Shown here: positions 1 to 64,000 of the stretch, in pieces
Numbering within the stretch: the stretch's first letter is position 1
How the letters are laid out: every line of letters starts with the position of its first letter
Translations under genes and position numbers: made by a program
Notes under the pieces: model-generated
Told to the model about the DNA's origin: nothing
Database searches by the model: none
What the model saw: only the letters and a program-made list of their open reading frames with translations
Source: a bacterium
GTDB taxonomy: Bacteria > UBA8248
Length of the DNA: 64,000 nt
NCBI GenBank assembly: GCA_965202625.1
Contig: CBDBBI010000010.1
Span: 2,560,001 to 2,624,000 of the forward strand
Direction: 5' to 3'

Positions 1-28
1 CCCGTTGGCGGGCGTCATCGGCTCCTAG
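1..28 (+). CDS. 3' end of an upstream gene, possibly thiazole synthase (partial)
   Basis: Frame 2 reads PLAGVIGS-stop, like the SSP..G C-terminus of ThiG; directly upstream of thiE. Only 8 codons visible. Confidence 0.3.
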
Positions 29-49
29 GTCTCCGGCGGCGAAAAAATC

Positions 50-673
50 TTGAAGCCCCGCCTCGACCCGCTGTATCTCATCACCGACAGAAACGCCCCT
101 GAGTCGGGCGATCTTCTGGGCGCACTGGAGGCGGCCCTCGCCGGCGGAGTGCGCTTCGTCCAGTTCAGAGAAAAGGATTTGCCCCCTCTGGAACGGCTGA
201 AACTGGGAAGGGAGGTCGCCGCCCTGGCGGAGAGATACGGCGCGTTCATGCTCGTAAACGGGGAGCCCGCGCTGGCCGAGGCTCTCGGCGCGCCGGGACT
301 CCACCTGGGCAGGGCTACGGTTTCCGTCTCGGTGATGCGGGCGCGGGGGTATCGGGGCGTCATCGGCTATTCCGCCCACGGCGGAGAGGAGGCGGCGGAG
401 GCACTCGCCGCCGGCGCGGATTTCGTCACCCTCAGCCCCGTCTTTCCGAGCGTCAGCAAATTCTCCTCCGGCCCCGTCCTGGGGCTTGACGCCTTCGAGC
501 GCGCCCTTGGCGTCTGTGAGGGGCCCGTCTATGCCTTGGGTGGCGTGGGGGCTGCGAACGCGGCGGCTTGTCTGGCGAGAGGCGCGCGCGGCGTCGCGCT
601 CATCGGCGCGATTCTCGGAGCGGACGATCCGGTCCGGGCGGTCCGGGAGGTGCGCGCGGCCTTGTCCGTTTAG
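50..673 (+). CDS. thiE: thiamine-phosphate synthase
   Basis: LYLITD, VQFREKD, GLHLG, IGYSAH, GADFVTLSPVFPS, VYALGGV motifs. Confidence 0.9.
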   Translation: MKPRLDPLYLITDRNAPESGDLLGALEAALAGGVRFVQFREKDLPPLERLKLGREVAALAERYGAFMLVNGEPALAEALGAPGLHLGRATVSVSVMRARGYRGVIGYSAHGGEEAAEALAAGADFVTLSPVFPSVSKFSSGPVLGLDAFERALGVCEGPVYALGGVGAANAAACLARGARGVALIGAILGADDPVRAVREVRAALSV

Positions 674-783
674 GCGCGCGGTCAAGTTGCGCGCCAGCCC
701 CTTGAGAAATCCGCCTGAATGCTCAACAATGGCGCAAAATTTCCATTCTCATGGTTTTCACGCGACCGACTGGGGGGACTCTC

Positions 784-2739
<1,956 letters not shown>

Positions 2740-2765
2740 AGGGAAGGCGTCGCACGACATAAGCC

Positions 2766-2873
2766 CGTCATTCCGGCGAAAGCCGCAAACCATGAGGGGC
2801 GAGAAATATACGGCCCCTGGATTCCGGCCCGTCGCCCAGGCGTCGCGGAATCCGCTCTTGCACTGGAATGACG
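2766..2873. repeat. REP-like palindromic element
   Basis: Terminal inverted repeat CGTCATTCC (2766-2774) / GGAATGACG (2865-2873) with internal GGCGAAAGCC and CTGGATTCCGGC, resembling widespread GTCATTCC..GGAATC..GATTCC..GGAATGAC extragenic palindromes. Confidence 0.65.
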
Positions 2874-3089
2874 ACCCGCCAGAGCGTGAAGGAGAACGGC
2901 TGGCCCTCGCCCGCGTTGAAAAAGAGGGGATAGCGGCTCGGTAGCCGGAATGGGCGATGCAGGCGAATTATGGGACGGCCTCGTCGCTCTTTTGCAGGTC
3001 GCTGCTCTTGATCGGAAAGACGTGCGCATCATCCTATGCGCTACTTCTGCCCAACTCCCCAAAGGATGGGATTTACTGGAGGTTTGAAA

Positions 3090-3536
3090 ATGACGGGAAA
3101 AACACGCAGAAAAAAAACGCAGCTTGGCAGGAAAATCGGAGGAATCCTCGCTAAAATAGACATGAAGCGAGAAGACCTCGAGAGCGGCGCCGGAATAACA
3201 AAGTATAAGATGGGAAAAATCATGTTTGAGAAGAGATATGACAGGATCGCTCTCGAACGTCTTATGTCCTTCCTGGATGGACATTTCACGGACGAGGAGA
3301 AATCTCTTTTTATGGAGGGCGCTAGTTCTTCAGTGAACAGGAAATACCGCATTATTGAATTCAGGGTTAAAACAGATTCCTGGGAAGAGAAGGTGTTGAA
3401 TACCTTTAACGCATACCTCACATCTGAAGTAGAAAAGGAAGGATACGGCAAAAGGAGCCTGTATTTGCTTTTGCAGTTGATCGGAGACAGGGTGAGCGAT
3501 GGACGTCCCGAAGCAAATGTGACATCGGTTAAGTGA
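3090..3536 (+). CDS. small HTH-like protein, phage-like; paralog of 7820-8254 and of 3803-3928
   Basis: GGAGG RBS; basic N-terminus followed by REDLESGAGITKYKMGKIM, a helix-turn-helix-like pattern; aligns by eye with two other copies in the island. Confidence 0.6.
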   Translation: MTGKTRRKKTQLGRKIGGILAKIDMKREDLESGAGITKYKMGKIMFEKRYDRIALERLMSFLDGHFTDEEKSLFMEGASSSVNRKYRIIEFRVKTDSWEEKVLNTFNAYLTSEVEKEGYGKRSLYLLLQLIGDRVSDGRPEANVTSVK

Positions 3537-4114
3537 ATCTGCATCCGTTCCAAAACGACATAGTGGAGAATGTGTCGAGGAGCTTTCGTTCGGTCAGATC
3601 GGTTTGCATTGTTTTGCCTACGGGTGCGGGCAAGACCATCATCGCCGGTGAAATATCCCGTCGCATATTTCGGCAGATGCAGGGACAAAAGGGCGTTGTC
3701 TGCCTTTACCTCGTCCACCGACAGGAGCTTTTATGGCAGACGGTGCGCACGCTGAAACAATTTGGACTTGACCGATATGTCGGCATTGTCGCCGCTGGAC
3801 AGCACGTAATTCGCCAAATGGTGTATGACGATCGCTACTCCCCCGACGTGCTCGACAAACTTGTCGCCGCCTTTCCGACGTTTTTTGACGAGGAAAACAT
3901 CCATCGTTTTCGCGCAAAAGCACAATCCGGAGAGGCGTCGCAGCCTGGGCTTCTTGATAAGATGTGGGATTTGATGGGATATGTGGGCGGATGGGCAGCA
4001 TGTGCCCGGAAACCCGGTATTTTCAAACCATCCTCTGGTCCGCCCGATACAACAGATCAACAAGAATTCACCGATGCAACAGATGAAGAATTAAAAGAGT
4101 TGATGGCATATTAG
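3533..4114 (+). pseudogene. chimeric ORF: N-terminal fragment of a DEAD/DEAH (ResIII-like) helicase fused to an HTH-family fragment
   Basis: LHPFQ Q-motif, LPTGAGKT Walker A, LVHRQELLWQ motif Ia, but no DExH; after about aa 90 the sequence matches the island HTH-like family. Confidence 0.6.
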
Positions 4115-4179
4115 GAAGATATTGATGACGTTTCCGCTTCTCCGCCACCAGATCCAGAAGAAGAGGAGCTGTCTGGGTG

Positions 4180-5274
4180 ATGCGTCTGGAAGAAACCTTG
4201 AAAAAGGCGGTCGCTCTCATTCGCTCCGGCGTGCTGAACAACGAGGCGGGAGTCAAACTGTCGGTGATTTTGCCGATTCTGCGCGCCCTGGATTGGGAAG
4301 ACGATAATCCAGACGAAATCAGGCCGGATGTTTCCATCGCCGGCGGCAAGGTGGACTATCTATTGCTCCGCAGGCATGGCGAACCGCTGGCTTTCATGAA
4401 AATCAGACGTTCTGGCTCTATGGACGCTGCGGATGAGAAGTATTTGTTCGCATATGCCTCCAAAAATAAGATTCCGTTCGTCATTTTGACGGACGGCAAC
4501 CTGTGGGATTTTTATCTCAGCACGGCGAACGGCACCCTCTCCGAGCGCCGATTCTACCGAGCGGAATTGAAGCGCGAGGAAAGGATTTCCGAATACGTAG
4601 AGTCTCTGGAGATATTTCTTTTCCGGAGTCGCGTTGTCTCAGGCGAAGCGAGGCGCGCGGCGGAGCAACGGCTCAGGGAACGCTGGGGCGACGCGATGCT
4701 GCGCGCCTGGCGGAAGCTGGTGGACGCTTCAAATCGGGCGCGTGGAGAGAGGCTTCGCAACCTGCTTACGGAAGAGGTGGAGGACGAATGCGGAACGAGG
4801 CCGCACCCGGACGATGTAAAGAAGTTTTTGAAGGGGCTTATTCCCGATGTCCCGCCACCTCCTCCGCCACCCCCACCCCCGCCGAAACTTGGTGAGTTGA
4901 GGCTGATTGAAAAGAACTCCAAAATTATCGGCTTCATTCTGGACGGCAAGCGCGTGGAAACGGGCGTTGGTAGTCGAACCCTGGCCGAAGTGATAAAAAA
5001 GTTCGCCCGCCGCGATTCTGGTTTTATGGAGCGCTTCGCCGCTCAAACGGTGAGCAAAAGCAAGCAAGGGGATGGGACTCCAATACAACGATTGGTGGCG
5101 CGGAATCGCCAGGACATTAACGTCAGGCCCGATTTGGCGGTGAAACACTCCCGAGACTTGGAAAATGGATGGTGGCTGGGGACTTGTCGCAACATGAGCC
5201 AAATACGAAACTACATCAAAATCGCTTGCGAGATCGCGGGCGTGAAGTTCAGCGCGCAGTTTGAAGCTGATTGA
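4180..5274 (+). CDS. type I restriction HsdR N-terminal-like protein with polyproline linker and SeqA-like C-terminal domain; nuclease motif degenerate
   Basis: EAGVK..ILPILRALDW, VDY, ILTDGNLWDFY; the E-x-K position reads MKIR; P10 linker; C-terminal RLVAR..GWWLGT. Confidence 0.7.
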   Translation: MRLEETLKKAVALIRSGVLNNEAGVKLSVILPILRALDWEDDNPDEIRPDVSIAGGKVDYLLLRRHGEPLAFMKIRRSGSMDAADEKYLFAYASKNKIPFVILTDGNLWDFYLSTANGTLSERRFYRAELKREERISEYVESLEIFLFRSRVVSGEARRAAEQRLRERWGDAMLRAWRKLVDASNRARGERLRNLLTEEVEDECGTRPHPDDVKKFLKGLIPDVPPPPPPPPPPPKLGELRLIEKNSKIIGFILDGKRVETGVGSRTLAEVIKKFARRDSGFMERFAAQTVSKSKQGDGTPIQRLVARNRQDINVRPDLAVKHSRDLENGWWLGTCRNMSQIRNYIKIACEIAGVKFSAQFEAD

Positions 5275-5349
5275 AATTTGACGCGCGCCTAGGGGAGGGC
5301 AGCGAACCTTTCACGTTTTCACGCTCTTTTGTCGAGGAGGTATCTGCGG

Positions 5350-7794
5350 ATGTGTCTGGAAGAAACCTTGAAAAAGGCGGCCGAGCATTTCCATCCTGAT
5401 ATGATGGAAGCGCAAGTCAAGCAGGCAGTTGTCCTGCCGATTCTGCGCGCCCTGGATTGGGACGATTCTGACCCGGCCGAGTTCGTGCCGGAGTTTTCTG
5501 TGAGTGAGGGCTACGTAGATTACGCGCTGCTTTGCGCGCCGGATGGTCCGCTGGTTTTCATCGAAGCCAAAAGACCCGGTGGGGTGGATGTAAAGGCTGA
5601 GGAACAGCTGTTTCGATATGCGAACAACAAGGGCGTCCCCCTCCTTATTTTGACGGATGGCGACGCTTGGGATTTTTACCTCAGCATGGCGGTCGGCGAA
5701 CCCGCCAATAGACAGTTCTGCAGAGTGGAGTTGACGCGCGAGGAGAGGATTCCCGAATACGCCAAATTTTTTGAAGTATATCTACGAAAAAGCAACGTCG
5801 CTTCCGGTGAAGCCAAGCGCACTGCGGAGGAAAAACACAAAAACAATAAGGACAAGACGAAAGCGCACAGGGCCATTCCGGGCGTTTGGAGAGAACTCCT
5901 GGAGACTCCGGATGGGAAGCTGTGCGATTTGCTCACCGAAGAGGTGGAGAGCGCCTGCGGAACCAAGCCGCACGCAGACGATGTAAAGCAGTTTTTGAAG
6001 GGGCTTATTCCTGATAAGCCTCCGCCGCAGACCCCGACCTTAAAGAACTCCAATAGGAGATCTCGAGACATTCAGAGCTGTGGAGCCGCAAAAAAGCCGA
6101 AAGAGATAATCCATTTTGAACCCATGTCGGAAACCGAGCATTTTCGCGTCCTTGGATTGCCCGACTCTACAAATGTGGCGATACAAATCAAGGCAACGCA
6201 CGAAATACAGGTCATCCCGCGAGACACGATCCAGCAGGAAGGCAATCTGATCACCATTGCACCGCTGCAATGGTGGATCGAGCAGGCGGGAGGGCAGGGA
6301 TTCGGAAAAAAGGGGATAAGACTGGCTTTTGCAGACTCGATCATTCGCGCGGCAGAAAAAAAGGGAAGCATCAACGTTTCGGAAAGAATCAGGGCGCGCG
6401 GTGCAGCCGTATCGCCAAAAGGCGTCACCTATAACGTTGGCGATGGAGTTCTGGTTGCCGGGCCCGATGGGCGGCTGTCGGATAAAAAGCTGTTCTCGGA
6501 TATGGATGACGAGTACCTGTATGTGCCTGGCCCCAAAATTAAACTCAAGGAGGACGTGCGCGCCGAGCGATGGTGCAAAGAGCTCTATGACGCCGTGATG
6601 GCTTACAGGTGGAACGAAGCGATAGACGGTCGAGCGTTTATGGGATGGATCGTGTCCAGCATAGTGGGAGGCGCACTGGATTTCAGGCCTATGGGGTGGC
6701 TGATAGCCCCCGCATCTACAGGCAAGACTTTCCTTTTGGAAAAGGTATTGACCACAACGCTGGAACATATGGTTTCCGCTTTTGCAAACGCCACGGAAGC
6801 GGCGCTTCGCGCTGTGATGAAATCGGATTCCCTGCCCTGCTATTTCGATGAATTTGAACCGCATGAAGGCGAGGGGCAGAAGTGGGGAAAGATATTGAAC
6901 CTCATTCGGTTGGCTTCTGGCGGAACAGACGCTCATATCAGAGGCACTGCGTCAAACAAGCAGGCTATTATGCACCGTCCACGTTTTTCGATGCTTGTGG
7001 CGAGCAGGATGATGCCGAACCCCTCCACTACTGACGGTTCACATTTTTTCACCATGCGTTTATCGGAAGAGCCTGTAGTGGATTGGCCAAAGGTGCGAGA
7101 TTCCATCCTTGCCGCCACCACTCCTGAAAAGACGATAGCCATCCGAACGCACGTCATACGCAACACTCCATCTATTCTTGCAAGCGTGAACCGAATACTG
7201 GACGACATGTCCCGCGTATTTGGCAAGAAGATGGACATGAGGTTATCCATGATGACTGCGGCGCTCACGGCAGGGGCAGGCTTCATGGGAGGCGATTACA
7301 AGCCATATGTCCTGCGCGATGAGAATAATCCCAACGACACCTACTCCGTCCTCTCCACGCTGCTTACGTCGCTTGTGTACGTCCCTGGCGAGGAAGGCAT
7401 AACGCTGGCCGAGGTGCTGAGGGTGGCGTATTTCACGGAGGATGGGACGTTCATGCCGACTGGAGCGAACCAGATGATGTTGGGCATTGCGAGCCGTCAT
7501 GGTTTTCGCATGGACGGCCCGGAAAGGATGTTTGTAGCGGGCAACCTTGAACCGCAAAACGCGATCATCCAGAGAACGAAATACAGGCATATCGGACTGC
7601 AAGATTATTTTAAGCGGCTGCCTGGCGCAAAGCTCATAAGGGACAAAGACGGATCGTCTATGCGCCTTCGTTTTGGTGGAATGCGCAGGGTCGCCTACGA
7701 ACTTGGCCCAGAAGCCCTTGAAGAGGCGGGATTCACGCCTTCAAAGGGAAGGATAGGAGATGACGACACCATGCCAGTGTATATGCAAAGGTAG
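5350..7794 (+). CDS. HsdR-N-like PD-(D/E)XK nuclease fused to a phage primase/helicase-type P-loop ATPase
   Basis: PEF..VDYAL..FIEAK..EQL..ILTDG; later IAPLQWW, GALDFRP, APASTGKT (Walker A), ATEAALR, CYFDEFE (Walker B). Confidence 0.75.
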   Translation: MCLEETLKKAAEHFHPDMMEAQVKQAVVLPILRALDWDDSDPAEFVPEFSVSEGYVDYALLCAPDGPLVFIEAKRPGGVDVKAEEQLFRYANNKGVPLLILTDGDAWDFYLSMAVGEPANRQFCRVELTREERIPEYAKFFEVYLRKSNVASGEAKRTAEEKHKNNKDKTKAHRAIPGVWRELLETPDGKLCDLLTEEVESACGTKPHADDVKQFLKGLIPDKPPPQTPTLKNSNRRSRDIQSCGAAKKPKEIIHFEPMSETEHFRVLGLPDSTNVAIQIKATHEIQVIPRDTIQQEGNLITIAPLQWWIEQAGGQGFGKKGIRLAFADSIIRAAEKKGSINVSERIRARGAAVSPKGVTYNVGDGVLVAGPDGRLSDKKLFSDMDDEYLYVPGPKIKLKEDVRAERWCKELYDAVMAYRWNEAIDGRAFMGWIVSSIVGGALDFRPMGWLIAPASTGKTFLLEKVLTTTLEHMVSAFANATEAALRAVMKSDSLPCYFDEFEPHEGEGQKWGKILNLIRLASGGTDAHIRGTASNKQAIMHRPRFSMLVASRMMPNPSTTDGSHFFTMRLSEEPVVDWPKVRDSILAATTPEKTIAIRTHVIRNTPSILASVNRILDDMSRVFGKKMDMRLSMMTAALTAGAGFMGGDYKPYVLRDENNPNDTYSVLSTLLTSLVYVPGEEGITLAEVLRVAYFTEDGTFMPTGANQMMLGIASRHGFRMDGPERMFVAGNLEPQNAIIQRTKYRHIGLQDYFKRLPGAKLIRDKDGSSMRLRFGGMRRVAYELGPEALEEAGFTPSKGRIGDDDTMPVYMQR

Positions 7795-7819
7795 AAGAAG
7801 GAAGGGGGCGAGGTCCATT

Positions 7820-8254
7820 TTATAGTGTTTGCTCTTCCTGTTCTGTTTCTAGTGTTTCATCTTTTGCGGCCAAGCGCCAATCTTGCAAATGGGCTATCAA
7901 ATCCTTGAACATATTGTTATCTTTACGTTTCTGTTTCAAGGTTTTCTGCAATTCATCTAGCATTTTTTCTTCAAATGAACCCCGCCTCACCGTAAAACGA
8001 AAATGCCGCCATGAGTTGTGCGATTGTGCGGTTTCGCGAAAATGTTCCTTATCTTTGTCGTCAAAGTATGCAGGGAACAGTTCAAATATCTTTTCAAGCG
8101 CAGACGGATTCTAACTGTCACTGAAAAGCATTTGACCTAGTTGATATCGCGTTAGTCCAGTTGCGCGAAGCATCTCCCCTCGCAATATATTCATGTCCAC
8201 GGCGGCATTCATAATTTTTTTGCCCAGTGTTGTGTATTTCCTTTTTTCCGTTGC
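7820..8254 (-). pseudogene. interrupted paralog of the 3090-3536 HTH-like protein
   Basis: Manual translation KRKYTTLGKKIMNAAVDMNILRGEMLRATGLTRYQLGQMLFSDS*NPSALEKIFELFPAYFDDKDKEHFRETAQS...; in-frame TAG at 8111-8113 where paralogs have Tyr; not in the ORF track. Confidence 0.7.
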
Positions 8255-8399
8255 TTATCCGGTATGTCAAATCTCCAATGTAGCCAAACAAAAATCATTG
8301 CGAAACGCTTGGGGGAAAGGATGTTTTTTCGTGCGTAAACGGCCCGTGAAAAGGCGTTGCAAAAAAAGCCGTTCAAGGCAGGTCGTCGAGCGTGCTGGG

Positions 8400-8423
8400 G
8401 GCGAGGGCGTCCGCGTCCTCGCC
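8400..8423 (-). terminator. GC-rich hairpin just downstream of recN
   Basis: GGCGAGGGCG-tccg-CGTCCTCGCC stem-loop; no clear U-tract. Confidence 0.3.
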
Positions 8424-8428
8424 GCCTC

Positions 8429-10144
8429 TCAGTCCGCCTTCCCCAGCATCTCCCGCGCGTGCTGGCGCGCCGCGTCCGTAATCGCAAGCCCCGCTCCCAT
8501 GCGGGCGATCTCCTCCACCCGCTCCTCATCCGCCAGAGCGTGAATCGTCGTGGCGGTGCGGTCGTTCACGACCCGCTTCTCCGCCCGAAAATGGCGATCC
8601 CCCAGGCTGGCCACCTGCGGCAGGTGAGTGACCACGAGCACCTGATGGTTTTCCGACACCGCCTTGAGTTTTCTTCCCACAACCTCGGCTGCGGCCCCGC
8701 CGACGCCGGCGTCCACCTCGTCGAAGATGAGCGTGGGGATGAGGTCTGCGCGTCCCAGGACGGATTCGAGGGCGAGCATGAGCCGGGAGAGCTCCCCGCC
8801 CGAGGCGACGCGGCGCAAGGGACGCGGGGGTTCGCCCGGATTCGGGGAGAAATGAAACTCCGCGCGGTCAACGCCGTCGGCGCGAAGCGCGACCGTTTTC
8901 TGATCGCGCCGGATGAAGCCCGCCGCCGTCTCCTGGTGCGTGATGCGCGTCTGAAACGCAGCCCCCGCCAGCCCCAGCTCGTCCAACCCTCTCTCCACTC
9001 CCGCATCGAGCCCTCTGGACGCCTCTTCTCTTATTCTGGAGAGGCAGAGGGCGATTCGCGCGATCTTCTTTTGCAGCCCGTCGCGCTCCTCCGCAAGGCG
9101 CGCTTCGGTTCCCGCTTCGTCCGCAACCTCCTCGAGGTCGTTTCGGCGCCTCTCCAAAAAGGCGAGACATTCCGCCTCGTCGCTCCCGTATTTCCTGATC
9201 ATCTCTCGAATGAAGGCGCGTCTCGCCTCGAGGGACTCCAGGCGTTCGGGGTCGTCGGCTATCCCCGCCGCGTAGTCTCGAAGCGCGTCCGCCAGGTTTT
9301 CCAGCTGCGCCTGGGCGGAGGCGGCCTCATCCAGAAGCGGACGCAGGGATGCGTCTAGACGGACCATGCCTTCGAGTTCCCTGCGGATTTCGCCCGTTTT
9401 CTCGACGACCGCACCCTCCGCTCCATACAGCCGCTCGTAGAGCGATGCGGCGACCCCTCCCAGAAACTCTGCGTTTTTCAGTTTGGGCAGCTCACCCTCA
9501 ATCTCCGCCAGCTCGCCGGGACGCAGGCGGGCGCTTTCCAGCTCCTCCACCTGGAAGCGCAACAGGTCGGCTCTCTGGGCGCGCTCCCGGACGCCCTCCT
9601 TGTGCGCGCGGAGTTTTTCCTCGACCGCGTGAAGCGCCCTCGCCAACGGGCCCAGGGAGTCTCTTTGCGCGCGCGTCCGCGCGAAGTCGTCCAGCAGTTC
9701 CAGATGGGTGGCGGGGCGAAGGAGGCTCTGGTGCGCGTGCTGGCCATGGACGTTCACCAGACGCTCGCCCACGGCGCAGAGCAAGGACGTCGGCCCCATC
9801 GCGCCGTTCAGATACACCCGGCTTCTGCCGTTCTTGGCGACCCGGCGCCGCACGATGAGCTCGCCCCCATCCGGAACGTCCACGCCCGCCTCGCCGAGCA
9901 GGGCGCGCGCCGCGAGACCGCCTGCGGCGTCCGGTATCTCGAAGGCGGCCTCGACGATGGCCCCGGCCGCGCCCGCGCGCACCATGTCGCTTCGCGCGCG
10001 TGCGCCCAGAGTGAGGCCCAGGGCGTCGAAGACGATGGACTTGCCCGCGCCCGTCTCCCCCGTCAGGACGTTGAGCCCCGGCCCGAAGGCGACCTCGAGA
10101 TCGTCGATGATGGCGAAGTTCGCGATTCTCAGAACGCGGAGCAT
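8429..10144 (-). CDS. recN: DNA repair protein RecN
   Basis: LTGETGAGKS, VHGQH, ASGGELSR, IFDEVDAGVGG, VTHLPQVA. Confidence 0.97.
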   Translation of the reverse strand: MLRVLRIANFAIIDDLEVAFGPGLNVLTGETGAGKSIVFDALGLTLGARARSDMVRAGAAGAIVEAAFEIPDAAGGLAARALLGEAGVDVPDGGELIVRRRVAKNGRSRVYLNGAMGPTSLLCAVGERLVNVHGQHAHQSLLRPATHLELLDDFARTRAQRDSLGPLARALHAVEEKLRAHKEGVRERAQRADLLRFQVEELESARLRPGELAEIEGELPKLKNAEFLGGVAASLYERLYGAEGAVVEKTGEIRRELEGMVRLDASLRPLLDEAASAQAQLENLADALRDYAAGIADDPERLESLEARRAFIREMIRKYGSDEAECLAFLERRRNDLEEVADEAGTEARLAEERDGLQKKIARIALCLSRIREEASRGLDAGVERGLDELGLAGAAFQTRITHQETAAGFIRRDQKTVALRADGVDRAEFHFSPNPGEPPRPLRRVASGGELSRLMLALESVLGRADLIPTLIFDEVDAGVGGAAAEVVGRKLKAVSENHQVLVVTHLPQVASLGDRHFRAEKRVVNDRTATTIHALADEERVEEIARMGAGLAITDAARQHAREMLGKAD

Positions 10145-10215
10145 GGCGGACTAGAATCTCCGCCCGCCGCTCGCACCGCTCGCATCTTTGAAAAATCTTG
10201 TGTTGACGCTCCTCG

Positions 10216-11133
10216 TCATGCCGAGGTTTTCCGGTTTTTTCTCCCGCCGCGTGGGTGCGTCTCCCACAGGAGCTTCTCCCGCAGGGTCTGGAAGAAATCC
10301 ACCCCCATCGGGCGGATGATTCGCACGGCGAAGCGGCTTTTGCGGATTCTCACCGAATCGCCCGCCTCGAGTGCGCCTCCGGCGAAGCCGTCGAGGGTGA
10401 GGAGCACCTCCCGTCCTTGGTCCCTGGTGTACGGAAAGATGGTGATCTCCAGTTTCGCCTCCGCAGGGACGACGATGGGCCGGTTGCTGAGGGTGTGCGG
10501 GCATATCGGGTTGATGAGCATCACGTTGAGTTCCGGCAGGACGAGCGGCCCGCCCGCGGAGAGGGAATAGGCCGTGGAGCCGGTCGGGGTGGCGACGATG
10601 AGGCCGTCCGCGCGGAAGTAGCCCAGATGCCGTCCTTCCATCTGAATCTGGTATTCGACCATGCGCGCTAGGGGCCCGGTGGTGAGCACCACGTCGTTCA
10701 GCGAGTCGGATAGTTTCAGCGGCGCGTCGTTTTTGCGCACCGAGGCGCTGAGCCGCATTCTGGATTCGATGGAGAACTCCTCGTGAAGCAGTATGCGCTC
10801 AAGCGCCGGATAGAGGTCCGCCTGGGGGACGTCGGCGAGAAACCCCAGATGCCCCGTGTTGATTCCCAGGAGCAGAGGAGATTCTCCCTTGACGTGGTGC
10901 GCGGTGCGCAGCATGGAGCCGTCGCCGCCGAACACGATGACGAGGTCGGCCCGCCTGACGACCTCCTCTCTCTCGCGTCCCGTTTTTTCTCCCGCCATTC
11001 TGGCGGCGTCAAGGTCGTGCTCCACCTCAAAGCCCTTCTCTTGCAGCCAGGCGGTGAGTTCTGCGAAGTCGAGCGGGTTGTTCTGGGCCTCCGCCCATGC
11101 GGTCAAGGCGATGCGCTGAATGTTCGCAGGCAA
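10216..11133 (-). CDS. nadK: NAD(+) kinase (start approximate, TTG 11133)
   Basis: FGGDGSML, GINTGHLGFL, LNDVV, DGLIVATPTGSTAYSLSAGGP, PICPHTLSNRP; classic nadK-recN order. Confidence 0.93.
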   Translation of the reverse strand: MPANIQRIALTAWAEAQNNPLDFAELTAWLQEKGFEVEHDLDAARMAGEKTGREREEVVRRADLVIVFGGDGSMLRTAHHVKGESPLLLGINTGHLGFLADVPQADLYPALERILLHEEFSIESRMRLSASVRKNDAPLKLSDSLNDVVLTTGPLARMVEYQIQMEGRHLGYFRADGLIVATPTGSTAYSLSAGGPLVLPELNVMLINPICPHTLSNRPIVVPAEAKLEITIFPYTRDQGREVLLTLDGFAGGALEAGDSVRIRKSRFAVRIIRPMGVDFFQTLREKLLWETHPRGGRKNRKTSA

Positions 11134-11209
11134 ATGGGAATCCCCCGAATCCGTGTCGGTCGGGAAAAAATATCCCAGGGCGTTCAAGGGGGCAAGCACT
11201 CTCCGGGGT

Positions 11210-12130
11210 TCAGGCGCGCGCGCCCCGCCTCGCGGCCTGCTTCCTTCGCCTGGGCAGACGCCGCCAGTATCGGCAGGCGTCCTGAAGGGGGCAGCCCGCG
11301 CAAAGCAGAACGTCTTTTTTGCTCGGACAGCGCTTGAGGATGCCCATTCGGGAGATGGCAAAATCGTAGCGTACCGGATCCGCAGGGTCGATGCGCTTGA
11401 GATTTTTCGTGATGTCGAGCGCCATTTTGAGGTTCGGCGTCTTCCTGTCGGTGAGCCCGAGGAGGCGGCCAATGCGAGCGACGTGGGTGTCGAGGGGAAT
11501 GACGAGCTGATGCGTCCTGGGCGTTTTCCACAGGCCGAGGTCCAGACCGTCGGCGGGCCGTATCATCCAGCGAAGGAACAGGTGGAGCCGCTTGCACGCG
11601 CCCACCCCCGCCGGATCGGGCAGAAGGTAGAGGAGGCCGCGCTTGGCGTCCCCATCCTTCGGCATCGGAAGAAAGTCAAGCAGATGGTCCCGAAATTCCT
11701 TGAGCGTCCCGTGCAGGGTTTCCGCATTCGGGCGGTAGTGCCGCAGAAACAGCGCTTCAAGCGAGCCCTCGCTTCTCAGCGCGGCCCCGAGTGCCTGGGC
11801 GAGAAGCCCGATGGCCTCCGGCCCCACCCAGCGGTGGCGCAGCCCCTGAAAAAGGCGCGCGCTTCTCTCTGGAGGGTGGCGATGCAGCGCGCTGGCCGGA
11901 TGGCCCCCCACCCGCTCCAGAACGCGTTGGACGCTCGTCCGTATGGCCGCCGCGTTGCCGAAGGCCAGCGACGCGCTGAAAAACGCGGCGATCTCCCGAT
12001 CCGGTTTCTCTTCGTAGGCGTGCGCGATTCCCAGCGGGTCGGTGGCAAGGTAGGATTCGTGATACGCGCCGGCGAGCGCGTCGAGCTTCTGCTTGAGGAG
12101 GGCGACGTTTTTGTCCGTGAGTCCCATCAA
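11210..12130 (-). CDS. TIGR02757/DUF2400 family HhH-GPD-like protein
   Basis: TDPL..DREIAA..LAFG, ACKRLHLFLRWM, DLGLW, IPLDTHV, DPVRYDFA; C-terminal Cys cluster. Confidence 0.85.
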   Translation of the reverse strand: MMGLTDKNVALLKQKLDALAGAYHESYLATDPLGIAHAYEEKPDREIAAFFSASLAFGNAAAIRTSVQRVLERVGGHPASALHRHPPERSARLFQGLRHRWVGPEAIGLLAQALGAALRSEGSLEALFLRHYRPNAETLHGTLKEFRDHLLDFLPMPKDGDAKRGLLYLLPDPAGVGACKRLHLFLRWMIRPADGLDLGLWKTPRTHQLVIPLDTHVARIGRLLGLTDRKTPNLKMALDITKNLKRIDPADPVRYDFAISRMGILKRCPSKKDVLLCAGCPLQDACRYWRRLPRRRKQAARRGARA

Positions 12131-12576
12131 AACGCCCCGTTGGTGTCGAGCATCAGGGTGACGGGCCCATCATTCACGATTTCCACTTCCATCGCCGCGC
12201 CGAAGCGGCCCGTTGTGATCCGGACCCCCCGTTTTTCGACCTGGGAGATGAAGCGCGCGTAAAGAGGCTCCGCTTTCTCGGGCGGGGCGGCGGCGGCGAA
12301 GCTGGGACGCCTCCCCTTTCGGCAATCCCCCTGAAGGGTGAACTGGCTGACGATGAGCATCTCCCCGCCCAGGTCAAGCAGCGAGAGGTTCATCTTTCGC
12401 GCCGCATCCTGAAATATCCTGAGACGGGAGATTTTCTCCGCCAGAAGATCGGCGTCTTCTTCCGTGTCCTCACGGCCCACCCCCAGAAAGACGACCATCC
12501 CGCCCGCAATCTCTCCGGTAATTTCTCCCTCCGCCTTGACGCTTGCGCGCCGCGCGCGCTGAACGACGGCTCTCAT
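12127..12576 (-). CDS. dtd: D-aminoacyl-tRNA deacylase
   Basis: MRAVVQR, VSQFTL, KGRRPSF, NDGPVT. Confidence 0.96.
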   Translation of the reverse strand: MRAVVQRARRASVKAEGEITGEIAGGMVVFLGVGREDTEEDADLLAEKISRLRIFQDAARKMNLSLLDLGGEMLIVSQFTLQGDCRKGRRPSFAAAAPPEKAEPLYARFISQVEKRGVRITTGRFGAAMEVEIVNDGPVTLMLDTNGAF

Positions 12577-12750
12577 GTGCGCTCCTCCAAAGAGGCGTCC
12601 TTTTCTCAAGGGGCGGCTGCTCCCTCCGCGCGCTGCGGGCCGCCGGGCGAGAGGGAGAATATACGGTGATGCGCCTGAAATTCAACGCCCGCCATCCAAG
12701 CGGCGCTTTTCGGGCGCGCAGGGTGCTTTCCGGTTGAAATGCGGGGGAGG

Positions 12751-13190
12751 ATGTGTGACGTCTCGCCCGTGACGATTCAAAACTGGATAGACAAGAGCTG
12801 ACTGCGCGCTTACCGCACGCACGGAGGGCATAGAAGGGTGTGTAAAGAGGCGCTTCTCTTCTTCATCGTGAACGGCGAGGAGGGGTTCGCCGCCTCTCTC
12901 AAGGAGGCTCTGCTGTTCGACAAGCCGGCCTATGAAGTGCAGGTGGCGCGCGATAGATTTAGCGCGGGCGTCCTTTACGCCAGGGCGAAGCCGGATGTCG
13001 TGATACTCGTTCTGAATCATCCAGAGGTGGACGGCTATGAAGTGTGTCGCCAGATCAAGCAGGACGGCGCGAATGGAGACATGCTCGTCCTCATCATCAG
13101 CGACCGCGCCGATGGAGACGGCCGGAAGCGCATTCTGCGCCTGGGCACAACGCGCTGTCTCTCAAAGCCGGTGGGGATGCAGCGGAACTT
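12751..13190 (+). pseudogene. decayed excisionase-type HTH plus receiver-domain response regulator
   Basis: MCDVSPVTIQNWIDKS*LRAYRTHGGHRRV (TGA at 12799-12801), then receiver remnants PDVVIL..PEVDGYEVCRQIK..LSKP lacking the acidic pocket and phospho-Asp; 3' end approximate. Confidence 0.7.
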
Positions 13191-13320
13191 AGTGCCTTGG
13201 TGCGGGAGTCGGTGGCGAATCGCGCCTGTTCTGATGAGACGCCCTCCGGAATTACCGGGCGGCGCGGCCGCTCGCTGGTCGTTTCAGCACCCTCGCGTCC
13301 GTTGGCGGAATACGTCTGCG

Positions 13321-14202
13321 TTAGTCGTTCTTGCCCGAGTCGGTGCCGCGGTTTCTGAGGAAGCGCTCCAGCTCCTTCGCCAGTTCGTCTCCTGATGGCA
13401 ACTCGCCCGGACCGATTTCCTCGTCGTGCTCCTCCTCCTTGCGCTTCAACTGGTCCACGTAGTCTCGCACCGACTTGTTCTTCTCCAGCGCCTCGTCGAC
13501 CTTGTCTTCAAACTCATGGGCGCCCGCCTCGAGTTCGGAGAGGTTGAGGGGGTAGGAGAGAAAATCGCTGAGCCGCTCCACTAGGGCGAGCGCGGCTTTC
13601 GGGTTGGGCGAGACGTTCACATAGTGGGGAACGTTCGCCCAGACGCTGACGGCGGGCAGGTTCTCGTCCCGAAATAAATTGTTCAGCACGCCGACGATTC
13701 CGGTAGGTCCCTCATAATGGGAGGGCTTGAGGCCGAGCTGTGCCGTCAGATCCGGGTTTGTGGAGGTGCCGGTGATTCGAACCCTGCTTCGGTGGTAGAC
13801 GTCGGCGAGGAGCGCCCCCACGGTGACGGCCATACGTATCCGGCATTCCTGAATCATGGACAAGATGATTTTGGAGAAACGCCCCCACTGCAGATGAGGC
13901 TCCACCCCCAGAAACACAACTACGTCGTGTTCGAGGTTCGGCGTTTCACATGCGTAGAACGTATTTGCAGGCCAGGTGATCTCTCTGCGGCTGTTCTCAT
14001 CGAAGCGCACCTGAGGCCGCATGTCCTGGAAGTTGTAGAACGGGTCGGAGTCGATTTGGGCGAATTCCAGCCCCCCCATTTTCTCGGTCATGAAGCTCGC
14101 GGCCGTCGTGGCGGCACTGCTCGCGTCGTTCCAGCCTGCGAAGGCCATGAGGAGAGTGGGATCTCTGAGGTTCGGCGTTTCCTTGAGGTCCAGGTGTTCC
14201 AT
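13321..14202 (-). CDS. PAC2 family (proteasome assembly chaperone-like) protein
   Basis: AFAGWNDA, GVEPHLQW, GALLADV, YEGPTGIVG, WANVPHY, NPKAALAL, PSGDELAKELERFL. Confidence 0.88.
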   Translation of the reverse strand: MEHLDLKETPNLRDPTLLMAFAGWNDASSAATTAASFMTEKMGGLEFAQIDSDPFYNFQDMRPQVRFDENSRREITWPANTFYACETPNLEHDVVVFLGVEPHLQWGRFSKIILSMIQECRIRMAVTVGALLADVYHRSRVRITGTSTNPDLTAQLGLKPSHYEGPTGIVGVLNNLFRDENLPAVSVWANVPHYVNVSPNPKAALALVERLSDFLSYPLNLSELEAGAHEFEDKVDEALEKNKSVRDYVDQLKRKEEEHDEEIGPGELPSGDELAKELERFLRNRGTDSGKND

Positions 14203-14469
14203 AGAATGGTCTCCTCTAGACCGCATGACGCCCCAAAGGCGTGAGAAGTCCTCCTATTGTATGGGGTATCGGGCGGTGGTTCAACAAACAAACCCTCGCT
14301 TGGCGATTTTCCGCGCAGCGTTTGATGATGGGGAGCTTCTGGGATATAAGCTTTCGGTCCGGACGTTGCCGCCGTGCTCTGTAGTGAGGTGTGCGCTCTT
14401 GCGAGGGGAGAGGCGCTCTCCCTTTGTCGTGCGAGAGAGCCGGAACACGCAGGCGATGGGAGATGAGCG

Positions 14470-15252
14470 ATGGGCGCGCTGGAGACGCTTGGGATGAAGG
14501 ATAAAGTCGTTTTGGTGACGGGCGGATCGCGCGGGGTTGGCGCCGCCATTGCGAGGCGCTTCGCCCAGGATGGCGCGCGTCTGGTTTTGAACCATCGGGT
14601 GGGAGGAGGGAGAGCTTCGCGCATGGCGGACGCGCTTTGTCGAGAGGTTGATGCCGCCGGCGCGCGCGCCGTCGCCATTCCCGCGGACATTTCCCGAAAA
14701 AACGCCGTCAAGACCATGTTCGCGCAGCTGGAGGATGAATTTGGACGACTCGACGCCCTGATCCTGAACGCGGCGCGCGCGCCCTTCAAGCCGTGGGAGA
14801 AGCTCCTGGAGCGTGACCTGAGGCTCCTGGTGGAGACGAACTTTCTGGGCAACGTGTTCTGCTTGCAGGAAGCACTTCCGCTACTCGCGCGCCGAGGGGG
14901 AGCGGTCGTGTTCATCTCCAGCCTGGGGAGCCGCTTCTATCATCCGGAGTATCCGCTGGGCCCAATGAAGGCGGCCATGGAGGCGGCGGTTCGGCATTGG
15001 GCGGAGAGTTTTGACGAGGCTGGCATATCGGTCAACGCCGTTTGCGCGGGCCTCGTCAAAACTGATTCGTTCAAGACGCTGCGAATGGTGCAACCGGATC
15101 TGGACGCGCTGCCGGAGCGTTATTTCGTATCGCCCGAGGAGGTGGCGGAGGCTGTCTTCTTTCTCGCCGGCGCGGGTGCTGATTCCATACGCGGGCAGAC
15201 GCTCGTGGTGGATAGGGGACTCAGCAACCGGCTGAACCGTCCGTTGAAATGA
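14470..15252 (+). CDS. SDR oxidoreductase, FabL-like enoyl-ACP reductase
   Basis: VTGGSRGVG, LNAA, ISSLGS, YPLGPMK, GLVKTDS; heads the FAS cluster. Confidence 0.75.
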   Translation: MGALETLGMKDKVVLVTGGSRGVGAAIARRFAQDGARLVLNHRVGGGRASRMADALCREVDAAGARAVAIPADISRKNAVKTMFAQLEDEFGRLDALILNAARAPFKPWEKLLERDLRLLVETNFLGNVFCLQEALPLLARRGGAVVFISSLGSRFYHPEYPLGPMKAAMEAAVRHWAESFDEAGISVNAVCAGLVKTDSFKTLRMVQPDLDALPERYFVSPEEVAEAVFFLAGAGADSIRGQTLVVDRGLSNRLNRPLK

Positions 15253-15395
15253 TGGAATCGACCAAAATTTCCGCAGGCGGTTGATTTTCACGCTTCTCCC
15301 TGATTGTATAGACTTTGACGAGAGCGCGTTTTCACGGTGTCCGTCCCGATAAAAGAATAGAGAGTCGCTTCAGCTTCTTCGTGTAGAGGGAAACG

Positions 15396-15959
15396 ATGTC
15401 CCAAAACCTGATCTCGGACGATACGATACTGGAGGAAGTGAAAAAGGCGATTGCCCACACTACGGGAATCGACGAGGAGACCATTGGGCCGGACAGCTCC
15501 TTGGTGGATGATCTGGACGTGTTGTCGCTGGATTTTCTGGACATCAATTTTCGTCTGGAGCAAGTGTTCGGTATCAAGATGGCGCGGAACTTCGTTCTGG
15601 AGCACGTGGAGGAGATGTTCGGCGAGGGTGTGGCCATCAGTGAGGAGAGCGAAGTGACGGAAAAGGGGGTGGAGGTCCTGAAATTGCGCCTGAATGAAGC
15701 GGCCAGGGACCTGAAGTCGGGAACCCCCGTGGACGAGCTTCCCGCCCTCGTCACGCCGAGAACGCTGGTCGGTGCGGTGCGTGAGGTTTTGGACTGCCTG
15801 TCTGAGAAGAGCCCGGCGGCGGAGGCTTGGAAAACCGAGGACCGGACGCGCATCGTGTGCTCCAAGACGGGCGATCCCGCGTCTTTGCCCAGCGGGGATG
15901 AGGTGGTGCAAAACTGGCTGAGCGAAGTGCAAGCGCAAAGGCGGCTCTTCTCCCCCTGA
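15396..15959 (+). CDS. acyl carrier protein with long C-terminal extension (AcpXL-like core)
   Basis: DSSLVDDLDVLSLDFLDINFRLEQVFGIK; 187 aa. Confidence 0.85.
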   Translation: MSQNLISDDTILEEVKKAIAHTTGIDEETIGPDSSLVDDLDVLSLDFLDINFRLEQVFGIKMARNFVLEHVEEMFGEGVAISEESEVTEKGVEVLKLRLNEAARDLKSGTPVDELPALVTPRTLVGAVREVLDCLSEKSPAAEAWKTEDRTRIVCSKTGDPASLPSGDEVVQNWLSEVQAQRRLFSP

Positions 15960-16003
15960 CGCGGCCTGCGTCCTCTCGCCCGTCTTGTCTGGAGAGCGTG
16001 TGA

Positions 16004-17314
16004 ATGGCCGGTTGCGGCAGACGAGTCGTGATCACCGGATACGGAGCGATGACGCCCCTGGGCGCGGGCGTCACCACCACGTTCGACTCCATGCGAGAGG
16101 GGCGCTCCGGAATTGACGTCATCCGACGTTTCGATCCCGAAAAACTTCCCTGCCAGATCGCCGGAGAGATAGAAGACGAGTGGATCGCCTCCCAGGAAAA
16201 CGTCGAGGGGCGCAGACTCGATAAGTTTTCTACGCGCGGAGTGCGCATGATGCGCGTCGCCGTCTCGCAGGCCGCCAGGGCGGCGCGCCTTGATGAGGTG
16301 TCTCAGAGAAGACGGGTTGGCGTCGCGCTCGGCTCCCACGGCGAGCACCCCCAGATCGAGGATTTGCTGCGCGTTTTCCCCTATTGGAAGCCCGAGGAGG
16401 GGGCGCCCTCAGGGGGCGGGTGGGACGTTGAGGCGCTCAGGCGTCGCGGCGCCTATGACTTCATGGGGTTTTTTAGAAGAAAATCGGATGTGGCGACCTC
16501 GGTAGTCGCGCTGGATTTCGACTGCCGGGGGCCGATGGTATCCATCTGTTCGGCCTGCGCGGCGGGGGCGCAGGCGATTGGCGAGTCCGTGCGTCTCATT
16601 CGGGACGGAAGGGCTGACGTCATGGTGGCGGGCGGCTGCGAGGCGACCATCACCTACGTCGGGTTTCTCGGGTTCGTCTTACTCACTGCGCTGGCGGAGA
16701 GATACGAGACCCCGCAGACCGCGTCTCGTCCCTTTGACAGGAAGCGAAACGGCTTCGTGATGTCCGAGGGGGCGGGGGCGATGATACTCGAGCGCTACGA
16801 GCACGCGCGCGCGCGCCGCGCCGACATTCTGGGCGAAGTGCTCGGCTATGGCGATTCCTCGGACGCGTTTCGCATCACCGACATGCACCCGAAGGGGCTG
16901 GGGGCGGTATTCGCCATGAAAAGAGCGCTGGCCGACGCGGGCGTCGCGCCCGAGTGCGTCGAATACGTCAACGCGCACGGCACCTCCACGCCAAAGAACG
17001 ACACGACGGAGACCAAGGCCATCAAGGAGGTGTTCGGCGCCCACGCGGAGAAGGTGCCGATCAGTTCCAATAAGTCCATGATCGGACACACCATTGGCGC
17101 GGCCGGTGCCGTCGAGGCGATTTTGACCCTGGAGGGAATGCGCCGCTCCGAAATCCTGCCCACCATCAACTATCGAAACCGCGATCCGAAGTGCGACCTA
17201 GACTACGTGCCCAATGAAACTAGGGCGCAGGCCCACCGCGTAGCCCTCTCCAATAGCTTTGGCTTTGGAGGGCAGAACGCCTGCCTGTGCCTGGGCGGCC
17301 CCGAGATCGCGTGA
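16004..17314 (+). CDS. beta-ketoacyl-ACP synthase (FabF-like, catalytic Cys present)
   Basis: SACAAG, NAHGTST, KSMIGH, SNSFGFGG. Confidence 0.92.
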   Translation: MAGCGRRVVITGYGAMTPLGAGVTTTFDSMREGRSGIDVIRRFDPEKLPCQIAGEIEDEWIASQENVEGRRLDKFSTRGVRMMRVAVSQAARAARLDEVSQRRRVGVALGSHGEHPQIEDLLRVFPYWKPEEGAPSGGGWDVEALRRRGAYDFMGFFRRKSDVATSVVALDFDCRGPMVSICSACAAGAQAIGESVRLIRDGRADVMVAGGCEATITYVGFLGFVLLTALAERYETPQTASRPFDRKRNGFVMSEGAGAMILERYEHARARRADILGEVLGYGDSSDAFRITDMHPKGLGAVFAMKRALADAGVAPECVEYVNAHGTSTPKNDTTETKAIKEVFGAHAEKVPISSNKSMIGHTIGAAGAVEAILTLEGMRRSEILPTINYRNRDPKCDLDYVPNETRAQAHRVALSNSFGFGGQNACLCLGGPEIA

Positions 17315-18495
17315 GATCTTCCCCCCTTCCCATCACCGGAGCGGGTCTGGTGACGGCGGCGGGAATCGGCGTCGCGCCCGCCTGGGAGGCGCTTTGCGCG
17401 CGCCGCTCCTTTTTGGTACTTGACCCGGACTCAGAGCTCGCCGGCTTCGCGCCGATAAGAACGGCGAGATGCGGGCGGATAGACCCGGAATCCCTCGGTG
17501 CGGATCGCCGGGCGGCCAAGCTCATGCGCGGTCATACCCACATGCTTCTGGCGGCGGTTCACGACGCGCTCAGGGACGCTCCCCTCGCTCCGGAGATGGC
17601 GGGGGCGGAGGTCGCCTTTTTCGCCGGCATGGATTCGGTCGATCCGGCGAGCGATGATTTGATGGGGGCGGTTCATAAATCAGGGGCTGAAGTGAATCTC
17701 AGGCGTTTTTTTGGCGAGGAGATGGATCGCATTCCTCCGCTTTGGCCGCTCGAGCTGTTGAACGCGATAGGTTTCAGCCAGGTGGCGATTCAACATCAAC
17801 TTCAAGGGGAGAACGCTGTTTTCAGCGCGGGTCCAGAGGCGGGCGCGCGCGCCATCTGCGAGGCGGCGGCGTCCGTTCGTTTGGGCAAGGCGAGGCTTGG
17901 GTTGGCCGCCGGAGTGAGTGGACGGATTTCCGCTCGAATGCTCGCCCGCGCGGCGATGTCCGGCGCGTTGCCCGGTGCTTGGGGGCTGGGCGAGGGTGCG
18001 GCGGTGGTGCTTTTCGGGGAGACTGTGCAACCGGAGGGAATACGCGGGTGGCTCAAGGGGCAGGCTTCGGTTCGCGCGCTTGCTAGAAGAGGGGGCCTCG
18101 CCCGGGCGATTCAAAGATCGGCCGAGACCGCGCTGTCGCTCGCTGGCCTGAGACCTGATGAGGTGGACCTTCTGGTGATTTGCGGGGAGGGGCGCGCCGA
18201 GGCGGATAGGGCGGAGGCGGAGGCGCTCTCCGCCATTTTCAAGGCGGGCAGACCTCTCCTGCTTGCCACGAAGGGCGTATTCGGCCACCTTTGGGGGGCG
18301 AGCCCGGCGCTGGACCTCATCATCGCGGCGAAGGCGTTGGCGGAGGGGGAGGTGCCCCCGCCTCACGGAATCGCGGATGAGGCGTTTCAGGGCGTAGAGC
18401 GAACGTCTGGTCGGCGCGAGATGCGAGACGCGCTCCTCCTTCTTCAGGGCTTCGGCGGCGTATGTGCGGCTTTTGTGGTGGGGAAAAACCCTTGA
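17311..18495 (+). CDS. ketosynthase-like protein lacking catalytic residues (chain-length-factor-like)
   Basis: ITGAGLVT, GEGAA, KGVFGHLWGAS; Cys site reads SAGPEAG; GTGA overlap with upstream KS. Confidence 0.8.
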   Translation: MRSSPLPITGAGLVTAAGIGVAPAWEALCARRSFLVLDPDSELAGFAPIRTARCGRIDPESLGADRRAAKLMRGHTHMLLAAVHDALRDAPLAPEMAGAEVAFFAGMDSVDPASDDLMGAVHKSGAEVNLRRFFGEEMDRIPPLWPLELLNAIGFSQVAIQHQLQGENAVFSAGPEAGARAICEAAASVRLGKARLGLAAGVSGRISARMLARAAMSGALPGAWGLGEGAAVVLFGETVQPEGIRGWLKGQASVRALARRGGLARAIQRSAETALSLAGLRPDEVDLLVICGEGRAEADRAEAEALSAIFKAGRPLLLATKGVFGHLWGASPALDLIIAAKALAEGEVPPPHGIADEAFQGVERTSGRREMRDALLLLQGFGGVCAAFVVGKNP

Positions 18496-18510
18496 CGGGG
18501 GAATGGCGGA

Positions 18511-18963
18511 TTGCGTTTTCTCTTGTTCGATCAAATCCAGGAGGCGGTGCGCGGGGAGCGTATTCTGGGCCTCAAGACGTTTCCTTTGTCCGAAATCTAT
18601 CTGAACGCGCATTTTAGGCGCGCGCCCCGGATTCCCGGATCCATTCTGATAGAGGCGATGGCGCAGATTGCGGGTTGGCTCGTAGTCTATACGTATGATT
18701 TCAGGACCTCGTGCGTCATCTCGCTCATCAATGGCGTGGAGGTGGCGAGCGACCTGCGTCCGGGAGTTTCTTTGGAGATTCATGGGGAGATGATTGATAC
18801 GAACGAGCGGGCGAGCCTGTGCCGCGCGCGGGTCGAGAAAGACGGTGTCGTGTTGGCCAGGGTGGAGCGATTCGTGTATCCCCACTTTCCCAACGATGAT
18901 CCCAAGTCGCTGAAAGAGCGATTCAGGCGCTACGGATGGTTGGGGTTCGAGGCGGGTTCATGA
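18511..18963 (+). CDS. FabZ/FabA-like 3-hydroxyacyl-ACP dehydratase
   Basis: FLLFD, HF..PRIPGSILIEAMAQ hot-dog motif. Confidence 0.85.
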   Translation: MRFLLFDQIQEAVRGERILGLKTFPLSEIYLNAHFRRAPRIPGSILIEAMAQIAGWLVVYTYDFRTSCVISLINGVEVASDLRPGVSLEIHGEMIDTNERASLCRARVEKDGVVLARVERFVYPHFPNDDPKSLKERFRRYGWLGFEAGS

Positions 18964-20225
18964 GCACCCAGACGCTCGTCACCGGTCTCGGCATGGTGAC
19001 CTCTCTTGGGGCGGACGTTGAAACTTCATGGCGAGGGGCATTGGCTGGCGAGTCGGGTTTAAGGCCGATTGCGTCCTTCGACGCGAGCGCGCTGCCCATC
19101 GCCGGGGCGGGCGAGGTTTCTGAGGAGGCGATGCGCCTCATCAGGGAGAGATTGCCTGAGGAATACGCGGGTGAGGGGGAGCGCAGGACGCTGTTCGCGC
19201 TTGACGCTGTGCGCGGCGCGATGGAGGACGCCGGTCTGCGTGTCGGGGATTATGCTCCCGAACGCGCCGGCGTGGTGATGGGGACCGGTCTGAGCACTTA
19301 TCGATTGGAGGATTTCTGCGCTTGGGCGGACCCTGAAAATGGGTTTGACGCTGCGCGTTTTGCAAAGGAATTCCACAGGACGCAAGATTCAGGTTACTTC
19401 AAGAATCCGCCCGAGCGCGCGACGTCCCGAATTGCCGAATGGTTTGACCTCGCCGGTCCCAGCGCTACTATCACCTCCGCCTGTGCGGCGGCGGCGCAGG
19501 CGATAGGCCTTGGAATGCGTATGATTCGCCGGGGAGAGGCGGACGTGATTCTTTGCGGCGGGGCTGACTCGATGATCCATCCTATCGGGATGGCTATATT
19601 CCTTCTGCTGGGTGCCGCCTCGAAATCGCGGGTCCCGATTTGCCGCCCATTTGACAGGAAACGCTCTGGCCTTGCTGTTGGCGAGGGGGCGGGCGTCGTC
19701 GTCCTGGAATCTGCGGCGCACGCGCGCGCGCGCGGTGCGGCGCCTTATGCCATTCTTTCAGGTTATGGCGCGAGCATGGACGCCCACCAGGTCACGGCTC
19801 CGCATCCGGCGGGCCGCGGCGCCGCTCGATCGATGAGCGAGGCGTTGAAGGATGCGGGCTCCGCTCCCCACGATATCGCCTACGTCAACGCGCACGGCAC
19901 GGGCACGAAGCTCAACGATCCGGCCGAGACCCGGGCGATTCGCGAGGTTTTTGGGGCGCGGGCGGATGCGCTAGCCGTGAGTTCTTCCAAGTCCATGATC
20001 GGGCACCTGATCGCCGCGTGCGGCGCGCCTGAGTTCATCTTTACGACCTTGAGCGTGGCGCGCGATATGGTGCATCCTACGAGGGATTTGGAGAATCCGG
20101 ATCCGAAGTGCGATCTCGACTATGTGTCTGAGGGAGCGAGAAACATGCCTGTTCCGGCCGCCATGACGAACTCCTTTGGCTTCGGCGGGCAAAACGCCAC
20201 TCTCCTCATCAGAAAGGCGGCTTAG
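18960..20225 (+). CDS. beta-ketoacyl-ACP synthase (FabF-like, catalytic Cys present)
   Basis: SACAAA, NAHGTGT, KSMIGH, TNSFGFGG. Confidence 0.92.
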   Translation: MSTQTLVTGLGMVTSLGADVETSWRGALAGESGLRPIASFDASALPIAGAGEVSEEAMRLIRERLPEEYAGEGERRTLFALDAVRGAMEDAGLRVGDYAPERAGVVMGTGLSTYRLEDFCAWADPENGFDAARFAKEFHRTQDSGYFKNPPERATSRIAEWFDLAGPSATITSACAAAAQAIGLGMRMIRRGEADVILCGGADSMIHPIGMAIFLLLGAASKSRVPICRPFDRKRSGLAVGEGAGVVVLESAAHARARGAAPYAILSGYGASMDAHQVTAPHPAGRGAARSMSEALKDAGSAPHDIAYVNAHGTGTKLNDPAETRAIREVFGARADALAVSSSKSMIGHLIAACGAPEFIFTTLSVARDMVHPTRDLENPDPKCDLDYVSEGARNMPVPAAMTNSFGFGGQNATLLIRKAA

Positions 20226-20978
20226 ATGAAGATTGACTTGAGTGGAAAAATTGCGCTGGTGACAGGAGGCGGCCGGGGCATCGGTCGCGCCTGCTGTGTG
20301 GGCCTTGCCGAGGCGGGAGCGTCCGTGGCGATCAACTACAGCCGCTCGGCGGAGGCCGCCGAGGAAGTGAGAGGAGAGATCGAAGCGGCGGGCGGCGAGG
20401 CGCGCGCCTACCGGGCCGACGTCTCCTCCTTTGACGCGGTGGGGGAGATGTTCGAGAAGGTGAAGGCGGATTTCGGCACGCTCGACATTCTGGTGAACAA
20501 CGCGGGCGTGGTTCACGATGCCTTGCTGCTCACGATGAAACCCGCCGGCTGGCGCAAGGTGATCGGCGTAAGTTTGGACGGCACCTATCACTGCACGAAA
20601 CTCGCCGGCGAGATCATGCTCAGGAAACGTTCTGGCAAGGTGATCACCATCTCCTCGGTCATGGCGATCTCGGGCGGGGGCGGCCAGACGAACTACGCCT
20701 CCGCCAAGGCGGGGCTGGTCGCCTTCACGCGCGCCTGCGCCGCCGAGATGGGAAAGCGCGGGATACAGTTCAACGCCGTCTTGCCGGGGATGATCGTCAC
20801 CGACATGAGCGAACGTGTGCGCGAGAAAGCGGGAGAGGCGATTCTGGCGCGCATTCCGGCGGGCCGCTTCGGCACGCCTGCGGACGTGGCCAGGCTCGTA
20901 TTGTTCTTGGCGTCTTCGGAATCGGATTACATCAATGGCCAGGCGATAGCCGTGGACGGCGGCATGCTCACTGGATGA
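20226..20978 (+). CDS. fabG: 3-oxoacyl-ACP reductase (FabG-like)
   Basis: TGGGRGIG, NNAG, NYASAK, PGMIVTDM. Confidence 0.9.
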   Translation: MKIDLSGKIALVTGGGRGIGRACCVGLAEAGASVAINYSRSAEAAEEVRGEIEAAGGEARAYRADVSSFDAVGEMFEKVKADFGTLDILVNNAGVVHDALLLTMKPAGWRKVIGVSLDGTYHCTKLAGEIMLRKRSGKVITISSVMAISGGGGQTNYASAKAGLVAFTRACAAEMGKRGIQFNAVLPGMIVTDMSERVREKAGEAILARIPAGRFGTPADVARLVLFLASSESDYINGQAIAVDGGMLTG

Positions 20979-20996
20979 GGACGGGGGTTTTGGCGA

Positions 20997-21413
20997 ATGC
21001 GCCTGTATCAGGGGGTGGATTTGGTAGAGGTGGCGCGCTTGCGAAAAGCCTGTGAGCGTCACGATGCGTTTCAGGAGGACGTATTCACTGAAGCCGAGCG
21101 CACCTATTGCGAGAAGCACCGAAATCCTTATCCCCATTTCGCCGCCCGCTTCGCGGCGAAAGAAGCCTGTCTCAAAGCCTTCGGCGTTGGTCTGTCAGGG
21201 CCTGACGGCCTGGGCGGAAGAGGTCGCCTGCGCGAGATCGAGGTGGAATCGGCGGCGTCGGGCAAGCCTGCGCTGCGGCTGCACGGCTCAATGGAGCGCA
21301 TGCGCGTGCGAAAGAGGATCACCCAGTCCACCATTTCGATGAGCCATACTTTGGAGCTAGCTATGGCGCAGGTCATTCTCGTGGGAGATGGCGCGCCGGA
21401 GGGGTTGCGCTAG
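20997..21413 (+). CDS. acpS: holo-ACP synthase
   Basis: GVDLVEV, FAARFAAKEA.KA.G, SMSH. Confidence 0.92.
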   Translation: MRLYQGVDLVEVARLRKACERHDAFQEDVFTEAERTYCEKHRNPYPHFAARFAAKEACLKAFGVGLSGPDGLGGRGRLREIEVESAASGKPALRLHGSMERMRVRKRITQSTISMSHTLELAMAQVILVGDGAPEGLR

Positions 21414-21468
21414 AGGTGGTTTCGGCAACCCCGCCGCGCGAGGGGTGAGTGGGTCGGAGGAATCATTT

Positions 21469-21921
21469 TTGAGATATATGTTGGTGGACAGGGTGGCGGA
21501 GTGGAAGGCGGGAGAATCCATCCAGGGGGTGAAGAACATCACCATGAGCGAGGATTTTTTAGAGTTTCATTTTCCGCGGTTTCCCGTCATGCCGGGCGCG
21601 CTGATATTCGAGGGGTTGGTCCAGCTCGCTGGCTGGCTCGAGGCGGCCAGCTCGGATTTCACGAAATGGGTTCTTTTGGAGAGGGCCCGCAGTGTGAAAT
21701 ACTATGGATTCGCCTTTCCCGGAGATCAGGTTCTCCTGAGAGTGGAAGCGTGCGCGGAGGAGGGGGGATGGAAGGACTTCAAGGGTATGGCCGCCGTGGA
21801 GGGAGAGCGTCGGGTGGCCGTTGAGTTTAGCGGAAAGCTGGTGGCCCTCGCGGATTACGAGGACCCTGAGGAGCAACGCCATCACTTCCGCGTTCTCAGC
21901 CGAGAGATTCGGCTGGGTTAG
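21469..21921 (+). CDS. second FabZ-like dehydratase (start approximate)
   Basis: LVDRV, KNITMSE, HFPRFPVMPG..E, PGDQ. Confidence 0.85.
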   Translation: MRYMLVDRVAEWKAGESIQGVKNITMSEDFLEFHFPRFPVMPGALIFEGLVQLAGWLEAASSDFTKWVLLERARSVKYYGFAFPGDQVLLRVEACAEEGGWKDFKGMAAVEGERRVAVEFSGKLVALADYEDPEEQRHHFRVLSREIRLG

Positions 21922-21933
21922 GCGGAATGCGCG

Positions 21934-23232
21934 ATGGAAGGCAGAGAGGTTTGGATCACGGGGGTGGGGCTGCTCACCTCTCTGGGCGCGAGCGTGTCGG
22001 AGAACTGGAAGGCACTTTGCGCCGGCAGAAGCGGTGTCGCCTGTCATCGGGACGGAGAGTGCGCGTCCTTGCCGAATCATCTCTCCTATCACGGCAGGGT
22101 CGCCGGCTATGAAGACCCACCCGAGGTGCCGTCCGGGCTCGCGAGCCAGCGTAAATTCTTGAACAGAAGCTCCATCCTCGGGCTTCATGCGGCCAGGGAG
22201 GCGGCCTCTTGCGCTGGCCTCGATATGGGCGAGATTGCCCCGGAGCGAAAAGCCCTCTACGTGGGCTCCGGTGATTTCACGAAGATGGGCTATGAGGATT
22301 TCTACGCTCCCTTGAAGGAGACGGCCGGCGAAGCATGGAACTTTCCAAAAACGGAGGACCTCAACCAAGCGGTGCTCCACGGAGTGAGCCCCTTTTTTTT
22401 ACTCGAGGGCCTGTCCAACAATCTTTTTAGCTATCTCTCGGCCATTTATAAGTCCATGGGGCCAAACGGCAGTTTCTCTAGTCTCTCCTCTTGCGGGGCG
22501 CAGGCACTGGAAAACTGTGAGCGCGTGGTGCGCTCCGGAGAGGCCGACGTTGGTTTGGTCGTGGGCTGCGGGAGCTGGGCGCATCCTATGATGCTTTTGG
22601 AACTCGACGGTCTGGGCGTTCTCTCTCAGGCGAAGGAGGGTGCTGCGTCGTTTCGGCCGTTTGATAGGAGGCGCGATGGATTCTTCCCCGGCGAGGGGGG
22701 GGCCGCTCTGGTGATGGAGGCGGCCGAACGCGCCCGGGCGCGAGGCGCGCAACCCTTGGGCCGCGTCGTTGGAACGGCGAATTGTCAGGAATTCTCGCGG
22801 GAGCGTCACATTCCCGTTCCCAAGGGAGCGGTGGGCTTCTCCGTGGAATCCGCTATGGCTGAGGCGGGTCTTGGCCCTGACGCGCTTGCTTTCGTCCTTC
22901 TCCACGGAAGCGGGACGCCGAGAGGGGACGCGGGCGAGTTGTCCGCCTTGCTGGAATACCGGGACAAGGCGGAGACTTTGTGTCCTCTCGCCGGTTGGAA
23001 GCCCTACACGGGGCACATGGGTTCGGCCAGTGATTTGGGAGAAATCATTCTGGGGTTGTCCGCCCTGAGAGAGGGCCGTCTTCCTCCCACGCCGGGCCTT
23101 GAGCGCAAAGACGATGCTTTCGCCGCTCTTTGTATTCCTGATGAGGAGTGCTCCGTCGTCGGAAGCGCGTTTTTGTCCTTGAGCCACGGCATCGGCGGGC
23201 AATCCTCCGCTACCGTCGTCGTAGCGCGGTGA
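21934..23232 (+). CDS. ketosynthase-like protein, catalytic Cys position apparently Ser (CLF-like)
   Basis: WITGVG, RPFDRRRDG..GEG, LHGSGT, YTGH, HGIGG; active-site loop SLSSCGAQA versus canonical SACAAGAQA. Confidence 0.8.
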   Translation: MEGREVWITGVGLLTSLGASVSENWKALCAGRSGVACHRDGECASLPNHLSYHGRVAGYEDPPEVPSGLASQRKFLNRSSILGLHAAREAASCAGLDMGEIAPERKALYVGSGDFTKMGYEDFYAPLKETAGEAWNFPKTEDLNQAVLHGVSPFFLLEGLSNNLFSYLSAIYKSMGPNGSFSSLSSCGAQALENCERVVRSGEADVGLVVGCGSWAHPMMLLELDGLGVLSQAKEGAASFRPFDRRRDGFFPGEGGAALVMEAAERARARGAQPLGRVVGTANCQEFSRERHIPVPKGAVGFSVESAMAEAGLGPDALAFVLLHGSGTPRGDAGELSALLEYRDKAETLCPLAGWKPYTGHMGSASDLGEIILGLSALREGRLPPTPGLERKDDAFAALCIPDEECSVVGSAFLSLSHGIGGQSSATVVVAR

Positions 23233-24212
23233 ATAAGTCCACAAGGCGAAACAAGAGAAAGCGCAGCAAGGACAAGAGCGCGTTTCACCAGTGGGTGGAG
23301 TACGCCTTGGCCATCTCGCTGCTGAAACTGATTCGTCTGCTGCCTTATAGGGTTTGCCGAGCGATTTCCGTCGTAGGGGGAGAGATGATTTTTCGCCTCA
23401 TCCCGAGAAGAAGACGCATCGCGCGCGCCAATCTGCGCCTGGCGTTTCCCGATCTCGGCGAGGCGGAGCGTCTGATCCTGGCGAGGCGCAGTTGCCGTTC
23501 GTTCGTCCTCACGTGTCTGGAAGGAGCGAAATTTTTCGCCCGTTTCGAGCCGGAGCGGGCCAGAGCGATGCTGACAAATGCCGTCGACGGGGCGGAGGAA
23601 ATTTTGAAAAAAGTACGCGCTGCTCATGAAGGCGCACGCGGGTGCGTCTTCGTCACGCCGCATCTGGGAAACTGGGAATGCCTCGTCCATGCGGGCGCGC
23701 TGGCGGGCGTCCCGCTAACCATTCCCGTGAGGTCCCTGGACAATCGAAGGCTGGAGAGCGCGCTGCGCAAGATGCGCGCGGCTTCCGGACACGAGATCAT
23801 CTCTAAGAGGAACGCTTTTTTTCATCTGCGAGAGGCACTCCGCAAGGGCCGCTCGGTGGCGATTCTGGCGGATCAGAACGCGGGCGCAGAGGGAATCGCC
23901 GCGCCGTTTTTCGGCGAGCCGGCCAGTACGACGCCCGCCCCCGCCGCACTCGCGATTCTTTACGACCGCCCCATCGTTTTGGTCGCGTGTCTGAGAGGGG
24001 AAGGCGATGGCCGGCGCTACGAAGCCTTTTTGAGCGAGCCGATAACGCCCGACGTGGGCGCGCGAAGCGCGAAGGAGGAGATCGCAAGGCTCACGACGGC
24101 GGTGAACGAGGAGATGGAAAGCATGATTCGCAAAGGACCGGACCAGTATCTATGGCTTCATGATAGATGGAAGATCGCCAAGGGTGGCGGGCCGGCTCAC
24201 GAGGCGGGCTGA
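23229..24212 (+). CDS. LpxL/HtrB-family (lipid A late) acyltransferase
   Basis: NLRLAFP, HLGNWE, LADQ, PFFG, PDQYLWLHDRWK; GTGA overlap with upstream KS-like gene. Confidence 0.9.
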   Translation: MNKSTRRNKRKRSKDKSAFHQWVEYALAISLLKLIRLLPYRVCRAISVVGGEMIFRLIPRRRRIARANLRLAFPDLGEAERLILARRSCRSFVLTCLEGAKFFARFEPERARAMLTNAVDGAEEILKKVRAAHEGARGCVFVTPHLGNWECLVHAGALAGVPLTIPVRSLDNRRLESALRKMRAASGHEIISKRNAFFHLREALRKGRSVAILADQNAGAEGIAAPFFGEPASTTPAPAALAILYDRPIVLVACLRGEGDGRRYEAFLSEPITPDVGARSAKEEIARLTTAVNEEMESMIRKGPDQYLWLHDRWKIAKGGGPAHEAG

Positions 24213-24604
24213 GGGGAGGACGCGGATTTTTTCAGGCGCGCGAGGAAGGGGACGCCCAGTTTGTCGAGTTTCGCCTCGAGTTTTTTCGTGCAGTCGCAAT
24301 CGCCGCAAACGGGATATCCCTCGCAATCCTCAGGCTTTCGGGCAAAGCGCACGTCGATCTGCTCGAAATACGCCTCCCAGTAAGGCAATTCCTCATATAG
24401 CTCATAGCCCGGTCCGAACGCCTCTCGGCAGTAGCAGACCTCAACCCAGCGCGTCTCGCCCTGCTCCGTGAGCCTCGCCTCTTTCATGCACTTCAAGAAG
24501 GTTTCGTGCGCGATGGAGCCGCGCCCGAGGGCGCCGGATTCGATGGCTTCGAGCAGAGCCGCGCTTTTGCCCTCAATCACTTTCCCCCGCACGAGGTATC
24601 GCAT
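24197..24604 (-). CDS. conserved hypothetical Cys-rich protein
   Basis: GGGGAGAG RBS; WVEVCYC and CEGYPVCGDCDC motifs. Confidence 0.7.
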   Translation of the reverse strand: MRYLVRGKVIEGKSAALLEAIESGALGRGSIAHETFLKCMKEARLTEQGETRWVEVCYCREAFGPGYELYEELPYWEAYFEQIDVRFARKPEDCEGYPVCGDCDCTKKLEAKLDKLGVPFLARLKKSASSPQPAS

Positions 24605-24742
24605 CGCTCTCCCCCTTAGTTTCTATAGACGCAGCATTTAATTATAACATAACCTTCATCGTTCATGTATATGATGGGGGGACGCGGCTTCGCCTGCCCG
24701 CGCCCTTGGAGTGGAGACGAACCCGTGAGCCTAGGAGCCGGC

Positions 24743-26203
24743 ATGGACAAATCGATCAACATCGTCATGGTGGCGAGCGAAATGTTCCCCTTTGCGAAGT
24801 CGGGCGGACTGGGGGACGTCATCGGCGCGCTGCCGCTGGCGCTGCGGCGGATGGGGCATGAAGTTTCCGTTTATCTGCCCGCCTACCGCGCCGTTCTTCG
24901 CGAATATGACCCGCGAGCCTCCTTTCAGGTTGCGGACGTCTTCACCAACGCGCGCTATGAGATATTCTCGCTCGAACGCGAGGGCGTTCTCGTGCACCTC
25001 GTTGCCGCTGACGGCTTGTTCGACCGCGATGGCTTTTACGGGGATGCGCGCGGGGCCTTTCCCGACAACGCGGAGCGTTTCGCCCGCTTCACCCGAGGCG
25101 CGCTCTCCCACATGGAGGAGGGAGGGACGCATCCTCTCCTCATCCATTGCCACGACTGGCAAGCCGCTCTGATACCGCCTTTGCTGAGGTGGCGACGCGC
25201 GGACCATGGGGCGTGGGGGGGAACCTCTACCGTCTTCACAATTCACAATCTCGCGTATCAGGGGCGGTTTCAAAAAGAGGATTTCGCGCATACCTGCCTG
25301 CCCGACGAAGCGATGGCTGTTGAGGGATTGGAGTTTCACGGCGACGTGAATTTCCTGAAGGGCGGCATTTTGTTCAGCGACGTCTTCTCGACCGTGAGCG
25401 AGAGGTATGCGCGGGAGATTCAGACGAAAGAGCAGGGAGAGGGGCTGGAGGGCGTGGTCGCTCTAAGATTATCCGCGCTGTTCGGAATCATGAACGGCAT
25501 TGACGACGCGGTATGGAACCCGGAGAGCGACGTTTGGATTCCGGCACCGTTCTCGATCGCGTGCCTGGAGGGAAAGGCGAGGTGTCAAGCGGCGTTGAGG
25601 GCGGAGTTAGGACTCGATGCGCGTGGGGACGGACCTTTGTGCGTCGTCGTCTCGCGGCTGGCCTCCCAGAAGGGGATCGACCTTCTGCTCGATACCATGG
25701 ACGAGTTGATGGAGCTGGGAATCAGCCTGGGTGTTTTGGGCACCGGCGAGAGAGAGCTGGAGGAGTCCCTCGCCGAGGCGGCCGCGGCCAGGCGGGGCCG
25801 GGTGGCGTTCGTATCCGCCTATGACGAGGGACTCGCCCACCGCATGTACGCGGGCGGAGACGTCTTGCTCATGCCTTCTCGATATGAGCCTGCGGGTCTG
25901 AACCAGCTCTACGCCATGCGCTATGGCGCCCTGCCCTACGTGCGGCGAGTGGGCGGCCTTGCGGATTCCGTTTTCTCGTCTTCGCCCGTGCCTGACCCGC
26001 GCGCCGACACGGGCTTTCATTTCGATGCGTTCGCCCCGGCCGATTTTCTGGCTGGAATGGGGAGGGTTTGCCAGGCGTTTCAGAATCAAGGGCTTTGGCG
26101 TAGGATGATGCGCAACGCCATACAGAAGAACTTCGGCTGGCATGAGATCGCCCCCCGCTACGTTGAGCTATACGAGAGGGCGATGCGCGCGCCGGCAGTT
26201 TGA
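24743..26203 (+). CDS. glgA: glycogen synthase
   Basis: KSGGLGDV, HCHDWQ, TIHNLAYQG, SRLASQKG, MPSRYEP. Confidence 0.95.
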   Translation: MDKSINIVMVASEMFPFAKSGGLGDVIGALPLALRRMGHEVSVYLPAYRAVLREYDPRASFQVADVFTNARYEIFSLEREGVLVHLVAADGLFDRDGFYGDARGAFPDNAERFARFTRGALSHMEEGGTHPLLIHCHDWQAALIPPLLRWRRADHGAWGGTSTVFTIHNLAYQGRFQKEDFAHTCLPDEAMAVEGLEFHGDVNFLKGGILFSDVFSTVSERYAREIQTKEQGEGLEGVVALRLSALFGIMNGIDDAVWNPESDVWIPAPFSIACLEGKARCQAALRAELGLDARGDGPLCVVVSRLASQKGIDLLLDTMDELMELGISLGVLGTGERELEESLAEAAAARRGRVAFVSAYDEGLAHRMYAGGDVLLMPSRYEPAGLNQLYAMRYGALPYVRRVGGLADSVFSSSPVPDPRADTGFHFDAFAPADFLAGMGRVCQAFQNQGLWRRMMRNAIQKNFGWHEIAPRYVELYERAMRAPAV

Positions 26204-26219
26204 GAGACGAGGAGGACGA

Positions 26220-27452
26220 ATGGTGGATCCGCATGGTTCTCGGGTCATATCCTTCGTCATGGCGGGCGGCGCCGGAAGCAGGCTGCACCCCCTGACGGTC
26301 GCCCGCGGCAAGCCCGCCGTTCCTTTCGGGTCGAAATACCGGATCATTGATTTCGTGCTGAGCAACTTGGTGAACTCAGGCTATCAGTCCATTTATGTGC
26401 TGGTGCAGTACCTGGCCCAATCCCTGATCGATCATCTGCGGCGTTCCTGGAACATCAGCGGATCGCTGGATCGCAACTTCGTGACCGCCGTTCCGCCGCA
26501 GGGACGCTCCGGAGAGTTCTGGTTCAAGGGAACGGCCGACTCCATTCATCAGAACAGAAACTTGGTGACGGACCACGCGCCCGACATCGTGCTGGTGTTC
26601 GGGGCGGATCACATCTACCGCATGGATGTAAGACAGATGGTTCGCTTCCATCTCGAGCGCGGGGCGGACGCGACGATATCGGCCCTGCCCGCGCCGCTCG
26701 ATGAGGCGTGCGGCTTCGGGGTGCTCGCAGTGGACGAGGAGGGACGGGTGGAGCGCTTCGATGAAAAGCCTCCACGCCCCCGGCCCATACCGGGCGACTC
26801 CTCACGCGCCCTTTGTTCCATGGGGAATTACGTATTCTCCGCCGGCGTGTTGATGGACGCGCTCATCAGCGACGCAGCGCGCGAGGGAGAGCACGATTTC
26901 GGGCGCACCATCATTCCCGCCTTGCTGGGTGAGCACAAGAAACTCTACGCCTATGATTTTTTCAAAAACGAGATTCCCGGCGTCAAGGTGAGCGAGGAGA
27001 GGGGCTACTGGCGCGATGTGGGAACGATCAAGACCTATTGGGAGACGCAGATGGATTTGCTCGGGGAGACGCCGCGCCTCGATCTGGGGAATCCCGACTG
27101 GCCGATACGCACCGGAGCCTATCCGGGGCCCGGTAGTCGCGTCGTGTCCACGCAGGTGGAAAGCGCCCTTATCGGCGAGGGGTGTCGGATCGTGGGCGCG
27201 CGGATTGAGCGCTCCGTCATCGGACGCGGCGTGATAATCGAAAAAGGGGCGGAAATCACGGATTCCATCGTTATGGACCACACCCACATCGGGGTCGGAG
27301 CGAAGCTGCGCAAGGCGATCGTGGATCGATTCAATCAGATCGAGGCGGGCGCTTGCGTCATGGATGCGAACGCCGACGCCCACCCCGGCGCCCTGTCCGA
27401 TCCTTCCGGAGTCATCGTCTTGCCGCGCGGCTTCACCCGCCCTGTCATATAG
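26220..27452 (+). CDS. glgC: glucose-1-phosphate adenylyltransferase
   Basis: MAGGAGSRL.PLT..KPAVPFG, GTADS, DHIY, FDEKP, SMGNY, YWRDVGT. Confidence 0.95.
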   Translation: MVDPHGSRVISFVMAGGAGSRLHPLTVARGKPAVPFGSKYRIIDFVLSNLVNSGYQSIYVLVQYLAQSLIDHLRRSWNISGSLDRNFVTAVPPQGRSGEFWFKGTADSIHQNRNLVTDHAPDIVLVFGADHIYRMDVRQMVRFHLERGADATISALPAPLDEACGFGVLAVDEEGRVERFDEKPPRPRPIPGDSSRALCSMGNYVFSAGVLMDALISDAAREGEHDFGRTIIPALLGEHKKLYAYDFFKNEIPGVKVSEERGYWRDVGTIKTYWETQMDLLGETPRLDLGNPDWPIRTGAYPGPGSRVVSTQVESALIGEGCRIVGARIERSVIGRGVIIEKGAEITDSIVMDHTHIGVGAKLRKAIVDRFNQIEAGACVMDANADAHPGALSDPSGVIVLPRGFTRPVI

Positions 27453-27462
27453 GATACGTCTC

Positions 27463-28950
27463 ATGCGCCTGGCGGACGTTCGGACGCGCGCGGAGGATTT
27501 TCTCGTCGAATTCCGAAAGGATGGCTACGAAGTCGGTGCGGGTCTGAGGGCAGAGACCCGCCTCGGCGAGATACTCTTCAAATACGCCGATCTCTTCACG
27601 CGCGAGAACGTAGAGGCTCTCCACTCTCTCTCGGACTTTGAGGATGGGGAGGAAGAATCCGCGCGTCTCTGCGCGCTCCTTGGTTTTTTGGCCTTTGGCA
27701 CGATACGCGGAGCGAGCAGGGAATGGAGCGAGCATGCGCTTCGCTTCGAGATGCGAACCATGGTGAGGACGGCTGAGGGTACTTACATTCCCTATCGACA
27801 GAGTGCCGTCACGCTTTTGAACGAACCGCGCCGGGAGAGGCGGATTTTTCTGGAAAACGCCCGCTCGGAGGTTTTGGCGGAGAAGAACGGGTTTTTGGAG
27901 AAAATGCACCGCATTGCTCACGAGATGGCGGAGAGCCTGAATTTTGGCGGCTACCTGGGGATGATGGCGAGACTCAAGCCCTATCCGCTTCTGCCGATTC
28001 GTGAGGAGATGCGCCGGTTTCTCGCGCGGACGGAGATGCTTTACGGAGAGGCGATGGAAGAGGCGATGAGAGGGACGGGCGTCCCCCCCGCATCCGCGCA
28101 TCGCCACGACGCCCTCCGTCTTTTCCGGGGCGTGGAGTTCGATCGCCTATTTCCGGCGGAGAAGATCGAACCCTCGGCGCGGCGGGTTTGCAGGGCGATG
28201 GGTCTCGACCTCTCGGCGCGAGGCAGGGTGTGCCTGGACTTTGCGGAGCGTCCTTTGAAGAGTCCACGCGCGTTTTGCGCCTCCGTGCGCGTGCCGCAGG
28301 AGGTCTATCTCGTCATCCGGCCCCGGGGCGGCCATGATGATTATCGCGCGTTCTGGCACGAGCTGGGCCATGCCCTGCACTTCGCCAACGTGGCGGCGGA
28401 CGCGGATTTCGAGTCGAGGCGCCTCGGCGACAACTCCGTGACCGAGGGTTTCGCCATGCTCTTCGATCATCTTTTGCTGAACCCGCTCTGGCTCGTCGAC
28501 GTCCTCGGCGGAGAGGAGCGCGACTACGCGGCGTTCTTGCGCCGCCACGCGCTTTTTGAGTTGTACATGTTGAGACGCTATGCGGCGAAAATAGATTATG
28601 AACTCACCCTTCATGAAGACGCGGAACTCTCGGGCAAGGACGTCGCGTATCGGAAGAAGCTGAGTGCGGCGACGGGAGTGGATTTTCCTGCAGTCGCCTA
28701 TCTCGACGACGTGGACCCGTTTTTCTATTGCGCGAATTATCTGCGGGCGTGGATGCTCCAGGCCCAGATGGCGGAGGTCTTGAAGACGAGGTTTGGGGAG
28801 AAGTGGTGGTGCGAGGCGGGGAGCGGCGGCTTTTTGATGGATTTGTGGAGGGAGGGACAACGCTTCGACGGCGACGCCCTCTCCCGGCGTCTCGGCTACC
28901 GGCGGCTCGCCACCGAGCCGCTGGAGGCGCAGATCAGAAGCTTGATGTGA
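27463..28950 (+). CDS. M3/gluzincin-like zinc metallopeptidase
   Basis: KSPRAFC, HELGH zincin motif, downstream TEGFA. Confidence 0.75.
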   Translation: MRLADVRTRAEDFLVEFRKDGYEVGAGLRAETRLGEILFKYADLFTRENVEALHSLSDFEDGEEESARLCALLGFLAFGTIRGASREWSEHALRFEMRTMVRTAEGTYIPYRQSAVTLLNEPRRERRIFLENARSEVLAEKNGFLEKMHRIAHEMAESLNFGGYLGMMARLKPYPLLPIREEMRRFLARTEMLYGEAMEEAMRGTGVPPASAHRHDALRLFRGVEFDRLFPAEKIEPSARRVCRAMGLDLSARGRVCLDFAERPLKSPRAFCASVRVPQEVYLVIRPRGGHDDYRAFWHELGHALHFANVAADADFESRRLGDNSVTEGFAMLFDHLLLNPLWLVDVLGGEERDYAAFLRRHALFELYMLRRYAAKIDYELTLHEDAELSGKDVAYRKKLSAATGVDFPAVAYLDDVDPFFYCANYLRAWMLQAQMAEVLKTRFGEKWWCEAGSGGFLMDLWREGQRFDGDALSRRLGYRRLATEPLEAQIRSLM

Positions 28951-28997
28951 CGCCGCGCGCCGAATGCAAAAGACGGCCTAGGGGGGAATCGCCCCGC

Positions 28998-29594
28998 TTA
29001 AAACGCCTTGGCTTCCTCTTCGCTGATTTTCTTCTCGCAGGCAGTGTTTGACGCAAGATGAAACTCCACTGCTGCGTATCCGCTTCTCGATACTGCTTGT
29101 GCGGCCACGACAAGCCTTATGACGTTTTCGACAGGACGGAATCCGTCTTTCGTCCGCCAGACGTAGGCGTAAAGTCTTTCGTTTTTTTCTATTGCTATCG
29201 TCCATTCATTTGCCTTATCCCAAATGGAGCCGGTTTTCAGAAAATCGTTTTTTTCCCCCGTCCCATATTTTTTGGCGAGTTGGCCGTGCAGTTCGTCGAT
29301 TTTGGATCGCAGGCTTGTGCCGTAAGAGTCATTCTGAATTGTCGCGCCAATTCCTTTGATGATGCAGATTCCGACGCCTTCAACGTATTGGAGCAAGTAA
29401 GTTTCAAATGCGCTGTGGGGGCGTGGGGCCGACGCACAATTCCACCAATAGCTGTTCTTTTTCATCTTTTTGCAGAACCCGTAAGTTTTGGGGTGTTTGC
29501 CGACGTCGAAACCGAAAGGCTCTCCGGCGAATGCTGGGTTCGCCGTTGCGAAAATCATCCAGGTCGTTATCCATCCCACAAGCAAGCGTTTCAT
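28998..29594 (-). CDS. secreted hypothetical protein (lower GC)
   Basis: AAGGAG RBS; signal peptide MKRLLVGW..PAFAG; PFG motif; APRPHSAF. Confidence 0.7.
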   Translation of the reverse strand: MKRLLVGWITTWMIFATANPAFAGEPFGFDVGKHPKTYGFCKKMKKNSYWWNCASAPRPHSAFETYLLQYVEGVGICIIKGIGATIQNDSYGTSLRSKIDELHGQLAKKYGTGEKNDFLKTGSIWDKANEWTIAIEKNERLYAYVWRTKDGFRPVENVIRLVVAAQAVSRSGYAAVEFHLASNTACEKKISEEEAKAF

Positions 29595-29696
29595 GGCGTT
29601 TGTTCTCCTTTGACAGACTGGGGGTCCGCGCCTCGCGCTTATCCGCCATTCGATAGCCACCAAAGCGGCAGATATATTTCTCCCGTTCTATCTCCT

Positions 29697-30761
29697 TTAC
29701 AGTTTTACGGCCTGTCGCTCCCTGCACGAGCGGTCCGCCGCCATGGTGAGGGCGAGCACCTCTCTGGCGTGCGCGCCCGTGGCGAGTCCCACGCCGCCGA
29801 TTCCCAGAACATGGCGCACGAAAGCGTCCGTCTCCTCCTTCATGGGGCCAAAGAACTCGCCCATCACAAAATCCCCCGGCATGGCGGAGCCGAGGAAGGC
29901 GACGTTCACCTGATGCTCGGGCGTGTAGGGGCAGGGAATCGCTTCTTCGGGGGCGAGAATCACGTCCCTGTGCGCGTCGTCTATGTTCATCGACCCGCGC
30001 GTGCCTTGCAGGTCGATCTCCATCGTCGCCGTATAGGCGGGCCAGTGGTGGGGCGGAAGCCAGCTGGTGCCCAGCGTGGCCACGCTCCCGTCGTCGAAGG
30101 TGACGATCATCCACTGAAAATCATCGCGATTGTATTTTTGAAATACGAAGCTCGCCGAGCGGGCATAGACCTCGACGGGTTTTTTCCCCTCCATGTACCA
30201 GAGGATCAAGTCCACCATGTAGGTGAGCGTGTTGATGGAAGGCGTGGTGTTGGGCGAGCGCTTGGCCACCGCCTCGCCCACGGCGCGCGTCACGTAGATT
30301 TTTCCGAGCGCCATCACGATGTCGCCGAGCTGCCCGGCGAAGGCGGCCTGCTTGGCGAGCAAAAAGCGCCTTCTGTAGCGTTGGGTGTAACCCACGAAAA
30401 CCTCCGCGCCCGATTTCTCCGCCTTCGCCAGTATGTCGTCCGCCTCGTCCAGGTCGAGGACGAAGGGTTTTTCGATGAGCGTGGGCTTGCCGAGCTCGGC
30501 CGCCAGTGCCGCCGGCCCGTGGTGGAACTCCTCGTCCGAGGAGACGATGACGGCGCCCACCCGCTCATCCCGTATCGCCTCTTCGTAATTCTCCGTCGCC
30601 ACGTCTGCACGAACCGATTCCGCCAGTCGATCCAGCTTCTCGGGTACGATGTCGCACACCGCAAGGTAATCTACCTGGGGAATCTGCGCGCAAGAATGCG
30701 CCCTGAGCGTTCCGATTCCGCCTGTGCCAATGACGGCCACTCCTGTCGTTTTCACAATCAT
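29697..30761 (-). CDS. Gfo/Idh/MocA family oxidoreductase
   Basis: VIGTGGIG, IEKP, VGYTQRY. Confidence 0.9.
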   Translation of the reverse strand: MIVKTTGVAVIGTGGIGTLRAHSCAQIPQVDYLAVCDIVPEKLDRLAESVRADVATENYEEAIRDERVGAVIVSSDEEFHHGPAALAAELGKPTLIEKPFVLDLDEADDILAKAEKSGAEVFVGYTQRYRRRFLLAKQAAFAGQLGDIVMALGKIYVTRAVGEAVAKRSPNTTPSINTLTYMVDLILWYMEGKKPVEVYARSASFVFQKYNRDDFQWMIVTFDDGSVATLGTSWLPPHHWPAYTATMEIDLQGTRGSMNIDDAHRDVILAPEEAIPCPYTPEHQVNVAFLGSAMPGDFVMGEFFGPMKEETDAFVRHVLGIGGVGLATGAHAREVLALTMAADRSCRERQAVKL

Positions 30762-30844
30762 CTCCTCATATCGTTTGCGTCCAGGCTGTTCGGGAGGGGA
30801 TAATCCTCGGCTCCGCCGTTCCCATCATGCATCGGGAGAATCCC

Positions 30845-31822
30845 ATGCGCATTGATGTTCAAACCCATCACGTGCCGCAAGCCTATGTCAAGGCGCTCGC
30901 CGCCCGCTCCGATTTTCCGCGTTACGAGAGGGCGGAGGATTTCTGGTGGGCGTGGGCGAGTCCGGATGAGAAACTCCCCATGCGCTCTCCCGCCCTGGAC
31001 GTCTCGATCAAACTCGCCGAAATGGACGCGCAGGAGATCGACCTCGCAATCATGAGCATCAACATTCCGGGCCCGGACCTCGCGAAGAACCCCAAGGAGG
31101 CGGATGCGCTCGCGCGTATCGGCAACGACGCTCTGGCCGAGGCCGCAGCCCTTCATCCAGGGCGGTTCCGCTGCATGGCATCGCTCGGCTTCGGGGAGAT
31201 CGACGCGACTTGCCGGGAACTCGAGCGGTGCGTGGACGCGCTGCGTTTCGTCGCCTTGCAGGTGTTCGCCTATGTGGGCGGTAGACGCTATATCGACGAC
31301 CCCGCGCATGAGCCCTTGTGGAGTTTATTGGCCGAGCGCGGCGTGCCGCTCGTGCTTCACCCGGGGCCTTCCCCTTCGGGCCCGCATTATCGGGCTCACT
31401 GGCTGGGGCCGATGATCGGCTTCATGTTCGATGAGTGTCTGGCGGCGCTCAGGCTCATTCTGGGCGGCGTGCTGGAGCGCCACCCCGACCTCAAGGTGCT
31501 TTTGCCGCACGGGGGGGCCTCCCTCCCGCTCTTCATCGGGCGGGTGGACAATCTGAGCGCGCGCTACCGAGACGAGCAGGATCTCATTACCCGGCCCCCG
31601 AGCGCATACTTCGAGCGTTTCTGCACGGACACGGTCGCCCACTCGCAGACGGCGCTTGCGTTCGCTCTGCAGGAGATGGGGGCGTCCCGTATGATGTTCG
31701 CCAGCGACGCTCCCTGGGTGCCCGTGAAGCGCCACGTGGAGCTGGTGAACGGGCTGTCCCTATCTCCCCATGAGGCCGAAAAAATCTGGAGCGGCACGGC
31801 GCAGACGTTTTTTGAATTGTAG
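30845..31822 (+). CDS. amidohydrolase_2 family protein (ACMSD-like decarboxylase/hydratase)
   Basis: IDVQTH, VLHP, PHGGA.LP..GR, FASDAP. Confidence 0.85.
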   Translation: MRIDVQTHHVPQAYVKALAARSDFPRYERAEDFWWAWASPDEKLPMRSPALDVSIKLAEMDAQEIDLAIMSINIPGPDLAKNPKEADALARIGNDALAEAAALHPGRFRCMASLGFGEIDATCRELERCVDALRFVALQVFAYVGGRRYIDDPAHEPLWSLLAERGVPLVLHPGPSPSGPHYRAHWLGPMIGFMFDECLAALRLILGGVLERHPDLKVLLPHGGASLPLFIGRVDNLSARYRDEQDLITRPPSAYFERFCTDTVAHSQTALAFALQEMGASRMMFASDAPWVPVKRHVELVNGLSLSPHEAEKIWSGTAQTFFEL

Positions 31823-31856
31823 ATTTTCCGCATTGCGGAGACGACGAGATGTGCCC

Positions 31857-32303
31857 TCATCCGTCGCTTCTGAGCGGCATCCGTTTCACGTCGTATTCGA
31901 GCACGACCTCGTCTCTTTGGTTCCTCACCCGTTGGCGCGTGGAGACGACGTCCCGGTCGTGCCTGCTTCTGGAGGTACGAACTCCGATCGTCTCGACCTC
32001 CACTTCAGGGTGTCCCCACGCAGACCGGAGCGCGCGCGAAGAGGCCGTCCACGCCCAGAAGCGCGACCGTGTAATCGCGCAGGACACCCGCGTCTGGACG
32101 ATGAGCGTATTGACGACCGCGCAGTTCGGCGCCATGCGCTTCTCGTGTCCTTTCTCCTTCAAAAACGTCATCTCGAGAAACAGGCTTTCCGTGTAGCCCA
32201 TCAGGTTGGCGTAGCTCACCATGTCTGTCTCGGTGATGGTTCTGCCCCGGAGGACGAACTTGCTTCCGGCCTCCCACTTTTCAAACGCGACGCCCTCGTC
32301 CAT
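31857..32303 (-). pseudogene. MaoC-like dehydratase with internally frameshifted segment
   Basis: RTITETD N-terminus and VRNQRDEVV C-terminus in one frame; the conserved core VALLGVDGL..APVCVG is in another frame (about 32008-32085). Confidence 0.7.
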
Positions 32304-32615
32304 GAAACCTCCTGAATAATTGCGCAATTCCTTAGGAGGGCGATTCTATGGGCGCGTGGCGAAACCCCAAAGCGCGGTCGGGTTTTCGCGAGCCGAGAAA
32401 ATGTGTGTTCAAGCCCTGCGGCGAGAGAAGTAAGCCATGCATTCTAGGGTAGACTGAGATTGTCTGCGCAAATCCCTCCATAATTCCGAATATAAAAAAA
32501 AGATGGAATCCGGATTTTCCGGATGGTATGATTCAAGAAGATGTCCATGAAGATATGAGTGAAGCGCGATGGGGAGTTGAAAAGGATCAAGAAACGCAAA
32601 CGGGGGGATGGACAA

Positions 32616-33299
32616 ATGAGACGTTTTGGCGTCGTCCTGGTTCTAAGCGTTTTGGCCGTTGTCTTCTCAATGGGCGAGGCGGCGGAGGGCGGTCGTCGCC
32701 ATCGGCATAAGCGCGACGGATGGTATGGACGCTACCACAAGGGTCATCGGCATCACCACCATAGGCGCTACCGGCATCGACGCCGGATTTTCCATAACGC
32801 GTTCTGGTATAGCCCGACGATTATCTATCGCCACGATTCCCATCATCACCACGCGCGTCTTCACCCGAATGCGTATTGCTCTTATTCGCACGGGCTGGAT
32901 CATGAGGAACTCTTGACGCTGGTAGGCGCGGTGGGCGGTGCCGCTGTCGGCTATCAAATCGGGGAAGGGGGCGGTCGGGCGTTGGCGATGTTTCTGGGGA
33001 CGCTCATCGGCGTAGGCGTGGGCTCGAGCGTCGGACGAGATCTGGACGAAGCCTCAAGGTTGCGCCTTGCGCACACCACGCAGTACGCCCTGGAGCGCCA
33101 ACGCTCCGGCACCCCAACCACCTGGAACGACCCCGACAGGCACTCATGTGGCGTCGTGGTTCCCAAGCCGGCCTTTCAGAACGAGATTGGCCAGTATTGT
33201 CGGGAGTTTCAGCAGACGGTCGTCATCGACGGACGGAAGGAGAGTGCCTACGGAACTGCCTGCCGGCAGCCCGACGGGCAGTGGCGGCTCGTCAATTAG
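32616..33299 (+). CDS. secreted His-rich glycine-zipper protein with 17-kDa surface antigen-like C-terminal domain
   Basis: Signal peptide; HHHH tracts; GAVGGAAVG..GTLIGVGVG zipper; YCREFQQTV..AYGTACRQPDGQW. Confidence 0.85.
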   Translation: MRRFGVVLVLSVLAVVFSMGEAAEGGRRHRHKRDGWYGRYHKGHRHHHHRRYRHRRRIFHNAFWYSPTIIYRHDSHHHHARLHPNAYCSYSHGLDHEELLTLVGAVGGAAVGYQIGEGGGRALAMFLGTLIGVGVGSSVGRDLDEASRLRLAHTTQYALERQRSGTPTTWNDPDRHSCGVVVPKPAFQNEIGQYCREFQQTVVIDGRKESAYGTACRQPDGQWRLVN

Positions 33300-33315
33300 A
33301 GGGCTCCGCTCTGCC

Positions 33316-34353
33316 TCATGTTAGAATGACGGCGCGGCCCGTCACGGCTCCTCCCTCGAGCCGTTCGTGGGCTTTTTCCACCTCATCGACACTGAACGAA
33401 TAGGTCTCCGTCACAACAGGCCAGACGTCACCGCGCGCCACGAGTTCGAGCGATTCCTTCACCTCTTGTTTCGTCGCGTATCTGCTTCCCAGGAGCTCCA
33501 GTTCCTTCTGGACCATGTCGCGCGAGGGGGTCTGAAACGGCTGGCCGGTGCCGCCTAGCGTGACGAGACGCCCTCCCCGGCCCAGCCCCTGGACGCCGGC
33601 CTCCAGTGTAGCGGCGGAGGAGACGAAATCGATCACCACGTCCACCCCCTTGCCGTTCGTCATCTCGAGAAGCGCTCCGGCGACGTTCCTTTCAGACGCG
33701 TTGATCACTTCGTCCGCTCCCACGTCCCGGCATTTGCCCAGCTTGTTCGCCGCGACGTCGACAGCGACGACGCGCGCGCGCGCCCACTTCGCCAGCATCA
33801 CCATGTGGATTCCCACGCCCCCGCCGGCGCCCATGACGGCCACGGTCTCCAGCGGCGCGATGCGCGCGCGCCTCGTTACCTTATACGGGGTGGCTATCGC
33901 GTCGCAGATGACGGACACCTCTGCGGCGTTGCTCTCATGGTCGAGCCCTGGGGGGAGTTTGAGGAAATTCCTCGCCGGCAGCTTGATGTATTCCGCGTAG
34001 GCGCCCTGTACCTGGCGGCCGACGTAGCCCGTGAAGTTCTCGCATAGCGTCTCCCGGTTAATGCAGCACCACTTGCACGTTCCACAGGTGACGTAGAAAT
34101 AGGCGGTCACCGCATCGCCCTCCCTGAGCGTCTCTACGCCCTCGCCCACGGCGGTGACGACTCCGGTGATCTCGTGGCCGATGACGAGGGGATAATTCAC
34201 GCCGGGCACTCGGCCCATGCGGGCGTGGTGAATCGTCAGCCCGGCGCCGCACGCCAACACTCGTGCGATGGCTTCCCCCCGACCGGGTGCGGGGTCTGGA
34301 TATTCCTCCTCGACAAAGGGTTTTCCCGGCTCCCTCAACACCATCGCCTTCAA
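33316..34353 (-). CDS. zinc-binding alcohol dehydrogenase family protein
   Basis: GHEITG, CGTCKWC..C, GAGGGVG. Confidence 0.9.
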   Translation of the reverse strand: MKAMVLREPGKPFVEEEYPDPAPGRGEAIARVLACGAGLTIHHARMGRVPGVNYPLVIGHEITGVVTAVGEGVETLREGDAVTAYFYVTCGTCKWCCINRETLCENFTGYVGRQVQGAYAEYIKLPARNFLKLPPGLDHESNAAEVSVICDAIATPYKVTRRARIAPLETVAVMGAGGGVGIHMVMLAKWARARVVAVDVAANKLGKCRDVGADEVINASERNVAGALLEMTNGKGVDVVIDFVSSAATLEAGVQGLGRGGRLVTLGGTGQPFQTPSRDMVQKELELLGSRYATKQEVKESLELVARGDVWPVVTETYSFSVDEVEKAHERLEGGAVTGRAVILT

Positions 34354-34490
34354 GGCACGTCCTCCCTAGAAGATGTGAAATGCGCTCTCGACCTTCCAAT
34401 TACACCATGTAGATGAGCGTTAGGCAACGAGGAGCGGATGGCGTACCCTCCGGCGCGAAGCGGTATCCCCGTATCGAAGGTGAAAACGCG

Positions 34491-34874
34491 ATGAGTGAAT
34501 CCGGCGGGAGTCAAGGAAATACGTTCGACCCGGCACGCGCGGCCAAGACCACGCTGCTGGTCGCCTTTTTGATGCTCGCGTTCACTGCCTCGGCCCTCTA
34601 CGCGGGCGATCCGGGGCGGGTGGGCTACGGCTGGACAACGCTGGCGGGAGGCGTCGCCCTGATTCTGTGCGGGCTGGGGACGTGGCGCGGGTTCGCGTGG
34701 CTCTCTTATCTGTCGGCACTGGTTCTGGGCGCGTTTGACTTCATCTGGATGGTGCGGATATTGGAGGGTTTCGACGCGGGCCTCGCCATCTGGATAGGGA
34801 TATGTTTTTTCTCGATTCGGGAGATATGGCCGGGCCTGGACGAGAAGTTTCCGTGGCTGAAGCGCCACCCCTGA
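34491..34874 (+). CDS. hypothetical membrane protein (about 4 TM)
   Basis: Four hydrophobic segments; fills the intergenic gap. Confidence 0.6.
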   Translation: MSESGGSQGNTFDPARAAKTTLLVAFLMLAFTASALYAGDPGRVGYGWTTLAGGVALILCGLGTWRGFAWLSYLSALVLGAFDFIWMVRILEGFDAGLAIWIGICFFSIREIWPGLDEKFPWLKRHP

Positions 34875-34962
34875 CGCGGCTTCGGCGACGTCTAGAAACG
34901 GGGGACGTCGCCCCTCGTCCAAAATGATCGGGGTTTCCCCGGCGGCCTCGGGCATCATGGCG

Positions 34963-36243
34963 TCATTCCGAGCGTCTGAGGGCCTTCGCGCCGATGTCTT
35001 TTCGGAAGTAGGCGTCTTCCCAGTGAATGAGGTCGCTCGCTTGATACGCGCGCCTCACCGCGTCGCCGATGTCGGCTCCGCGCGCGGTGACGCCCAGCAC
35101 GCGCCCGCCAGCGGTCGTCACGTCTCCGGAGTCGTTCAGAGCTGTGCCGGCGTGAAAGACGCGAACGCCGGCAAGAGCATCGGCGTCGTCGATTCCATGA
35201 ATCACATCCCCTTTTCGGTAGGCGTTCGGGTAGCCGCCCGCGGCCATGACGACACAGACTGCCGCGTCCTCTGCGTAGTGAATGGTCGTCTTGTGAAGCA
35301 CGCCTTGGGCGCACCCCATGAGGATGGGCAGCAAGTCCCCTTCCATGCGCATGAGGAGGGGTTGGCATTCGGGGTCGCCAAACCGGCAGTTGAATTCCAG
35401 CGCCTTGAGTTGGTTATCCTGTACCATGAGACCCGCGTAGAGAACGCCGCGATAGGGCGTCCCCTTTCTCGCCATAGCGTCGATGGCCGGCTGGACCACA
35501 GTGGTGAGCGCTTTTTGCTCCAGCGCGTCCGAGAGCACCGGAGCGGGGGAGTACGCACCCATGCCGCCCGTGTTGGGTCCGACGTCGCCCTCGCCGATGG
35601 TCTTGTGGTCCTGTGAAGAGGCCATGGGAAGGGCAGTATGGCCATCCACGAACGCGAGGAAGCTCGCCTCCTCGCCCTCGATGAATTCTTCCACCACGCA
35701 TCTAGCGCCCGCCTCGCCGAACGCCCTTTTTTCCATGATTTGCGATATGGCGTCCTGGGCGCTCGCAACGTCTGGGCACAGGAGCACACCCTTACCGGCG
35801 GCTAGACCGTCCGTCTTCACGGCCCATGCGCCGCCGCGTTCTGAGACGAAGCCTTTGGCTGCGCGCGCCTCTTCGAAAACCCCGTAGGCGGGAGTGGGTA
35901 TTCCTGCTTCGTCCATGAGCGTCTTTGCGAATGCCTTGCTCGCTTCAATGCGCGCAGCACCGGCCGTGGGACCGAACGCGTGGATTCCGATCGCCTCCAG
36001 TCGGTCCACGAGCCCGAGGGCAAGAGGAACTTCCGGGCCGATCACGACGAGGCCGGGCTCCTCCTCCTTCGCCAGCGTGATGAGACCTTCCACGTCCACT
36101 GCGCCCACTGGCGCGTTTCGCCCGACCTGCGGGGTGCCCGCGTTTCCGGGCGCACAGATTACCTCCTCCACGTCCGGACTCCGGCTGAGCTTCCAGGCCA
36201 GGGCGTGCTCTCGGCCACCCCCGCCCACGACGATGATCTTCAT
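34963..36243 (-). CDS. purD: phosphoribosylamine--glycine ligase
   Basis: GGGGREHAL, APGNAG, DGLAAGKGV, GPNTGGMGAYSP, EFNCRFGDPE. Confidence 0.97.
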   Translation of the reverse strand: MKIIVVGGGGREHALAWKLSRSPDVEEVICAPGNAGTPQVGRNAPVGAVDVEGLITLAKEEEPGLVVIGPEVPLALGLVDRLEAIGIHAFGPTAGAARIEASKAFAKTLMDEAGIPTPAYGVFEEARAAKGFVSERGGAWAVKTDGLAAGKGVLLCPDVASAQDAISQIMEKRAFGEAGARCVVEEFIEGEEASFLAFVDGHTALPMASSQDHKTIGEGDVGPNTGGMGAYSPAPVLSDALEQKALTTVVQPAIDAMARKGTPYRGVLYAGLMVQDNQLKALEFNCRFGDPECQPLLMRMEGDLLPILMGCAQGVLHKTTIHYAEDAAVCVVMAAGGYPNAYRKGDVIHGIDDADALAGVRVFHAGTALNDSGDVTTAGGRVLGVTARGADIGDAVRRAYQASDLIHWEDAYFRKDIGAKALRRSE

Positions 36244-36321
36244 CGTGAACGTGCGCTCCAAAGCGAGAAAGACCACAACTTAAGGCGGCGCGAGAAGGGC
36301 GTCAAGCGATGCGGGAAGGCG

Positions 36322-37092
36322 TCAGCCCATGTCGCCCAGCGTGTGCTGGACGATCGTGAGGAGTGAGAGGGGCGCCGTGTCCGCGCGCAGTATTCTCGGG
36401 CCCAGGGAGATCGGCGCGAAGTCGGCGTCAATCGCGCGCCGGGACTCTTCGTTCGAGAGGTCCCCCTCCGGGCCCGTCAGGATCGCGACGCGAAGCGGCG
36501 TGTCGCTCACGCGTTTATGCGCCCGCGCGAGGGTTTCCTTGACGGGGACCGCGCCTTCTTGCAGAGACCCCATCAACTTCAACCCGAAATCTCTCGTTTC
36601 TCTCAGGTAGTCGTCCAGCCCTCTAGGCGGATGTATCGTGGGCGGGGGGGCGCGGTCGCACTGTTTGGCTGCTTCAAGGGCGATTCGCCGCCAGCGCTCG
36701 CGTCGCCCGGCACTCTTTCTCTCGCTCAGTCTGACCTCGCGCTTCTCAAGGAGGAGCGGATGGAACGCGCTGGCCCCCAGTTCGCACCCTTTCTCAAGCA
36801 CCCGCTCGAATCCTTCCCCCTTGAGCAGCGGGACACCCAGGGAGATCCACAAGGGCGCGGGGGGTCTTTCGGGGAGGCGCTTGATGATTTCGGCAGCGAT
36901 TCCTTCACGGGATATTTCCGTCAGCCGCACCAGGTATTCCTCGCCTTCCTCGGTCGCCACGCGACAGACCGCGCCCGCCTTCATCTTGAGGACGCGGCGC
37001 GCGTGCGCGGATTCCTCCGCTCCGAGAAGGACGCGCCCGTCCTGGACCGCTTCGTCGTCGGCGTAGAAAAGGCGGAGTCCGTCCCGCGTCAT
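36322..37092 (-). CDS. rsmE: 16S rRNA m3U1498 methyltransferase
   Basis: H..RVLKM, ELG, EAAKQC, GPEG, LGPRILRADTA. Confidence 0.93.
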   Translation of the reverse strand: MTRDGLRLFYADDEAVQDGRVLLGAEESAHARRVLKMKAGAVCRVATEEGEEYLVRLTEISREGIAAEIIKRLPERPPAPLWISLGVPLLKGEGFERVLEKGCELGASAFHPLLLEKREVRLSERKSAGRRERWRRIALEAAKQCDRAPPPTIHPPRGLDDYLRETRDFGLKLMGSLQEGAVPVKETLARAHKRVSDTPLRVAILTGPEGDLSNEESRRAIDADFAPISLGPRILRADTAPLSLLTIVQHTLGDMG

Positions 37093-37967
37093 AGTTTTCT
37101 AATCTCAAGGCTCGCCCACTCCTCGAGACGATTTATCTTTTCCACCACGAGGCTGGCGTCCTTGCAGGCGCGGACTAGGGGGACCGTCTGCTCGTAGCCG
37201 ATTCCGGAGAGAACGCCCCGGCCGCCGCAAGCGAGGGCTTCGTGGATGAGCGGCGCGAGTCCGGCGAGAGCGTCCAGAAAGACGTTCGCCGCGATGAAAT
37301 CGACGACGCCCCACCATCCTTTCAGGACACAAGGGCCGAGAGACGCGTTATGCGCGGCGATTCGGCTCGATACTCCATTTTTCTTCGCGAGAGCGCGGGT
37401 CTCCTCCACAGCGCGCGGGTCGAGGTCGAGGGCGACTGCGCGGCGCGCGCCATATAGCAGCGCGGCGACGCCCAAAATACCCGAGCCGCAGCCAACGTCC
37501 ACTACCCGCCCGGGAGGTTTGTGCGTGCATTCGGCCTCGACCGCAAGCAGGGCCAGGCGGGTGGAGGGATGCTTGCCCGTGCCGAAAGCGAGCCCCGGCT
37601 CAAGGAGCAGGGCGACGCGCTCCTCCGGCGTCTCACTCTCATCCCACGGCGGTCTGATCCAGAGTTTCTTTCCGTGGGCCTCGCCCCGAAAATGACCACG
37701 CGCGCGGGCCACCCAATCTTCGTCCGCGATGTTTTTGAGCGTCATGGCGTTTTTGGGGACCCCGAGGGTGGCGAGGAGCGCCTCTATCGCGCGAAGTCTA
37801 CTCGTCGCGCCATCTTCAAGGGGAATGTGCGTGATGAGCAGGGATGCGCCTTTCACCCCGTCGCGTTGCTCGACGGCGGAGGTGCCCGCCTTCATGATGC
37901 GGTAGGAGACCTCCTCCGCCTGCTCCTCGGGGGTCTCAATGATGAGCTGGATCCATTTTTTTCTCAT
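37089..37967 (-). CDS. prmA: ribosomal protein L11 methyltransferase
   Basis: EPGLAFGTGKHPST, DVGCGSGIL, LSGI. Confidence 0.93.
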   Translation of the reverse strand: MRKKWIQLIIETPEEQAEEVSYRIMKAGTSAVEQRDGVKGASLLITHIPLEDGATSRLRAIEALLATLGVPKNAMTLKNIADEDWVARARGHFRGEAHGKKLWIRPPWDESETPEERVALLLEPGLAFGTGKHPSTRLALLAVEAECTHKPPGRVVDVGCGSGILGVAALLYGARRAVALDLDPRAVEETRALAKKNGVSSRIAAHNASLGPCVLKGWWGVVDFIAANVFLDALAGLAPLIHEALACGGRGVLSGIGYEQTVPLVRACKDASLVVEKINRLEEWASLEIRKL

Positions 37968-37980
37968 AGAGCATCTTGTC

Positions 37981-39066
37981 TCAAGCGGGAAGTTGCACCA
38001 CGGCGACGCCTGTCGTCGCCAGCTCGCCCTCCTGGTTCTTCCCCGTAATTTCGATTTTTACGGTGTTGTCCACCTCGTTTTTCTCGCTTACTCTTCCCGT
38101 GTGCCAGATGGTGTCGCCGTAGATCATCGGACGACGCACCTGCACGTAGAGGTTCCTGAGAAAACCGTCGTCCCCCATCCAGTTGGTGATGAAGGGACTC
38201 ACCCAAGCGAAGCGCATGACGCCGTTGTCGAACGGACCCGGCATTCCGCGCCCGGAGGCGAGGTTGAAATCCTCGTGTTGCTGGGAGTTTTTCACCCGCA
38301 TCCCAATCTGGGGGATGAGAACGGCGTTGTGTGGGGTTCTTCTGAGGTCCAGGTAGCCGCGCCTCCCTGCCTTGTAGGATGGGCCGTTGCCTGCGTTCCA
38401 GGCCACCATGTCGCCGATGGTGAGGGGTCCCCGCACCATCGGCGGAAGCGCATCCCCGATGGAGACGTCCCGCAAGCGTCGCGCCTCGCCCCCTCTCCTC
38501 TCCTCGGCCGCGTAGGCGTCTTCGATAGCCTCGAATTCCGCGGCGTCATATTTCTTGATCGGCCGCTCGTAGAGTAGTGCGTCGCCCTCCTGTAGTGTGC
38601 GGATCATCGTGCCGGTGGCCCTGGCGATGACTTCCTCGGCCTCGTTCCAGTAGACGCAATCGGAGATTATGAAGATGAGCGGGCGGCCCGCTTTGTTCGT
38701 CTTGACGTAGGAGTCTTTTTGAATGGACTTGGCGCAGAGCCTGCTCCCGAGGGGGATGGGCTTCTCCCATGTGAACTCCACTCCTCCAATGAGGGAGGAG
38801 AGGGGCGCGACCATGGGTTCTCCGTGCAGAATCGGGTAGAGGACAGATACCAGAAACGCCGGTGGTGCCAGAAGGGTTTGGTGGCGGGTACTGGCCGCGT
38901 ATTCCGGGTTCAGCCAAAGCGGGTTGTCGTCGTCGATGCCGTATGCGAAGTGGCGGATGGCGTCAGCGCTCGCCTCGTTGTTCCACGCCTCGCGCTCGCG
39001 CACCTCCTGGCCGTTTAATTCTTGTGTTTTCTCAATAAACTCTTTGATGATCGCCTGATTCGACAA
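37981..39066 (-). CDS. double hot-dog MaoC/FAS1-like dehydratase
   Basis: IRHFA.GI.DDNPLW, APPAF, second domain GPFDNG..NWMGDDG..GDT. Confidence 0.82.
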   Translation of the reverse strand: MSNQAIIKEFIEKTQELNGQEVREREAWNNEASADAIRHFAYGIDDDNPLWLNPEYAASTRHQTLLAPPAFLVSVLYPILHGEPMVAPLSSLIGGVEFTWEKPIPLGSRLCAKSIQKDSYVKTNKAGRPLIFIISDCVYWNEAEEVIARATGTMIRTLQEGDALLYERPIKKYDAAEFEAIEDAYAAEERRGGEARRLRDVSIGDALPPMVRGPLTIGDMVAWNAGNGPSYKAGRRGYLDLRRTPHNAVLIPQIGMRVKNSQQHEDFNLASGRGMPGPFDNGVMRFAWVSPFITNWMGDDGFLRNLYVQVRRPMIYGDTIWHTGRVSEKNEVDNTVKIEITGKNQEGELATTGVAVVQLPA

Positions 39067-39338
39067 TGCCCGACACTCCCCTGTCTATCCTGTATAGTGG
39101 ATAGTGTGAAATTGGCTGTGGAATTTCCAAAATATGTAGCAGGAATTCTCAGGTGCGACAAGGCGGACAAAACCAGAGCCGCCCACGTTGCTAGGGAGGC
39201 GTATAAGCGTTCCGAGTGGGTTTCGTCGCCAGCGCGGGGTTTCGGGGCCGGACCAGAAGACTACGCGCGGCGGACGCATCAATTTAGGGAAGAGGGGGGC
39301 GCCTCCGGTGGCTTGGGGGGGGAGCGCTTCGTCCTAGT

Positions 39339-40391
39339 TTATGATTTTCCCGAAGATAGGAATTTCGAGACGGAATCCGCCGTCCATTCCACGAGGGATA
39401 CGGCCCGATCGTAGCGCATGCGCTTGGGTCCGATGACGCCGATGCTGCCCAGAGGGCGGTCGTCCATGTAATAGCGCTGGGCGACGACGCTGCAATCCTT
39501 CATCTCGTCGAAGTCGTTCTCCGAGCCGATGAGAATGGTTATGTCGGAGGACTCTAGGCACTTGTCGAGTAGGCGAACGAGCTTCTCCCGCTCCTCAAAG
39601 GTGCGATAGAGGGAATGGAGCTTCTCCGCGTTGGTGGCGAAGTCAGGCTGCGAGAACACGCGCGAGGTCCCCTCCAGAAAGAGAGATTCCTGCGCACCCT
39701 CGTTCTCGGAGAGCGCCTCCTTGCTGAGATTGAGTGCCTGGCGGTGGAGGGCGTCGAGGCTGTCTCGCGCATGGGTCATCTTTTGGATAATCTTCTCTCG
39801 CGCTTCCCTGAGGGAGAGACCGCTGAACTCCTCGTTGAGGAGGTTGGAGATTTTGTTGAGCTCCTCCTGTTTCATGTGGATTTCCATCGGAATGACGCGG
39901 TTTTGCACCACCCCGCTCGCCGAGACGATGACGGCCAGGATTTTCTCCTTTGACATTCTGACGAAGCTGATGTGCTTGAAGTAGAGCTGCTCGCGCGCGG
40001 GTAGGAGCACGAAGCCCGCCGTGTTCGTCAGCTCCGAAAGCGCGCGCGTAGCTTGCGCGAGCACCTGTTCGATTTGGTTGGCCTGAGCGTAGCGTCCCAG
40101 GCGCATGGATTCCTCCTCCTCGCTCGTCAGGGTGTGGGCGTCCATCAGATCGTCCACGAAGACGCGGTAGCCCAGATCGGTGGGGAGTCTGCCGGAGGAG
40201 ACGTGGGATTTGGTGAGGAAGCCCGCGTCGGCCAAGTCGCTCATGATATTTCGGATGGTGGCGGGACTCAGGGATATGCTCGAATGCTTCGAGAGCGTGC
40301 GACTCCCCACGGGTTCGCCCGTATCGACGAAAATGTTGATGATGGCGCGAAGGATTTCCCAATTTCTCTCGGCAAGTTCCAGGGCGTCCAT
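39339..40391 (-). CDS. hrcA: heat-inducible transcription repressor
   Basis: GEPVGSRTL, SPATIRN.M.DL, H.SSGRLPT..GYR.FVD, IGPKRMRY. Confidence 0.97.
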   Translation of the reverse strand: MDALELAERNWEILRAIINIFVDTGEPVGSRTLSKHSSISLSPATIRNIMSDLADAGFLTKSHVSSGRLPTDLGYRVFVDDLMDAHTLTSEEEESMRLGRYAQANQIEQVLAQATRALSELTNTAGFVLLPAREQLYFKHISFVRMSKEKILAVIVSASGVVQNRVIPMEIHMKQEELNKISNLLNEEFSGLSLREAREKIIQKMTHARDSLDALHRQALNLSKEALSENEGAQESLFLEGTSRVFSQPDFATNAEKLHSLYRTFEEREKLVRLLDKCLESSDITILIGSENDFDEMKDCSVVAQRYYMDDRPLGSIGVIGPKRMRYDRAVSLVEWTADSVSKFLSSGKS

Positions 40392-40437
40392 TCTGGGCCC
40401 CTCATTTGGTTGGGCGCCTGCGCGCCGTCGCCGCCGT

Positions 40438-40464
40438 CTGGCACTCGTGCGAATTGAGTGCTAA
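40438..40464 (-). promoter_or_regulatory. CIRCE operator upstream of hrcA
   Basis: Minus strand TTAGCACTC-N9-GAGTGCCAG versus consensus TTAGCACTC-N9-GAGTGCTAA. Confidence 0.92.
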
Positions 40465-40471
40465 CTTGCAT

Positions 40472-40500
40472 AGGGTATGAGTGGGGCGAATACTTGTCAA
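40472..40500 (-). promoter_or_regulatory. sigma70-type promoter for hrcA
   Basis: Minus strand TTGACA-17 bp-TACCCT immediately upstream of CIRCE. Confidence 0.6.
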
Positions 40501-40639
40501 GTCCCTGGAGATGGGGAGAGGAGATGGTTTTCGGGCCCAGAGAACGCAGATCCCGAGGTGCTTGGCGCCGGAACGGATTGCAGATGCTGATCATTAGGGG
40601 ACGCTCATGTCGGGCGCGTGGACGAGAGGCTTTGGAGGA

Positions 40640-42799
40640 ATGATCGAGCGATGGAGCGGGCGGAGGACGCCGACGCGGGAGGGGAATGGCTCCACGCGCT
40701 CACGCATCGCCCAGTCGCGCCGGGCGAACCGCAAGTTCCAGTATTATACGATAGCCTGGACGTTCGTTTTGATCCTTATATTGGGTTTTCTCTCGTATCG
40801 AATCTACGTTGACGCCAAAGCAGAGATCGAGGAGAGGTTCAACCGCCAGCAGCTTCTTTACGTGGAGCAGGCTGGCGACCGAATCGCTTCCTTTCTGGAG
40901 GCACTCACAGCCTCTCTACGTTACAGCGCGGGTTTTCTGCGCACCATCGAACCCCATCACCCGGGCAGAATGGCGGCGATGGCGGGCTTGTATGAAAGGT
41001 TGGGCGGGAGATTTCGAGTGAGCGAGGTGGGCTACCTACAGGAGGGCGGTGAGCCAAGCACAGGCATGTCTGAAGAATATCTCGAAAAGTTGTCGCGCTG
41101 CGCCCGTCGGGAGGACGCCTGCCTCCTCATCGTTCGGAATGCGGCGGAAAGGGTCGTCTCCCTGTTCGCTGCGGCGCCCGTGGCGCCCGATAGGGACGGG
41201 CTAAAGCGCGATTGGCTCTACGCGCGGGTCTCCATGGCGGATCTGGCGCATTCCTTTGTTCGGCCCGCCCAATCGGGAAGCCGGGGCCGGGCGTGGCTCG
41301 TTGATGGCGGGGGGCGGATCATCCTCGCTCCGGACATCCCCCGGCTGGAGGGCATCAATCTTTCCGCTCTCGCGAGCGGGTTGGGGGATGAGCGGCTCGA
41401 AAGAATCGCCCAGCGGATGAGGAAAGAAGACGACGGGTTTGACTGGCACCTGGACCTCAGACCCGAACAGAAAAAGAAGGGCCGGCGATACATCACGGCG
41501 TTCAGCAACTTCTCGGCGGGAGAGGAGAAGTGGACTTTCGCTCTCACCGCGCCGTCTTCTGAGTTCGTCGGGCTGATCAGGCGCGGATTCCGAAAGGGTC
41601 TGCTCCTGACTGGTTTCGGTTTCATCGCTTTGATTCTGGCCGCCTTTTTGATACTCGATCGAGAGCGCAGACGCATACGCGCTGAAGATAGGATGCACTG
41701 GTCCGAGCAGGTCCTGCAGAGTAACAGGCGACTTGAGGCGCTGTTCGACGGCATCACGGACGCCATTTGCATTCTGGACAGGGATTTTCGCATTCGAACC
41801 CTCAACTGTTCGATGGCCCGGCTCTTCGGTCGCGAGATATCGGAGTTGCCGGATCAGAAATGGGAGGCGTCTCCACATACCAAGGTACCGGAGGCTTTCG
41901 TGGAGCGATCCTTGGTCAGCGATACGCTGGAGACCGGCGAGCCAGGCTTTCTCGAAAAATCAGTTTCCGGGTCCAATGGGAGACGAATGGATATGGAATA
42001 TTATACTTATCCAATTCTTGACGCTTCCGGTTCGACGCGGCAAGCCGTTTTGTATTTGAAGGACGTGACCGAGCGCAAGGCGCTTGAGAAGGAGGTTCTC
42101 CGACGTGACAGGCTCTCGATCGTCGGCAAGATGAGTGCCCAAGTAGCGCACGCGATACGCAATCCGCTTTCTGCCATCAACCTGAACGCGGAATTGCTCG
42201 GGGACGAGTTGTCACAATTCAAAGGGGTGGACGCCTCGGAGGCGTGGGCGCTGCTCAAGTCCGTCAAGGCGGAGGTTGACGTTCTCAGCCAAGTGACGGC
42301 GGATTACCTTAAATTCGTGCGGATGCCGTGTCAGGAGAGAACTCCGGTCGATTGCAACGAAATGATCGAGGATTTACTGCGCTTCCACGCTGAGGTGGCG
42401 GCGGGCCGAAAAATTCGGATCGAGAAGGAACTGGAGGAGGGCGTCCCCGAGGTCGTCCTGGACGAGGCGCAGATGCGCGTGGCGATTCAGAACCTGATCC
42501 TCAACGGGTTTGACGCGATGCCTGATGGTGGTCGTCTTCTAGTGAGGACCGAATCGGCAAATCAGCGTCTCGCCATCCAGATATCGGACAGCGGCACTGG
42601 AATCAGCGTAAAGAACCAGGCCTCTTTGTTCACGCCGTTTTTCACGACGAAGGCCAATGGCACCGGTCTCGGCCTTGTGCTGAGCCAACAGATCATCACA
42701 GAGCACGAAGGAACTATCCGCTTCGAGAGTGAAGAGGGGGGGGGCGCCGTTTTCATCGTTGAATTGCCGATCTCTGCCGCCCAGGGGACTAGAGCGTGA
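40640..42799 (+). CDS. membrane sensor histidine kinase (Cache-like periplasmic, PAS, HisKA, HATPase)
   Basis: Two TM segments; AHAIRNPL H-box; NLILNG, DSGTGI, FTPFFTTK, GTGLGL. Confidence 0.92.
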   Translation: MIERWSGRRTPTREGNGSTRSRIAQSRRANRKFQYYTIAWTFVLILILGFLSYRIYVDAKAEIEERFNRQQLLYVEQAGDRIASFLEALTASLRYSAGFLRTIEPHHPGRMAAMAGLYERLGGRFRVSEVGYLQEGGEPSTGMSEEYLEKLSRCARREDACLLIVRNAAERVVSLFAAAPVAPDRDGLKRDWLYARVSMADLAHSFVRPAQSGSRGRAWLVDGGGRIILAPDIPRLEGINLSALASGLGDERLERIAQRMRKEDDGFDWHLDLRPEQKKKGRRYITAFSNFSAGEEKWTFALTAPSSEFVGLIRRGFRKGLLLTGFGFIALILAAFLILDRERRRIRAEDRMHWSEQVLQSNRRLEALFDGITDAICILDRDFRIRTLNCSMARLFGREISELPDQKWEASPHTKVPEAFVERSLVSDTLETGEPGFLEKSVSGSNGRRMDMEYYTYPILDASGSTRQAVLYLKDVTERKALEKEVLRRDRLSIVGKMSAQVAHAIRNPLSAINLNAELLGDELSQFKGVDASEAWALLKSVKAEVDVLSQVTADYLKFVRMPCQERTPVDCNEMIEDLLRFHAEVAAGRKIRIEKELEEGVPEVVLDEAQMRVAIQNLILNGFDAMPDGGRLLVRTESANQRLAIQISDSGTGISVKNQASLFTPFFTTKANGTGLGLVLSQQIITEHEGTIRFESEEGGGAVFIVELPISAAQGTRA

Positions 42800-44175
42800 G
42801 CGGTGCGGATGGCGCGCGCGTCTTGGTGGTGGACGATAAGCGCGGCAGTCGGGAAGCCCTCCTGAAGATGATTGCCAAGGAGGGATTCGACGTCGCCATG
42901 GCCCATGACGCAGAAATCGCCGCCGAGATGTTCGCGGCAGAGCCGGCGAATCTTGTGATCACTGACCTCCGGATGCCCGGCATGGACGGCATCGGCTTGC
43001 TAAAGGAGATCAAGCGCGTTAGCCCGGACACGGAGGTGATTCTGATCTCTGGTGCCGGAAGCATCGAGTCAGCCGTCGAGGCGATGCGCGAAGGAGCGTA
43101 TGACTTTCTCACCAAGCCTCTGGAGCGTGTGGTCGTCCTCAAGGCGATAGACAAGGCCTTCGAAAAACAGGCGCTCAAGCGTGAGAACGCGGACCTGAGG
43201 GCGCAGCTGCAACGTCTCAAGGACGCTTCGGGCATGATGGGGAACCATCCCTCGATTCGCCGGGTGAAGGAGATGGTGCGCCAGGTAGCGCCCACGTCCG
43301 CCACGGTGCTCATTTTGGGCGAAAGCGGAACGGGCAAGGAACTGGTGGCGAGCGCCCTGCACGAGACGAGCGAAAGAGCGGCCAAGGCCATGGTGAAAGT
43401 TAACTGCGCCGCCCTTCCCGATACCCTTCTGGAGAGCGAGCTGTTTGGATACGAGCGCGGAGCGTTCACCGGCGCGACTGGCCGAAAGGAGGGCCGCTTC
43501 AAACTTGCGGACGAGGGTACGCTCTTTCTTGATGAGATCGGGGACATGCCCCTCCCCCTTCAGCCTAAAATTCTTCGTGTCCTCCAGGAGGGCGAGTTCG
43601 AGCGCGTCGGCGGAACGGAGACGCTGAAGGCGGATGTGCGAATCGTGGCTTCGACCAACGCCGACCTGCAAACTGCCGTGGCCGAGAGGAGGTTTCGGGA
43701 GGACCTTTACTATCGCCTGAACGTGATCACCATCCATCTCCCCCCACTGCGGGATCGTCGCAGCGACGTCCCCCTGCTCGCCGAACATTTCCTCCAGCGT
43801 TACGCGGCGAAGAATAATCGCCCCGTTCTCGCGTTCTCGCGCGAGGCGCTCGATGCGATGTCGAACTATGGTTGGCCGGGAAACGTACGCGAACTCGAAA
43901 ACGCCGTCGAACGCGCCGTGGTGTTGAGCCAGGGGGAAATTCTGTCGGTTGACGACCTCCCGGCGCGCGTTGCCCAGGATGGGCGTTTGGGAGAGGAGTA
44001 TCGAATGGCGTCGGACGCGCCAATCATCAACTTGGCGGTGGGTGCTTCACTCGCCGACGTGGAGCGGCAGGTGATTCTGGAGACCCTCCGATACACGGGT
44101 GGGGACAAAAGCGCCGCCGCCCGCCTCTTGGGAATCGCCACGCGCACTATTTACCGCAAGCTGGGCGGGGGGTGA
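42796..44175 (+). CDS. sigma54-dependent NtrC-family response regulator
   Basis: VVDD, TDLRMP, GESGTGKE, GAFTGA, LFLDEIG, WPGNVREL, C-terminal Fis HTH. Confidence 0.95.
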   Translation: MSGADGARVLVVDDKRGSREALLKMIAKEGFDVAMAHDAEIAAEMFAAEPANLVITDLRMPGMDGIGLLKEIKRVSPDTEVILISGAGSIESAVEAMREGAYDFLTKPLERVVVLKAIDKAFEKQALKRENADLRAQLQRLKDASGMMGNHPSIRRVKEMVRQVAPTSATVLILGESGTGKELVASALHETSERAAKAMVKVNCAALPDTLLESELFGYERGAFTGATGRKEGRFKLADEGTLFLDEIGDMPLPLQPKILRVLQEGEFERVGGTETLKADVRIVASTNADLQTAVAERRFREDLYYRLNVITIHLPPLRDRRSDVPLLAEHFLQRYAAKNNRPVLAFSREALDAMSNYGWPGNVRELENAVERAVVLSQGEILSVDDLPARVAQDGRLGEEYRMASDAPIINLAVGASLADVERQVILETLRYTGGDKSAAARLLGIATRTIYRKLGGG

Positions 44176-44243
44176 TCTCCGCCTGCTTCATGTGTAGATT
44201 GTGGTAAGCTGCGTACGGAGACGCTTTCGTGGGGGTTTCGCCG

Positions 44244-44897
44244 ATGCGAGGTTGCTTCATCACGTTCGAAGGGGTGGAGGGTTGTGGAAAATCCACCCAG
44301 ATGGCGCGTCTGCGGGCGTGGATGGAGGAAGCGGGCCTTCCCGTCCTCGCCACGCGAGAGCCCGGGGGGACGCGGATAGGAGAGGGAATTCGGAGCCTGC
44401 TCCTCGCTCCGCGTGATGAGGTAATTGAGGCGGAGACGGAACTTCTGCTCTATGAGGCGGACAGGGCACAGCACGCAAGGGAGGTAATTCGGCCGGCGCT
44501 TTCGGCGGGACGCCATGTCCTTTGCGACAGGTTTTTTGACTCCACGACGGCCTACCAGGCGTATGGGCGAGGCTTGGATGCGCGGATGGTGCGGGAGTTG
44601 AACCAGCTGGCGAGCGGGGGGATCGTCCCCGACCTGACCCTGCTATTCTCTGTGTCGTTGAAGGAGGGCCTCGGGCGGGCGCGGAGGGGAGGCGCGGGGG
44701 ATCGGCTAGAGGACGAGAGCCTGGCATTTCACCGAAGAGTAGAGGCCGGCTTCGCCGCGCTCGCCGAACGGGAGCCGAAACGTTTTCGCGTGTTGGGCGA
44801 GGGTAAGGCACACGGAGTGCATGAGGAAGTCATAGCCATCTTGAAGGATAGGTTTGAATGGGTTGGAAATCCATCCGCGGCCAGAACGCGGCCTTAA
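44244..44897 (+). CDS. tmk: thymidylate kinase
   Basis: FEGVEGCGKSTQ, TREPGG, CDRF..ST.AYQ. Confidence 0.95.
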   Translation: MRGCFITFEGVEGCGKSTQMARLRAWMEEAGLPVLATREPGGTRIGEGIRSLLLAPRDEVIEAETELLLYEADRAQHAREVIRPALSAGRHVLCDRFFDSTTAYQAYGRGLDARMVRELNQLASGGIVPDLTLLFSVSLKEGLGRARRGGAGDRLEDESLAFHRRVEAGFAALAEREPKRFRVLGEGKAHGVHEEVIAILKDRFEWVGNPSAARTRP

Positions 44898-45883
44898 GTC
44901 TGTTGCGAAGGGATGTCTCGTCCGGACGAGTGGCGGGCGCCTACCTTTTTCATGGCCCCGATGGGGTCGGTAAGGCGAGCGCGGCGCGTCTTTTCGCCCA
45001 GGCCCTACAATGCGGGGGGGGTGCCCCGCCCTGTGGGGATTGCCGTGCTTGCGAGAAGGTGGGCGCGAACGCGCATCCGGACGTTATCACCATCGGCCCG
45101 GCTGCGGAGTCGCGCTCCATCAAAGCGGAACTCGTCCGGGAGGAGGTGATATGGCGCGCCCACCAGCGTCCGCATGAGGGGATGCGACAGATTTTCATCG
45201 TCGAGGACGCGCACTTGCTGACGCGCGTGAGCCAAAACGCACTGCTCAAGACATTGGAGGAGCCGAGCACCGGGACGGTACTGATTCTCGTAACCCCCAA
45301 CTTCCATACGCTGTTGCCGACCGTCGTCTCGCGGTGTAGGAGGCTCAGGTTCCAGTCTCTCTCTCGCGCGGACCTGGTCGCTATCCTTGAGGAGCGGCGC
45401 GGGGGAGACACCGAGGATGCGGACAGGCTCGTCTCCCTTAGTATGGGAAGGTTGGGAGTTGCCATGTCTGCGGACGCCGGAATCCTCTCGGAGCGCAGAA
45501 ACGCGGCCATGGGGTTTCTTGAGGAGTTGAGCGCGCCTATGGCCCAGGCGGACGAAGCGGCCCTCATCACGCTTGCCTCCGAACGAGCGGGGAGCGGGGC
45601 TTCGGGGAGAAACGAGACGATTCTCTTTTTGGAAATGCTTCAAGGGCTGCTTCGCGATATACTTATCACCCAAGAGGCACCCGGGACGCTCAAGTTGTGG
45701 CATACGGACGTTCAGGCGGTTCTGGCGGAAATGGGAGCGTGTTGGGGGGGCGTTGGCCTCACGAGGGCCCTTGAAAGAGTGGGCCAGGCGGTTCGAGACG
45801 TGGGAGTTGGAAACACGAACCCATCCCTCACGCTTGAGACGTTGGTGTATTCACTGCGGGAGACGGTTCCCGCCAGAGTTTGA
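44858..45883 (+). CDS. holB: DNA polymerase III subunit delta'
   Basis: AYLFHGPDGVGK, CGDCRAC, HPD, NALLKTLEEP, TVVSRC. Confidence 0.92.
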   Translation: MGWKSIRGQNAALSLLRRDVSSGRVAGAYLFHGPDGVGKASAARLFAQALQCGGGAPPCGDCRACEKVGANAHPDVITIGPAAESRSIKAELVREEVIWRAHQRPHEGMRQIFIVEDAHLLTRVSQNALLKTLEEPSTGTVLILVTPNFHTLLPTVVSRCRRLRFQSLSRADLVAILEERRGGDTEDADRLVSLSMGRLGVAMSADAGILSERRNAAMGFLEELSAPMAQADEAALITLASERAGSGASGRNETILFLEMLQGLLRDILITQEAPGTLKLWHTDVQAVLAEMGACWGGVGLTRALERVGQAVRDVGVGNTNPSLTLETLVYSLRETVPARV

Positions 45884-45893
45884 GGACGAGGAG

Positions 45894-46826
45894 ATGACCG
45901 AGGCACCAAGCAGCGGGGTGGCGACGCCGCCGCGAAAAATTCGGGTGGTGGGGGTAAAAACGCGCCTCGGCGCCCGCCCTATACCCCACACTTATGGAGA
46001 TTTGCGCCTGCGGGTGGGCGTGAGGATCATGCGCAAGACTACTGGCGGGGATATGGAGTTCGGTGAGGTGTCCGAGAATCCCCGAATGATGGATGCGCGC
46101 TACTATCCAAACCCTCTTCCGGAGGTCGTGCGGGTAGCCACCGAGGAGGATGAGAAAAAAGTGGCGCGCGCCGAGGAGAGCGAGAGAGGTGCCTATGATT
46201 TTTGCAGGACGAAGATCCAGGAATTGCGGCTGCCGATGCGCCTCATTCGGGTTCGGTACCTTCATTCCAACTCGAACAAGAAGGCGACGTTTTATTTTTC
46301 CGCCGATGGGCGCGTGGATTTCAGAAAGCTCGTGAGGGTGCTCTCCGAGCGGCTCGCCGTTCGCGTGGAGATGCGCCAGATCGGCGTTCGGGACGAGGCG
46401 GGGATGAAGGGTGGCTGCGGAGATTGTGGACGCACTTATTGCTGTAGCTCCTTTCTCAAGTCGTTCGACCCCGTTTCCGTTCGCATGGCGAAGGATCAGA
46501 ATTTGAGCCTGAATCCCGTCAAACTCTCTGGCGGTTGTGGAAGACTCAAGTGCTGCCTGCGCTTCGAGCATTCCCATTACGTGTCGGTGAAGAAGAAGCT
46601 TCCCATGTGCAAGAAGAAGGTCGGCGGCTGCAGTTGCGGCGCGACGGTCGTCCGCCAGGACCTTCTGCGCGAGGAGGTGACCCTTGCCCTGGAAACCGGA
46701 GATTTTATGACGGTGGGCGCAGATGATTTGACGCGCTTGCCCACCGGCCAGTATTCTCTGAAAAACGTGGTCGAGAAAGACGAGGCCGGCGGCGCGCGTT
46801 CCGGAGGAGCCGGCCCGATAAAATGA
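45894..46826 (+). CDS. ricT: PSP1 domain / RicT (YaaT) family protein
   Basis: FSADGRVDFR.LV, RQIGVRDE, CGR..CC, MAKDQ.LSLNP.KLSG.CGRLKCCL. Confidence 0.9.
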   Translation: MTEAPSSGVATPPRKIRVVGVKTRLGARPIPHTYGDLRLRVGVRIMRKTTGGDMEFGEVSENPRMMDARYYPNPLPEVVRVATEEDEKKVARAEESERGAYDFCRTKIQELRLPMRLIRVRYLHSNSNKKATFYFSADGRVDFRKLVRVLSERLAVRVEMRQIGVRDEAGMKGGCGDCGRTYCCSSFLKSFDPVSVRMAKDQNLSLNPVKLSGGCGRLKCCLRFEHSHYVSVKKKLPMCKKKVGGCSCGATVVRQDLLREEVTLALETGDFMTVGADDLTRLPTGQYSLKNVVEKDEAGGARSGGAGPIK

Positions 46827-48772
46827 GCAAAAAACCTTTCTACGTCTCCACACCTATTTATTACGTCAACGACAAGCCGCATTTGGGCCATGCTTATACG
46901 ACGGTGGCGTGCGACGCCAAGGCCCGCTTTCATAGGCTGAGGGGTGAGTCGATCCGGTTTTTGACCGGAACCGACGAGCACGGTCAGAAGCTCGAGCGCG
47001 CCGCGCGCGCAGCAGGCATGGACCCTCTCGCATTTTGTGACATGAACAGCGCGAAATTCCGCGAACTCTGGGAGAAACTCGACGTTTCCTATGACGATTA
47101 CATCCGCACGACCGAGGAGCGCCACGTTCTCGGTGTTCAGGAGCTTTGGCGGCGGGTGGAGGCGGCGGGCGACATCTACTTGGGCGTCTACGCCGGATGG
47201 TACGCCGTTCGAGACGAGGCGTTCTATGCGGAGGGCGAGTTGGTCGAAGCTCCTGGAGGCGCGAAGCTGGCGCCTACGGGGGCCGAGGTTGAATGGGTGG
47301 AGGAGCCGAGCTATTTTTTTCGACTCAGCAAGTTCAAGCGCCCACTGCTGGAGCATTACGAGAAAAATCCCCAGTTCATTCAGCCTGAGAGCCGAAGAAA
47401 CGAGGTGATGAGCTTCGTCCGGGGCGGTCTGAAGGACCTCTCCCTCTCGCGCACGAGCTTTCGTTGGGGAATCCCCGTGCCGGGGGACGAGAAGCACATA
47501 ATTTACGTGTGGTTCGACGCGCTGAGCAATTATCTCACCGCTCCGGGTTTTGATGAAAACGGGGTGCGGGAGGGAAGCCCCTGGCCGCCGGACCAGCATT
47601 TCATCGGAAAGGACATTCTGAGGTTTCACGCGGTATATTGGCCTGCTTTCCTGCTCTCCGCCGGAATTCCACTTCCCACGCAGGTTTATAGCCATGGATG
47701 GTGGACGGTCGAGGGACAGAAGATGTCGAAAAGTCTGGGCAACGCGGTCGACCCGCATTGGCTCATTGAGGAATACGGCGTTGACGCCATCCGCTATTTC
47801 CTGTTGCGGGAAGTACCCTTCGGCCTAGACGGCGACTTCTCGCACGACGCCCTGATCGACCGAATCAACAGCGATCTGGCGAATGACCTCGGAAACCTGC
47901 TATATCGAACCCTGAACATGGTGAAGCGCTACAGGAATGGTCGTCTGCGCCGTTGCGAATCCTGCGAGTCCAGGGAGGAGGACGCGTTTTGCGACTTCGT
48001 CGCCGAGGCGGCGTCGAAATATCAGAGCGCCATGTTGGCGACCCGCTTTCAGAATGGACTGAGAGCCGCCTGGGAGGTGATTTCTCGCACCAACAAATAT
48101 ATCGACGCGAACGCCCCCTGGGCGCTTGCGAAACAAAAGAACGAGGCCCGCCTGGACGCGGTGCTCTGGCACGCGGCGGCGGCGATTCGCGTCGTGGCGG
48201 TGATGATATCTCCCGTCATGCCCGCATCCGCCCGAGAGATGGCGGCGCAGCTCGGCCTCGCCGCCGACTGGACGCGCGCGCCTTTCTCGGAGTTGCTGGA
48301 TGCCCGCGCTCTGCCGCGCGAGTTGCGCGCCAGGCTTGGGCGTCCGCTGTTTCCGCGCATCGAGGATGAGGCGAAGGCGTCCATCAAGGAGAAGGTGGCC
48401 AGACGCATCGCCGGAGGGGAGGAGCCTGCGTTCGAAGAGGATGAGAGGGTGCAAATATCGCTTGCGGAATTTCAAAGGATAGATTTACGCGCGGCCCAGA
48501 TCGTAGAGGCGGAGCGCATCGCTGGGTCGAAGAACCTTCTAAAGCTCACGGTCTCCCTCGGGGAGGAAACCCGCACCGTCGTGGCCGGCCTAGCGAAACA
48601 TTACGCGCTCGATGCGCTACCGGGCCGAAAGGTGATACTCGTGGCTAACCTCAAGCCCGCCAAACTGATGGGGGTGGAGTCGAAGGGCATGGTGCTCGCC
48701 GTCTCGGCGGGCGAGAAACTCTTGCTCCTCGGCGTGGACGAGCGCGCCGCACCGGGCGCGGCGATAGAGTAG
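46823..48772 (+). CDS. metG: methionine--tRNA ligase
   Basis: TPIYYVN..PHLGH, GTDEHG, YVWFDAL, KMSKS, C-terminal tRNA-binding OB domain. Confidence 0.97.
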   Translation: MSKKPFYVSTPIYYVNDKPHLGHAYTTVACDAKARFHRLRGESIRFLTGTDEHGQKLERAARAAGMDPLAFCDMNSAKFRELWEKLDVSYDDYIRTTEERHVLGVQELWRRVEAAGDIYLGVYAGWYAVRDEAFYAEGELVEAPGGAKLAPTGAEVEWVEEPSYFFRLSKFKRPLLEHYEKNPQFIQPESRRNEVMSFVRGGLKDLSLSRTSFRWGIPVPGDEKHIIYVWFDALSNYLTAPGFDENGVREGSPWPPDQHFIGKDILRFHAVYWPAFLLSAGIPLPTQVYSHGWWTVEGQKMSKSLGNAVDPHWLIEEYGVDAIRYFLLREVPFGLDGDFSHDALIDRINSDLANDLGNLLYRTLNMVKRYRNGRLRRCESCESREEDAFCDFVAEAASKYQSAMLATRFQNGLRAAWEVISRTNKYIDANAPWALAKQKNEARLDAVLWHAAAAIRVVAVMISPVMPASAREMAAQLGLAADWTRAPFSELLDARALPRELRARLGRPLFPRIEDEAKASIKEKVARRIAGGEEPAFEEDERVQISLAEFQRIDLRAAQIVEAERIAGSKNLLKLTVSLGEETRTVVAGLAKHYALDALPGRKVILVANLKPAKLMGVESKGMVLAVSAGEKLLLLGVDERAAPGAAIE

Positions 48773-48812
48773 GGGATGGGCGCGTCTTGGAGAGGGGATA
48801 GGAGTTCGTGGA

Positions 48813-50513
48813 GTGAGTGAATCGCCGGGATCCGGGCCTGGTCCATCGGATTCGGAAGAATCCCGCTCGCGGCCGGAAAGGTCGGGACGCCCCAATCGCC
48901 GTCGGCGCAGGCGGGGCCGAAGGGGGGGGAGTCGTCCTGAATCGGTCCCTCGGCCGGATGTATCCGCGGGCGCGGGCGTGCCCTTGGCGCGCGAGGGAAA
49001 CGTTAGGGCGAGGGGCACGGACGTCCGGCGTCGGCATCCTGGCCGTAGGAGGGGAGGCCGACGGCGAGCGGAGGGCGGAGGAAGCCCAAGGCCGCAAACT
49101 ATCATTGCCGCGCTTCCCGACACGAACGGGCTGCCCGTTCTGGTGGACACCCACGCCCATCTCATCGACAAGGCCTTCGCGCGGGACCGCCAAGGGGTGG
49201 TGGAGCGCGCCATCGAGGAGAGGGTGCACTACGTCATCTCGATGGGTACCTGCCTAGAGTCGAGCAAGAAAACCCTGGCGCTCGCCGCCTCCTACGCAGG
49301 CGTCTATGCGGCTGTCGGCGTTCATCCGAGCGACGTGGCGGGGGTGGGCGAGAGAACCATCAAGGGCGTCGCCAGACTCCTCGAGAACCCAAAGGCGGTC
49401 GGGGTCGGCGAGATTGGCCTTGACTACTATCGAGACGGCGCGCCTCGCAAGGTTCAGCAAAGGTGGTTTCGCGCGCAAGTCCGGCTCGCCGTTGAGACGG
49501 GCAAGCCCATCGTGGCGCATTGCCGGGACGCGGCCGAAGACGTCTACGCGATTCTGCAGGAGGAAAAGGCGTGGCGCGCGGGCGGGGTCATTCATTGCTT
49601 CACAGGAGATGACGAGCAGGCGCGAAAATTTCTGGACATTGACTTTCACTTAGGCGCGGGGGGCGCCATCACGTTCTCGCGAGCCGAGGCGCTCAGAGAT
49701 GTTTTTGAGCGTGTGCCGATAGAGCGCGTCCTTCTCGAGACGGACAGCCCGTATCTGACGCCTCCGCCCCACCGGGGCAAGCGAAACGAGCCCGCCTACC
49801 TCGCTCGGGTGGCGGACGCCTTCGCCGAGATTCACGGGGTATCGGCTGAGGAGGCGGCGCGCATCACCACGGAAAACGCTCGCCGCCTGTTCCGTATGGG
49901 GCCCGGGCGCGAGGAGGGGAGCGTCGCCTACCCGCTCGGACGCTCTCTGTATCTGAACGTCACGAACCGTTGCCAGAATGCGTGCTTCTATTGCGGTCTT
50001 TTGAGCGATCGCGTCTATAAGGGCCACAATTTAACCCTAGAGCGCGAGCCCGACGCGGCGGAGGTGCTCGCCGCCGCCGGCGACCCCTCGCGTTTCGAGG
50101 AGGTCGTATTCAGCGGATTCGGGGAGCCGACCTTGCGGTTCGACCTCCTCAAGGAGGTGGCCGGCGAATTGAGGCGACGCGGCGCGAAGCGAATACGCCT
50201 GGCGACGAACGGGCTGGCGAACAAGACGCACGGCAGAAACGTCCTGCCCGAGCTCCAGGGGCTGGTGGACGCGATATCGATCAGCATTCAGGCGGGCGAC
50301 CCTGAGGCGTACGTGAAAATCTGCAAGACGAAGGATATGGAGGAGCCCTACGCGCATGTGAGGGAGTTCGTGCGCTGGGCGAAGAACTATATTCCCGAGG
50401 TGGAGGCGACGGCCGTACGCATGTCGGGCCTGGTCGATATCGAGGCGTGCGAGAGGGCGGCTAAGGAGCTGGATGTGCCCTTCCGCGCCCACGATTATGT
50501 GCCGATGGATTAG
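48813..50513 (+). CDS. TatD family nuclease fused to TatD-associated radical SAM domain, with Arg/Gly-rich N-terminal extension
   Basis: DTHAH, GVHP, GEIGLDY, HCF, ETDSPYL; then LYLNVTNRCQNACFYC, FSGFGEPT, TNG. Confidence 0.9.
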   Translation: MSESPGSGPGPSDSEESRSRPERSGRPNRRRRRRGRRGGSRPESVPRPDVSAGAGVPLAREGNVRARGTDVRRRHPGRRRGGRRRAEGGGSPRPQTIIAALPDTNGLPVLVDTHAHLIDKAFARDRQGVVERAIEERVHYVISMGTCLESSKKTLALAASYAGVYAAVGVHPSDVAGVGERTIKGVARLLENPKAVGVGEIGLDYYRDGAPRKVQQRWFRAQVRLAVETGKPIVAHCRDAAEDVYAILQEEKAWRAGGVIHCFTGDDEQARKFLDIDFHLGAGGAITFSRAEALRDVFERVPIERVLLETDSPYLTPPPHRGKRNEPAYLARVADAFAEIHGVSAEEAARITTENARRLFRMGPGREEGSVAYPLGRSLYLNVTNRCQNACFYCGLLSDRVYKGHNLTLEREPDAAEVLAAAGDPSRFEEVVFSGFGEPTLRFDLLKEVAGELRRRGAKRIRLATNGLANKTHGRNVLPELQGLVDAISISIQAGDPEAYVKICKTKDMEEPYAHVREFVRWAKNYIPEVEATAVRMSGLVDIEACERAAKELDVPFRAHDYVPMD

Positions 50514-50758
50514 GGGACCGCAAGGGCAATGCGCCATGCCGTTCAAGGAGCGCGTATAGAGGTTTTCCGTGGATGACATCCCCCGAAACTAGGCGCGCGG
50601 AAGCAAATGCGCGATTTACGCTACAATGCTCCCGCGAATAACAAAGGGAGTCGTATAGGAAAATTGAGAAAAGTCATCGTCATGGAAGCGATTGTGGACT
50701 TTATGAGAAAGTATGTGGGGATGAAAGCGCCCTGCGCGCGATTCAAGGGAGACGCCTC

Positions 50759-51637
50759 ATGCCTATAGGGAAACCAGAGGTGTATTACGCGGAAAAAAAT
50801 GCGAGGATTTTTAACGGGGACGCCGCGGAGGTTATGGCGAGCATTCCTGATGAGAGCGTGGATTTAATTTTTGCAGACCCTCCTTATAATCTTTCAAACG
50901 GTGGTTTTACCTGCCATGCGGGCAGGCGCGTAAGCGTGGACAAGGGAAAATGGGATGAAAGCAGAGGAATAGAGAAAGATTATGCGTTTCATTACAACTG
51001 GATCGAGACGTGTCGCAGAATCCTAAAAGAGAACGGCTCTTTTTGGGTTTCGGGAACCTATCATTCCATATACGCCTGTGGATTCGCGCTGCAAAATCAA
51101 GGATGGCATCTGCTGAATGAAATCTGTTGGTATAAGCCGAACGCGGCGCCCAATTTAGCTTGCAGAATGTTCGCCGCTAGCCATGAAACCTTGATTTGGG
51201 CCCGCAAGACAAAGAAGGCGAAGCATAAATTCAATTACGAATTGATGAAAAGAACAGAATGGGCGGGAGACCTAATAAAGAAACCTAACAGGCAGATGCG
51301 CAGCGTTTGGGCGATCAACACTCCGAAGAGCGGAGAAAAAAAATATGGGAAGCATCCCACGCAGAAGCCCGAGTCTCTTTTGGAAAGAATTATACTCGCT
51401 TGCACAAACGAGAACGACGTCGTTCTCGACCCCTTCTGTGGAAGTGCGACCACCGGAGTCGTCGCCATCAGAAACGACAGAAATTTCATCGGAATTGACT
51501 CCGAGAAAGAATATCTTTCAAAAATAGCGATCAAGAGACTTCAAGACGTGATGAAGCAGGAGAAATTGTCGAATCAAGATCATGGCCATGGCATCAAGTC
51601 TGCAACGTGTTTTGATAGCCTCTTCGACGATAAGTAG
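50759..51637 (+). CDS. beta-class N6-adenine DNA methyltransferase, DpnA/M.DpnIIB-like
   Basis: IFADPPYNLSNGG, KGKWD, SGTYH, PNLACR, KHPTQKP, DPFCGSATTG; lower GC. Confidence 0.92.
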   Translation: MPIGKPEVYYAEKNARIFNGDAAEVMASIPDESVDLIFADPPYNLSNGGFTCHAGRRVSVDKGKWDESRGIEKDYAFHYNWIETCRRILKENGSFWVSGTYHSIYACGFALQNQGWHLLNEICWYKPNAAPNLACRMFAASHETLIWARKTKKAKHKFNYELMKRTEWAGDLIKKPNRQMRSVWAINTPKSGEKKYGKHPTQKPESLLERIILACTNENDVVLDPFCGSATTGVVAIRNDRNFIGIDSEKEYLSKIAIKRLQDVMKQEKLSNQDHGHGIKSATCFDSLFDDK

Positions 51638-51648
51638 ATTTTCGCTTC

Positions 51649-52416
51649 ATGGCTTCTGATAGGGCATGGGAGAAGATTTTTGAAGATCACGAAATACATG
51701 AACACGATTTCGCAAATTCGCCGTTCATCATTACCAATACGCAAATTAAAGAATCCTGTCAAAATTTTACGCGGACCGCCGAGAAAGAAGTGCGAATTTT
51801 ATGCAAGCAGGATTCCCGTGAGAATCGTCCCAAAGTTTTCCGAGAAAATAATCTTTTCATCCTCCCGATCAGGAATGGGACCTACGCGATCATTGAGGGT
51901 GAAGGCTATGTGGATATTCCCGTCATCAAGAGTGAGATCGTAACTTATGCGTCAGGGCTATCGTTTTCTCTCGATACTTCAAAAGTCGGCAATTCGGAGA
52001 TGCAGCATTTGGACTACGCTTACGCTTCGAGTTTGATTCGCAGTTTCATGGATGACGACACTTTCGTCTTGACAATACGAGGCCGCAAATACGCTCCCGA
52101 GTTTTCATTTTCCGTAGGCACATACGAACAAAATCTCCGTGTGCAGAGCGTTCAGACGGAAGTTGACGCTGGCTACGAGGGGAAAAGCAAGGTTTTGCTG
52201 GTCGAGGCGAAGAATGCCTCCACGGACAACGTCATTATCCGGCAGATTTATTATCCGTTTCGCCAGTGGCAACAATATACGGAGAAGCCCGTCGAGTTGA
52301 TTTTCTTTGAAAGAAGAGATGAGGAATACGGTATTTGGAAATTCATATTCGAGTCCCTTCATAATTACAACAGCATTAAAATGATCGACTCCGCACGCTA
52401 TAGAATAGCGGAATAG
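51649..52416 (+). CDS. putative type II restriction endonuclease
   Basis: Directly follows the MTase; EVDAGYEG..LLVEAK PD-(D/E)XK-like motif; RQIYYPFR; lower GC. Confidence 0.7.
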   Translation: MASDRAWEKIFEDHEIHEHDFANSPFIITNTQIKESCQNFTRTAEKEVRILCKQDSRENRPKVFRENNLFILPIRNGTYAIIEGEGYVDIPVIKSEIVTYASGLSFSLDTSKVGNSEMQHLDYAYASSLIRSFMDDDTFVLTIRGRKYAPEFSFSVGTYEQNLRVQSVQTEVDAGYEGKSKVLLVEAKNASTDNVIIRQIYYPFRQWQQYTEKPVELIFFERRDEEYGIWKFIFESLHNYNSIKMIDSARYRIAE

Positions 52417-52426
52417 CGGAATAGCG
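52403..52426 (+). repeat. 8-bp tandem repeat x3
   Basis: GAATAGCG three times, spanning the endonuclease stop codon. Confidence 0.8.
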
Positions 52427-52445
52427 GAGGGCGACAACTGTGAGG

Positions 52446-52792
52446 TTACGTCACAATACTATCACACTCGGTGTTTGGAGCGTTTAGAATTAGATGATAC
52501 TGTAGTGCTGTTTCCTCCACCGCTCTTAGAATGTCGAACGTTTCTTCTTCAGTCCATTCTGGGTCCCTGAAATATATTCAGACTGGAGAGAAGCGATTTT
52601 TGTCCGATGCCCTATCTTTTCTTGAACACAATGTTCGGCTCAACGGATAAAGCTCCTTCATCATGGATAGTCTTGACATGGCGAAGGATTTCTCGTCGCA
52701 GCTTTCCTCAAAATCCCAACGCTTCGTTTGGACTCCATGTTTTTGGGCTTGTGCTGTGCCAGGCTTTTTCGCAAATCATCTGCTCTAGCCAT
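52446..52792 (-). pseudogene. fragmented remnant, possibly of an EcoRI-like restriction endonuclease
   Basis: MARADDLRKSLAQHKPKN at the 5' end and IYFRDPEWTEEETFDILRAVEETALQY at the 3' end, in different frames; low GC. Confidence 0.3.
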
Positions 52793-53225
52793 CATAGAAG
52801 TAATGTCCTTTCAATCCGTGAACGTCGAAAATCAACATCTCGCTATGAAATAGCACGCCTTTGTAGATGTCCTTGGGGGGTGAAACGACGAAGATTATCT
52901 CCGGATATGCGCCGTTGGCGAAGTTGCGCCAGCGGTGTCCAGATCGTGGAGTTTTTCCGGTCAGCATAAAATTTATTTCCGTCAACGCGATACATTACGC
53001 CACTGAAACGATAGCGCGCGGCGTTTTTTGAGGGGGCTGATAAGGGCTTTCGGGTGTGGGCGATTCAGCGTTTAGGCGTCCTTCATATCTCCCAGTCTAA
53101 GGTCGCTCCACATTTCCCGTATTCAGTCCTGGGCAGCCAATGGAGATGCGAGTTAGTTATACGTGCGGCCGCGTAGTATTTATGAGTTCGCAAGCGTTTT
53201 GAACCTGCGCTAGAATGTCCCTGCC

Positions 53226-56200
53226 ATGAGCGCGTACTCCTTTCATCCGTTGATAGCGCGCTGGTTCGGCGAGAAGTTCGGCGAGCCGAGCGCCCCGCAG
53301 GAGGCGGGCTGGCCGCAGATCGCGGCGGGGCGCGATGCGCTCATCACCGCGCCCACGGGAACGGGGAAGACGTTAGCCGCTTTTCTGTGGTCGCTCGACG
53401 ACCTCATTCAAAGGGCGCTCAGGGGCGCGCTTGCCGATGAGTGCCGCCTCATCTACGTTTCTCCCCTCAAGGCGCTCGGCAACGACATTCAGAGAAACTT
53501 GACGGCGCCCTTGAGCGAAATCCGTGCGCTCGCGCTACAGGGGGGCGTCAAACTGCCCGAGATCAGGGTGGCGGTTCGCTCGGGCGACACCTCGGCCCGT
53601 GAGCGTCGTCTCATGCTGAGGCGACGGCCCCATGTCCTTATCACCACGCCGGAGTCGCTTTACATCCTCTTGACGGCGGAGCGGAGCCGCGCGGTGCTCG
53701 AGACCGTGCGCGTCGTCATCGTCGATGAGATACACGCCGTCGCCGGAGATAAGCGGGGCGCGCATCTCGCTCTCTCTCTGGAGCGACTGGACGCGCTTTG
53801 TGGGCAGCGGCTTCAGCGCATTGGCTTGAGCGCCACGCAAAAGCCGATTGAGGAGGTCGCGCGCCTGCTCGTCGGCGCGGGAAGGAGCCGAGAGGACGGC
53901 GCCCCCGATTGCGCGATCGTGGATGTGGGGCATCTGCGGCGAATGGCGCTCTCCGTGGAGGTGCCTGATCAGGAAATCGGGCCCGTCGCCTCGCACGCGC
54001 TTTGGGGAGAGGTTTTCGACCGGCTCGCGGGCCACATCGAAGGACATCGGAGCACCATCGTGTTTGTTCACACGCGAAAGCTTGCCGAGCGCGTCGCCCA
54101 TCAGCTCACGGCGCGACTCGGAGAGGAGCGCGTCGCCGCCCATCACGGCTCCTTGTCCCGCAAAATCCGCCTCGACGCGGAGGAGAGGCTCAAATCAGGC
54201 GCGTTCTCCGCAATCGTCGCCACGGCGTCGCTCGAGCTGGGGATCGACATCGGCCACGTCGATCTTGTTTGCCATCTGGGCGCCCCGAGGACGCTCGCCT
54301 CCCTGTTGCAGCGCGTGGGCCGCTCTGGCCACTGGAAGGGCGCGACGCCCAAGGGAATCGTTTTTCCCCTGACGAGGGACGATCTTCTCCAGAGCGCGGC
54401 CGCGGTGCGCTCGGTGAGGGAGGGCGCCCTTGATCGCGTGATTTTCCCCGAAGCGCCGGTCGACGTCCTCGCCCAGCAGATCGTCGCCGAAGTCGCGGCG
54501 CGGGAAGAGGTGGAGGAGGAGGTGATCTGGGCACTCGTCAGGCGTGCGCAGCCCTACGCGCGGCTTGGGCGCTGCGTCTTCGAGGAAGTGCTAGAGATGC
54601 TCTCCGAGGGTGTCTCGACCAGTCGGGGCCGACGCGGCGTCCATCTGCACAGAGACCGCGTGAACGCCCTTTTGCGGCCGAGGCGCGGGGCGCGGCTCTG
54701 CGCCATCACCTCGGGCGGGGCGATTCCGGACACGGCGGACTACGATGTGATCGAGCACCCCGCGGAGACTTTCGTGGGCAAGGTGAACGAGGATTTTGCT
54801 GTAGAGTCGAACGCGGGCGACATCTTCTTGCTCGGCAATCATTCATGGCGGGTCAGGAGGGTGGAGCGCGACAAGGTGCGCGTGGAGGACGCGTGGGGGC
54901 TTCCGCCTAACATTCCTTTCTGGCTCGGGGAGGCGCCCGCACGCACGGCGGAACTCTCCGAGGCCGTCTCCCGCTTGCGGGCTACACTTGCGGAGCACCT
55001 GTGTGACGAGGATGGGGAGATTGGGTGGATGCGGGAGCAGTGCGGGTTGTGCGCCTCGGGCACGGCGCAGCTTCTTGCTTACGCGCGTGAGACGGCGCAG
55101 ATTTTGGGGCGCGTTCCCACGCAAGGCGAAATCGTGGCGGAGCGGTTTTTCGACGAGGCGGGCGGAATGCAGCTCGTGATTCACTCACCCTATGGCGGCC
55201 GCGTCAACCGGGCGTGGGCCCATACCCTCAGAAAGCGCTTTTGCCTCACGTTCGATTTCGAGCTTCAGGCCGCCGCGACCGACGACGGCATCGTGCTCTC
55301 GCTCTCCTCCCAGCACAGCTTTCCGCTGGAGTCGATTTTTGGTTTCACTCGCCTCGCCTCCTTGAGAAAGGACATGCTCCAGTCCGCCCTGCAATCGCCC
55401 ATGTTCGCTAACCGCTGGCGTTGGAACGCGACGCGCGCCCTCGCCCTGCCCCGATACGCTGGGGGGAAGAAGACACCGATCGCGCTTCAGAGGATGCGCG
55501 CGGAGGATTTGCTCGCGGCCGTTTTTCCGGCCCAGCTCGCCTGCCAGGACAACCACCATGGCCCAATCGAGCCTCCTGACCATCCCTTGGTGAACGAGAC
55601 GGTGGAGAATTGTCTGACCGAAGCGATGGACATCGACAATTTGAGAGAATTGATACGGGATATCGAAGGCGGAAGGGTGAAGACCTTCGCCGTGGAGACG
55701 CCTGCTCCCTCGCCCATGTCGCACGAGATACTGAACGCGAACCCCTACGCCTTCATCGACGATGCCCCGCTGGAGGAGCGCCGCTCGCGTGCCGTGCCGC
55801 TCAGGCGCGTCCTGCCCGAGAACGCGCAGAACGCTCAGCTGGACGCGGACGCCATTGAGGAGGTGCGCCGGGGAGCCTGGCCGGCTCCGAGAGACATGGA
55901 TGAGCTGCACGACGCCCTTCTCTCCTTGTGCGTGCTGCCTGATCAGGATGCGAGGGATTGGTTCGCCTGGGTGGGTGCGTTGCGTGCCCGGGGCCGCTTA
56001 GCCAGGGCGGTGTGGAGGGCGGGGGGCGCCATGTGCGAGGGATACGTTCCGGCTGAGCGGATGGCGTTTGTTCGTGCCGCGATTCCGGGCGTTGCGCTCA
56101 CGCCCGAGGAGATTCCCCTTCAGGTGGGAGAGACGAAAGCGGTTTCCAGGGAGACTGCGGCGCTCGTTCTCCTTCGGGGCTGGATGGAGTGCCTGGGGCC

Positions 56201-57557
56201 CGTGAGCGCGCAGGAGGTCGCCGCCCGCGTGGGGCTCGCATTGTCCGACGTCCATGTAGCCTTGGCCGCCCTTGAGGGAGAAGGCGCGGTTCTCAGAGGC
56301 CGCTTCGTGCGCCTCTCGCCCGATGCGCCAATTGAGTGGTGCGACCGCGCGCTGTTGAGCCGCATCCACCGGATGACGCTGGGAAAACTACGGCGCGAGA
56401 TCGAACCCGTCACGGCGGCGGACTTCATCCGGTATCTGCTCAGGTGGCAGCACCTGCATGAGGAGAGCCGGTTGCACGGGCGCGACGGCGTTCTGGAGGT
56501 GGTGCGCCAGCTCCAGGGCCTCGAACTACCCGCGCCCGCCTGGGAGGAGCGGATTCTCCCCGCCCGCATTCAGAATTACGACCCGGCTGACCTGGAGCAG
56601 CTGTGTCTCTCGGGTCTCGTCGTGTGGGGACGCCTGCGGCCGGGCGTCCCGCCCGATCCGCCTGAGCCTCCAACGGGCCGGATACGCCGCGCGACGTCCC
56701 AGAACGCGGGACCTACGCGCCGGGCGCTTCTGGCCTTTTTGCACAGAGAGGATATGGATATGTTCCTGAGTCCCCGGGGCGCGGGCGATGAATGGCGGCG
56801 AAATCTCTCGCGTCCGGCGCTTGAGGCGCTCGATTTTCTGGGCGCACGGGGAGCGTCTTTCCTTGCGGAGATCGCGCGGGCGACGGGCAGGCTGCGAACC
56901 GAGGTGGAGGAGGCGCTTTGGGAGCTCGTCTCGCGCGGTTTGGTGACAGGAGACGGCGTGGCGGGTCTCAGGGCGTTGATAATGAGCGAGAGGGAGAGGA
57001 AAAAGAGCGAACGAAGGCTCCGCGCTCTGCCGGGGGGCCGCGCCAAATCGCGCGAGGCGAAGAAGCGCTTCATGCCCGTGGGCCGCTGGTCACTCTGGGG
57101 GGTGGAGGACGTCCCCCTGGACGGTGAGGCCCGGCACGAAGCCCATGCGCGGCAGATGCTGAGAAGATACGGCGTCGTGATGCGCGAGCTCGCCGTCCGG
57201 GAATTCGCCGTTCCGCGTTGGCGCGAGCTCGTGGGAGTGTTTCGGCGTCTTGAGGCCAGGGGAGAGATTCGCGGCGGTCGCTTCGTCTCGGGCTTCACCG
57301 GCGAGCAGTTCGCCTTGCCGGAAGCCGTGGAGGCCCTGCGTGCCGTCCGCCGGATTCCGGCCCAAGGGAGGCCCACCATCGTTGACGCGAGCGACCCGAT
57401 GAATCTGTCGGGCATCATCACGCCGGGGCCCAAGGTTTCTATTCGTTCGCGCGACGTCATCCTCTATCGAGATGGTCTGGTGGCGGACTGCGGCCCGATC
57501 GGCGAGGTGCGAAGCCGCCTTGAGAACGAATCGCTCGGCTTGGGCCGAGGTGTATGA
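53226..57557 (+). CDS. lhr: Lhr family ATP-dependent DEAD/DEAH helicase
   Basis: APTGTGKT, YVSPLKAL, TTPESL, DEIH, LSAT, HHGS, LELGIDIG, QRVGR; C-terminal LRRYGVV..RGGRFV..GEQFA. Confidence 0.93.
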   Translation: MSAYSFHPLIARWFGEKFGEPSAPQEAGWPQIAAGRDALITAPTGTGKTLAAFLWSLDDLIQRALRGALADECRLIYVSPLKALGNDIQRNLTAPLSEIRALALQGGVKLPEIRVAVRSGDTSARERRLMLRRRPHVLITTPESLYILLTAERSRAVLETVRVVIVDEIHAVAGDKRGAHLALSLERLDALCGQRLQRIGLSATQKPIEEVARLLVGAGRSREDGAPDCAIVDVGHLRRMALSVEVPDQEIGPVASHALWGEVFDRLAGHIEGHRSTIVFVHTRKLAERVAHQLTARLGEERVAAHHGSLSRKIRLDAEERLKSGAFSAIVATASLELGIDIGHVDLVCHLGAPRTLASLLQRVGRSGHWKGATPKGIVFPLTRDDLLQSAAAVRSVREGALDRVIFPEAPVDVLAQQIVAEVAAREEVEEEVIWALVRRAQPYARLGRCVFEEVLEMLSEGVSTSRGRRGVHLHRDRVNALLRPRRGARLCAITSGGAIPDTADYDVIEHPAETFVGKVNEDFAVESNAGDIFLLGNHSWRVRRVERDKVRVEDAWGLPPNIPFWLGEAPARTAELSEAVSRLRATLAEHLCDEDGEIGWMREQCGLCASGTAQLLAYARETAQILGRVPTQGEIVAERFFDEAGGMQLVIHSPYGGRVNRAWAHTLRKRFCLTFDFELQAAATDDGIVLSLSSQHSFPLESIFGFTRLASLRKDMLQSALQSPMFANRWRWNATRALALPRYAGGKKTPIALQRMRAEDLLAAVFPAQLACQDNHHGPIEPPDHPLVNETVENCLTEAMDIDNLRELIRDIEGGRVKTFAVETPAPSPMSHEILNANPYAFIDDAPLEERRSRAVPLRRVLPENAQNAQLDADAIEEVRRGAWPAPRDMDELHDALLSLCVLPDQDARDWFAWVGALRARGRLARAVWRAGGAMCEGYVPAERMAFVRAAIPGVALTPEEIPLQVGETKAVSRETAALVLLRGWMECLGPVSAQEVAARVGLALSDVHVALAALEGEGAVLRGRFVRLSPDAPIEWCDRALLSRIHRMTLGKLRREIEPVTAADFIRYLLRWQHLHEESRLHGRDGVLEVVRQLQGLELPAPAWEERILPARIQNYDPADLEQLCLSGLVVWGRLRPGVPPDPPEPPTGRIRRATSQNAGPTRRALLAFLHREDMDMFLSPRGAGDEWRRNLSRPALEALDFLGARGASFLAEIARATGRLRTEVEEALWELVSRGLVTGDGVAGLRALIMSERERKKSERRLRALPGGRAKSREAKKRFMPVGRWSLWGVEDVPLDGEARHEAHARQMLRRYGVVMRELAVREFAVPRWRELVGVFRRLEARGEIRGGRFVSGFTGEQFALPEAVEALRAVRRIPAQGRPTIVDASDPMNLSGIITPGPKVSIRSRDVILYRDGLVADCGPIGEVRSRLENESLGLGRGV

Positions 57558-57886
57558 AATCCCTTGAAGCGCCTTGCGAGCACAGATTCAAGAATGCGCC
57601 GCCTGGCGCGCGAAGACGAATGGTTGCCTTCGCGCGGTCGGGCTTGCTGGGGGAGGAGCGCTCGGCGCCCCTGTGCTTGGCCGCCCCCTGCGAGCTCTCC
57701 GCGATTTGAAATAACTTACGGGTTTTGCCGGCGTCTCATCCTTGTCCGTTCACAAAGGGGCAGCCGAGGGGGAGAGGCGGAGACGTCGTGGGTCCGGAAC
57801 GCGAAATCCTGATCTTCAGGGGCACTCCACCTGAGCCGTTTTCGGGCGGGCGGCCTCCGTTTCCGAAAGACGAAAGAGAGGGGAAC

Positions 57887-58120
57887 ATGAGCGTATTCGT
57901 GGTCGGACACGTTGAGATCAAAAATGAGGAGGGATTCACCGACTACGCTGAGAAAGGGCTTGCGATCGTCCCCTCTTTCGGCGGCGAGTTCGTGATGTGT
58001 GGAGAGCTCACGAGGGTTCTGAGCGGCGCGCACGACAAGAGCACGTTCGCCATCCTGAAGTTCCCCGACCGCAACAAGGCGACGGACATCACGTTCCTAC
58101 CCTATGACGAGGCATTTTAG
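57887..58120 (+). pseudogene. DUF1330 family protein, short or internally deleted
   Basis: GAGGGG RBS; Y......FGG.F..G...VL.G....ILKFP; lacks the usual W..S.EY helix. Confidence 0.55.
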
Positions 58121-58236
58121 GGGAGCAGCTGTTTCGTTGAAAAGCGTTCGTTGGGCACCCCCTTTGTGGAACAATCTGCTGACGTTTGCGACCCGGATGC
58201 GAGAATGCCAGACTATTTTGAAGGCGATTCGAGGCG

Positions 58237-59304
58237 ATGAACTCGCGTTTTATTCAGAGGACGCAAGTGGCTGACGCAGAGAGACGGAAATTTCCAGGTG
58301 GTTCTCGGCAGAGAGTTAATAAAGCCGGGCAGCAGGTTCGGAACAAGACTGCAGGAAATTCAGATTTTCAGGTTATTGATCACTGGCGTACTGCTCATTG
58401 GCGTGTGATAAATACATTCGGGTCTTTTCTTAGAATGCGGATAAGTCGCACAAGGCAAAGTGGAATCGTCGTGGCACAAAGACATAAACGTAAGCACACG
58501 ATTATCGATAAACTCAAACGATTTCCCAAGATGCAGTTAGCCCGCATGGATGATGTGGCGGGATGTCGTTTGATATTTGATAACATTCAGCAACTATACA
58601 AGTTTCGCAGTGACATTCACAAAGCAAAATTTAGGCACAAACTAAAGAATGAAATTGACAAATATGATTACATAAAGAGTCCCAAATTAAGTGGATATCG
58701 CGGAATTCACGATGTGTACGAGTACAATGTAAAGTCGCAAAACAGTCAAATTTCCAATGGGTTGTTGATTGAATTGCAGTATCGAACGCTTTCCCAACAT
58801 GCTTGGGCGACATGTGTTGAGTTGGTTGGTTTTTTGACTGATAACCAGCCGAAGTTTGAGCGGGGTGATGAGCGGTATCGGAATATTCTGCGCTTTTCAA
58901 GTGAAATCATTGCGCGCTCTGCCGAGAAGCGTTGTTCGAGCCTGAGGAATCTGGACGACAGAGAAGTAGTTAGGGGGTTTTTGGAACTTGATGACAAACT
59001 GAACTTTATGCAGATGTTGCGTGGTTTGAACACTGAGCAGGAATCGGATTCTCTCTATAAAAATATCATTTTGATTTTTCAAGAAATGGGAGATACCCCA
59101 CTTAAAATTCTCTCGTTTCGACATGCAACGGATGCATTGAAAAAGTTGTTCGAACTCGAAAATGAACCGTCCGGTAGGGATATTGTTTTGGTGAAAGGCG
59201 ATACCGCTGAAGGCATTCGTGAAGCATTCAAGAACTATTTTTCTGATGCGCGCAAATTCGTTGAGTTGATCAATCGTGGCTGTAGCGAACTTTCTGGGCA
59301 TTAA
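58237..59304 (+). CDS. RelA/SpoT-domain small alarmone synthetase homolog, CapRel-like
   Basis: WRTAH, VAQRHKR..IIDKL, MDDVAGCR, DYIKSPK.SGYRGIH, ELQYRT..QHAWAT; C-terminal DIVLV..AFKNYFSD; low GC. Confidence 0.85.
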   Translation: MNSRFIQRTQVADAERRKFPGGSRQRVNKAGQQVRNKTAGNSDFQVIDHWRTAHWRVINTFGSFLRMRISRTRQSGIVVAQRHKRKHTIIDKLKRFPKMQLARMDDVAGCRLIFDNIQQLYKFRSDIHKAKFRHKLKNEIDKYDYIKSPKLSGYRGIHDVYEYNVKSQNSQISNGLLIELQYRTLSQHAWATCVELVGFLTDNQPKFERGDERYRNILRFSSEIIARSAEKRCSSLRNLDDREVVRGFLELDDKLNFMQMLRGLNTEQESDSLYKNIILIFQEMGDTPLKILSFRHATDALKKLFELENEPSGRDIVLVKGDTAEGIREAFKNYFSDARKFVELINRGCSELSGH

Positions 59305-59399
59305 CGGTGTTGCTTCATGAGATCTGGAGATTTCGCCCTTAGGATTCCCATCAAGGATGTAACTCGATCTATTTCTTCGACGATTTTAGGACTTCACCC

Positions 59400-60005
59400 A
59401 TGCCTATCATCCGGCAGACGCCCGACGTTTCGAAATTCAACCCCGACATTGATTTGCCCTATCAACTTCGCCGGGAAGATTTTGCATTGGTCATGCAGGA
59501 CGTCTATGATTTCTTTTTCGACGTGAATACGCATCTGTTCAATAAAAGTCTCAAACGTCTGGATGAAATGCTGCGGCCCGCCGCGATGTCAGGGCTGGTC
59601 TCCGACATGGTTGCGGCGAGCATGGCGCAACATTCGCGAACCCTGGTCGAGAACCAGTACCACAACGGCCACCCGGACCTCATCGTGAACGGGATATACC
59701 CCAACGATGCAGTGAAGGCCGGAACAGAAGGCGTTGAAATCAAAAGCACTCGCAAATCAGGCGGAGCCGTCGATACGCATGGGGCGCGGAAGCAATGGAT
59801 GTGTGTTTTTGTTTATCAAGTTGATAACGAAACTGAACCCGCTGCAGATCGCGCCTCCATGAAATTCTCCGAAGTCTATCTCGGCTACGTCACTGTCAAT
59901 GATTTCCGTAGAAATGCGCGAAGCGAACTCGGAACGAGAACGGCTACCTTGAACAGAAGCGGCATTCAGAAGTTGCGGCGGAGTTGGGTATATCTGGACA
60001 CTTGA
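59400..60005 (+). CDS. putative type II restriction endonuclease
   Basis: GHPDL..GVEIK PD-(D/E)XK motif; convergent with a DNA MTase. Confidence 0.65.
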   Translation: MPIIRQTPDVSKFNPDIDLPYQLRREDFALVMQDVYDFFFDVNTHLFNKSLKRLDEMLRPAAMSGLVSDMVAASMAQHSRTLVENQYHNGHPDLIVNGIYPNDAVKAGTEGVEIKSTRKSGGAVDTHGARKQWMCVFVYQVDNETEPAADRASMKFSEVYLGYVTVNDFRRNARSELGTRTATLNRSGIQKLRRSWVYLDT

Positions 60006-60900
60006 GCGCTTCTAGTTTTGGCATGGCCCGTTTCGCAAGTTGCACGTACCGTTTCGACACTTCGACGCCAACGCTTCGGTAGCCGATGTGATTGGCGGCG
60101 GCGAGCGTTGAGCCTGAACCCGCGAACGGATCGAGTATTACGCCCTTTTGGAGTGGAAGAGCCGCGCGGACCAGTTTCCGCAAAAACGACTGGGGTTTCA
60201 ACGATGGATGTGGCGCCAAACTCTTCTCCGTCGCCTTGGTCGTGTGCGACGGGATGACGTCACCGAACGGTTTGTCGTTCGATACGCGGCGAAGCCCGCC
60301 AGTTTCCCACTTGCGCAAATTGTCCTGAACGCGGCCGTCCAAGGGATTACGGAACAAAAGCCAGGGTTCGGCCATCGAGCGCGGCATCACCGTGACGTCG
60401 GAGAATTCTTTATGCGCGTTCTTCGGACGGTCGCCTCCCCGCATCGTCATGACGAGTCGGGTGATGACGCCCCGGTTTTCTAAACCGGCGGCGTCAAGTG
60501 CTGACGCGACGATATGAGAAACCAGGGGATTGGACGCCATGAATATATGAGCGCCGGGAACGAGGACGCGTGATACGCTACGACCGAAACGCCCGAAAAA
60601 TTCGCGCATGTTTTCGAGATCGGACGCGCTCAAAGTGGTGAAGCGTGGAAGCGGCGAACGCCGGTATCCGTCGAACGACGGAGGAATTCGCCAGACCCCA
60701 CCTCTGCCTTGACGAAGTTTGCGCTGCTCTTTTTCCGTGTATTCAACCAGGCCGTAAGGTGGGTCAGTCACAACCGCATGAATGGTGTTCTCTCGGCAAT
60801 TCTCCAACCACTCGAAACAGTCTGCCTGATACAAAACTGCTTCGCCGTGAATGCTCGCGGGCTTGGCAACTCTGCATGTTTTTTCTGGGACGACGGTCAT
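59944..60900 (-). CDS. beta-class N4-C/N6-A DNA methyltransferase
   Basis: VVTDPPYG, HPSLKP, LDPFAGSGST. Confidence 0.9.
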   Translation of the reverse strand: MTVVPEKTCRVAKPASIHGEAVLYQADCFEWLENCRENTIHAVVTDPPYGLVEYTEKEQRKLRQGRGGVWRIPPSFDGYRRSPLPRFTTLSASDLENMREFFGRFGRSVSRVLVPGAHIFMASNPLVSHIVASALDAAGLENRGVITRLVMTMRGGDRPKNAHKEFSDVTVMPRSMAEPWLLFRNPLDGRVQDNLRKWETGGLRRVSNDKPFGDVIPSHTTKATEKSLAPHPSLKPQSFLRKLVRAALPLQKGVILDPFAGSGSTLAAANHIGYRSVGVEVSKRYVQLAKRAMPKLEALKCPDIPNSAATSECRFCSR

Positions 60901-61495
60901 GCTTATTCCGTTTCGGGTTGAAAGTGGCGGCTATTGCTGATGCGCTTGAACTTATCGGAACATCGCCGCGAATGGGAACGGATGTAAAATCCAATAATAT
61001 CCGCTATCTTAATTTCCACTACCTCCTTATATCATCATCCTTTCATTCGGACAAGAAGCGGTCGTTTCCCGGACGGTTACGGTAGAGGTGCGTCTCCGGA
61101 AGGTGGGGAGAGTCCGCCTAACGCTAGAGTAAAATTTCAGGACGACGAGAGTCAGGGACATTCGGTCCCGCTATACTGCCGATTAGGGCGAACAATGGAC
61201 CTTTGCGTTTCCACTCTGAGTTGCGCGATGGACGTATTTAGGTCGATTTTCTTGGCGACTCTTACACTGAGAGGGTCCTTGAACGTGTTTCTACGCCTCG
61301 CCAAGGGGTTTCGCCTGGATGCGGAAACATTCTCTTCCACCGCCCTGACGCGAATGACGCAAACCACCTGAAGGTCGCGCGAGGCGGGCGTTTCGCCCGC
61401 CCCTTATGTTTACCCGTCCATCGGGAACGAGAGGACGTCGACGGCGTACTTCCGTCTGCCCCTCACCGAGAGGCGAAACGAATAGTTGCATTTGC

Positions 61496-62272
61496 TTATC
61501 TTCCCTGAAAATGGGCCGCTCTTTTTTCAAGGAACGCTGACGTTCCCTCGACTTTGTCCTCCGTGGTCATCAGGCAGGCCTGCCCCAGCCGCTCGGCGAT
61601 CATGCCCGCCTCCGGACCGAACTTGAGACCTGCGTTGATGGCGATTTTCGCCATGCGCACCGCCAGCGGCCCTTTGCGCATCATCTTTCGGGCACACTCG
61701 CGCGCGGCGTCCAATAGCCGCCTCCCCGAAACGACTTGGTTGACCAGACCGATGCGGTGGGCTTCATGCGCATCAATGACCTCTCCCGTCAGGATTAACT
61801 CCTTCGCTCTTCCGACGCCCACGAGGGCGGCGAGCCGCTGTGTGCCGCCCGCCCCCGGCATTATGCCGAGGTTCACCTCGGGCTGCCCGAACCTGGCGTT
61901 TTCACACGCTATGCGGATGTCGCAAGCCATAGCGAGCTCGCAACCTCCGCCGAGGGCGAAGCCGTTGACAGCGGCAATGATCGGCTTCTCCACGATCTCC
62001 AGCCGCGTTAGCGTCCGCTGAGAGGGAGCGGCGAGCCCGTCGATGAGATTTCGCTCCTTCATTTGGGCGATATCAGAGCCTGCAGCGAAGCATTTCTCCC
62101 CGGCGCCCGTGAAGATGACGACGTGAACCTCGCCGTCTGATTCGAGCGCCTCTACAACGGCACCGACCTCCCGCCACGTCTGGGGGTCGAGTGCATTTTT
62201 TTTCTCAGGGCGGTTGATGGTGATGAGCGCGATTCCCTCTGAGCGCTCGACCAATAAGTTCTCGTATGGCAT
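61496..62272 (-). CDS. enoyl-CoA hydratase / crotonase
   Basis: NRPEKKNAL, FAAGSDI, GFALGGGCELA, GQPE..GIMPGAGGTQRL. Confidence 0.93.
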   Translation of the reverse strand: MPYENLLVERSEGIALITINRPEKKNALDPQTWREVGAVVEALESDGEVHVVIFTGAGEKCFAAGSDIAQMKERNLIDGLAAPSQRTLTRLEIVEKPIIAAVNGFALGGGCELAMACDIRIACENARFGQPEVNLGIMPGAGGTQRLAALVGVGRAKELILTGEVIDAHEAHRIGLVNQVVSGRRLLDAARECARKMMRKGPLAVRMAKIAINAGLKFGPEAGMIAERLGQACLMTTEDKVEGTSAFLEKRAAHFQGR

Positions 62273-62530
62273 TTCCGTCTCGCTCCTTTTGTGTGAGGTC
62301 CGCGTTGGTGACGCAACGGTGGAAATTCTCCCCGATGCGGGGAAGTCCTTGCGTCATTGTTAGACGGGAATATAGCCCATGGCGCGACGTTCGTCACCTG
62401 AGAGCACGACCGGTTCGGAGAGATTTTTTGTAAAAAAATTTAAGAATTTCGTGGTTATAGATTCCGTATCACATCAAAATATGTTGCTAAACATATAGAA
62501 ATTAGATAGTTAGGAAAAAAACCCACCTTG

Positions 62531-62557
62531 CTAGCAGCCAACTTGATTGAGTGCTAA
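62531..62557 (+). promoter_or_regulatory. CIRCE-like operator upstream of groES
   Basis: CTAGCAGCC-N9-GAGTGCTAA (right arm perfect), followed by TTGACA at 62564-62569. Confidence 0.8.
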
Positions 62558-62709
62558 TATCGCTTGACAAACCTTCGCACCTTGTCATATACATTTTGGC
62601 AGTAAGAAATTGTGTCGGGTTCGATTGGCGTTTCGCCCGTGTGATTTCGAGTATTTTCGATGCGTTTTTTTCACGAGAAAGCGGTATTCTCACCTACAAG
62701 GAGGAAGAG

Positions 62710-63012
62710 ATGGCAAAGGTCAAAACAAAGATACAGCCTCTTCAGGATCGCATTTTGGTGAAGCGCCTGGATGCGGAAGAGGAGCAGATCGGGGGCATCA
62801 TCATCCCGGATACTGCGAAAGAAAAGCCCCAGGAGGGGGAAGTCGTCGCCGTGGGCCCCGGCAAGGTGACCGACGATGGCAAAAGACAGGCCCCCGAAGT
62901 GAGTGAGGGCGACAAAATTCTTTTCGCTAAATACGCGGGCACCGAGGTGAAGTCCGAGGGCGTGGAGTATCTGATCATGCGCGAAGATGACGTGCTGGCG
63001 ATCATCAACTAG
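62710..63012 (+). CDS. groES: co-chaperonin GroES
   Basis: [30 protein letters not shown]; AGGAGG RBS. Confidence 0.98.

Positions 63013-64000
<988 letters not shown>

Follow-up and report, generated by a model that had tools for sequence, protein, structure and literature searches.

Gene pair and genomic context

The 64-kb window, by which we mean the whole stretch of DNA that was analysed, carries two neighboring genes on the + strand, gene 1 (4180..5274) and gene 2 (5350..7794), which are separated by a 75-nt gap and each preceded by a strong Shine-Dalgarno sequence. Both lie in a low-GC islet (2800..8300) between acs (751-2739, + strand) and recN (8429-10144, - strand), with a GC content of 0.42-0.56 in the islet versus 0.64-0.68 in acs and recN. 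The site is a variable islet in which a member of the gene 1 family is kept across a lineage of related genomes. Seven of these (L006, L007, L008, L014, L023, L031, L053) house a family gene in the acs–recN interval, with no helicase at the site, and at all syntenic loci the family genes lie about 10 points below their flanks in GC.

The same-strand run opens with a 148-aa ORF (P0004; 3090..3536, + strand; GC 0.447) that is weakly HTH/repressor-like, with neither Pfam HTH_26 (E 0.071) nor a PHROG repressor (E 0.097) reaching significance. Its stop overlaps the start of the next ORF (GTGA), a 193-aa frame (3533..4114, + strand) whose N-terminal ~90 residues match ResIII/DEAD helicases in the Walker A region only (Pfam ResIII E 5e-12, profile positions 3-91 of 164; PHROG 16 DNA helicase, positions 272-351 of 986) and which looks like a helicase fragment. 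The right islet edge is occupied by a pseudogene (7823..8260, - strand) that is interrupted by an in-frame TAG and lacks a clear start; it is paralogous to the 3090-3536 ORF (31% over 99 aa by tblastn, E 1.4e-11; 35% over 51 aa by BLASTP, E 3e-7). There is no integrase in the islet, no tRNA gene in the whole 64 kb and no credible attachment repeat at the islet, the sole 15-nt direct repeat having its right copy within recN and no extension. In agreement with the initial annotation, neither hsdM nor hsdS is found among the ORFs scanned with Pfam between position 50 and 30.8 kb, and two genes for N6_N4 DNA methylases are distant from the pair, one at 50.8 kb and the other at 59.9 kb.

Gene 1 and gene 2 are paralogues in an N-terminal HsdR_N-type nuclease head, which is dead in the former and intact in the latter. 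BLASTP aligns residues 2-231 of gene 1 with 1-229 of gene 2 (115/235 identical, 49%; E 1e-67) and finds no significant similarity past the shared head; the C-termini are therefore unrelated, and the architecture originally proposed from the sequence stands. At the nucleotide level the shared part is 65% identical (442/678). The three identical DNA blocks that had been quoted are real, being the longest shared runs (28, 27 and 22 nt), and a run of at least 28 nt appears in 3 of 2000 trials with shuffled codon columns. The 27-mer is present in 0 of 57 loci, and the 28-mer recurs exactly in one of the 57, the unrelated MAG locus L024. What the identical blocks show is thus where the peptides are most conserved; they are no proof of a recent duplication or of gene conversion.

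Gene 1 and its protein family

The gene 1 frame runs from 4177 or 4180 to 5274 (365 or 364 aa). Its head retains VDY, while the catalytic E is changed to K, K to R and Q to Y, which bears out the motif loss first noticed. FMKIRR (4393..4410, + strand) replaces the family [IV]E[AS]K[RG] that holds the catalytic E-x-K, and EKYLFAYA (4435..4458, + strand) replaces the family EEQxFxYA of the Q-xxx-Y motif; at 17 bits, the head falls under the Pfam HSDR_N cut-off of 25.1. The AF2 model has a mean pLDDT of 84.3. A proline-rich linker that is predicted to be disordered (4852..4905, + strand; residues 226-243, pLDDT <50) leads to a C-terminal domain (4924..5259, + strand) with a SeqA C-terminal-like fold, a putative DNA-binding or reader module.

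The assignment of this domain comes by three routes that are weak but concordant and that suggest a SeqA-like C-domain for the family. First, Pfam SeqA matches five of 30 family members, the best at E 6.9e-5, although it is not detected in gene 1's own sequence and the family similarity stays below the Pfam cut-off. Second, Foldseek places the gene 1 domain on 1lrr_A (TMt 0.60, rmsd 2.3 Å) and 3sk7_A (TMt 0.55). Third, when a C-domain profile is compared with PDB sequences, the top five are all SeqA (E 0.21-0.47). The proposal that the gene 1 C-terminus reads DNA is thus plausible.

Gene 1 does not stand alone: it is an aberrant member of a large, unnamed family of ~365 residues, with 261 full-length homologues at 99% coverage and 40-54% identity, nearly all with PF04313. 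The family layout is a nuclease head, a helical stalk, a proline linker and a C-domain folded like the DNA-binding domain of SeqA. The head alone is found in 3835 cluster representatives at E<=1e-3 (254 at E<=1e-30), and its fold is that of a restriction nuclease (DrdV, BpuSI, HsdR 3h1t; Foldseek E weak, 4e-3 to 4e-2). Catalytic D/E/K/Q/Y/D residues are kept in 65 of the 68 heads examined, and two heads are dead, gene 1 and L008:3794-4480. Other C-modules on the same head are HARE-HTH (P0246), Mrr_N (L051), SAP (L043) and DUF3489 (P0164), all of them modules known from restriction enzymes.

No partner gene is conserved among the 57 loci, and the commonest neighbor cluster, present in seven, reflects synteny and not a system. 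Eight of the 57 loci carry a tandem array, with 2-4 paralogues each. One of them, L030, combines two canonical copies with a fused copy; another, L008, has its dead copy, which is without any reader domain, followed by a live canonical one (L008:4477-5604). No dead head is present in the arrays of L013, L024, L042, L043, L046 and L056, as scored on HSPs of at least 180 aa, a limit that leaves out the split second copy of L056.

Change in gene 1 is accelerated in both domains, at 14 of 57 conserved head columns (family median 2) and at 6 of 19 conserved C-domain columns (family median 0), but the reading frame is unbroken. When neutral drift was simulated, 20 of 400 runs kept an open frame at 15% amino-acid divergence, as did 3 of 400 at 25% and 1 of 400 at 33%. 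The accelerated change goes part of the way towards the relaxed selection that had been raised as an argument against a functional pair. Gene 1 is most likely a paralogue that binds DNA without cutting it, and would be a modulator or competitor, or else a copy under relaxed selection; its fast change in both domains also fits decay.

Gene 2 and recurrence of the head–helicase fusion

The 814-aa product of gene 2 joins a live nuclease head to the body of an SF3 helicase. The frame is open from a TTG at 5329 as well, but homologues start at the ATG, and GAGGAGG lies 8 nt upstream of this ATG. The nuclease head and helical stalk (5350..6054, + strand; residues 1-235) have D57 (VDY), E72-x-K74 (FIEAKR) and Q86-xxx-Y90, so that the catalytic motif is retained as first described. 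The head has up to 69% identity with family members, is off consensus at 1 of 57 conserved columns and scores 29.5 bits against Pfam HSDR_N.

The helicase body (6130..7749, + strand; residues ~261-800) is homologous to the non-primase part of phage and plasmid primase-helicases. It matches PHROG 35358 'DNA primase' (E 1e-37, profile 444-921 of 968), zf-CHC2/Toprim proteins (P0005-7) at 36-46% identity, and DNA primase/helicase genes in 23 phage and 9 plasmid records. With a model pLDDT of 75-92, Foldseek returns 5dgk_A (Cch), ASFV PrimPol, D5/E5, NrS-1 and SaPIbov1 Rep at E about 1e-8 to 1e-7. Walker A (APASTGKT; 6706..6729, + strand) covers residues 453-460, and the Walker B region (CYFDEFE; 6838..6858, + strand) has FDEFE at residues 499-503. 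The nuclease head stands where the primase (zf-CHC2 + Toprim, ~300 aa) would be. The ATPase that had been assigned to gene 2 is present; it is the SF3 helicase body of phage and plasmid primase-helicases and not the motor of a restriction enzyme.

A second fused protein, P0185 of L030 (812 aa), has the same head-for-primase swap, adjoins two canonical paralogues and sits among housekeeping genes. In the helicase tree, gene 2 falls among zf-CHC2 types (100/100) and P0185 among Toprim types, and a single origin of the fusion is rejected (AU p 3.2e-32); the head–helicase combination therefore arose on two occasions. In P0185 both Walker motifs, A and B, are degenerate, so ATP-driven action is no constant of the fused architecture. 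Two fused proteins were seen in all, with the best 150 of the 3835 head representatives inspected, and a word-based search for longer forms failed to recover P0185. The question of whether the pair is limited to this assembly has a divided answer, as the exact combination is seen here alone, and related arrangements exist in L030 and L008.

Possible explanations for the gene pair

The explanation that we favor, with moderate confidence, is that the pair consists of modular restriction-type nucleases with exchangeable DNA-targeting modules, gene 1 probably being a non-cutting DNA-binding paralogue. A family protein has four parts, an HsdR_N-type PD-(D/E)XK head, a helical stalk, a proline-rich, flexible linker and a C-module that can be exchanged, for which the SeqA DNA-binding-domain fold appears to be the commonest choice. 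The C-module would place the protein on particular DNA, possibly in a specific methylation state, and the head would then cut, in the manner of stand-alone modification-dependent or type IV-like restriction enzymes, which need no methylase partner. In gene 2, the small reader is swapped for the whole helicase body of a phage or plasmid primase-helicase, and the product may load on DNA as an ATP-dependent SF3 ring bearing live nuclease heads. Gene 1 keeps the SeqA-like module with its head dead and the gene evolving fast throughout, and it need not be an obligate subunit. The pair probably acts against foreign DNA. It matches no listed defence system: PADLOC finds none at the locus, with no match for gene 1 and only MTase_II (E 0.0086) for gene 2, and gives weak REase_I matches in 5 of 30 family members.

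The main rival, which we consider unlikely, is that the islet is an integrated mobile-element remnant without defence function, in which gene 2 is or was a replication initiator-helicase. A replication role or remnant is a real alternative because the helicase relatives of gene 2 are mobile-element replication proteins and the low-GC islet holds element-like debris, namely the helicase fragment and a pair of HTH-like paralogues in inverted orientation, of which one is broken to a pseudogene. Gene 2 would have been born by recombination with a resident family gene, the primase giving way to the nuclease head, which by analogy with HUH-SF3 Rep proteins might nick an origin; gene 1 would be that resident gene, drifting after recombination. 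The nearest relatives of the gene 2 body are indeed primase-helicases from phages and small plasmids, with the Cch and SaPI Rep folds; the gene 2 head is nearest to the gene 1 head and to syntenic resident genes, and at this site related genomes carry the family gene without a helicase. Such a remnant is harder to reconcile with an islet that has neither integrase, tRNA gene nor credible attachment repeats, and with an intact 814-codon frame in which all nuclease and ATPase motifs are present. The independent fusion in L030, among housekeeping genes, is also hard to call an accident.

An obligate heteromer of gene 1 and gene 2, in which the dead copy would sense DNA or methylation through its SeqA-like domain and the live copy would cut and move by ATP, seems to us improbable. 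The arrangement of the genes would allow it, given their common strand, short gap, strong Shine-Dalgarno sequences and a shared head and stalk able to pair, and gene 1 remains open. Dead heads are also rare, and both are the upstream gene of a tandem pair in the same acs–recN interval (the window and L008). The two share nine off-consensus columns against 4.2 expected (p 0.002), E72K and G95K being changes to the same residue in both, and the AU test does not reject them as one clade (p 0.475). However, the shared columns gather round the dead active site, as is expected from parallel loss of constraint, and the trees are compatible with gene 1 as sister of the gene 2 head (support 50/84) and of the dead copy in L008 alike. 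A fused copy stands beside canonical copies in L030 too, but the combinations are inconsistent: the SeqA-type copies there are live and the ATPase of the fused copy is degenerate, the dead copy of L008 has no reader, and the six further arrays, within the HSPs scored, have no dead head. The reader domain of gene 1 is itself degraded at the C-domain columns given above.

That both genes are functionless, a decaying paralogue beside an accidental in-frame chimera, is very unlikely: gene 1 has lost three catalytic residues and is changed at about a quarter of the conserved columns, the neighbors are a gene fragment and a pseudogene, and the exact pair was seen nowhere else in the searches made, but both long frames are open (at most 3 of 400 simulated frames are, at 25% divergence or more), gene 2 is off at a single head column with Walker A and B kept, the structures are predicted with confidence (pLDDT 84 in gene 1 and 75-92 in the helicase body of gene 2) and the fused architecture recurs independently.

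Comparison with known systems

Taken as modular restriction-type nucleases, the pair can be set against several known systems. HsdR of type I R-M (PF04313/PF13588; PDB 3h1t, 2w00) has the same PD-(D/E)XK domain type, D...ExK...QxxxY, and gene 2 resembles it in placing a nuclease head ahead of an NTPase. Unlike HsdR, gene 2 lacks an SF2 motor (ResIII/Helicase_C), its NTPase being an unrelated SF3 helicase, the pair has no HsdM/HsdS partners and gene 1 is without any NTPase.

Stand-alone modification-dependent (type IV / IIM) restriction enzymes join a nuclease to a reader (Mrr, DpnI-like winged-helix, PUA/SRA/EVE fusions), a principle set out in PMC6765204 and PMC12191111. The likeness would lie in a single polypeptide with a nuclease and a separate DNA or modification reader and without a methylase partner; Mrr_N and HARE-HTH are moreover found on the family's head in relatives. 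The family differs in its order, head first and reader last, and in its usual reader, which is SeqA-like. In our literature search, no description of a SeqA-like fold as a restriction reader was found.

The SeqA C-terminal DNA-binding domain (PF03925; PDB 1lrr, 1iu3, 3fmt, 3sk7) binds hemimethylated GATC. The family C-domain resembles it in fold (TMt 0.46-0.60, rmsd 2.1-2.7 Å) and in weak collinear sequence matches that include the G-R-x-R and W-[WV]-x-x-T-N stretches. In contrast to SeqA, the family has similarity below cut-offs, no N-terminal oligomerisation domain and a C-domain fused to a nuclease, and gene 1 is altered at several conserved positions.

For gene 2, residues ~261-800 are homologous to mobile-element primase-helicases (zf-CHC2/Toprim phage), and the fold of this body is common to vaccinia D5 / MPXV E5, NrS-1, SCCmec Cch and SaPIbov1 Rep. 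Gene 2 differs in lacking the primase (zf-CHC2 + Toprim), whose place is taken by a nuclease head, and in being chromosomal with no element genes nearby. The HUH endonuclease-SF3 helicase Rep proteins of ssDNA viruses and plasmids carry a nuclease N-terminal to an SF3 helicase in a single chain. Gene 2 would be analogous in joining an N-terminal nuclease and an SF3 helicase in one chain, but its nuclease is PD-(D/E)XK and not HUH, and no origin or rolling-circle element was identified. A dead/live pair with the live head on an SF3 helicase is an unusual combination.

Genomic context of the gene pair

Gene 1 and gene 2 belong to a run of four same-strand ORFs within a low-GC islet (~2800-8300 of the window), whose GC content of 0.42-0.56 compares with 0.64 in acs (751-2739) on one side and 0.68 in recN (8429-10144, minus strand) on the other. 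A weakly HTH-like ORF of 148 aa (3090-3536) and an ORF whose match to ResIII/DEAD helicases is limited to their first ~90 residues (3533-4114) precede gene 1, which runs from an ATG at 4180 to 5274 (364 aa counted from the ATG), and gene 2, which runs from an ATG at 5350 to 7794 (814 aa). The minus strand holds, at ~8260-7823, a second copy related to the HTH-like ORF as a paralogue and interrupted by an in-frame TAG. These parts of the islet outside the gene pair look like debris. No integrase was found in the islet and no tRNA gene in the window. One perfect direct repeat, the 15-nt CCGCCAGAGCGTGAA (2876-2890 and 8530-8544), brackets the islet and is the only one to do so. It was considered as an integration scar and set aside as probably due to chance, its right copy falling within recN and the identity going no further than the 15 nt.

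The same thiE-acs/recN-nadK interval holds a family gene in seven public loci (L006, L007, L008, L014, L023, L031 and L053), all of them MAGs and two titled Nitrospinota, with acs 89-92% and recN 74-75% identical to those of the window. In all six syntenic loci measured, the family gene lies ~10 GC points under its flanks. Across the 57 public loci that hold family heads, eight contain tandem arrays of two to four heads (L008, L013, L024, L030, L042, L043, L046 and L056), and no conserved partner gene was found, the commonest neighbour cluster (seven loci) being the synteny of one lineage. As the initial annotation had stated, hsdM and hsdS are absent nearby: none occurs in the Pfam-scanned ORFs from position 50 to 30.8 kb, and the only DNA methylases of the window are those at 50.8 and 59.9 kb.

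Several other features of the window were recorded. An N6_N4 DNA methylase (PF01555, E 9.5e-62) followed directly by a DUF6996/DUF6997 protein (50759-52413), ~43 kb from the gene pair, may be a type II restriction-modification pair, and a second N6_N4 DNA methylase (59947-60900, minus strand; PF01555, E 1.1e-19) is apparently solitary. Between them lie a 1443-aa Lhr-type large helicase with DEAD, DEAD_assoc and Lhr winged-helix domains (53226-57554) and a RelA_SpoT-domain protein (58237-59301). A lipid cluster of fatty-acid or polyketide-like character occupies 16004-24209; it comprises ketoacyl synthases, short-chain reductases, FabA-like dehydratases, a lipid A-type acyltransferase and a phosphopantetheinyl transferase.

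A shared head on unrelated C-termini

The initial annotation described two tandem paralogues that share identical DNA blocks, diverge into unrelated C-termini and differ in the state of the catalytic motif, and all of these features were recovered. The proteins are 49% identical over their first 235 residues (E 1e-67), with no alignment between them outside this region, and the common part is 65% identical as DNA, with exact runs of 28, 27 and 22 nt that match the blocks quoted in the initial annotation. Gene 2 retains VDY, FIEAKR and EEQLFRY, and the corresponding motifs of gene 1 read VDY, FMKIRR and EKYLFAY. Against PF04313, with its D, E-x-K and Q-xxx-Y residues, gene 2 scores 29.5 bits (cut-off 25.1) and carries D57/E72/K74/Q86/Y90; gene 1 scores 17 bits, with changes of E to K, K to R and Q to Y. 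Among the conserved degenerate codons of the two genes, 65 of 111 are identical, and the identical runs are clustered. Gene conversion or recent duplication was considered as the origin of the blocks and not established: the 28-mer recurs without mismatch in an unrelated MAG, so that the blocks mirror the most conserved peptides and a recent duplication is not needed.

A word-indexed search with gene 1 returned 261 matches, those listed being 40-54% identical to the query over 98-99% of its length. Its homologues are 350-400 aa long, contain PF04313 in almost all cases and, where named, are called ‘hypothetical protein’; a protein-atlas look-up with gene 1 gave solely ‘hypothetical protein / HSDR_N’ clusters. 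An exhaustive search with the 235-residue head of gene 2 reached 3835 cluster representatives at E<=1e-3 (254 at E<=1e-30), of which the best 150 were inspected. The head of gene 2 is canonical, with up to 69% identity to family members.

The AlphaFold model of gene 1 (30-row alignment; mean pLDDT 84.3, about 90 in the head) has an alpha/beta head from which a helical stalk (~130-220) leads, through a disordered linker rich in proline (226-243), to a compact C-terminal domain, four parts in all. In Foldseek, the head matches the restriction nucleases DrdV (7lo5/7lvv), HsdR (3h1t) and BpuSI (3s1s), as well as 9y1l, with probabilities of 0.92-1.00 but E-values of merely 4e-3 to 4e-2; in a search of PDB sequences with a whole-family profile, HsdR 3h1t was the sole match (E 0.0034). 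For the C-terminal domain of gene 1, Foldseek returned the SeqA structures 1lrr_A (TMt 0.60, rmsd 2.3 A, 94 columns), 3sk7_A (TMt 0.55) and 3fmt_A (rmsd 2.1 A). The Pfam SeqA model (PF03925) has no match in the sequence of gene 1 itself and detects 5 of 30 family members at E<=0.1 (best 6.9e-5), all below the gathering score, the member P0032 for instance reaching 19.8 bits against a cut-off of 25.5. A profile built from 40 C-terminal domains placed SeqA at all five best positions among PDB sequences, collinear over the domain, at E 0.21-0.47. Each of these lines is weak, especially by sequence, and together they are concordant with the C-terminal domain being a putative SeqA-like DNA-binding module; SeqA itself binds hemimethylated GATC.

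Relatives carry the same head on other tails, namely HARE-HTH, Mrr_N, SAP or DUF3489, which characterizes the family as a head with exchangeable DNA-binding tails. In species-representative genomes (the 57 loci), members come nearly all from MAGs of uncultured bacteria in about ten phyla, and several of the taxon names refer to sponges (Poriferisodalis, Poriferihabitaceae). The phyla are intermixed on the head tree, which suggests horizontal spread. In four Actinomycetota MAGs (L042, L043, L046 and L056), arrays of two to four head-bearing genes have non-SeqA C-termini, one of them SAP-like, with DUF4143/AAA_14 ATPase and HNH/DUF222 genes between the head genes, and their heads form a separate, well-supported clade. 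Distant head relatives (29% identity, 84% of the query) also occur in the Streptococcus phages Javan316 and IPP25 (H25/H26), ~2 kb from one end of these temperate phage genomes; for one of them the annotation reads ‘type I restriction enzyme related protein’.

Gene 2 and a second head-helicase fusion

Past its proline-rich point, gene 2 is homologous to the non-primase part of phage and plasmid primase-helicases. The profile of PHROG 35358 ‘DNA primase’ aligns with it at E 1e-37 over positions 444-921 of 968, and 23 phage and nine plasmid records, mostly genes annotated as DNA primase/helicase, match it as well. Its relatives P0005-7, whose identity to gene 2 is 36-46% across two thirds of that protein, have zf-CHC2 N-termini, with Toprim detected also in P0006. 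Primase domains stand in P0005-8 where gene 2 has its nuclease head, and no zf-CHC2, Toprim or AEP match was found in gene 2. The helicase body is modelled at pLDDT 75-92 and has the D5/Cch-type fold of mobile-element primase-helicases: Foldseek matched SCCmec Cch (5dgk_A) at E 1.1e-8 and ASFV PrimPol, vaccinia D5/MPXV E5, NrS-1 and SaPIbov1 Rep at E about 1e-8 to 1e-7. Both Walker motifs are intact, A as GKT and B as DEFE. Homology, fold and motifs together indicate that gene 2 is a primase-helicase in which a restriction-type nuclease head has replaced the primase. Such a protein is rare: a word-indexed search with gene 2 gave seven other matches, none with a family head, and no other ~800-aa form was present among the ‘longer’ matches; the protein-atlas look-up yielded sub-threshold viral, DUF927 and SF3 leads.

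The exhaustive search revealed one more head-helicase fusion, P0185 (812 aa), which brings the fused proteins known to two, with the best 150 of 3835 representatives inspected. P0185 is identical to the product of L030:11437-13872, in a gammaproteobacterial MAG, where two canonical paralogues (371 and 374 aa) precede it on the same strand, a DUF4143 ATPase and a DUF3800 gene lie upstream, and housekeeping genes surround the locus. A tree of the helicase parts places gene 2 among the zf-CHC2 proteins (100/100) and P0185 among those of Toprim type; forcing the two fused proteins into one group lowers the log-likelihood by 151 units (AU p 3.2e-32). In the head tree, each fused head is closest to its own neighbours. 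The two trees indicate that a head has taken the place of a primase on two or more occasions, always next to resident family genes, and this repetition argues for selection on the combination. P0185 has lost Walker A and B, which counts against a uniform mechanism for the fusions.

Gene 1 as a divergent member with a dead head

The family motif was surveyed in 68 heads translated from the 57 public loci and the window (tblastn HSPs >=180 aa; 6 of 74, being shorter, were dropped). The six motif columns read D/E/K/Q/Y/D in 65 of the 68. Gene 1 departs from this with D K R Y Y D, L008:3794-4480 with D K K E Y N, and L036 by a single change, Y to C. The head of gene 1 is off consensus at 14 of 57 conserved columns, against a family median of 2 and a value of 1 for gene 2, and its C-terminal domain at 6 of 19 (median 0, maximum 9), so gene 1 evolves fast throughout, beyond the active site. 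In a simple simulation of neutral drift with 400 runs per level, its frame survived 20 times at 15% amino-acid divergence, three times at 25% and once at 33%. That it is open despite its divergence indicates that selection has to some extent kept the frame intact while most of these changes accumulated. Column counts and simulation were used in place of dN/dS, for which synonymous sites would be saturated at the ~50% identity of the nearest homologues. A promoter/terminator scan (no promoter-like sites, and two terminator-like sites inside gene 1, fewer than in shuffles) was uninformative.

One further head in the survey of 68, and no more, is dead: that of L008:3794-4480. This intact 229-codon head-only ORF reads FIKVKR, EDELF and TNG at the active site, with E replaced by K as in gene 1, and a live full-length canonical family gene follows it directly. 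The two dead heads have nine deviating conserved columns in common (4.2 expected, p 0.002), with the identical residue at two of them. Orthology of the two was considered and left undecided by the trees (AU p 0.475), and the common substitutions may be parallel; an alternative placement makes gene 1 sister to the gene 2 head (support 50/84).

Possible explanations for the gene pair

All functions discussed here are drawn from homology and predicted folds. The reading we prefer, to which we give about an even chance, is that the family consists of modular lone restriction-type nucleases, of which gene 2 would be a ring-helicase variant and gene 1 a non-cutting, fast-evolving paralogue. The C-terminal module would pick the DNA and the head would cut it, the protein acting alone; in gene 2 the module would be an ATP-dependent ring helicase, and gene 1 would not cut.

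The initial annotation instead proposed a heteromer of the dead and live proteins. We regard this as unlikely: two dead-plus-live pairs at one chromosomal site (the window and L008) and the open frame of gene 1 are in its favour, but the partners are not the same across genomes and the putative reader domain of gene 1 is itself degraded. A complex prediction for the two heads (residues 1-225 each, own alignments) gave scores of 0.28 and 0.22 against a mark of 0.32, uninformative either way. Similarly improbable is that the pair is a remnant of a mobile-element replication module. The helicase relatives of gene 2 and the debris in the islet speak for it; the missing element genes, the intact motifs and the independent recurrence of the fusion weigh against it.

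More speculatively, and with a lower probability again, a host may twice have captured an invader's primase-helicase body as an aiming module, directing the nuclease at the replication origins or forks of phages or plasmids of that kind. The head would then be aimed by any DNA-targeting module attached to it, immunity would be made from the invader's own replication protein, and the dead SeqA-like paralogue could temper or gate the response, e.g. by occupying host DNA of a given methylation state. Loss of the ATPase motifs in P0185 would fit a pure targeting role. That the pair is pure junk is, of the main readings, the least likely.

If the family does consist of lone modular nucleases, it would add a large unnamed group of restriction-type enzymes (3835 head cluster representatives, from at least ten phyla whose bacteria are mostly uncultured) and, as far as the literature found describes, a SeqA-fold reader new to restriction enzymes. 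The primase of a mobile-element primase-helicase would have been swapped for a nuclease head twice independently, an architecture that ties defence-type nucleases to replication helicases. Dead and live paralogues that occur side by side in nature, here and again at this chromosomal site in a related genome, would permit study of whether inactivated nuclease copies are retained as regulators. If the pair is merely a remnant, its value is confined to annotation.

Comparison with known systems

Among the known anti-phage defence systems of PADLOC-DB 2.0.0, gene 1 has no match and gene 2 only MTase_II at E 0.0086, without a significant system match for either gene. The PADLOC REase_I profile detects 5 of 30 family members (best E 1.9e-5), in the head only. 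In the literature, subscription journals aside, we found no description of an HsdR_N nuclease with a SeqA-like domain or of a PD-(D/E)XK nuclease fused to an SF3 helicase. HsdR has an SF2 motor, whereas neither gene matches Pfam ResIII, DEAD or Helicase_C and the NTPase of gene 2 has an SF3 D5/Cch-type fold. Type IV modification-dependent enzymes join nuclease and reader in one chain and cut modified DNA only, the general principle of a nuclease plus a sensor being set out in PMC6765204 and PMC12191111; judging from the predicted domains, including the putative reader, the family would fit this architecture.

Follow-up and report, generated by a model that had tools for sequence, protein, structure and literature searches.

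An 11-gene operon with two ketosynthase/CLF-like pairs and a terminal lipid A-type acyltransferase in an uncultured Nitrospinota bacterium

Comparison with described systems

In rhizobia and other Alphaproteobacteria, the acpXL-fabZXL-fabF2XL-fabF1XL-(adh)-lpxXL cluster provides the very-long-chain fatty acid of lipid A, and its acyltransferase, LpxXL, can still use ordinary chains when AcpXL is missing. In the mycobacterial type II fatty acid synthase (FAS-II; KasA/KasB, HadAB/HadBC, MabA, InhA, and AcpM), two ketosynthases (KSs) and two dehydratase (DH) sets act in successive chain-length windows, with one ketoreductase (KR) and one enoyl reductase (ER) in common and a dedicated acyl carrier protein (ACP) that has a C-terminal extension. 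In aryl-polyene (ape) clusters, two KSs and a CLF are combined with two dehydratases, one KR, and an acyltransferase. The available portions of PMC5613085 and PMC11901934 concern the very-long-chain fatty acid of rhizobial and alphaproteobacterial lipid A. The available portions of two reports on anammox bacteria (PMC10139942; preprint 10.64898/2026.05.19.726425) describe a Cluster I that comprises amxACP, amxFabZ, and an amxFabF2/amxFabFmut heterodimer. According to those of the preprint, this FabF-type KS/CLF heterodimer decarboxylates malonyl-ACP, and it therefore offers a model for priming without FabH.

Here, we analyzed an 11-gene operon in a 64,000-nucleotide stretch of DNA (hereafter, the window) from the 99.7% complete genome (G000) of an uncultured Nitrospinota bacterium. 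No publication on this operon was identified in a literature search. As analogies, the comparisons with rhizobia and anammox bacteria made in an initial annotation of the window are apt. Like the rhizobial cluster, the operon has a dedicated ACP, a FabZ-type DH, two FabF-type genes, and a PF03279 acyltransferase gene in last position, and the nearest fold to its ACP is the specialized ACP RPA2022 (top Foldseek match, E = 1.9e-3), which we take to be an AcpXL-type ACP. However, the operon encodes two KS/CLF/DH triads rather than one DH and two KSs, its own FabL-like ER, a 187-aa ACP that carries an insert and a zinc-ribbon domain, and embedded FabG and AcpS, and it is found in different phyla. 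Operon proteins scored below the cut-offs of four presumably rhizobial NCBIfam models (NF005079, 50 vs 83 bits, ACP; NF005076, 342 vs 629, KS1; NF005084, 72 vs 320; NF005120, 129 vs 273), and all proteins of the eight-gene module defined below fell under the curated cut-offs of every NCBIfam equivalog. On balance, we consider it somewhat probable that the operon works like the rhizobial acpXL system while not being a member of it.

With anammox Cluster I, as far as the available portions of its reports describe it, the operon has in common a FabF-type KS that is paired with a dead homolog, a context of fatty acids and not polyketides, a dedicated ACP, and a FabZ variant. It differs in having two KS/dead-KS pairs, one of which keeps Ser-His-His, and a full reductive set (KR, DH, and ER) plus LpxL, and in having neither a phytoene-desaturase-like nor a B12 radical SAM gene. 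The likeness to mycobacterial FAS-II lies in the way of working, with no orthology shown: the KS partners of the operon are CLF-like dead homologs, its dehydratases are single FabZ-like proteins, and lipid A, not mycolic acid, is presumed to receive the chain.

Gene content and active sites of the operon

The 11 genes are co-directional on the + strand (14470-24212; Table 1), each located where the initial annotation had placed it, and their Pfam and NCBIfam families bear out the order that it had proposed (ER-ACP-KS1-CLF1-DH1-KS2-KR-AcpS-DH2-CLF2-LpxL in the naming used here). Its description of the genes as mostly overlapping or abutting is also right, because the junctions from ER to LpxL, calculated with the most likely starts, are +143, +44, -4, +15, -4, 0, +18, +55, +12, and -4 bases. 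The 4-base start/stop overlaps are GTGA (KS1/CLF1), ATGA (DH1/KS2), and GTGA (CLF2/LpxL). As had been noted, no radical SAM domain was identified in the cluster with Pfam. Contigs from RNA libraries (at least 99% identity) covered parts of 10 of the 11 genes and reached AcpS for just 15 bases at its 5' end, although such contigs possibly include DNA and a single transcript is beyond their reach. The hairpin downstream of LpxL is weak evidence of a terminator because such sites were no more common in the scanned region than in shuffles.

Table 1. Features of the operon, with positions in the window.
Feature	Position	Strand	Basis or remark
FabL-like enoyl-ACP reductase (ER; SDR)	14470..15252	+	Pfam adh_short_C2; NCBIfam FabL best; in dispensable module
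Expanded 187-aa ACP	15396..15959	+	PP-binding match, residues 14-70 only
KS1, FabF-type ketosynthase, Cys-His-His	16004..17314	+	Pfam, NCBIfam
CLF1, catalytically dead KS homolog (degenerate KS)	17287..18495, likely start 17311	+	Pfam, NCBIfam, alignment
DH1, FabZ-like dehydratase (FabA/FabZ-like)	18511..18963	+	Pfam, NCBIfam; His + Glu motif visible in sequence
KS2, FabF-type ketosynthase, Cys-His-His	18936..20225, likely start 18960	+	Pfam, NCBIfam, tree, alignment
KR, FabG-type 3-oxoacyl-ACP reductase	20226..20978	+	Pfam, NCBIfam; TIGR01830
AcpS, holo-ACP synthase (ACPS)	20997..21413	+	Pfam, NCBIfam
DH2, FabZ-like dehydratase	21388..21921, likely start TTG 21469	+	Pfam, NCBIfam; GGAGG precedes start
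CLF2, KS homolog, Ser for active Cys, His-Lys-His kept	21934..23232	+	Pfam, NCBIfam, alignment
LpxL-family lipid A late acyltransferase, 327 aa	23148..24212, likely start 23229	+	Lip_A_acyltrans PF03279, 167 bits
Terminator-like hairpin + T run	24264..24289	+	52 bases 3' of LpxL stop; weak evidence

Alignments with 21 rows per paralog agree with the annotated division into two KSs with Cys-His-His and two that lack the Cys. KS1 and KS2 each carry Cys-His-Lys-His and the gate Phe in 21/21 rows. In CLF1, the Cys position is occupied by A, P, G, or S in all 21 rows; in the window copy, this residue is Pro, and the first His is replaced by Cys. For CLF2, 20 of 21 rows show Ser in place of the Cys, the other row being a mis-assigned duplicate of a KS1 row, and the His, Lys, and His are invariant. 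KS1 scored 450.8 bits on the NCBIfam fabF model and is 42% identical to the housekeeping FabF; the nearest solved structures to CLF1 are FabF (48.1 bits) and the actinorhodin CLF (1tqy_B, 44.8 bits). A phylogeny of the KS family set KS1, CLF1, KS2, CLF2, and housekeeping FabF each apart (support of 100), such that all four KS-family genes form cross-phylum clades of their own rather than grouping with FabF. A predicted KS2-CLF2 complex scored 0.90 (best of three controls, 0.00), a mark that 116 of 157 solved complexes reached, as did 2 of 215 mismatched pairs, with contact agreement of at least 69% and partner pLDDT of at least 83. Since KS dimers are solved, this result may mirror mere likeness to them, and the prediction does not discriminate KS2-CLF2 from other KS-family pairings.

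The ACP has an insert of ~45 residues between helices III and IV and a C-terminal domain, a zinc ribbon that is degenerate in the window copy. Among 25 orthologs, Ser44 in SLDFLD is invariant (25/25), and CxxC..CxxC is retained outside Nitrospinota and Tectomicrobia. In the AF2 model (pLDDT 91.9), the ACP fold spans residues 5-135, with ~78 aligned. The best NCBIfam match of the ER is FabL (183.8 bits, below the 328-bit cut-off; next family, 142). Among solved structures, the ER is closest to the FabL entry 3oic, an NADPH enoyl-ACP reductase (131.6 bits; next, 103). DH1 and DH2 share 35% identity over 85 aa.

Elsewhere in the genome is a housekeeping plsX-fabH-fabD-acpP-fabF operon without fabG, and the 11-gene operon is thus a second FAS-type system rather than the only FAS, a prospect that the initial annotation had raised against its own reading. 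When queried by tblastn with the KSs and DHs of the cluster, the genome yielded one further FabF, one FabZ, and nothing else. No other protein of the genome matches TIGR01830 as well as the cluster KR (279.7 bits vs 249.2 for the next), which probably also serves as the housekeeping FabG. AcpS is the sole PF01648 match and the sole phosphopantetheinyl transferase found. The cluster is therefore not self-contained, contrary to what had been claimed: its 11 genes include no FabD, FabH, or thioesterase, yet they include the only phosphopantetheinyl transferase and the best FabG of the genome.

The annotated lipid A-type acyltransferase is of the LpxL family and occurs in a genome with a lipid A pathway (LpxC, LpxB, LpxK, and WaaA), in which an LpxJ-type gene sits between lpxB and waaA. 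LpxL is the sole PF03279 match in the genome. Among solved structures, it is closest to Acinetobacter baumannii LpxM (5kn7, E = 3.2e-12), with which it aligns at the HxxxxE motif.

Natural loss of eight genes and distribution among relatives

A sister species (genome G019, 98% complete; SH-aLRT of 95 on a tree of KR, AcpS, and LpxL) retains just KR-AcpS-LpxL at the same PAC2-to-glgA locus. The other eight genes are gone, leaving scars that derive from the 3' ends of KS2 and CLF2 and from the 5' end of DH2, and no special ACP, KS1, or KS2 was found anywhere in its genome. This exact loss therefore defines a dispensable accessory FAS module that comprises ER, ACP, KS1, CLF1, DH1, KS2, DH2, and CLF2. 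The three remaining genes are intact (84, 80, and 73% identity, respectively), with normal branch lengths.

Among 80 related loci, 30 have all 11 genes in the order of the window, 41 have a contiguous subset, and nine are off by one gene. Their records are labeled with six phyla (Nitrospinota, Tectomicrobia, Nitrospirota, NC10, Desulfobacterota, and Chloroflexota), and split or partial forms occur at some Nitrospirota loci. The position of LpxL is constant: it comes last and overlaps CLF2 by 4 bases. Exactly one PF03279 match was identified in 21 of 22 congeners; in 20 of them, its distance from CLF2 is no more than ~150 bases. On a tree of LpxL, a branch with support of 100 separates 21 module-linked homologs from seven of module-less relatives, groups that are defined by the very feature counted and of which the latter is a sample of seven.

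Proposed function and alternative explanations

We infer from these observations, with a probability of roughly 0.55, that the operon encodes a two-stage, CLF-controlled FAS-II that supplies lipid A with a special acyl chain, probably a long one. As part of this reading, the operon would be a composite in which three core lipid genes (KR, AcpS, and LpxL) are interleaved with the eight-gene module, namely a FabL-like ER, the 187-aa ACP, and two triads of a FabF-type KS, a CLF-like partner, and a FabZ-like DH. The association of an accessory FAS with core lipid genes that end in a lipid A acyltransferase suggests that an unusual fatty acid is probably present on the outer membrane.

The special ACP would be activated by AcpS and loaded with malonate by the housekeeping FabD. 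As the module lacks FabH, a KS/CLF pair may prime synthesis by decarboxylating malonyl-ACP, the likeliest decarboxylase being CLF2 with its Ser-His-His. The reduced chain would then be grown in two chain-length stages by the two KS/CLF/DH triads, with KR and ER common to both; the doubled sets fit the two elongation stages that the initial annotation had suggested. The LpxL-type enzyme would take the finished chain, probably long or very long and perhaps hydroxylated, off the special ACP and attach it to Kdo2-lipid IVA as a secondary chain, while the other secondary chain would come from the LpxJ-type enzyme of the lpx operon. Of the polyunsaturated or long chain proposed previously, the long chain probably stands, whereas a polyunsaturated product is unlikely because the FabL-like ER belongs to the module. 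Use of ordinary ACP by the acyltransferase had been named as evidence against a special chain; in G019, LpxL is retained after loss of the special ACP and thus need not require it. There, LpxL presumably reverts to ordinary acyl-AcpP, in parallel with rhizobial LpxXL.

Retention of KR, AcpS, and LpxL without the module also means that their linkage could partly reflect co-transcription with essential genes. The chain might instead be destined for a phospholipid, another outer-membrane glycolipid, or a free lipid, with FabG, AcpS, and LpxL being housekeeping genes that share a transcript. We regard this as the less probable reading, although the intact trio in G019, the adjacency of AcpS and LpxL in a distant module-less genome (G036), and neighbors in other phyla such as MlaA/MlaC, or a GT2 with an LPG-synthase-like protein, all favor it. 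An acceptor other than lipid A is harder to reconcile with an LpxL type that is co-inherited with the module across six phylum labels, is distinct from the LpxLs of module-less relatives, and always overlaps CLF2. In the cluster, its flanks, and related loci, the module has no further acyltransferase, thioesterase, or exporter as a conserved neighbor. It is unlikely that the operon is an alternative housekeeping FAS that makes, for example, condition-specific ordinary or unsaturated fatty acids and has no special product. KS1 does exceed the cut-off of the FabF subfamily model NF005589 (438 vs 387 bits), KR and AcpS are common to the operon and primary metabolism, and no FabA/FabB-type pair was seen by tblastn of G000 with the cluster KSs and DHs. 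However, ordinary chains need neither a cross-phylum 187-aa ACP nor two KS partners that are dead or altered, G019 does without the module, and the KS clades stand apart from housekeeping FabF. Moreover, a fatty acid desaturase family gene is present in both G000 and G019, and an oxygen-dependent route to unsaturated acids therefore exists.

It is very unlikely that the operon encodes a pigment pathway of the aryl-polyene, flexirubin, or xanthomonadin type, or another type II polyketide synthase (PKS), whose product is anchored by the acyltransferase. The operon resembles ape clusters in its KS and CLF-like pairs with an extra KS, two DHs, one KR, and acyltransferase, and type II PKSs (e.g., actinorhodin, 1tqy) in pairing an active KS with a Cys-less homolog; its KR also scores 232 bits on the flexirubin FlxB model. 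That score is nevertheless below both the 340-bit cut-off and the scores on FabG models, the KSs score highest on FabF models, and the FabL-like ER, which completes a full reduction cycle, is a conserved member. Further, the cluster has a single ACP and no cyclase or aromatase, the Cys of CLF1 is not replaced by Gln, and the cluster and its flanks encode no starter-unit enzyme (adenylation or ammonia-lyase), second ACP, glycosyltransferase, or LolA-like or MMPL exporter. Least likely of all is kinship with the candidate ladderane pathway of anammox bacteria or with some other pathway to radical-SAM-modified lipids, for which the gene set in common with the described portions of Cluster I might speak. 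In one related locus (L068), DH1 and KS2 are separated by a B12-binding radical SAM gene, but of the eight inserts examined this is the only one with a radical SAM gene; the window encodes neither a radical SAM protein nor a phytoene desaturase, and none of the 120 listed CLF1 relatives and none of the 80 loci comes from a record labeled as anammox. The dead KSs of anammox bacteria are also substituted differently: Val or Phe replaces the Cys, and Asn and Glu replace the His residues (PMC2649909, Table 2).

Gene content, active sites, and carrier protein

The operon is a composite of core lipid genes (KR, AcpS, and LpxL) and an accessory module of eight FAS genes, an organization that is new in this analysis. 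Searches against Pfam and NCBIfam placed its eleven ORFs in the families called in the initial annotation, and the SDR had as its top solved relative the NADPH enoyl-ACP reductase FabL (3oic, 131.6 bits; runner-up, 103 bits). A full reductive cycle is encoded (KS, KR, DH, and ER) along with its own carrier, and two paralogous KS/CLF/DH triads are present, where CLF denotes a KS homolog without the active Cys (paralog identities of 41% for KS1/KS2, 35% for DH1/DH2, and 27% for CLF1/CLF2). With the likely true starts of four genes, the junctions measure +143, +44, -4, +15, -4, 0, +18, +55, +12, and -4 bases. A scan for promoters and terminators yielded site counts that were not above those of shuffled sequences.

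Positions of the operon, its likely gene starts, and other features in the window, its genome, and related loci
Feature	Sequence	Position	Strand	Remarks
Eleven-gene operon	window	14470-24212	+	FabL-like SDR (ER); PP-binding (ACP); KS1; degenerate KS (CLF1); FabZ-like DH1; KS2; FabG-like KR; AcpS; FabZ-like DH2; degenerate KS (CLF2); Lip_A_acyltrans (LpxL)
CLF1, likely true start	window	17311	+	ortholog starts, ribosome-binding sites, overlaps
KS2, likely true start	window	18960	+	same basis
DH2, likely true start	window	21469	+	same basis
LpxL, likely true start	window	23229	+	same basis
Upstream flank	window			PAC2, response regulator, Dtd, NAD kinase, RecN; unrelated housekeeping genes
Downstream flank	window			glgA, glgC; unrelated housekeeping genes
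ORF, 528 aa	window	27364-28950	+	3' of glgC; no Pfam family; weak partial match to M3 oligoendopeptidase models
ORF, 581 aa	window	29058-30803	+	3' of glgC; no Pfam family
ORF, 361 aa	window	37981-39066	-	FAS1-like dehydratase (double hot-dog) region
ORF, 1443 aa	window	53226-57557	+	
Low-G+C stretches	window	2001-8000; 50001-52000; 58001-60000		G+C 0.47-0.57 versus ~0.60-0.65 elsewhere
Primary FAS operon (L103)	G000:C10	2708800-2714500		plsX-fabH-fabD-acpP-fabF-rnc
Primary FabF	G000:C10	2712497-2713771		634 bits on fabF model
Deletion scars	L095 (G019:C1:1675000-1694999)	10284-10600; 11772-12010		remnants of KS2 3' end, DH2 5' end, CLF2 3' end
B12-binding radical SAM gene	L068	8684-9988		between DH1 and KS2
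NMO-family gene	L082	5537-6865		just 5' of ER gene
MlaA and MlaC	L042	4878-6916		upstream

In an alignment of 21 orthologs per KS-family paralog and nine housekeeping FabFs, all 21 rows of both KS1 and KS2 retain Cys, His, Lys, and His together with the gate Phe, consistent with the initial assignment of two KSs with Cys-His-His. The accompanying claim that two further homologs lack the Cys also holds. In CLF1 the position is occupied by A, P, G, or S in all 21 rows, with the first His kept in 17 and the second in 16. In CLF2 it is Ser in 20 of 21 rows, and thus in 20 of 20 genuine ones, the remaining row being a mislabeled KS1 sequence; His, Lys, and His are invariant. The KS1 and CLF1 genes share a 4-base overlap, and an active KS thus adjoins a Cys-less homolog. 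A predicted KS2-CLF2 complex scored 0.90 (best of three controls, 0.00; contact agreement of at least 69% and partner pLDDT of at least 83 across runs). Among solved complexes, 116 of 157 reach this mark, as do 2 of 215 mismatched pairs; since KS dimers have already been solved, this pass may reflect likeness only and is silent on partner choice.

Contigs from RNA libraries (four libraries from one study, at least 99% identity) contain parts of 10 of the 11 genes, with AcpS represented by 15 bases at its 5' end only. They bridge the ACP-KS1, KS1-CLF1, CLF1-DH1, KS2-KR, KR-AcpS, and DH2-CLF2 junctions and leave uncovered, for example, 18863-19764 (three of four runs) and 23373-23823 (all four); such contigs may include DNA, and a single transcript is not provable from them.

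The architecture of the ACP is unexplored, and its zinc-ribbon ancestry is new in this analysis. Ortholog length is 185-192 aa across all phyla, and the serine in the SLDFLD motif is invariant. Toward the C terminus, a CxxC..CxxC motif is present in orthologs from Nitrospirota, NC10, and Desulfobacterota, and the Nitrospinota and Tectomicrobia copies retain one Cys. In an AlphaFold model (pLDDT 91.9, pTM 0.87), the carrier-fold helices span residues 8-23, 44-58, 67-75, and 121-132, an insert of ~45 residues separates helices III and IV, and the C-terminal domain forms a hairpin and a helix. A Pfam search of the extension returned nothing beyond PP-binding at E values up to 10. The top Foldseek match was the ‘specialized acyl carrier protein RPA2022’ of Rhodopseudomonas palustris (E 1.9e-3, weak); as even this match falls short of E 0.001, the likeness is used as a lead only. 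Likewise, a protein atlas offered only unnamed PP-binding clusters of like length, which is a lead rather than evidence. With an E-value limit of 1e-10, a profile search with the ACP recovered 368 cluster representatives, of which 24 passed a limit of 1e-30, and all four Cys are kept in the five distant full-length members that were read. On two short metagenome contigs (L137 and L138), the genes around one distant zinc-ribbon member stand in a different order, KR-ACP-DH-KS, which suggests that dedicated FAS systems based on this carrier type form a wider family.

Distribution and phylogeny of the operon

A locus scan with one genome per species returned 80 loci. All eleven genes occurred in the order of the window in 30 of these, and a PF03279 gene was last in each of the 30. 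A contiguous subset in the same order was found in 41, many of which end at contig ends and some of which, in Nitrospirota, are truly partial; the other nine had one undetected or mislabeled gene. Records were labeled Nitrospinota, Nitrospinaceae, Tectomicrobia, Nitrospirota/Thermodesulfovibrionia, NC10, and Desulfobacterota, with one Chloroflexota bin. Several Nitrospirota loci (among them L035, L037, L041, and L085) carry only ER-ACP-KS1-CLF1-DH1, or only CLF1-DH1-KS2 through LpxL, despite up to 10 kb of flank; split or partial forms of the module therefore exist.

Genes beyond the eleven vary between phyla, and the flanks of nine loci from other phyla revealed no conserved extra partner. 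Three chemotaxis receptors, a DNA methylase, and unnamed ORFs inserted in related loci are apparently unrelated. One Thermodesulfovibrionales locus (L082) has a gene of the NMO family, which includes FabK-type enoyl reductases, beside its ER gene, and another locus (L042) has the outer-membrane lipid asymmetry genes MlaA and MlaC upstream.

Phylogenetic reconstruction of 93 KS-family sequences (a quick search with SH-aLRT support only, long branches flagged) split off CLF1, KS2, and housekeeping FabF each at support 100, as well as KS1 and CLF2 once one mislabeled row was set aside. The nine housekeeping FabFs form their own branch, apart from KS1, KS2, CLF1, and CLF2, and a second FAS is present in the genome; the opposite pattern, with the KSs grouped with housekeeping FabF in a sole FAS, had been named at the outset as one that would refute the initial reading. 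A clade of module-linked LpxLs, also new in this analysis, was separated at support 100 from the LpxLs of module-less relatives (21 versus 7 sequences), some of which come from the same order and class, although the groups are defined by the feature counted and the sample is small. The LpxL of G019, a species of the same genus as the window, was among the 21. Of five module-bearing genomes from other lineages, all have the cluster LpxL as their best PF03279 match and one has it as the sole match.

The nearest named records are Nitrospinota metagenome-assembled genomes, and the named database copies, all from metagenome bins, are entered as ‘hypothetical’, ‘phosphopantetheine-binding’, or ‘acyl carrier protein’. 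Near-identical DNA includes two runs labeled sponge metagenome; the best DNA holder may be the window's own source sample, so these runs are not independent support for habitat. A tblastn search of a plasmid collection with CLF2 returned eight Streptomyces KSs only (30-32% identity) and no related annotated cluster. Literature searches found no paper on this operon, and the main text of a comparative genomics study of Nitrospinota (PMC10839748) has no mention of fatty acid, acyl carrier, lipopolysaccharide, polyketide, or lipid.

Core lipid genes and a natural deletion of the module

The genome that contains the window (G000, 3.09 Mb, 99.7% complete) encodes a primary FAS operon in which no fabG is present in the fabD-acpP interval. 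The initial description of the cluster as self-contained does not stand: by Pfam it encodes no FabD, FabH, or thioesterase, and it houses the genome's only AcpS (the sole PF01648 match) and best FabG. KR was the top TIGR01830 (FabG) match at 279.7 bits versus 249.2 for the next, with the cut-off of 297.75 reached by neither; this best FabG candidate lies within the accessory cluster, 130 kb from the housekeeping FAS operon. FabK (TIGR03151) had no match in this genome or in G019 at E 1e-10 or better.

LpxL, the sole PF03279 match in the genome (167 bits), has the catalytic HxxxxE motif in alignment with LpxM (5kn7) and, after its likely true start, a basic segment leading into a hydrophobic helix. 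The domain, the His-x4-Asp/Glu motif, the N-terminal membrane anchor, and a Raetz-pathway genome that mark the LpxL/LpxM/LpxP family are all present; its best NCBIfam equivalog scored 128.8 bits versus a cut-off of 273, and none was reached. The genome also has LpxC and, grouped close to FabZ at 2742-2746 kb, LpxB, WaaA, and LpxK. In the interval from lpxB to waaA is a DUF374 gene; we take this family to be the LpxJ family of late acyltransferases, and the genome would thus have a second, non-LpxL late acyltransferase. This LpxJ-type enzyme is new in this analysis.

A CLF1 ortholog is encoded in 21 of 22 other species of the genus, and exactly one PF03279 match was found in 21, the exception being the 79% complete genome of G017. 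The PF03279 match lies within ~150 bases of CLF2 in 20 of those 21; the exception is G019 (98% complete, two contigs). Its PAC2-to-glgA-glgC locus encodes only KR, AcpS, and LpxL (84, 80, and 73% identity), its genome has one FabF-type gene versus three, and the long ACP was not found in it. Upstream of KR, the sequence that precedes the ER gene of the window is fused to the last ~60 bases of KS2, and between AcpS and LpxL, the first ~190 bases of DH2 run into the final ~70 bases of CLF2. A tree of KR, AcpS, and LpxL places G019 as the sister of the window (SH-aLRT 95), nested among module-bearing species, with end branches of 0.19 for G019 and 0.17 for the window. The scars and the nested position therefore indicate two secondary deletions. 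These took out exactly ER, ACP, KS1, CLF1, DH1, KS2, DH2, and CLF2 and left the core-looking KR, AcpS, and LpxL in place.

This natural deletion with scars is new in this analysis. Because LpxL is kept without the special ACP, strict dependence of LpxL on that carrier is excluded in G019, and linkage within the operon might partly reflect a transcript common with essential genes. A sister species without the module also provides a ready-made lipidomics comparison.

Proposed function and alternative pathways

The operon resembles the rhizobial acpXL cluster, which makes a C26-C30 (omega-1)-hydroxy acid for lipid A, in that a PF03279 late acyltransferase stands at its end. By analogy it may work like that system, yet its proteins fall short of the corresponding equivalogs, as they do of all NCBIfam equivalog cut-offs. 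The ACP scored 50.2 bits against a cut-off of 83, over residues 12-71 only, on NF005079 (presumably the AcpXL equivalog) and differs from AcpXL in its 187-aa length, insert, and extra domain. On NF005076 and NF005084, which we take to be the FabF1XL and FabF2XL equivalogs, KS1 scored 342 versus 629 and CLF2 72 versus 320, respectively, and all four KS-family proteins scored higher on generic FabF models.

As in type II PKSs and the anammox FabF type, an active Cys-His-His KS stands beside a Cys-less homolog. An aryl-polyene or flexirubin type II PKS, or another polyene pathway, is nonetheless argued against by the FabL-like ER as a conserved member and by a cluster and flanks that include no aryl starter enzyme (adenylation or ammonia lyase), second ACP, or export or glycosyl genes. 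A ladderane-type pathway is argued against by gene content: anammox Cluster I, the candidate ladderane pathway, combines B12 radical SAM and phytoene-desaturase-like genes with ACP, FabZ, and a FabF pair, and the window has neither of the first two; that the cluster itself has no radical SAM gene had been recognized from the outset and extends to the window as a whole. One related locus, L068, does have an inserted B12-binding radical SAM gene, the only radical SAM gene among the inserts examined in related loci; this locus also lacks AcpS and is reminiscent of anammox lipid clusters. The module is less likely to serve unsaturated fatty-acid synthesis, given that the genomes of the window and of G019 both carry a desaturase-family gene.

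If the module builds a special acyl chain for lipid A, KS/CLF decarboxylation of malonyl-ACP would prime it. This start is modeled on the anammox amxFabF2/amxFabFmut heterodimer, which decarboxylates malonyl-ACP according to a preprint (10.64898/2026.05.19.726425). CLF2, with its Ser-His-His, would be the likely decarboxylating subunit, and malonate would be loaded by housekeeping FabD. Elongation would proceed in two stages, likened to the mycobacterial order in which KasA/HadAB act first and KasB/HadBC follow, and the finished chain would be passed to lipid A.

We tentatively propose, at a probability of roughly 30%, that the module is the first complete reductive FAS outside anammox in which CLF partners set the chain length, that it combines two KS/CLF/DH triads with an ACP of a new class (insert plus zinc ribbon), and that it gives Nitrospinota, Thermodesulfovibrionia, NC10, and allies an undescribed lipid A chemotype, such as a very long secondary chain that may span the membrane or be hydroxylated. 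If so, several phyla of environmental importance with mostly uncultured members (nitrite oxidizers, sulfate reducers, and NC10 methane oxidizers) would use a dedicated synthase for part of the outer membrane, and the chain would serve as a 3-hydroxy or long-chain fatty-acid biomarker specific to these lineages. Such a product would bear on membrane permeability, sponge host interaction, and the interpretation of lipid biomarkers. The operon also provides two naturally occurring KS/CLF pairs that would act in fatty-acid synthesis, a principle so far reported only in the 2026 anammox preprint.

Elsewhere in the window, the stretches of low G+C may be acquired islands; the first of these contains ORFs without a Pfam match and one that weakly matches the N-terminal domain of the type I restriction enzyme R protein.
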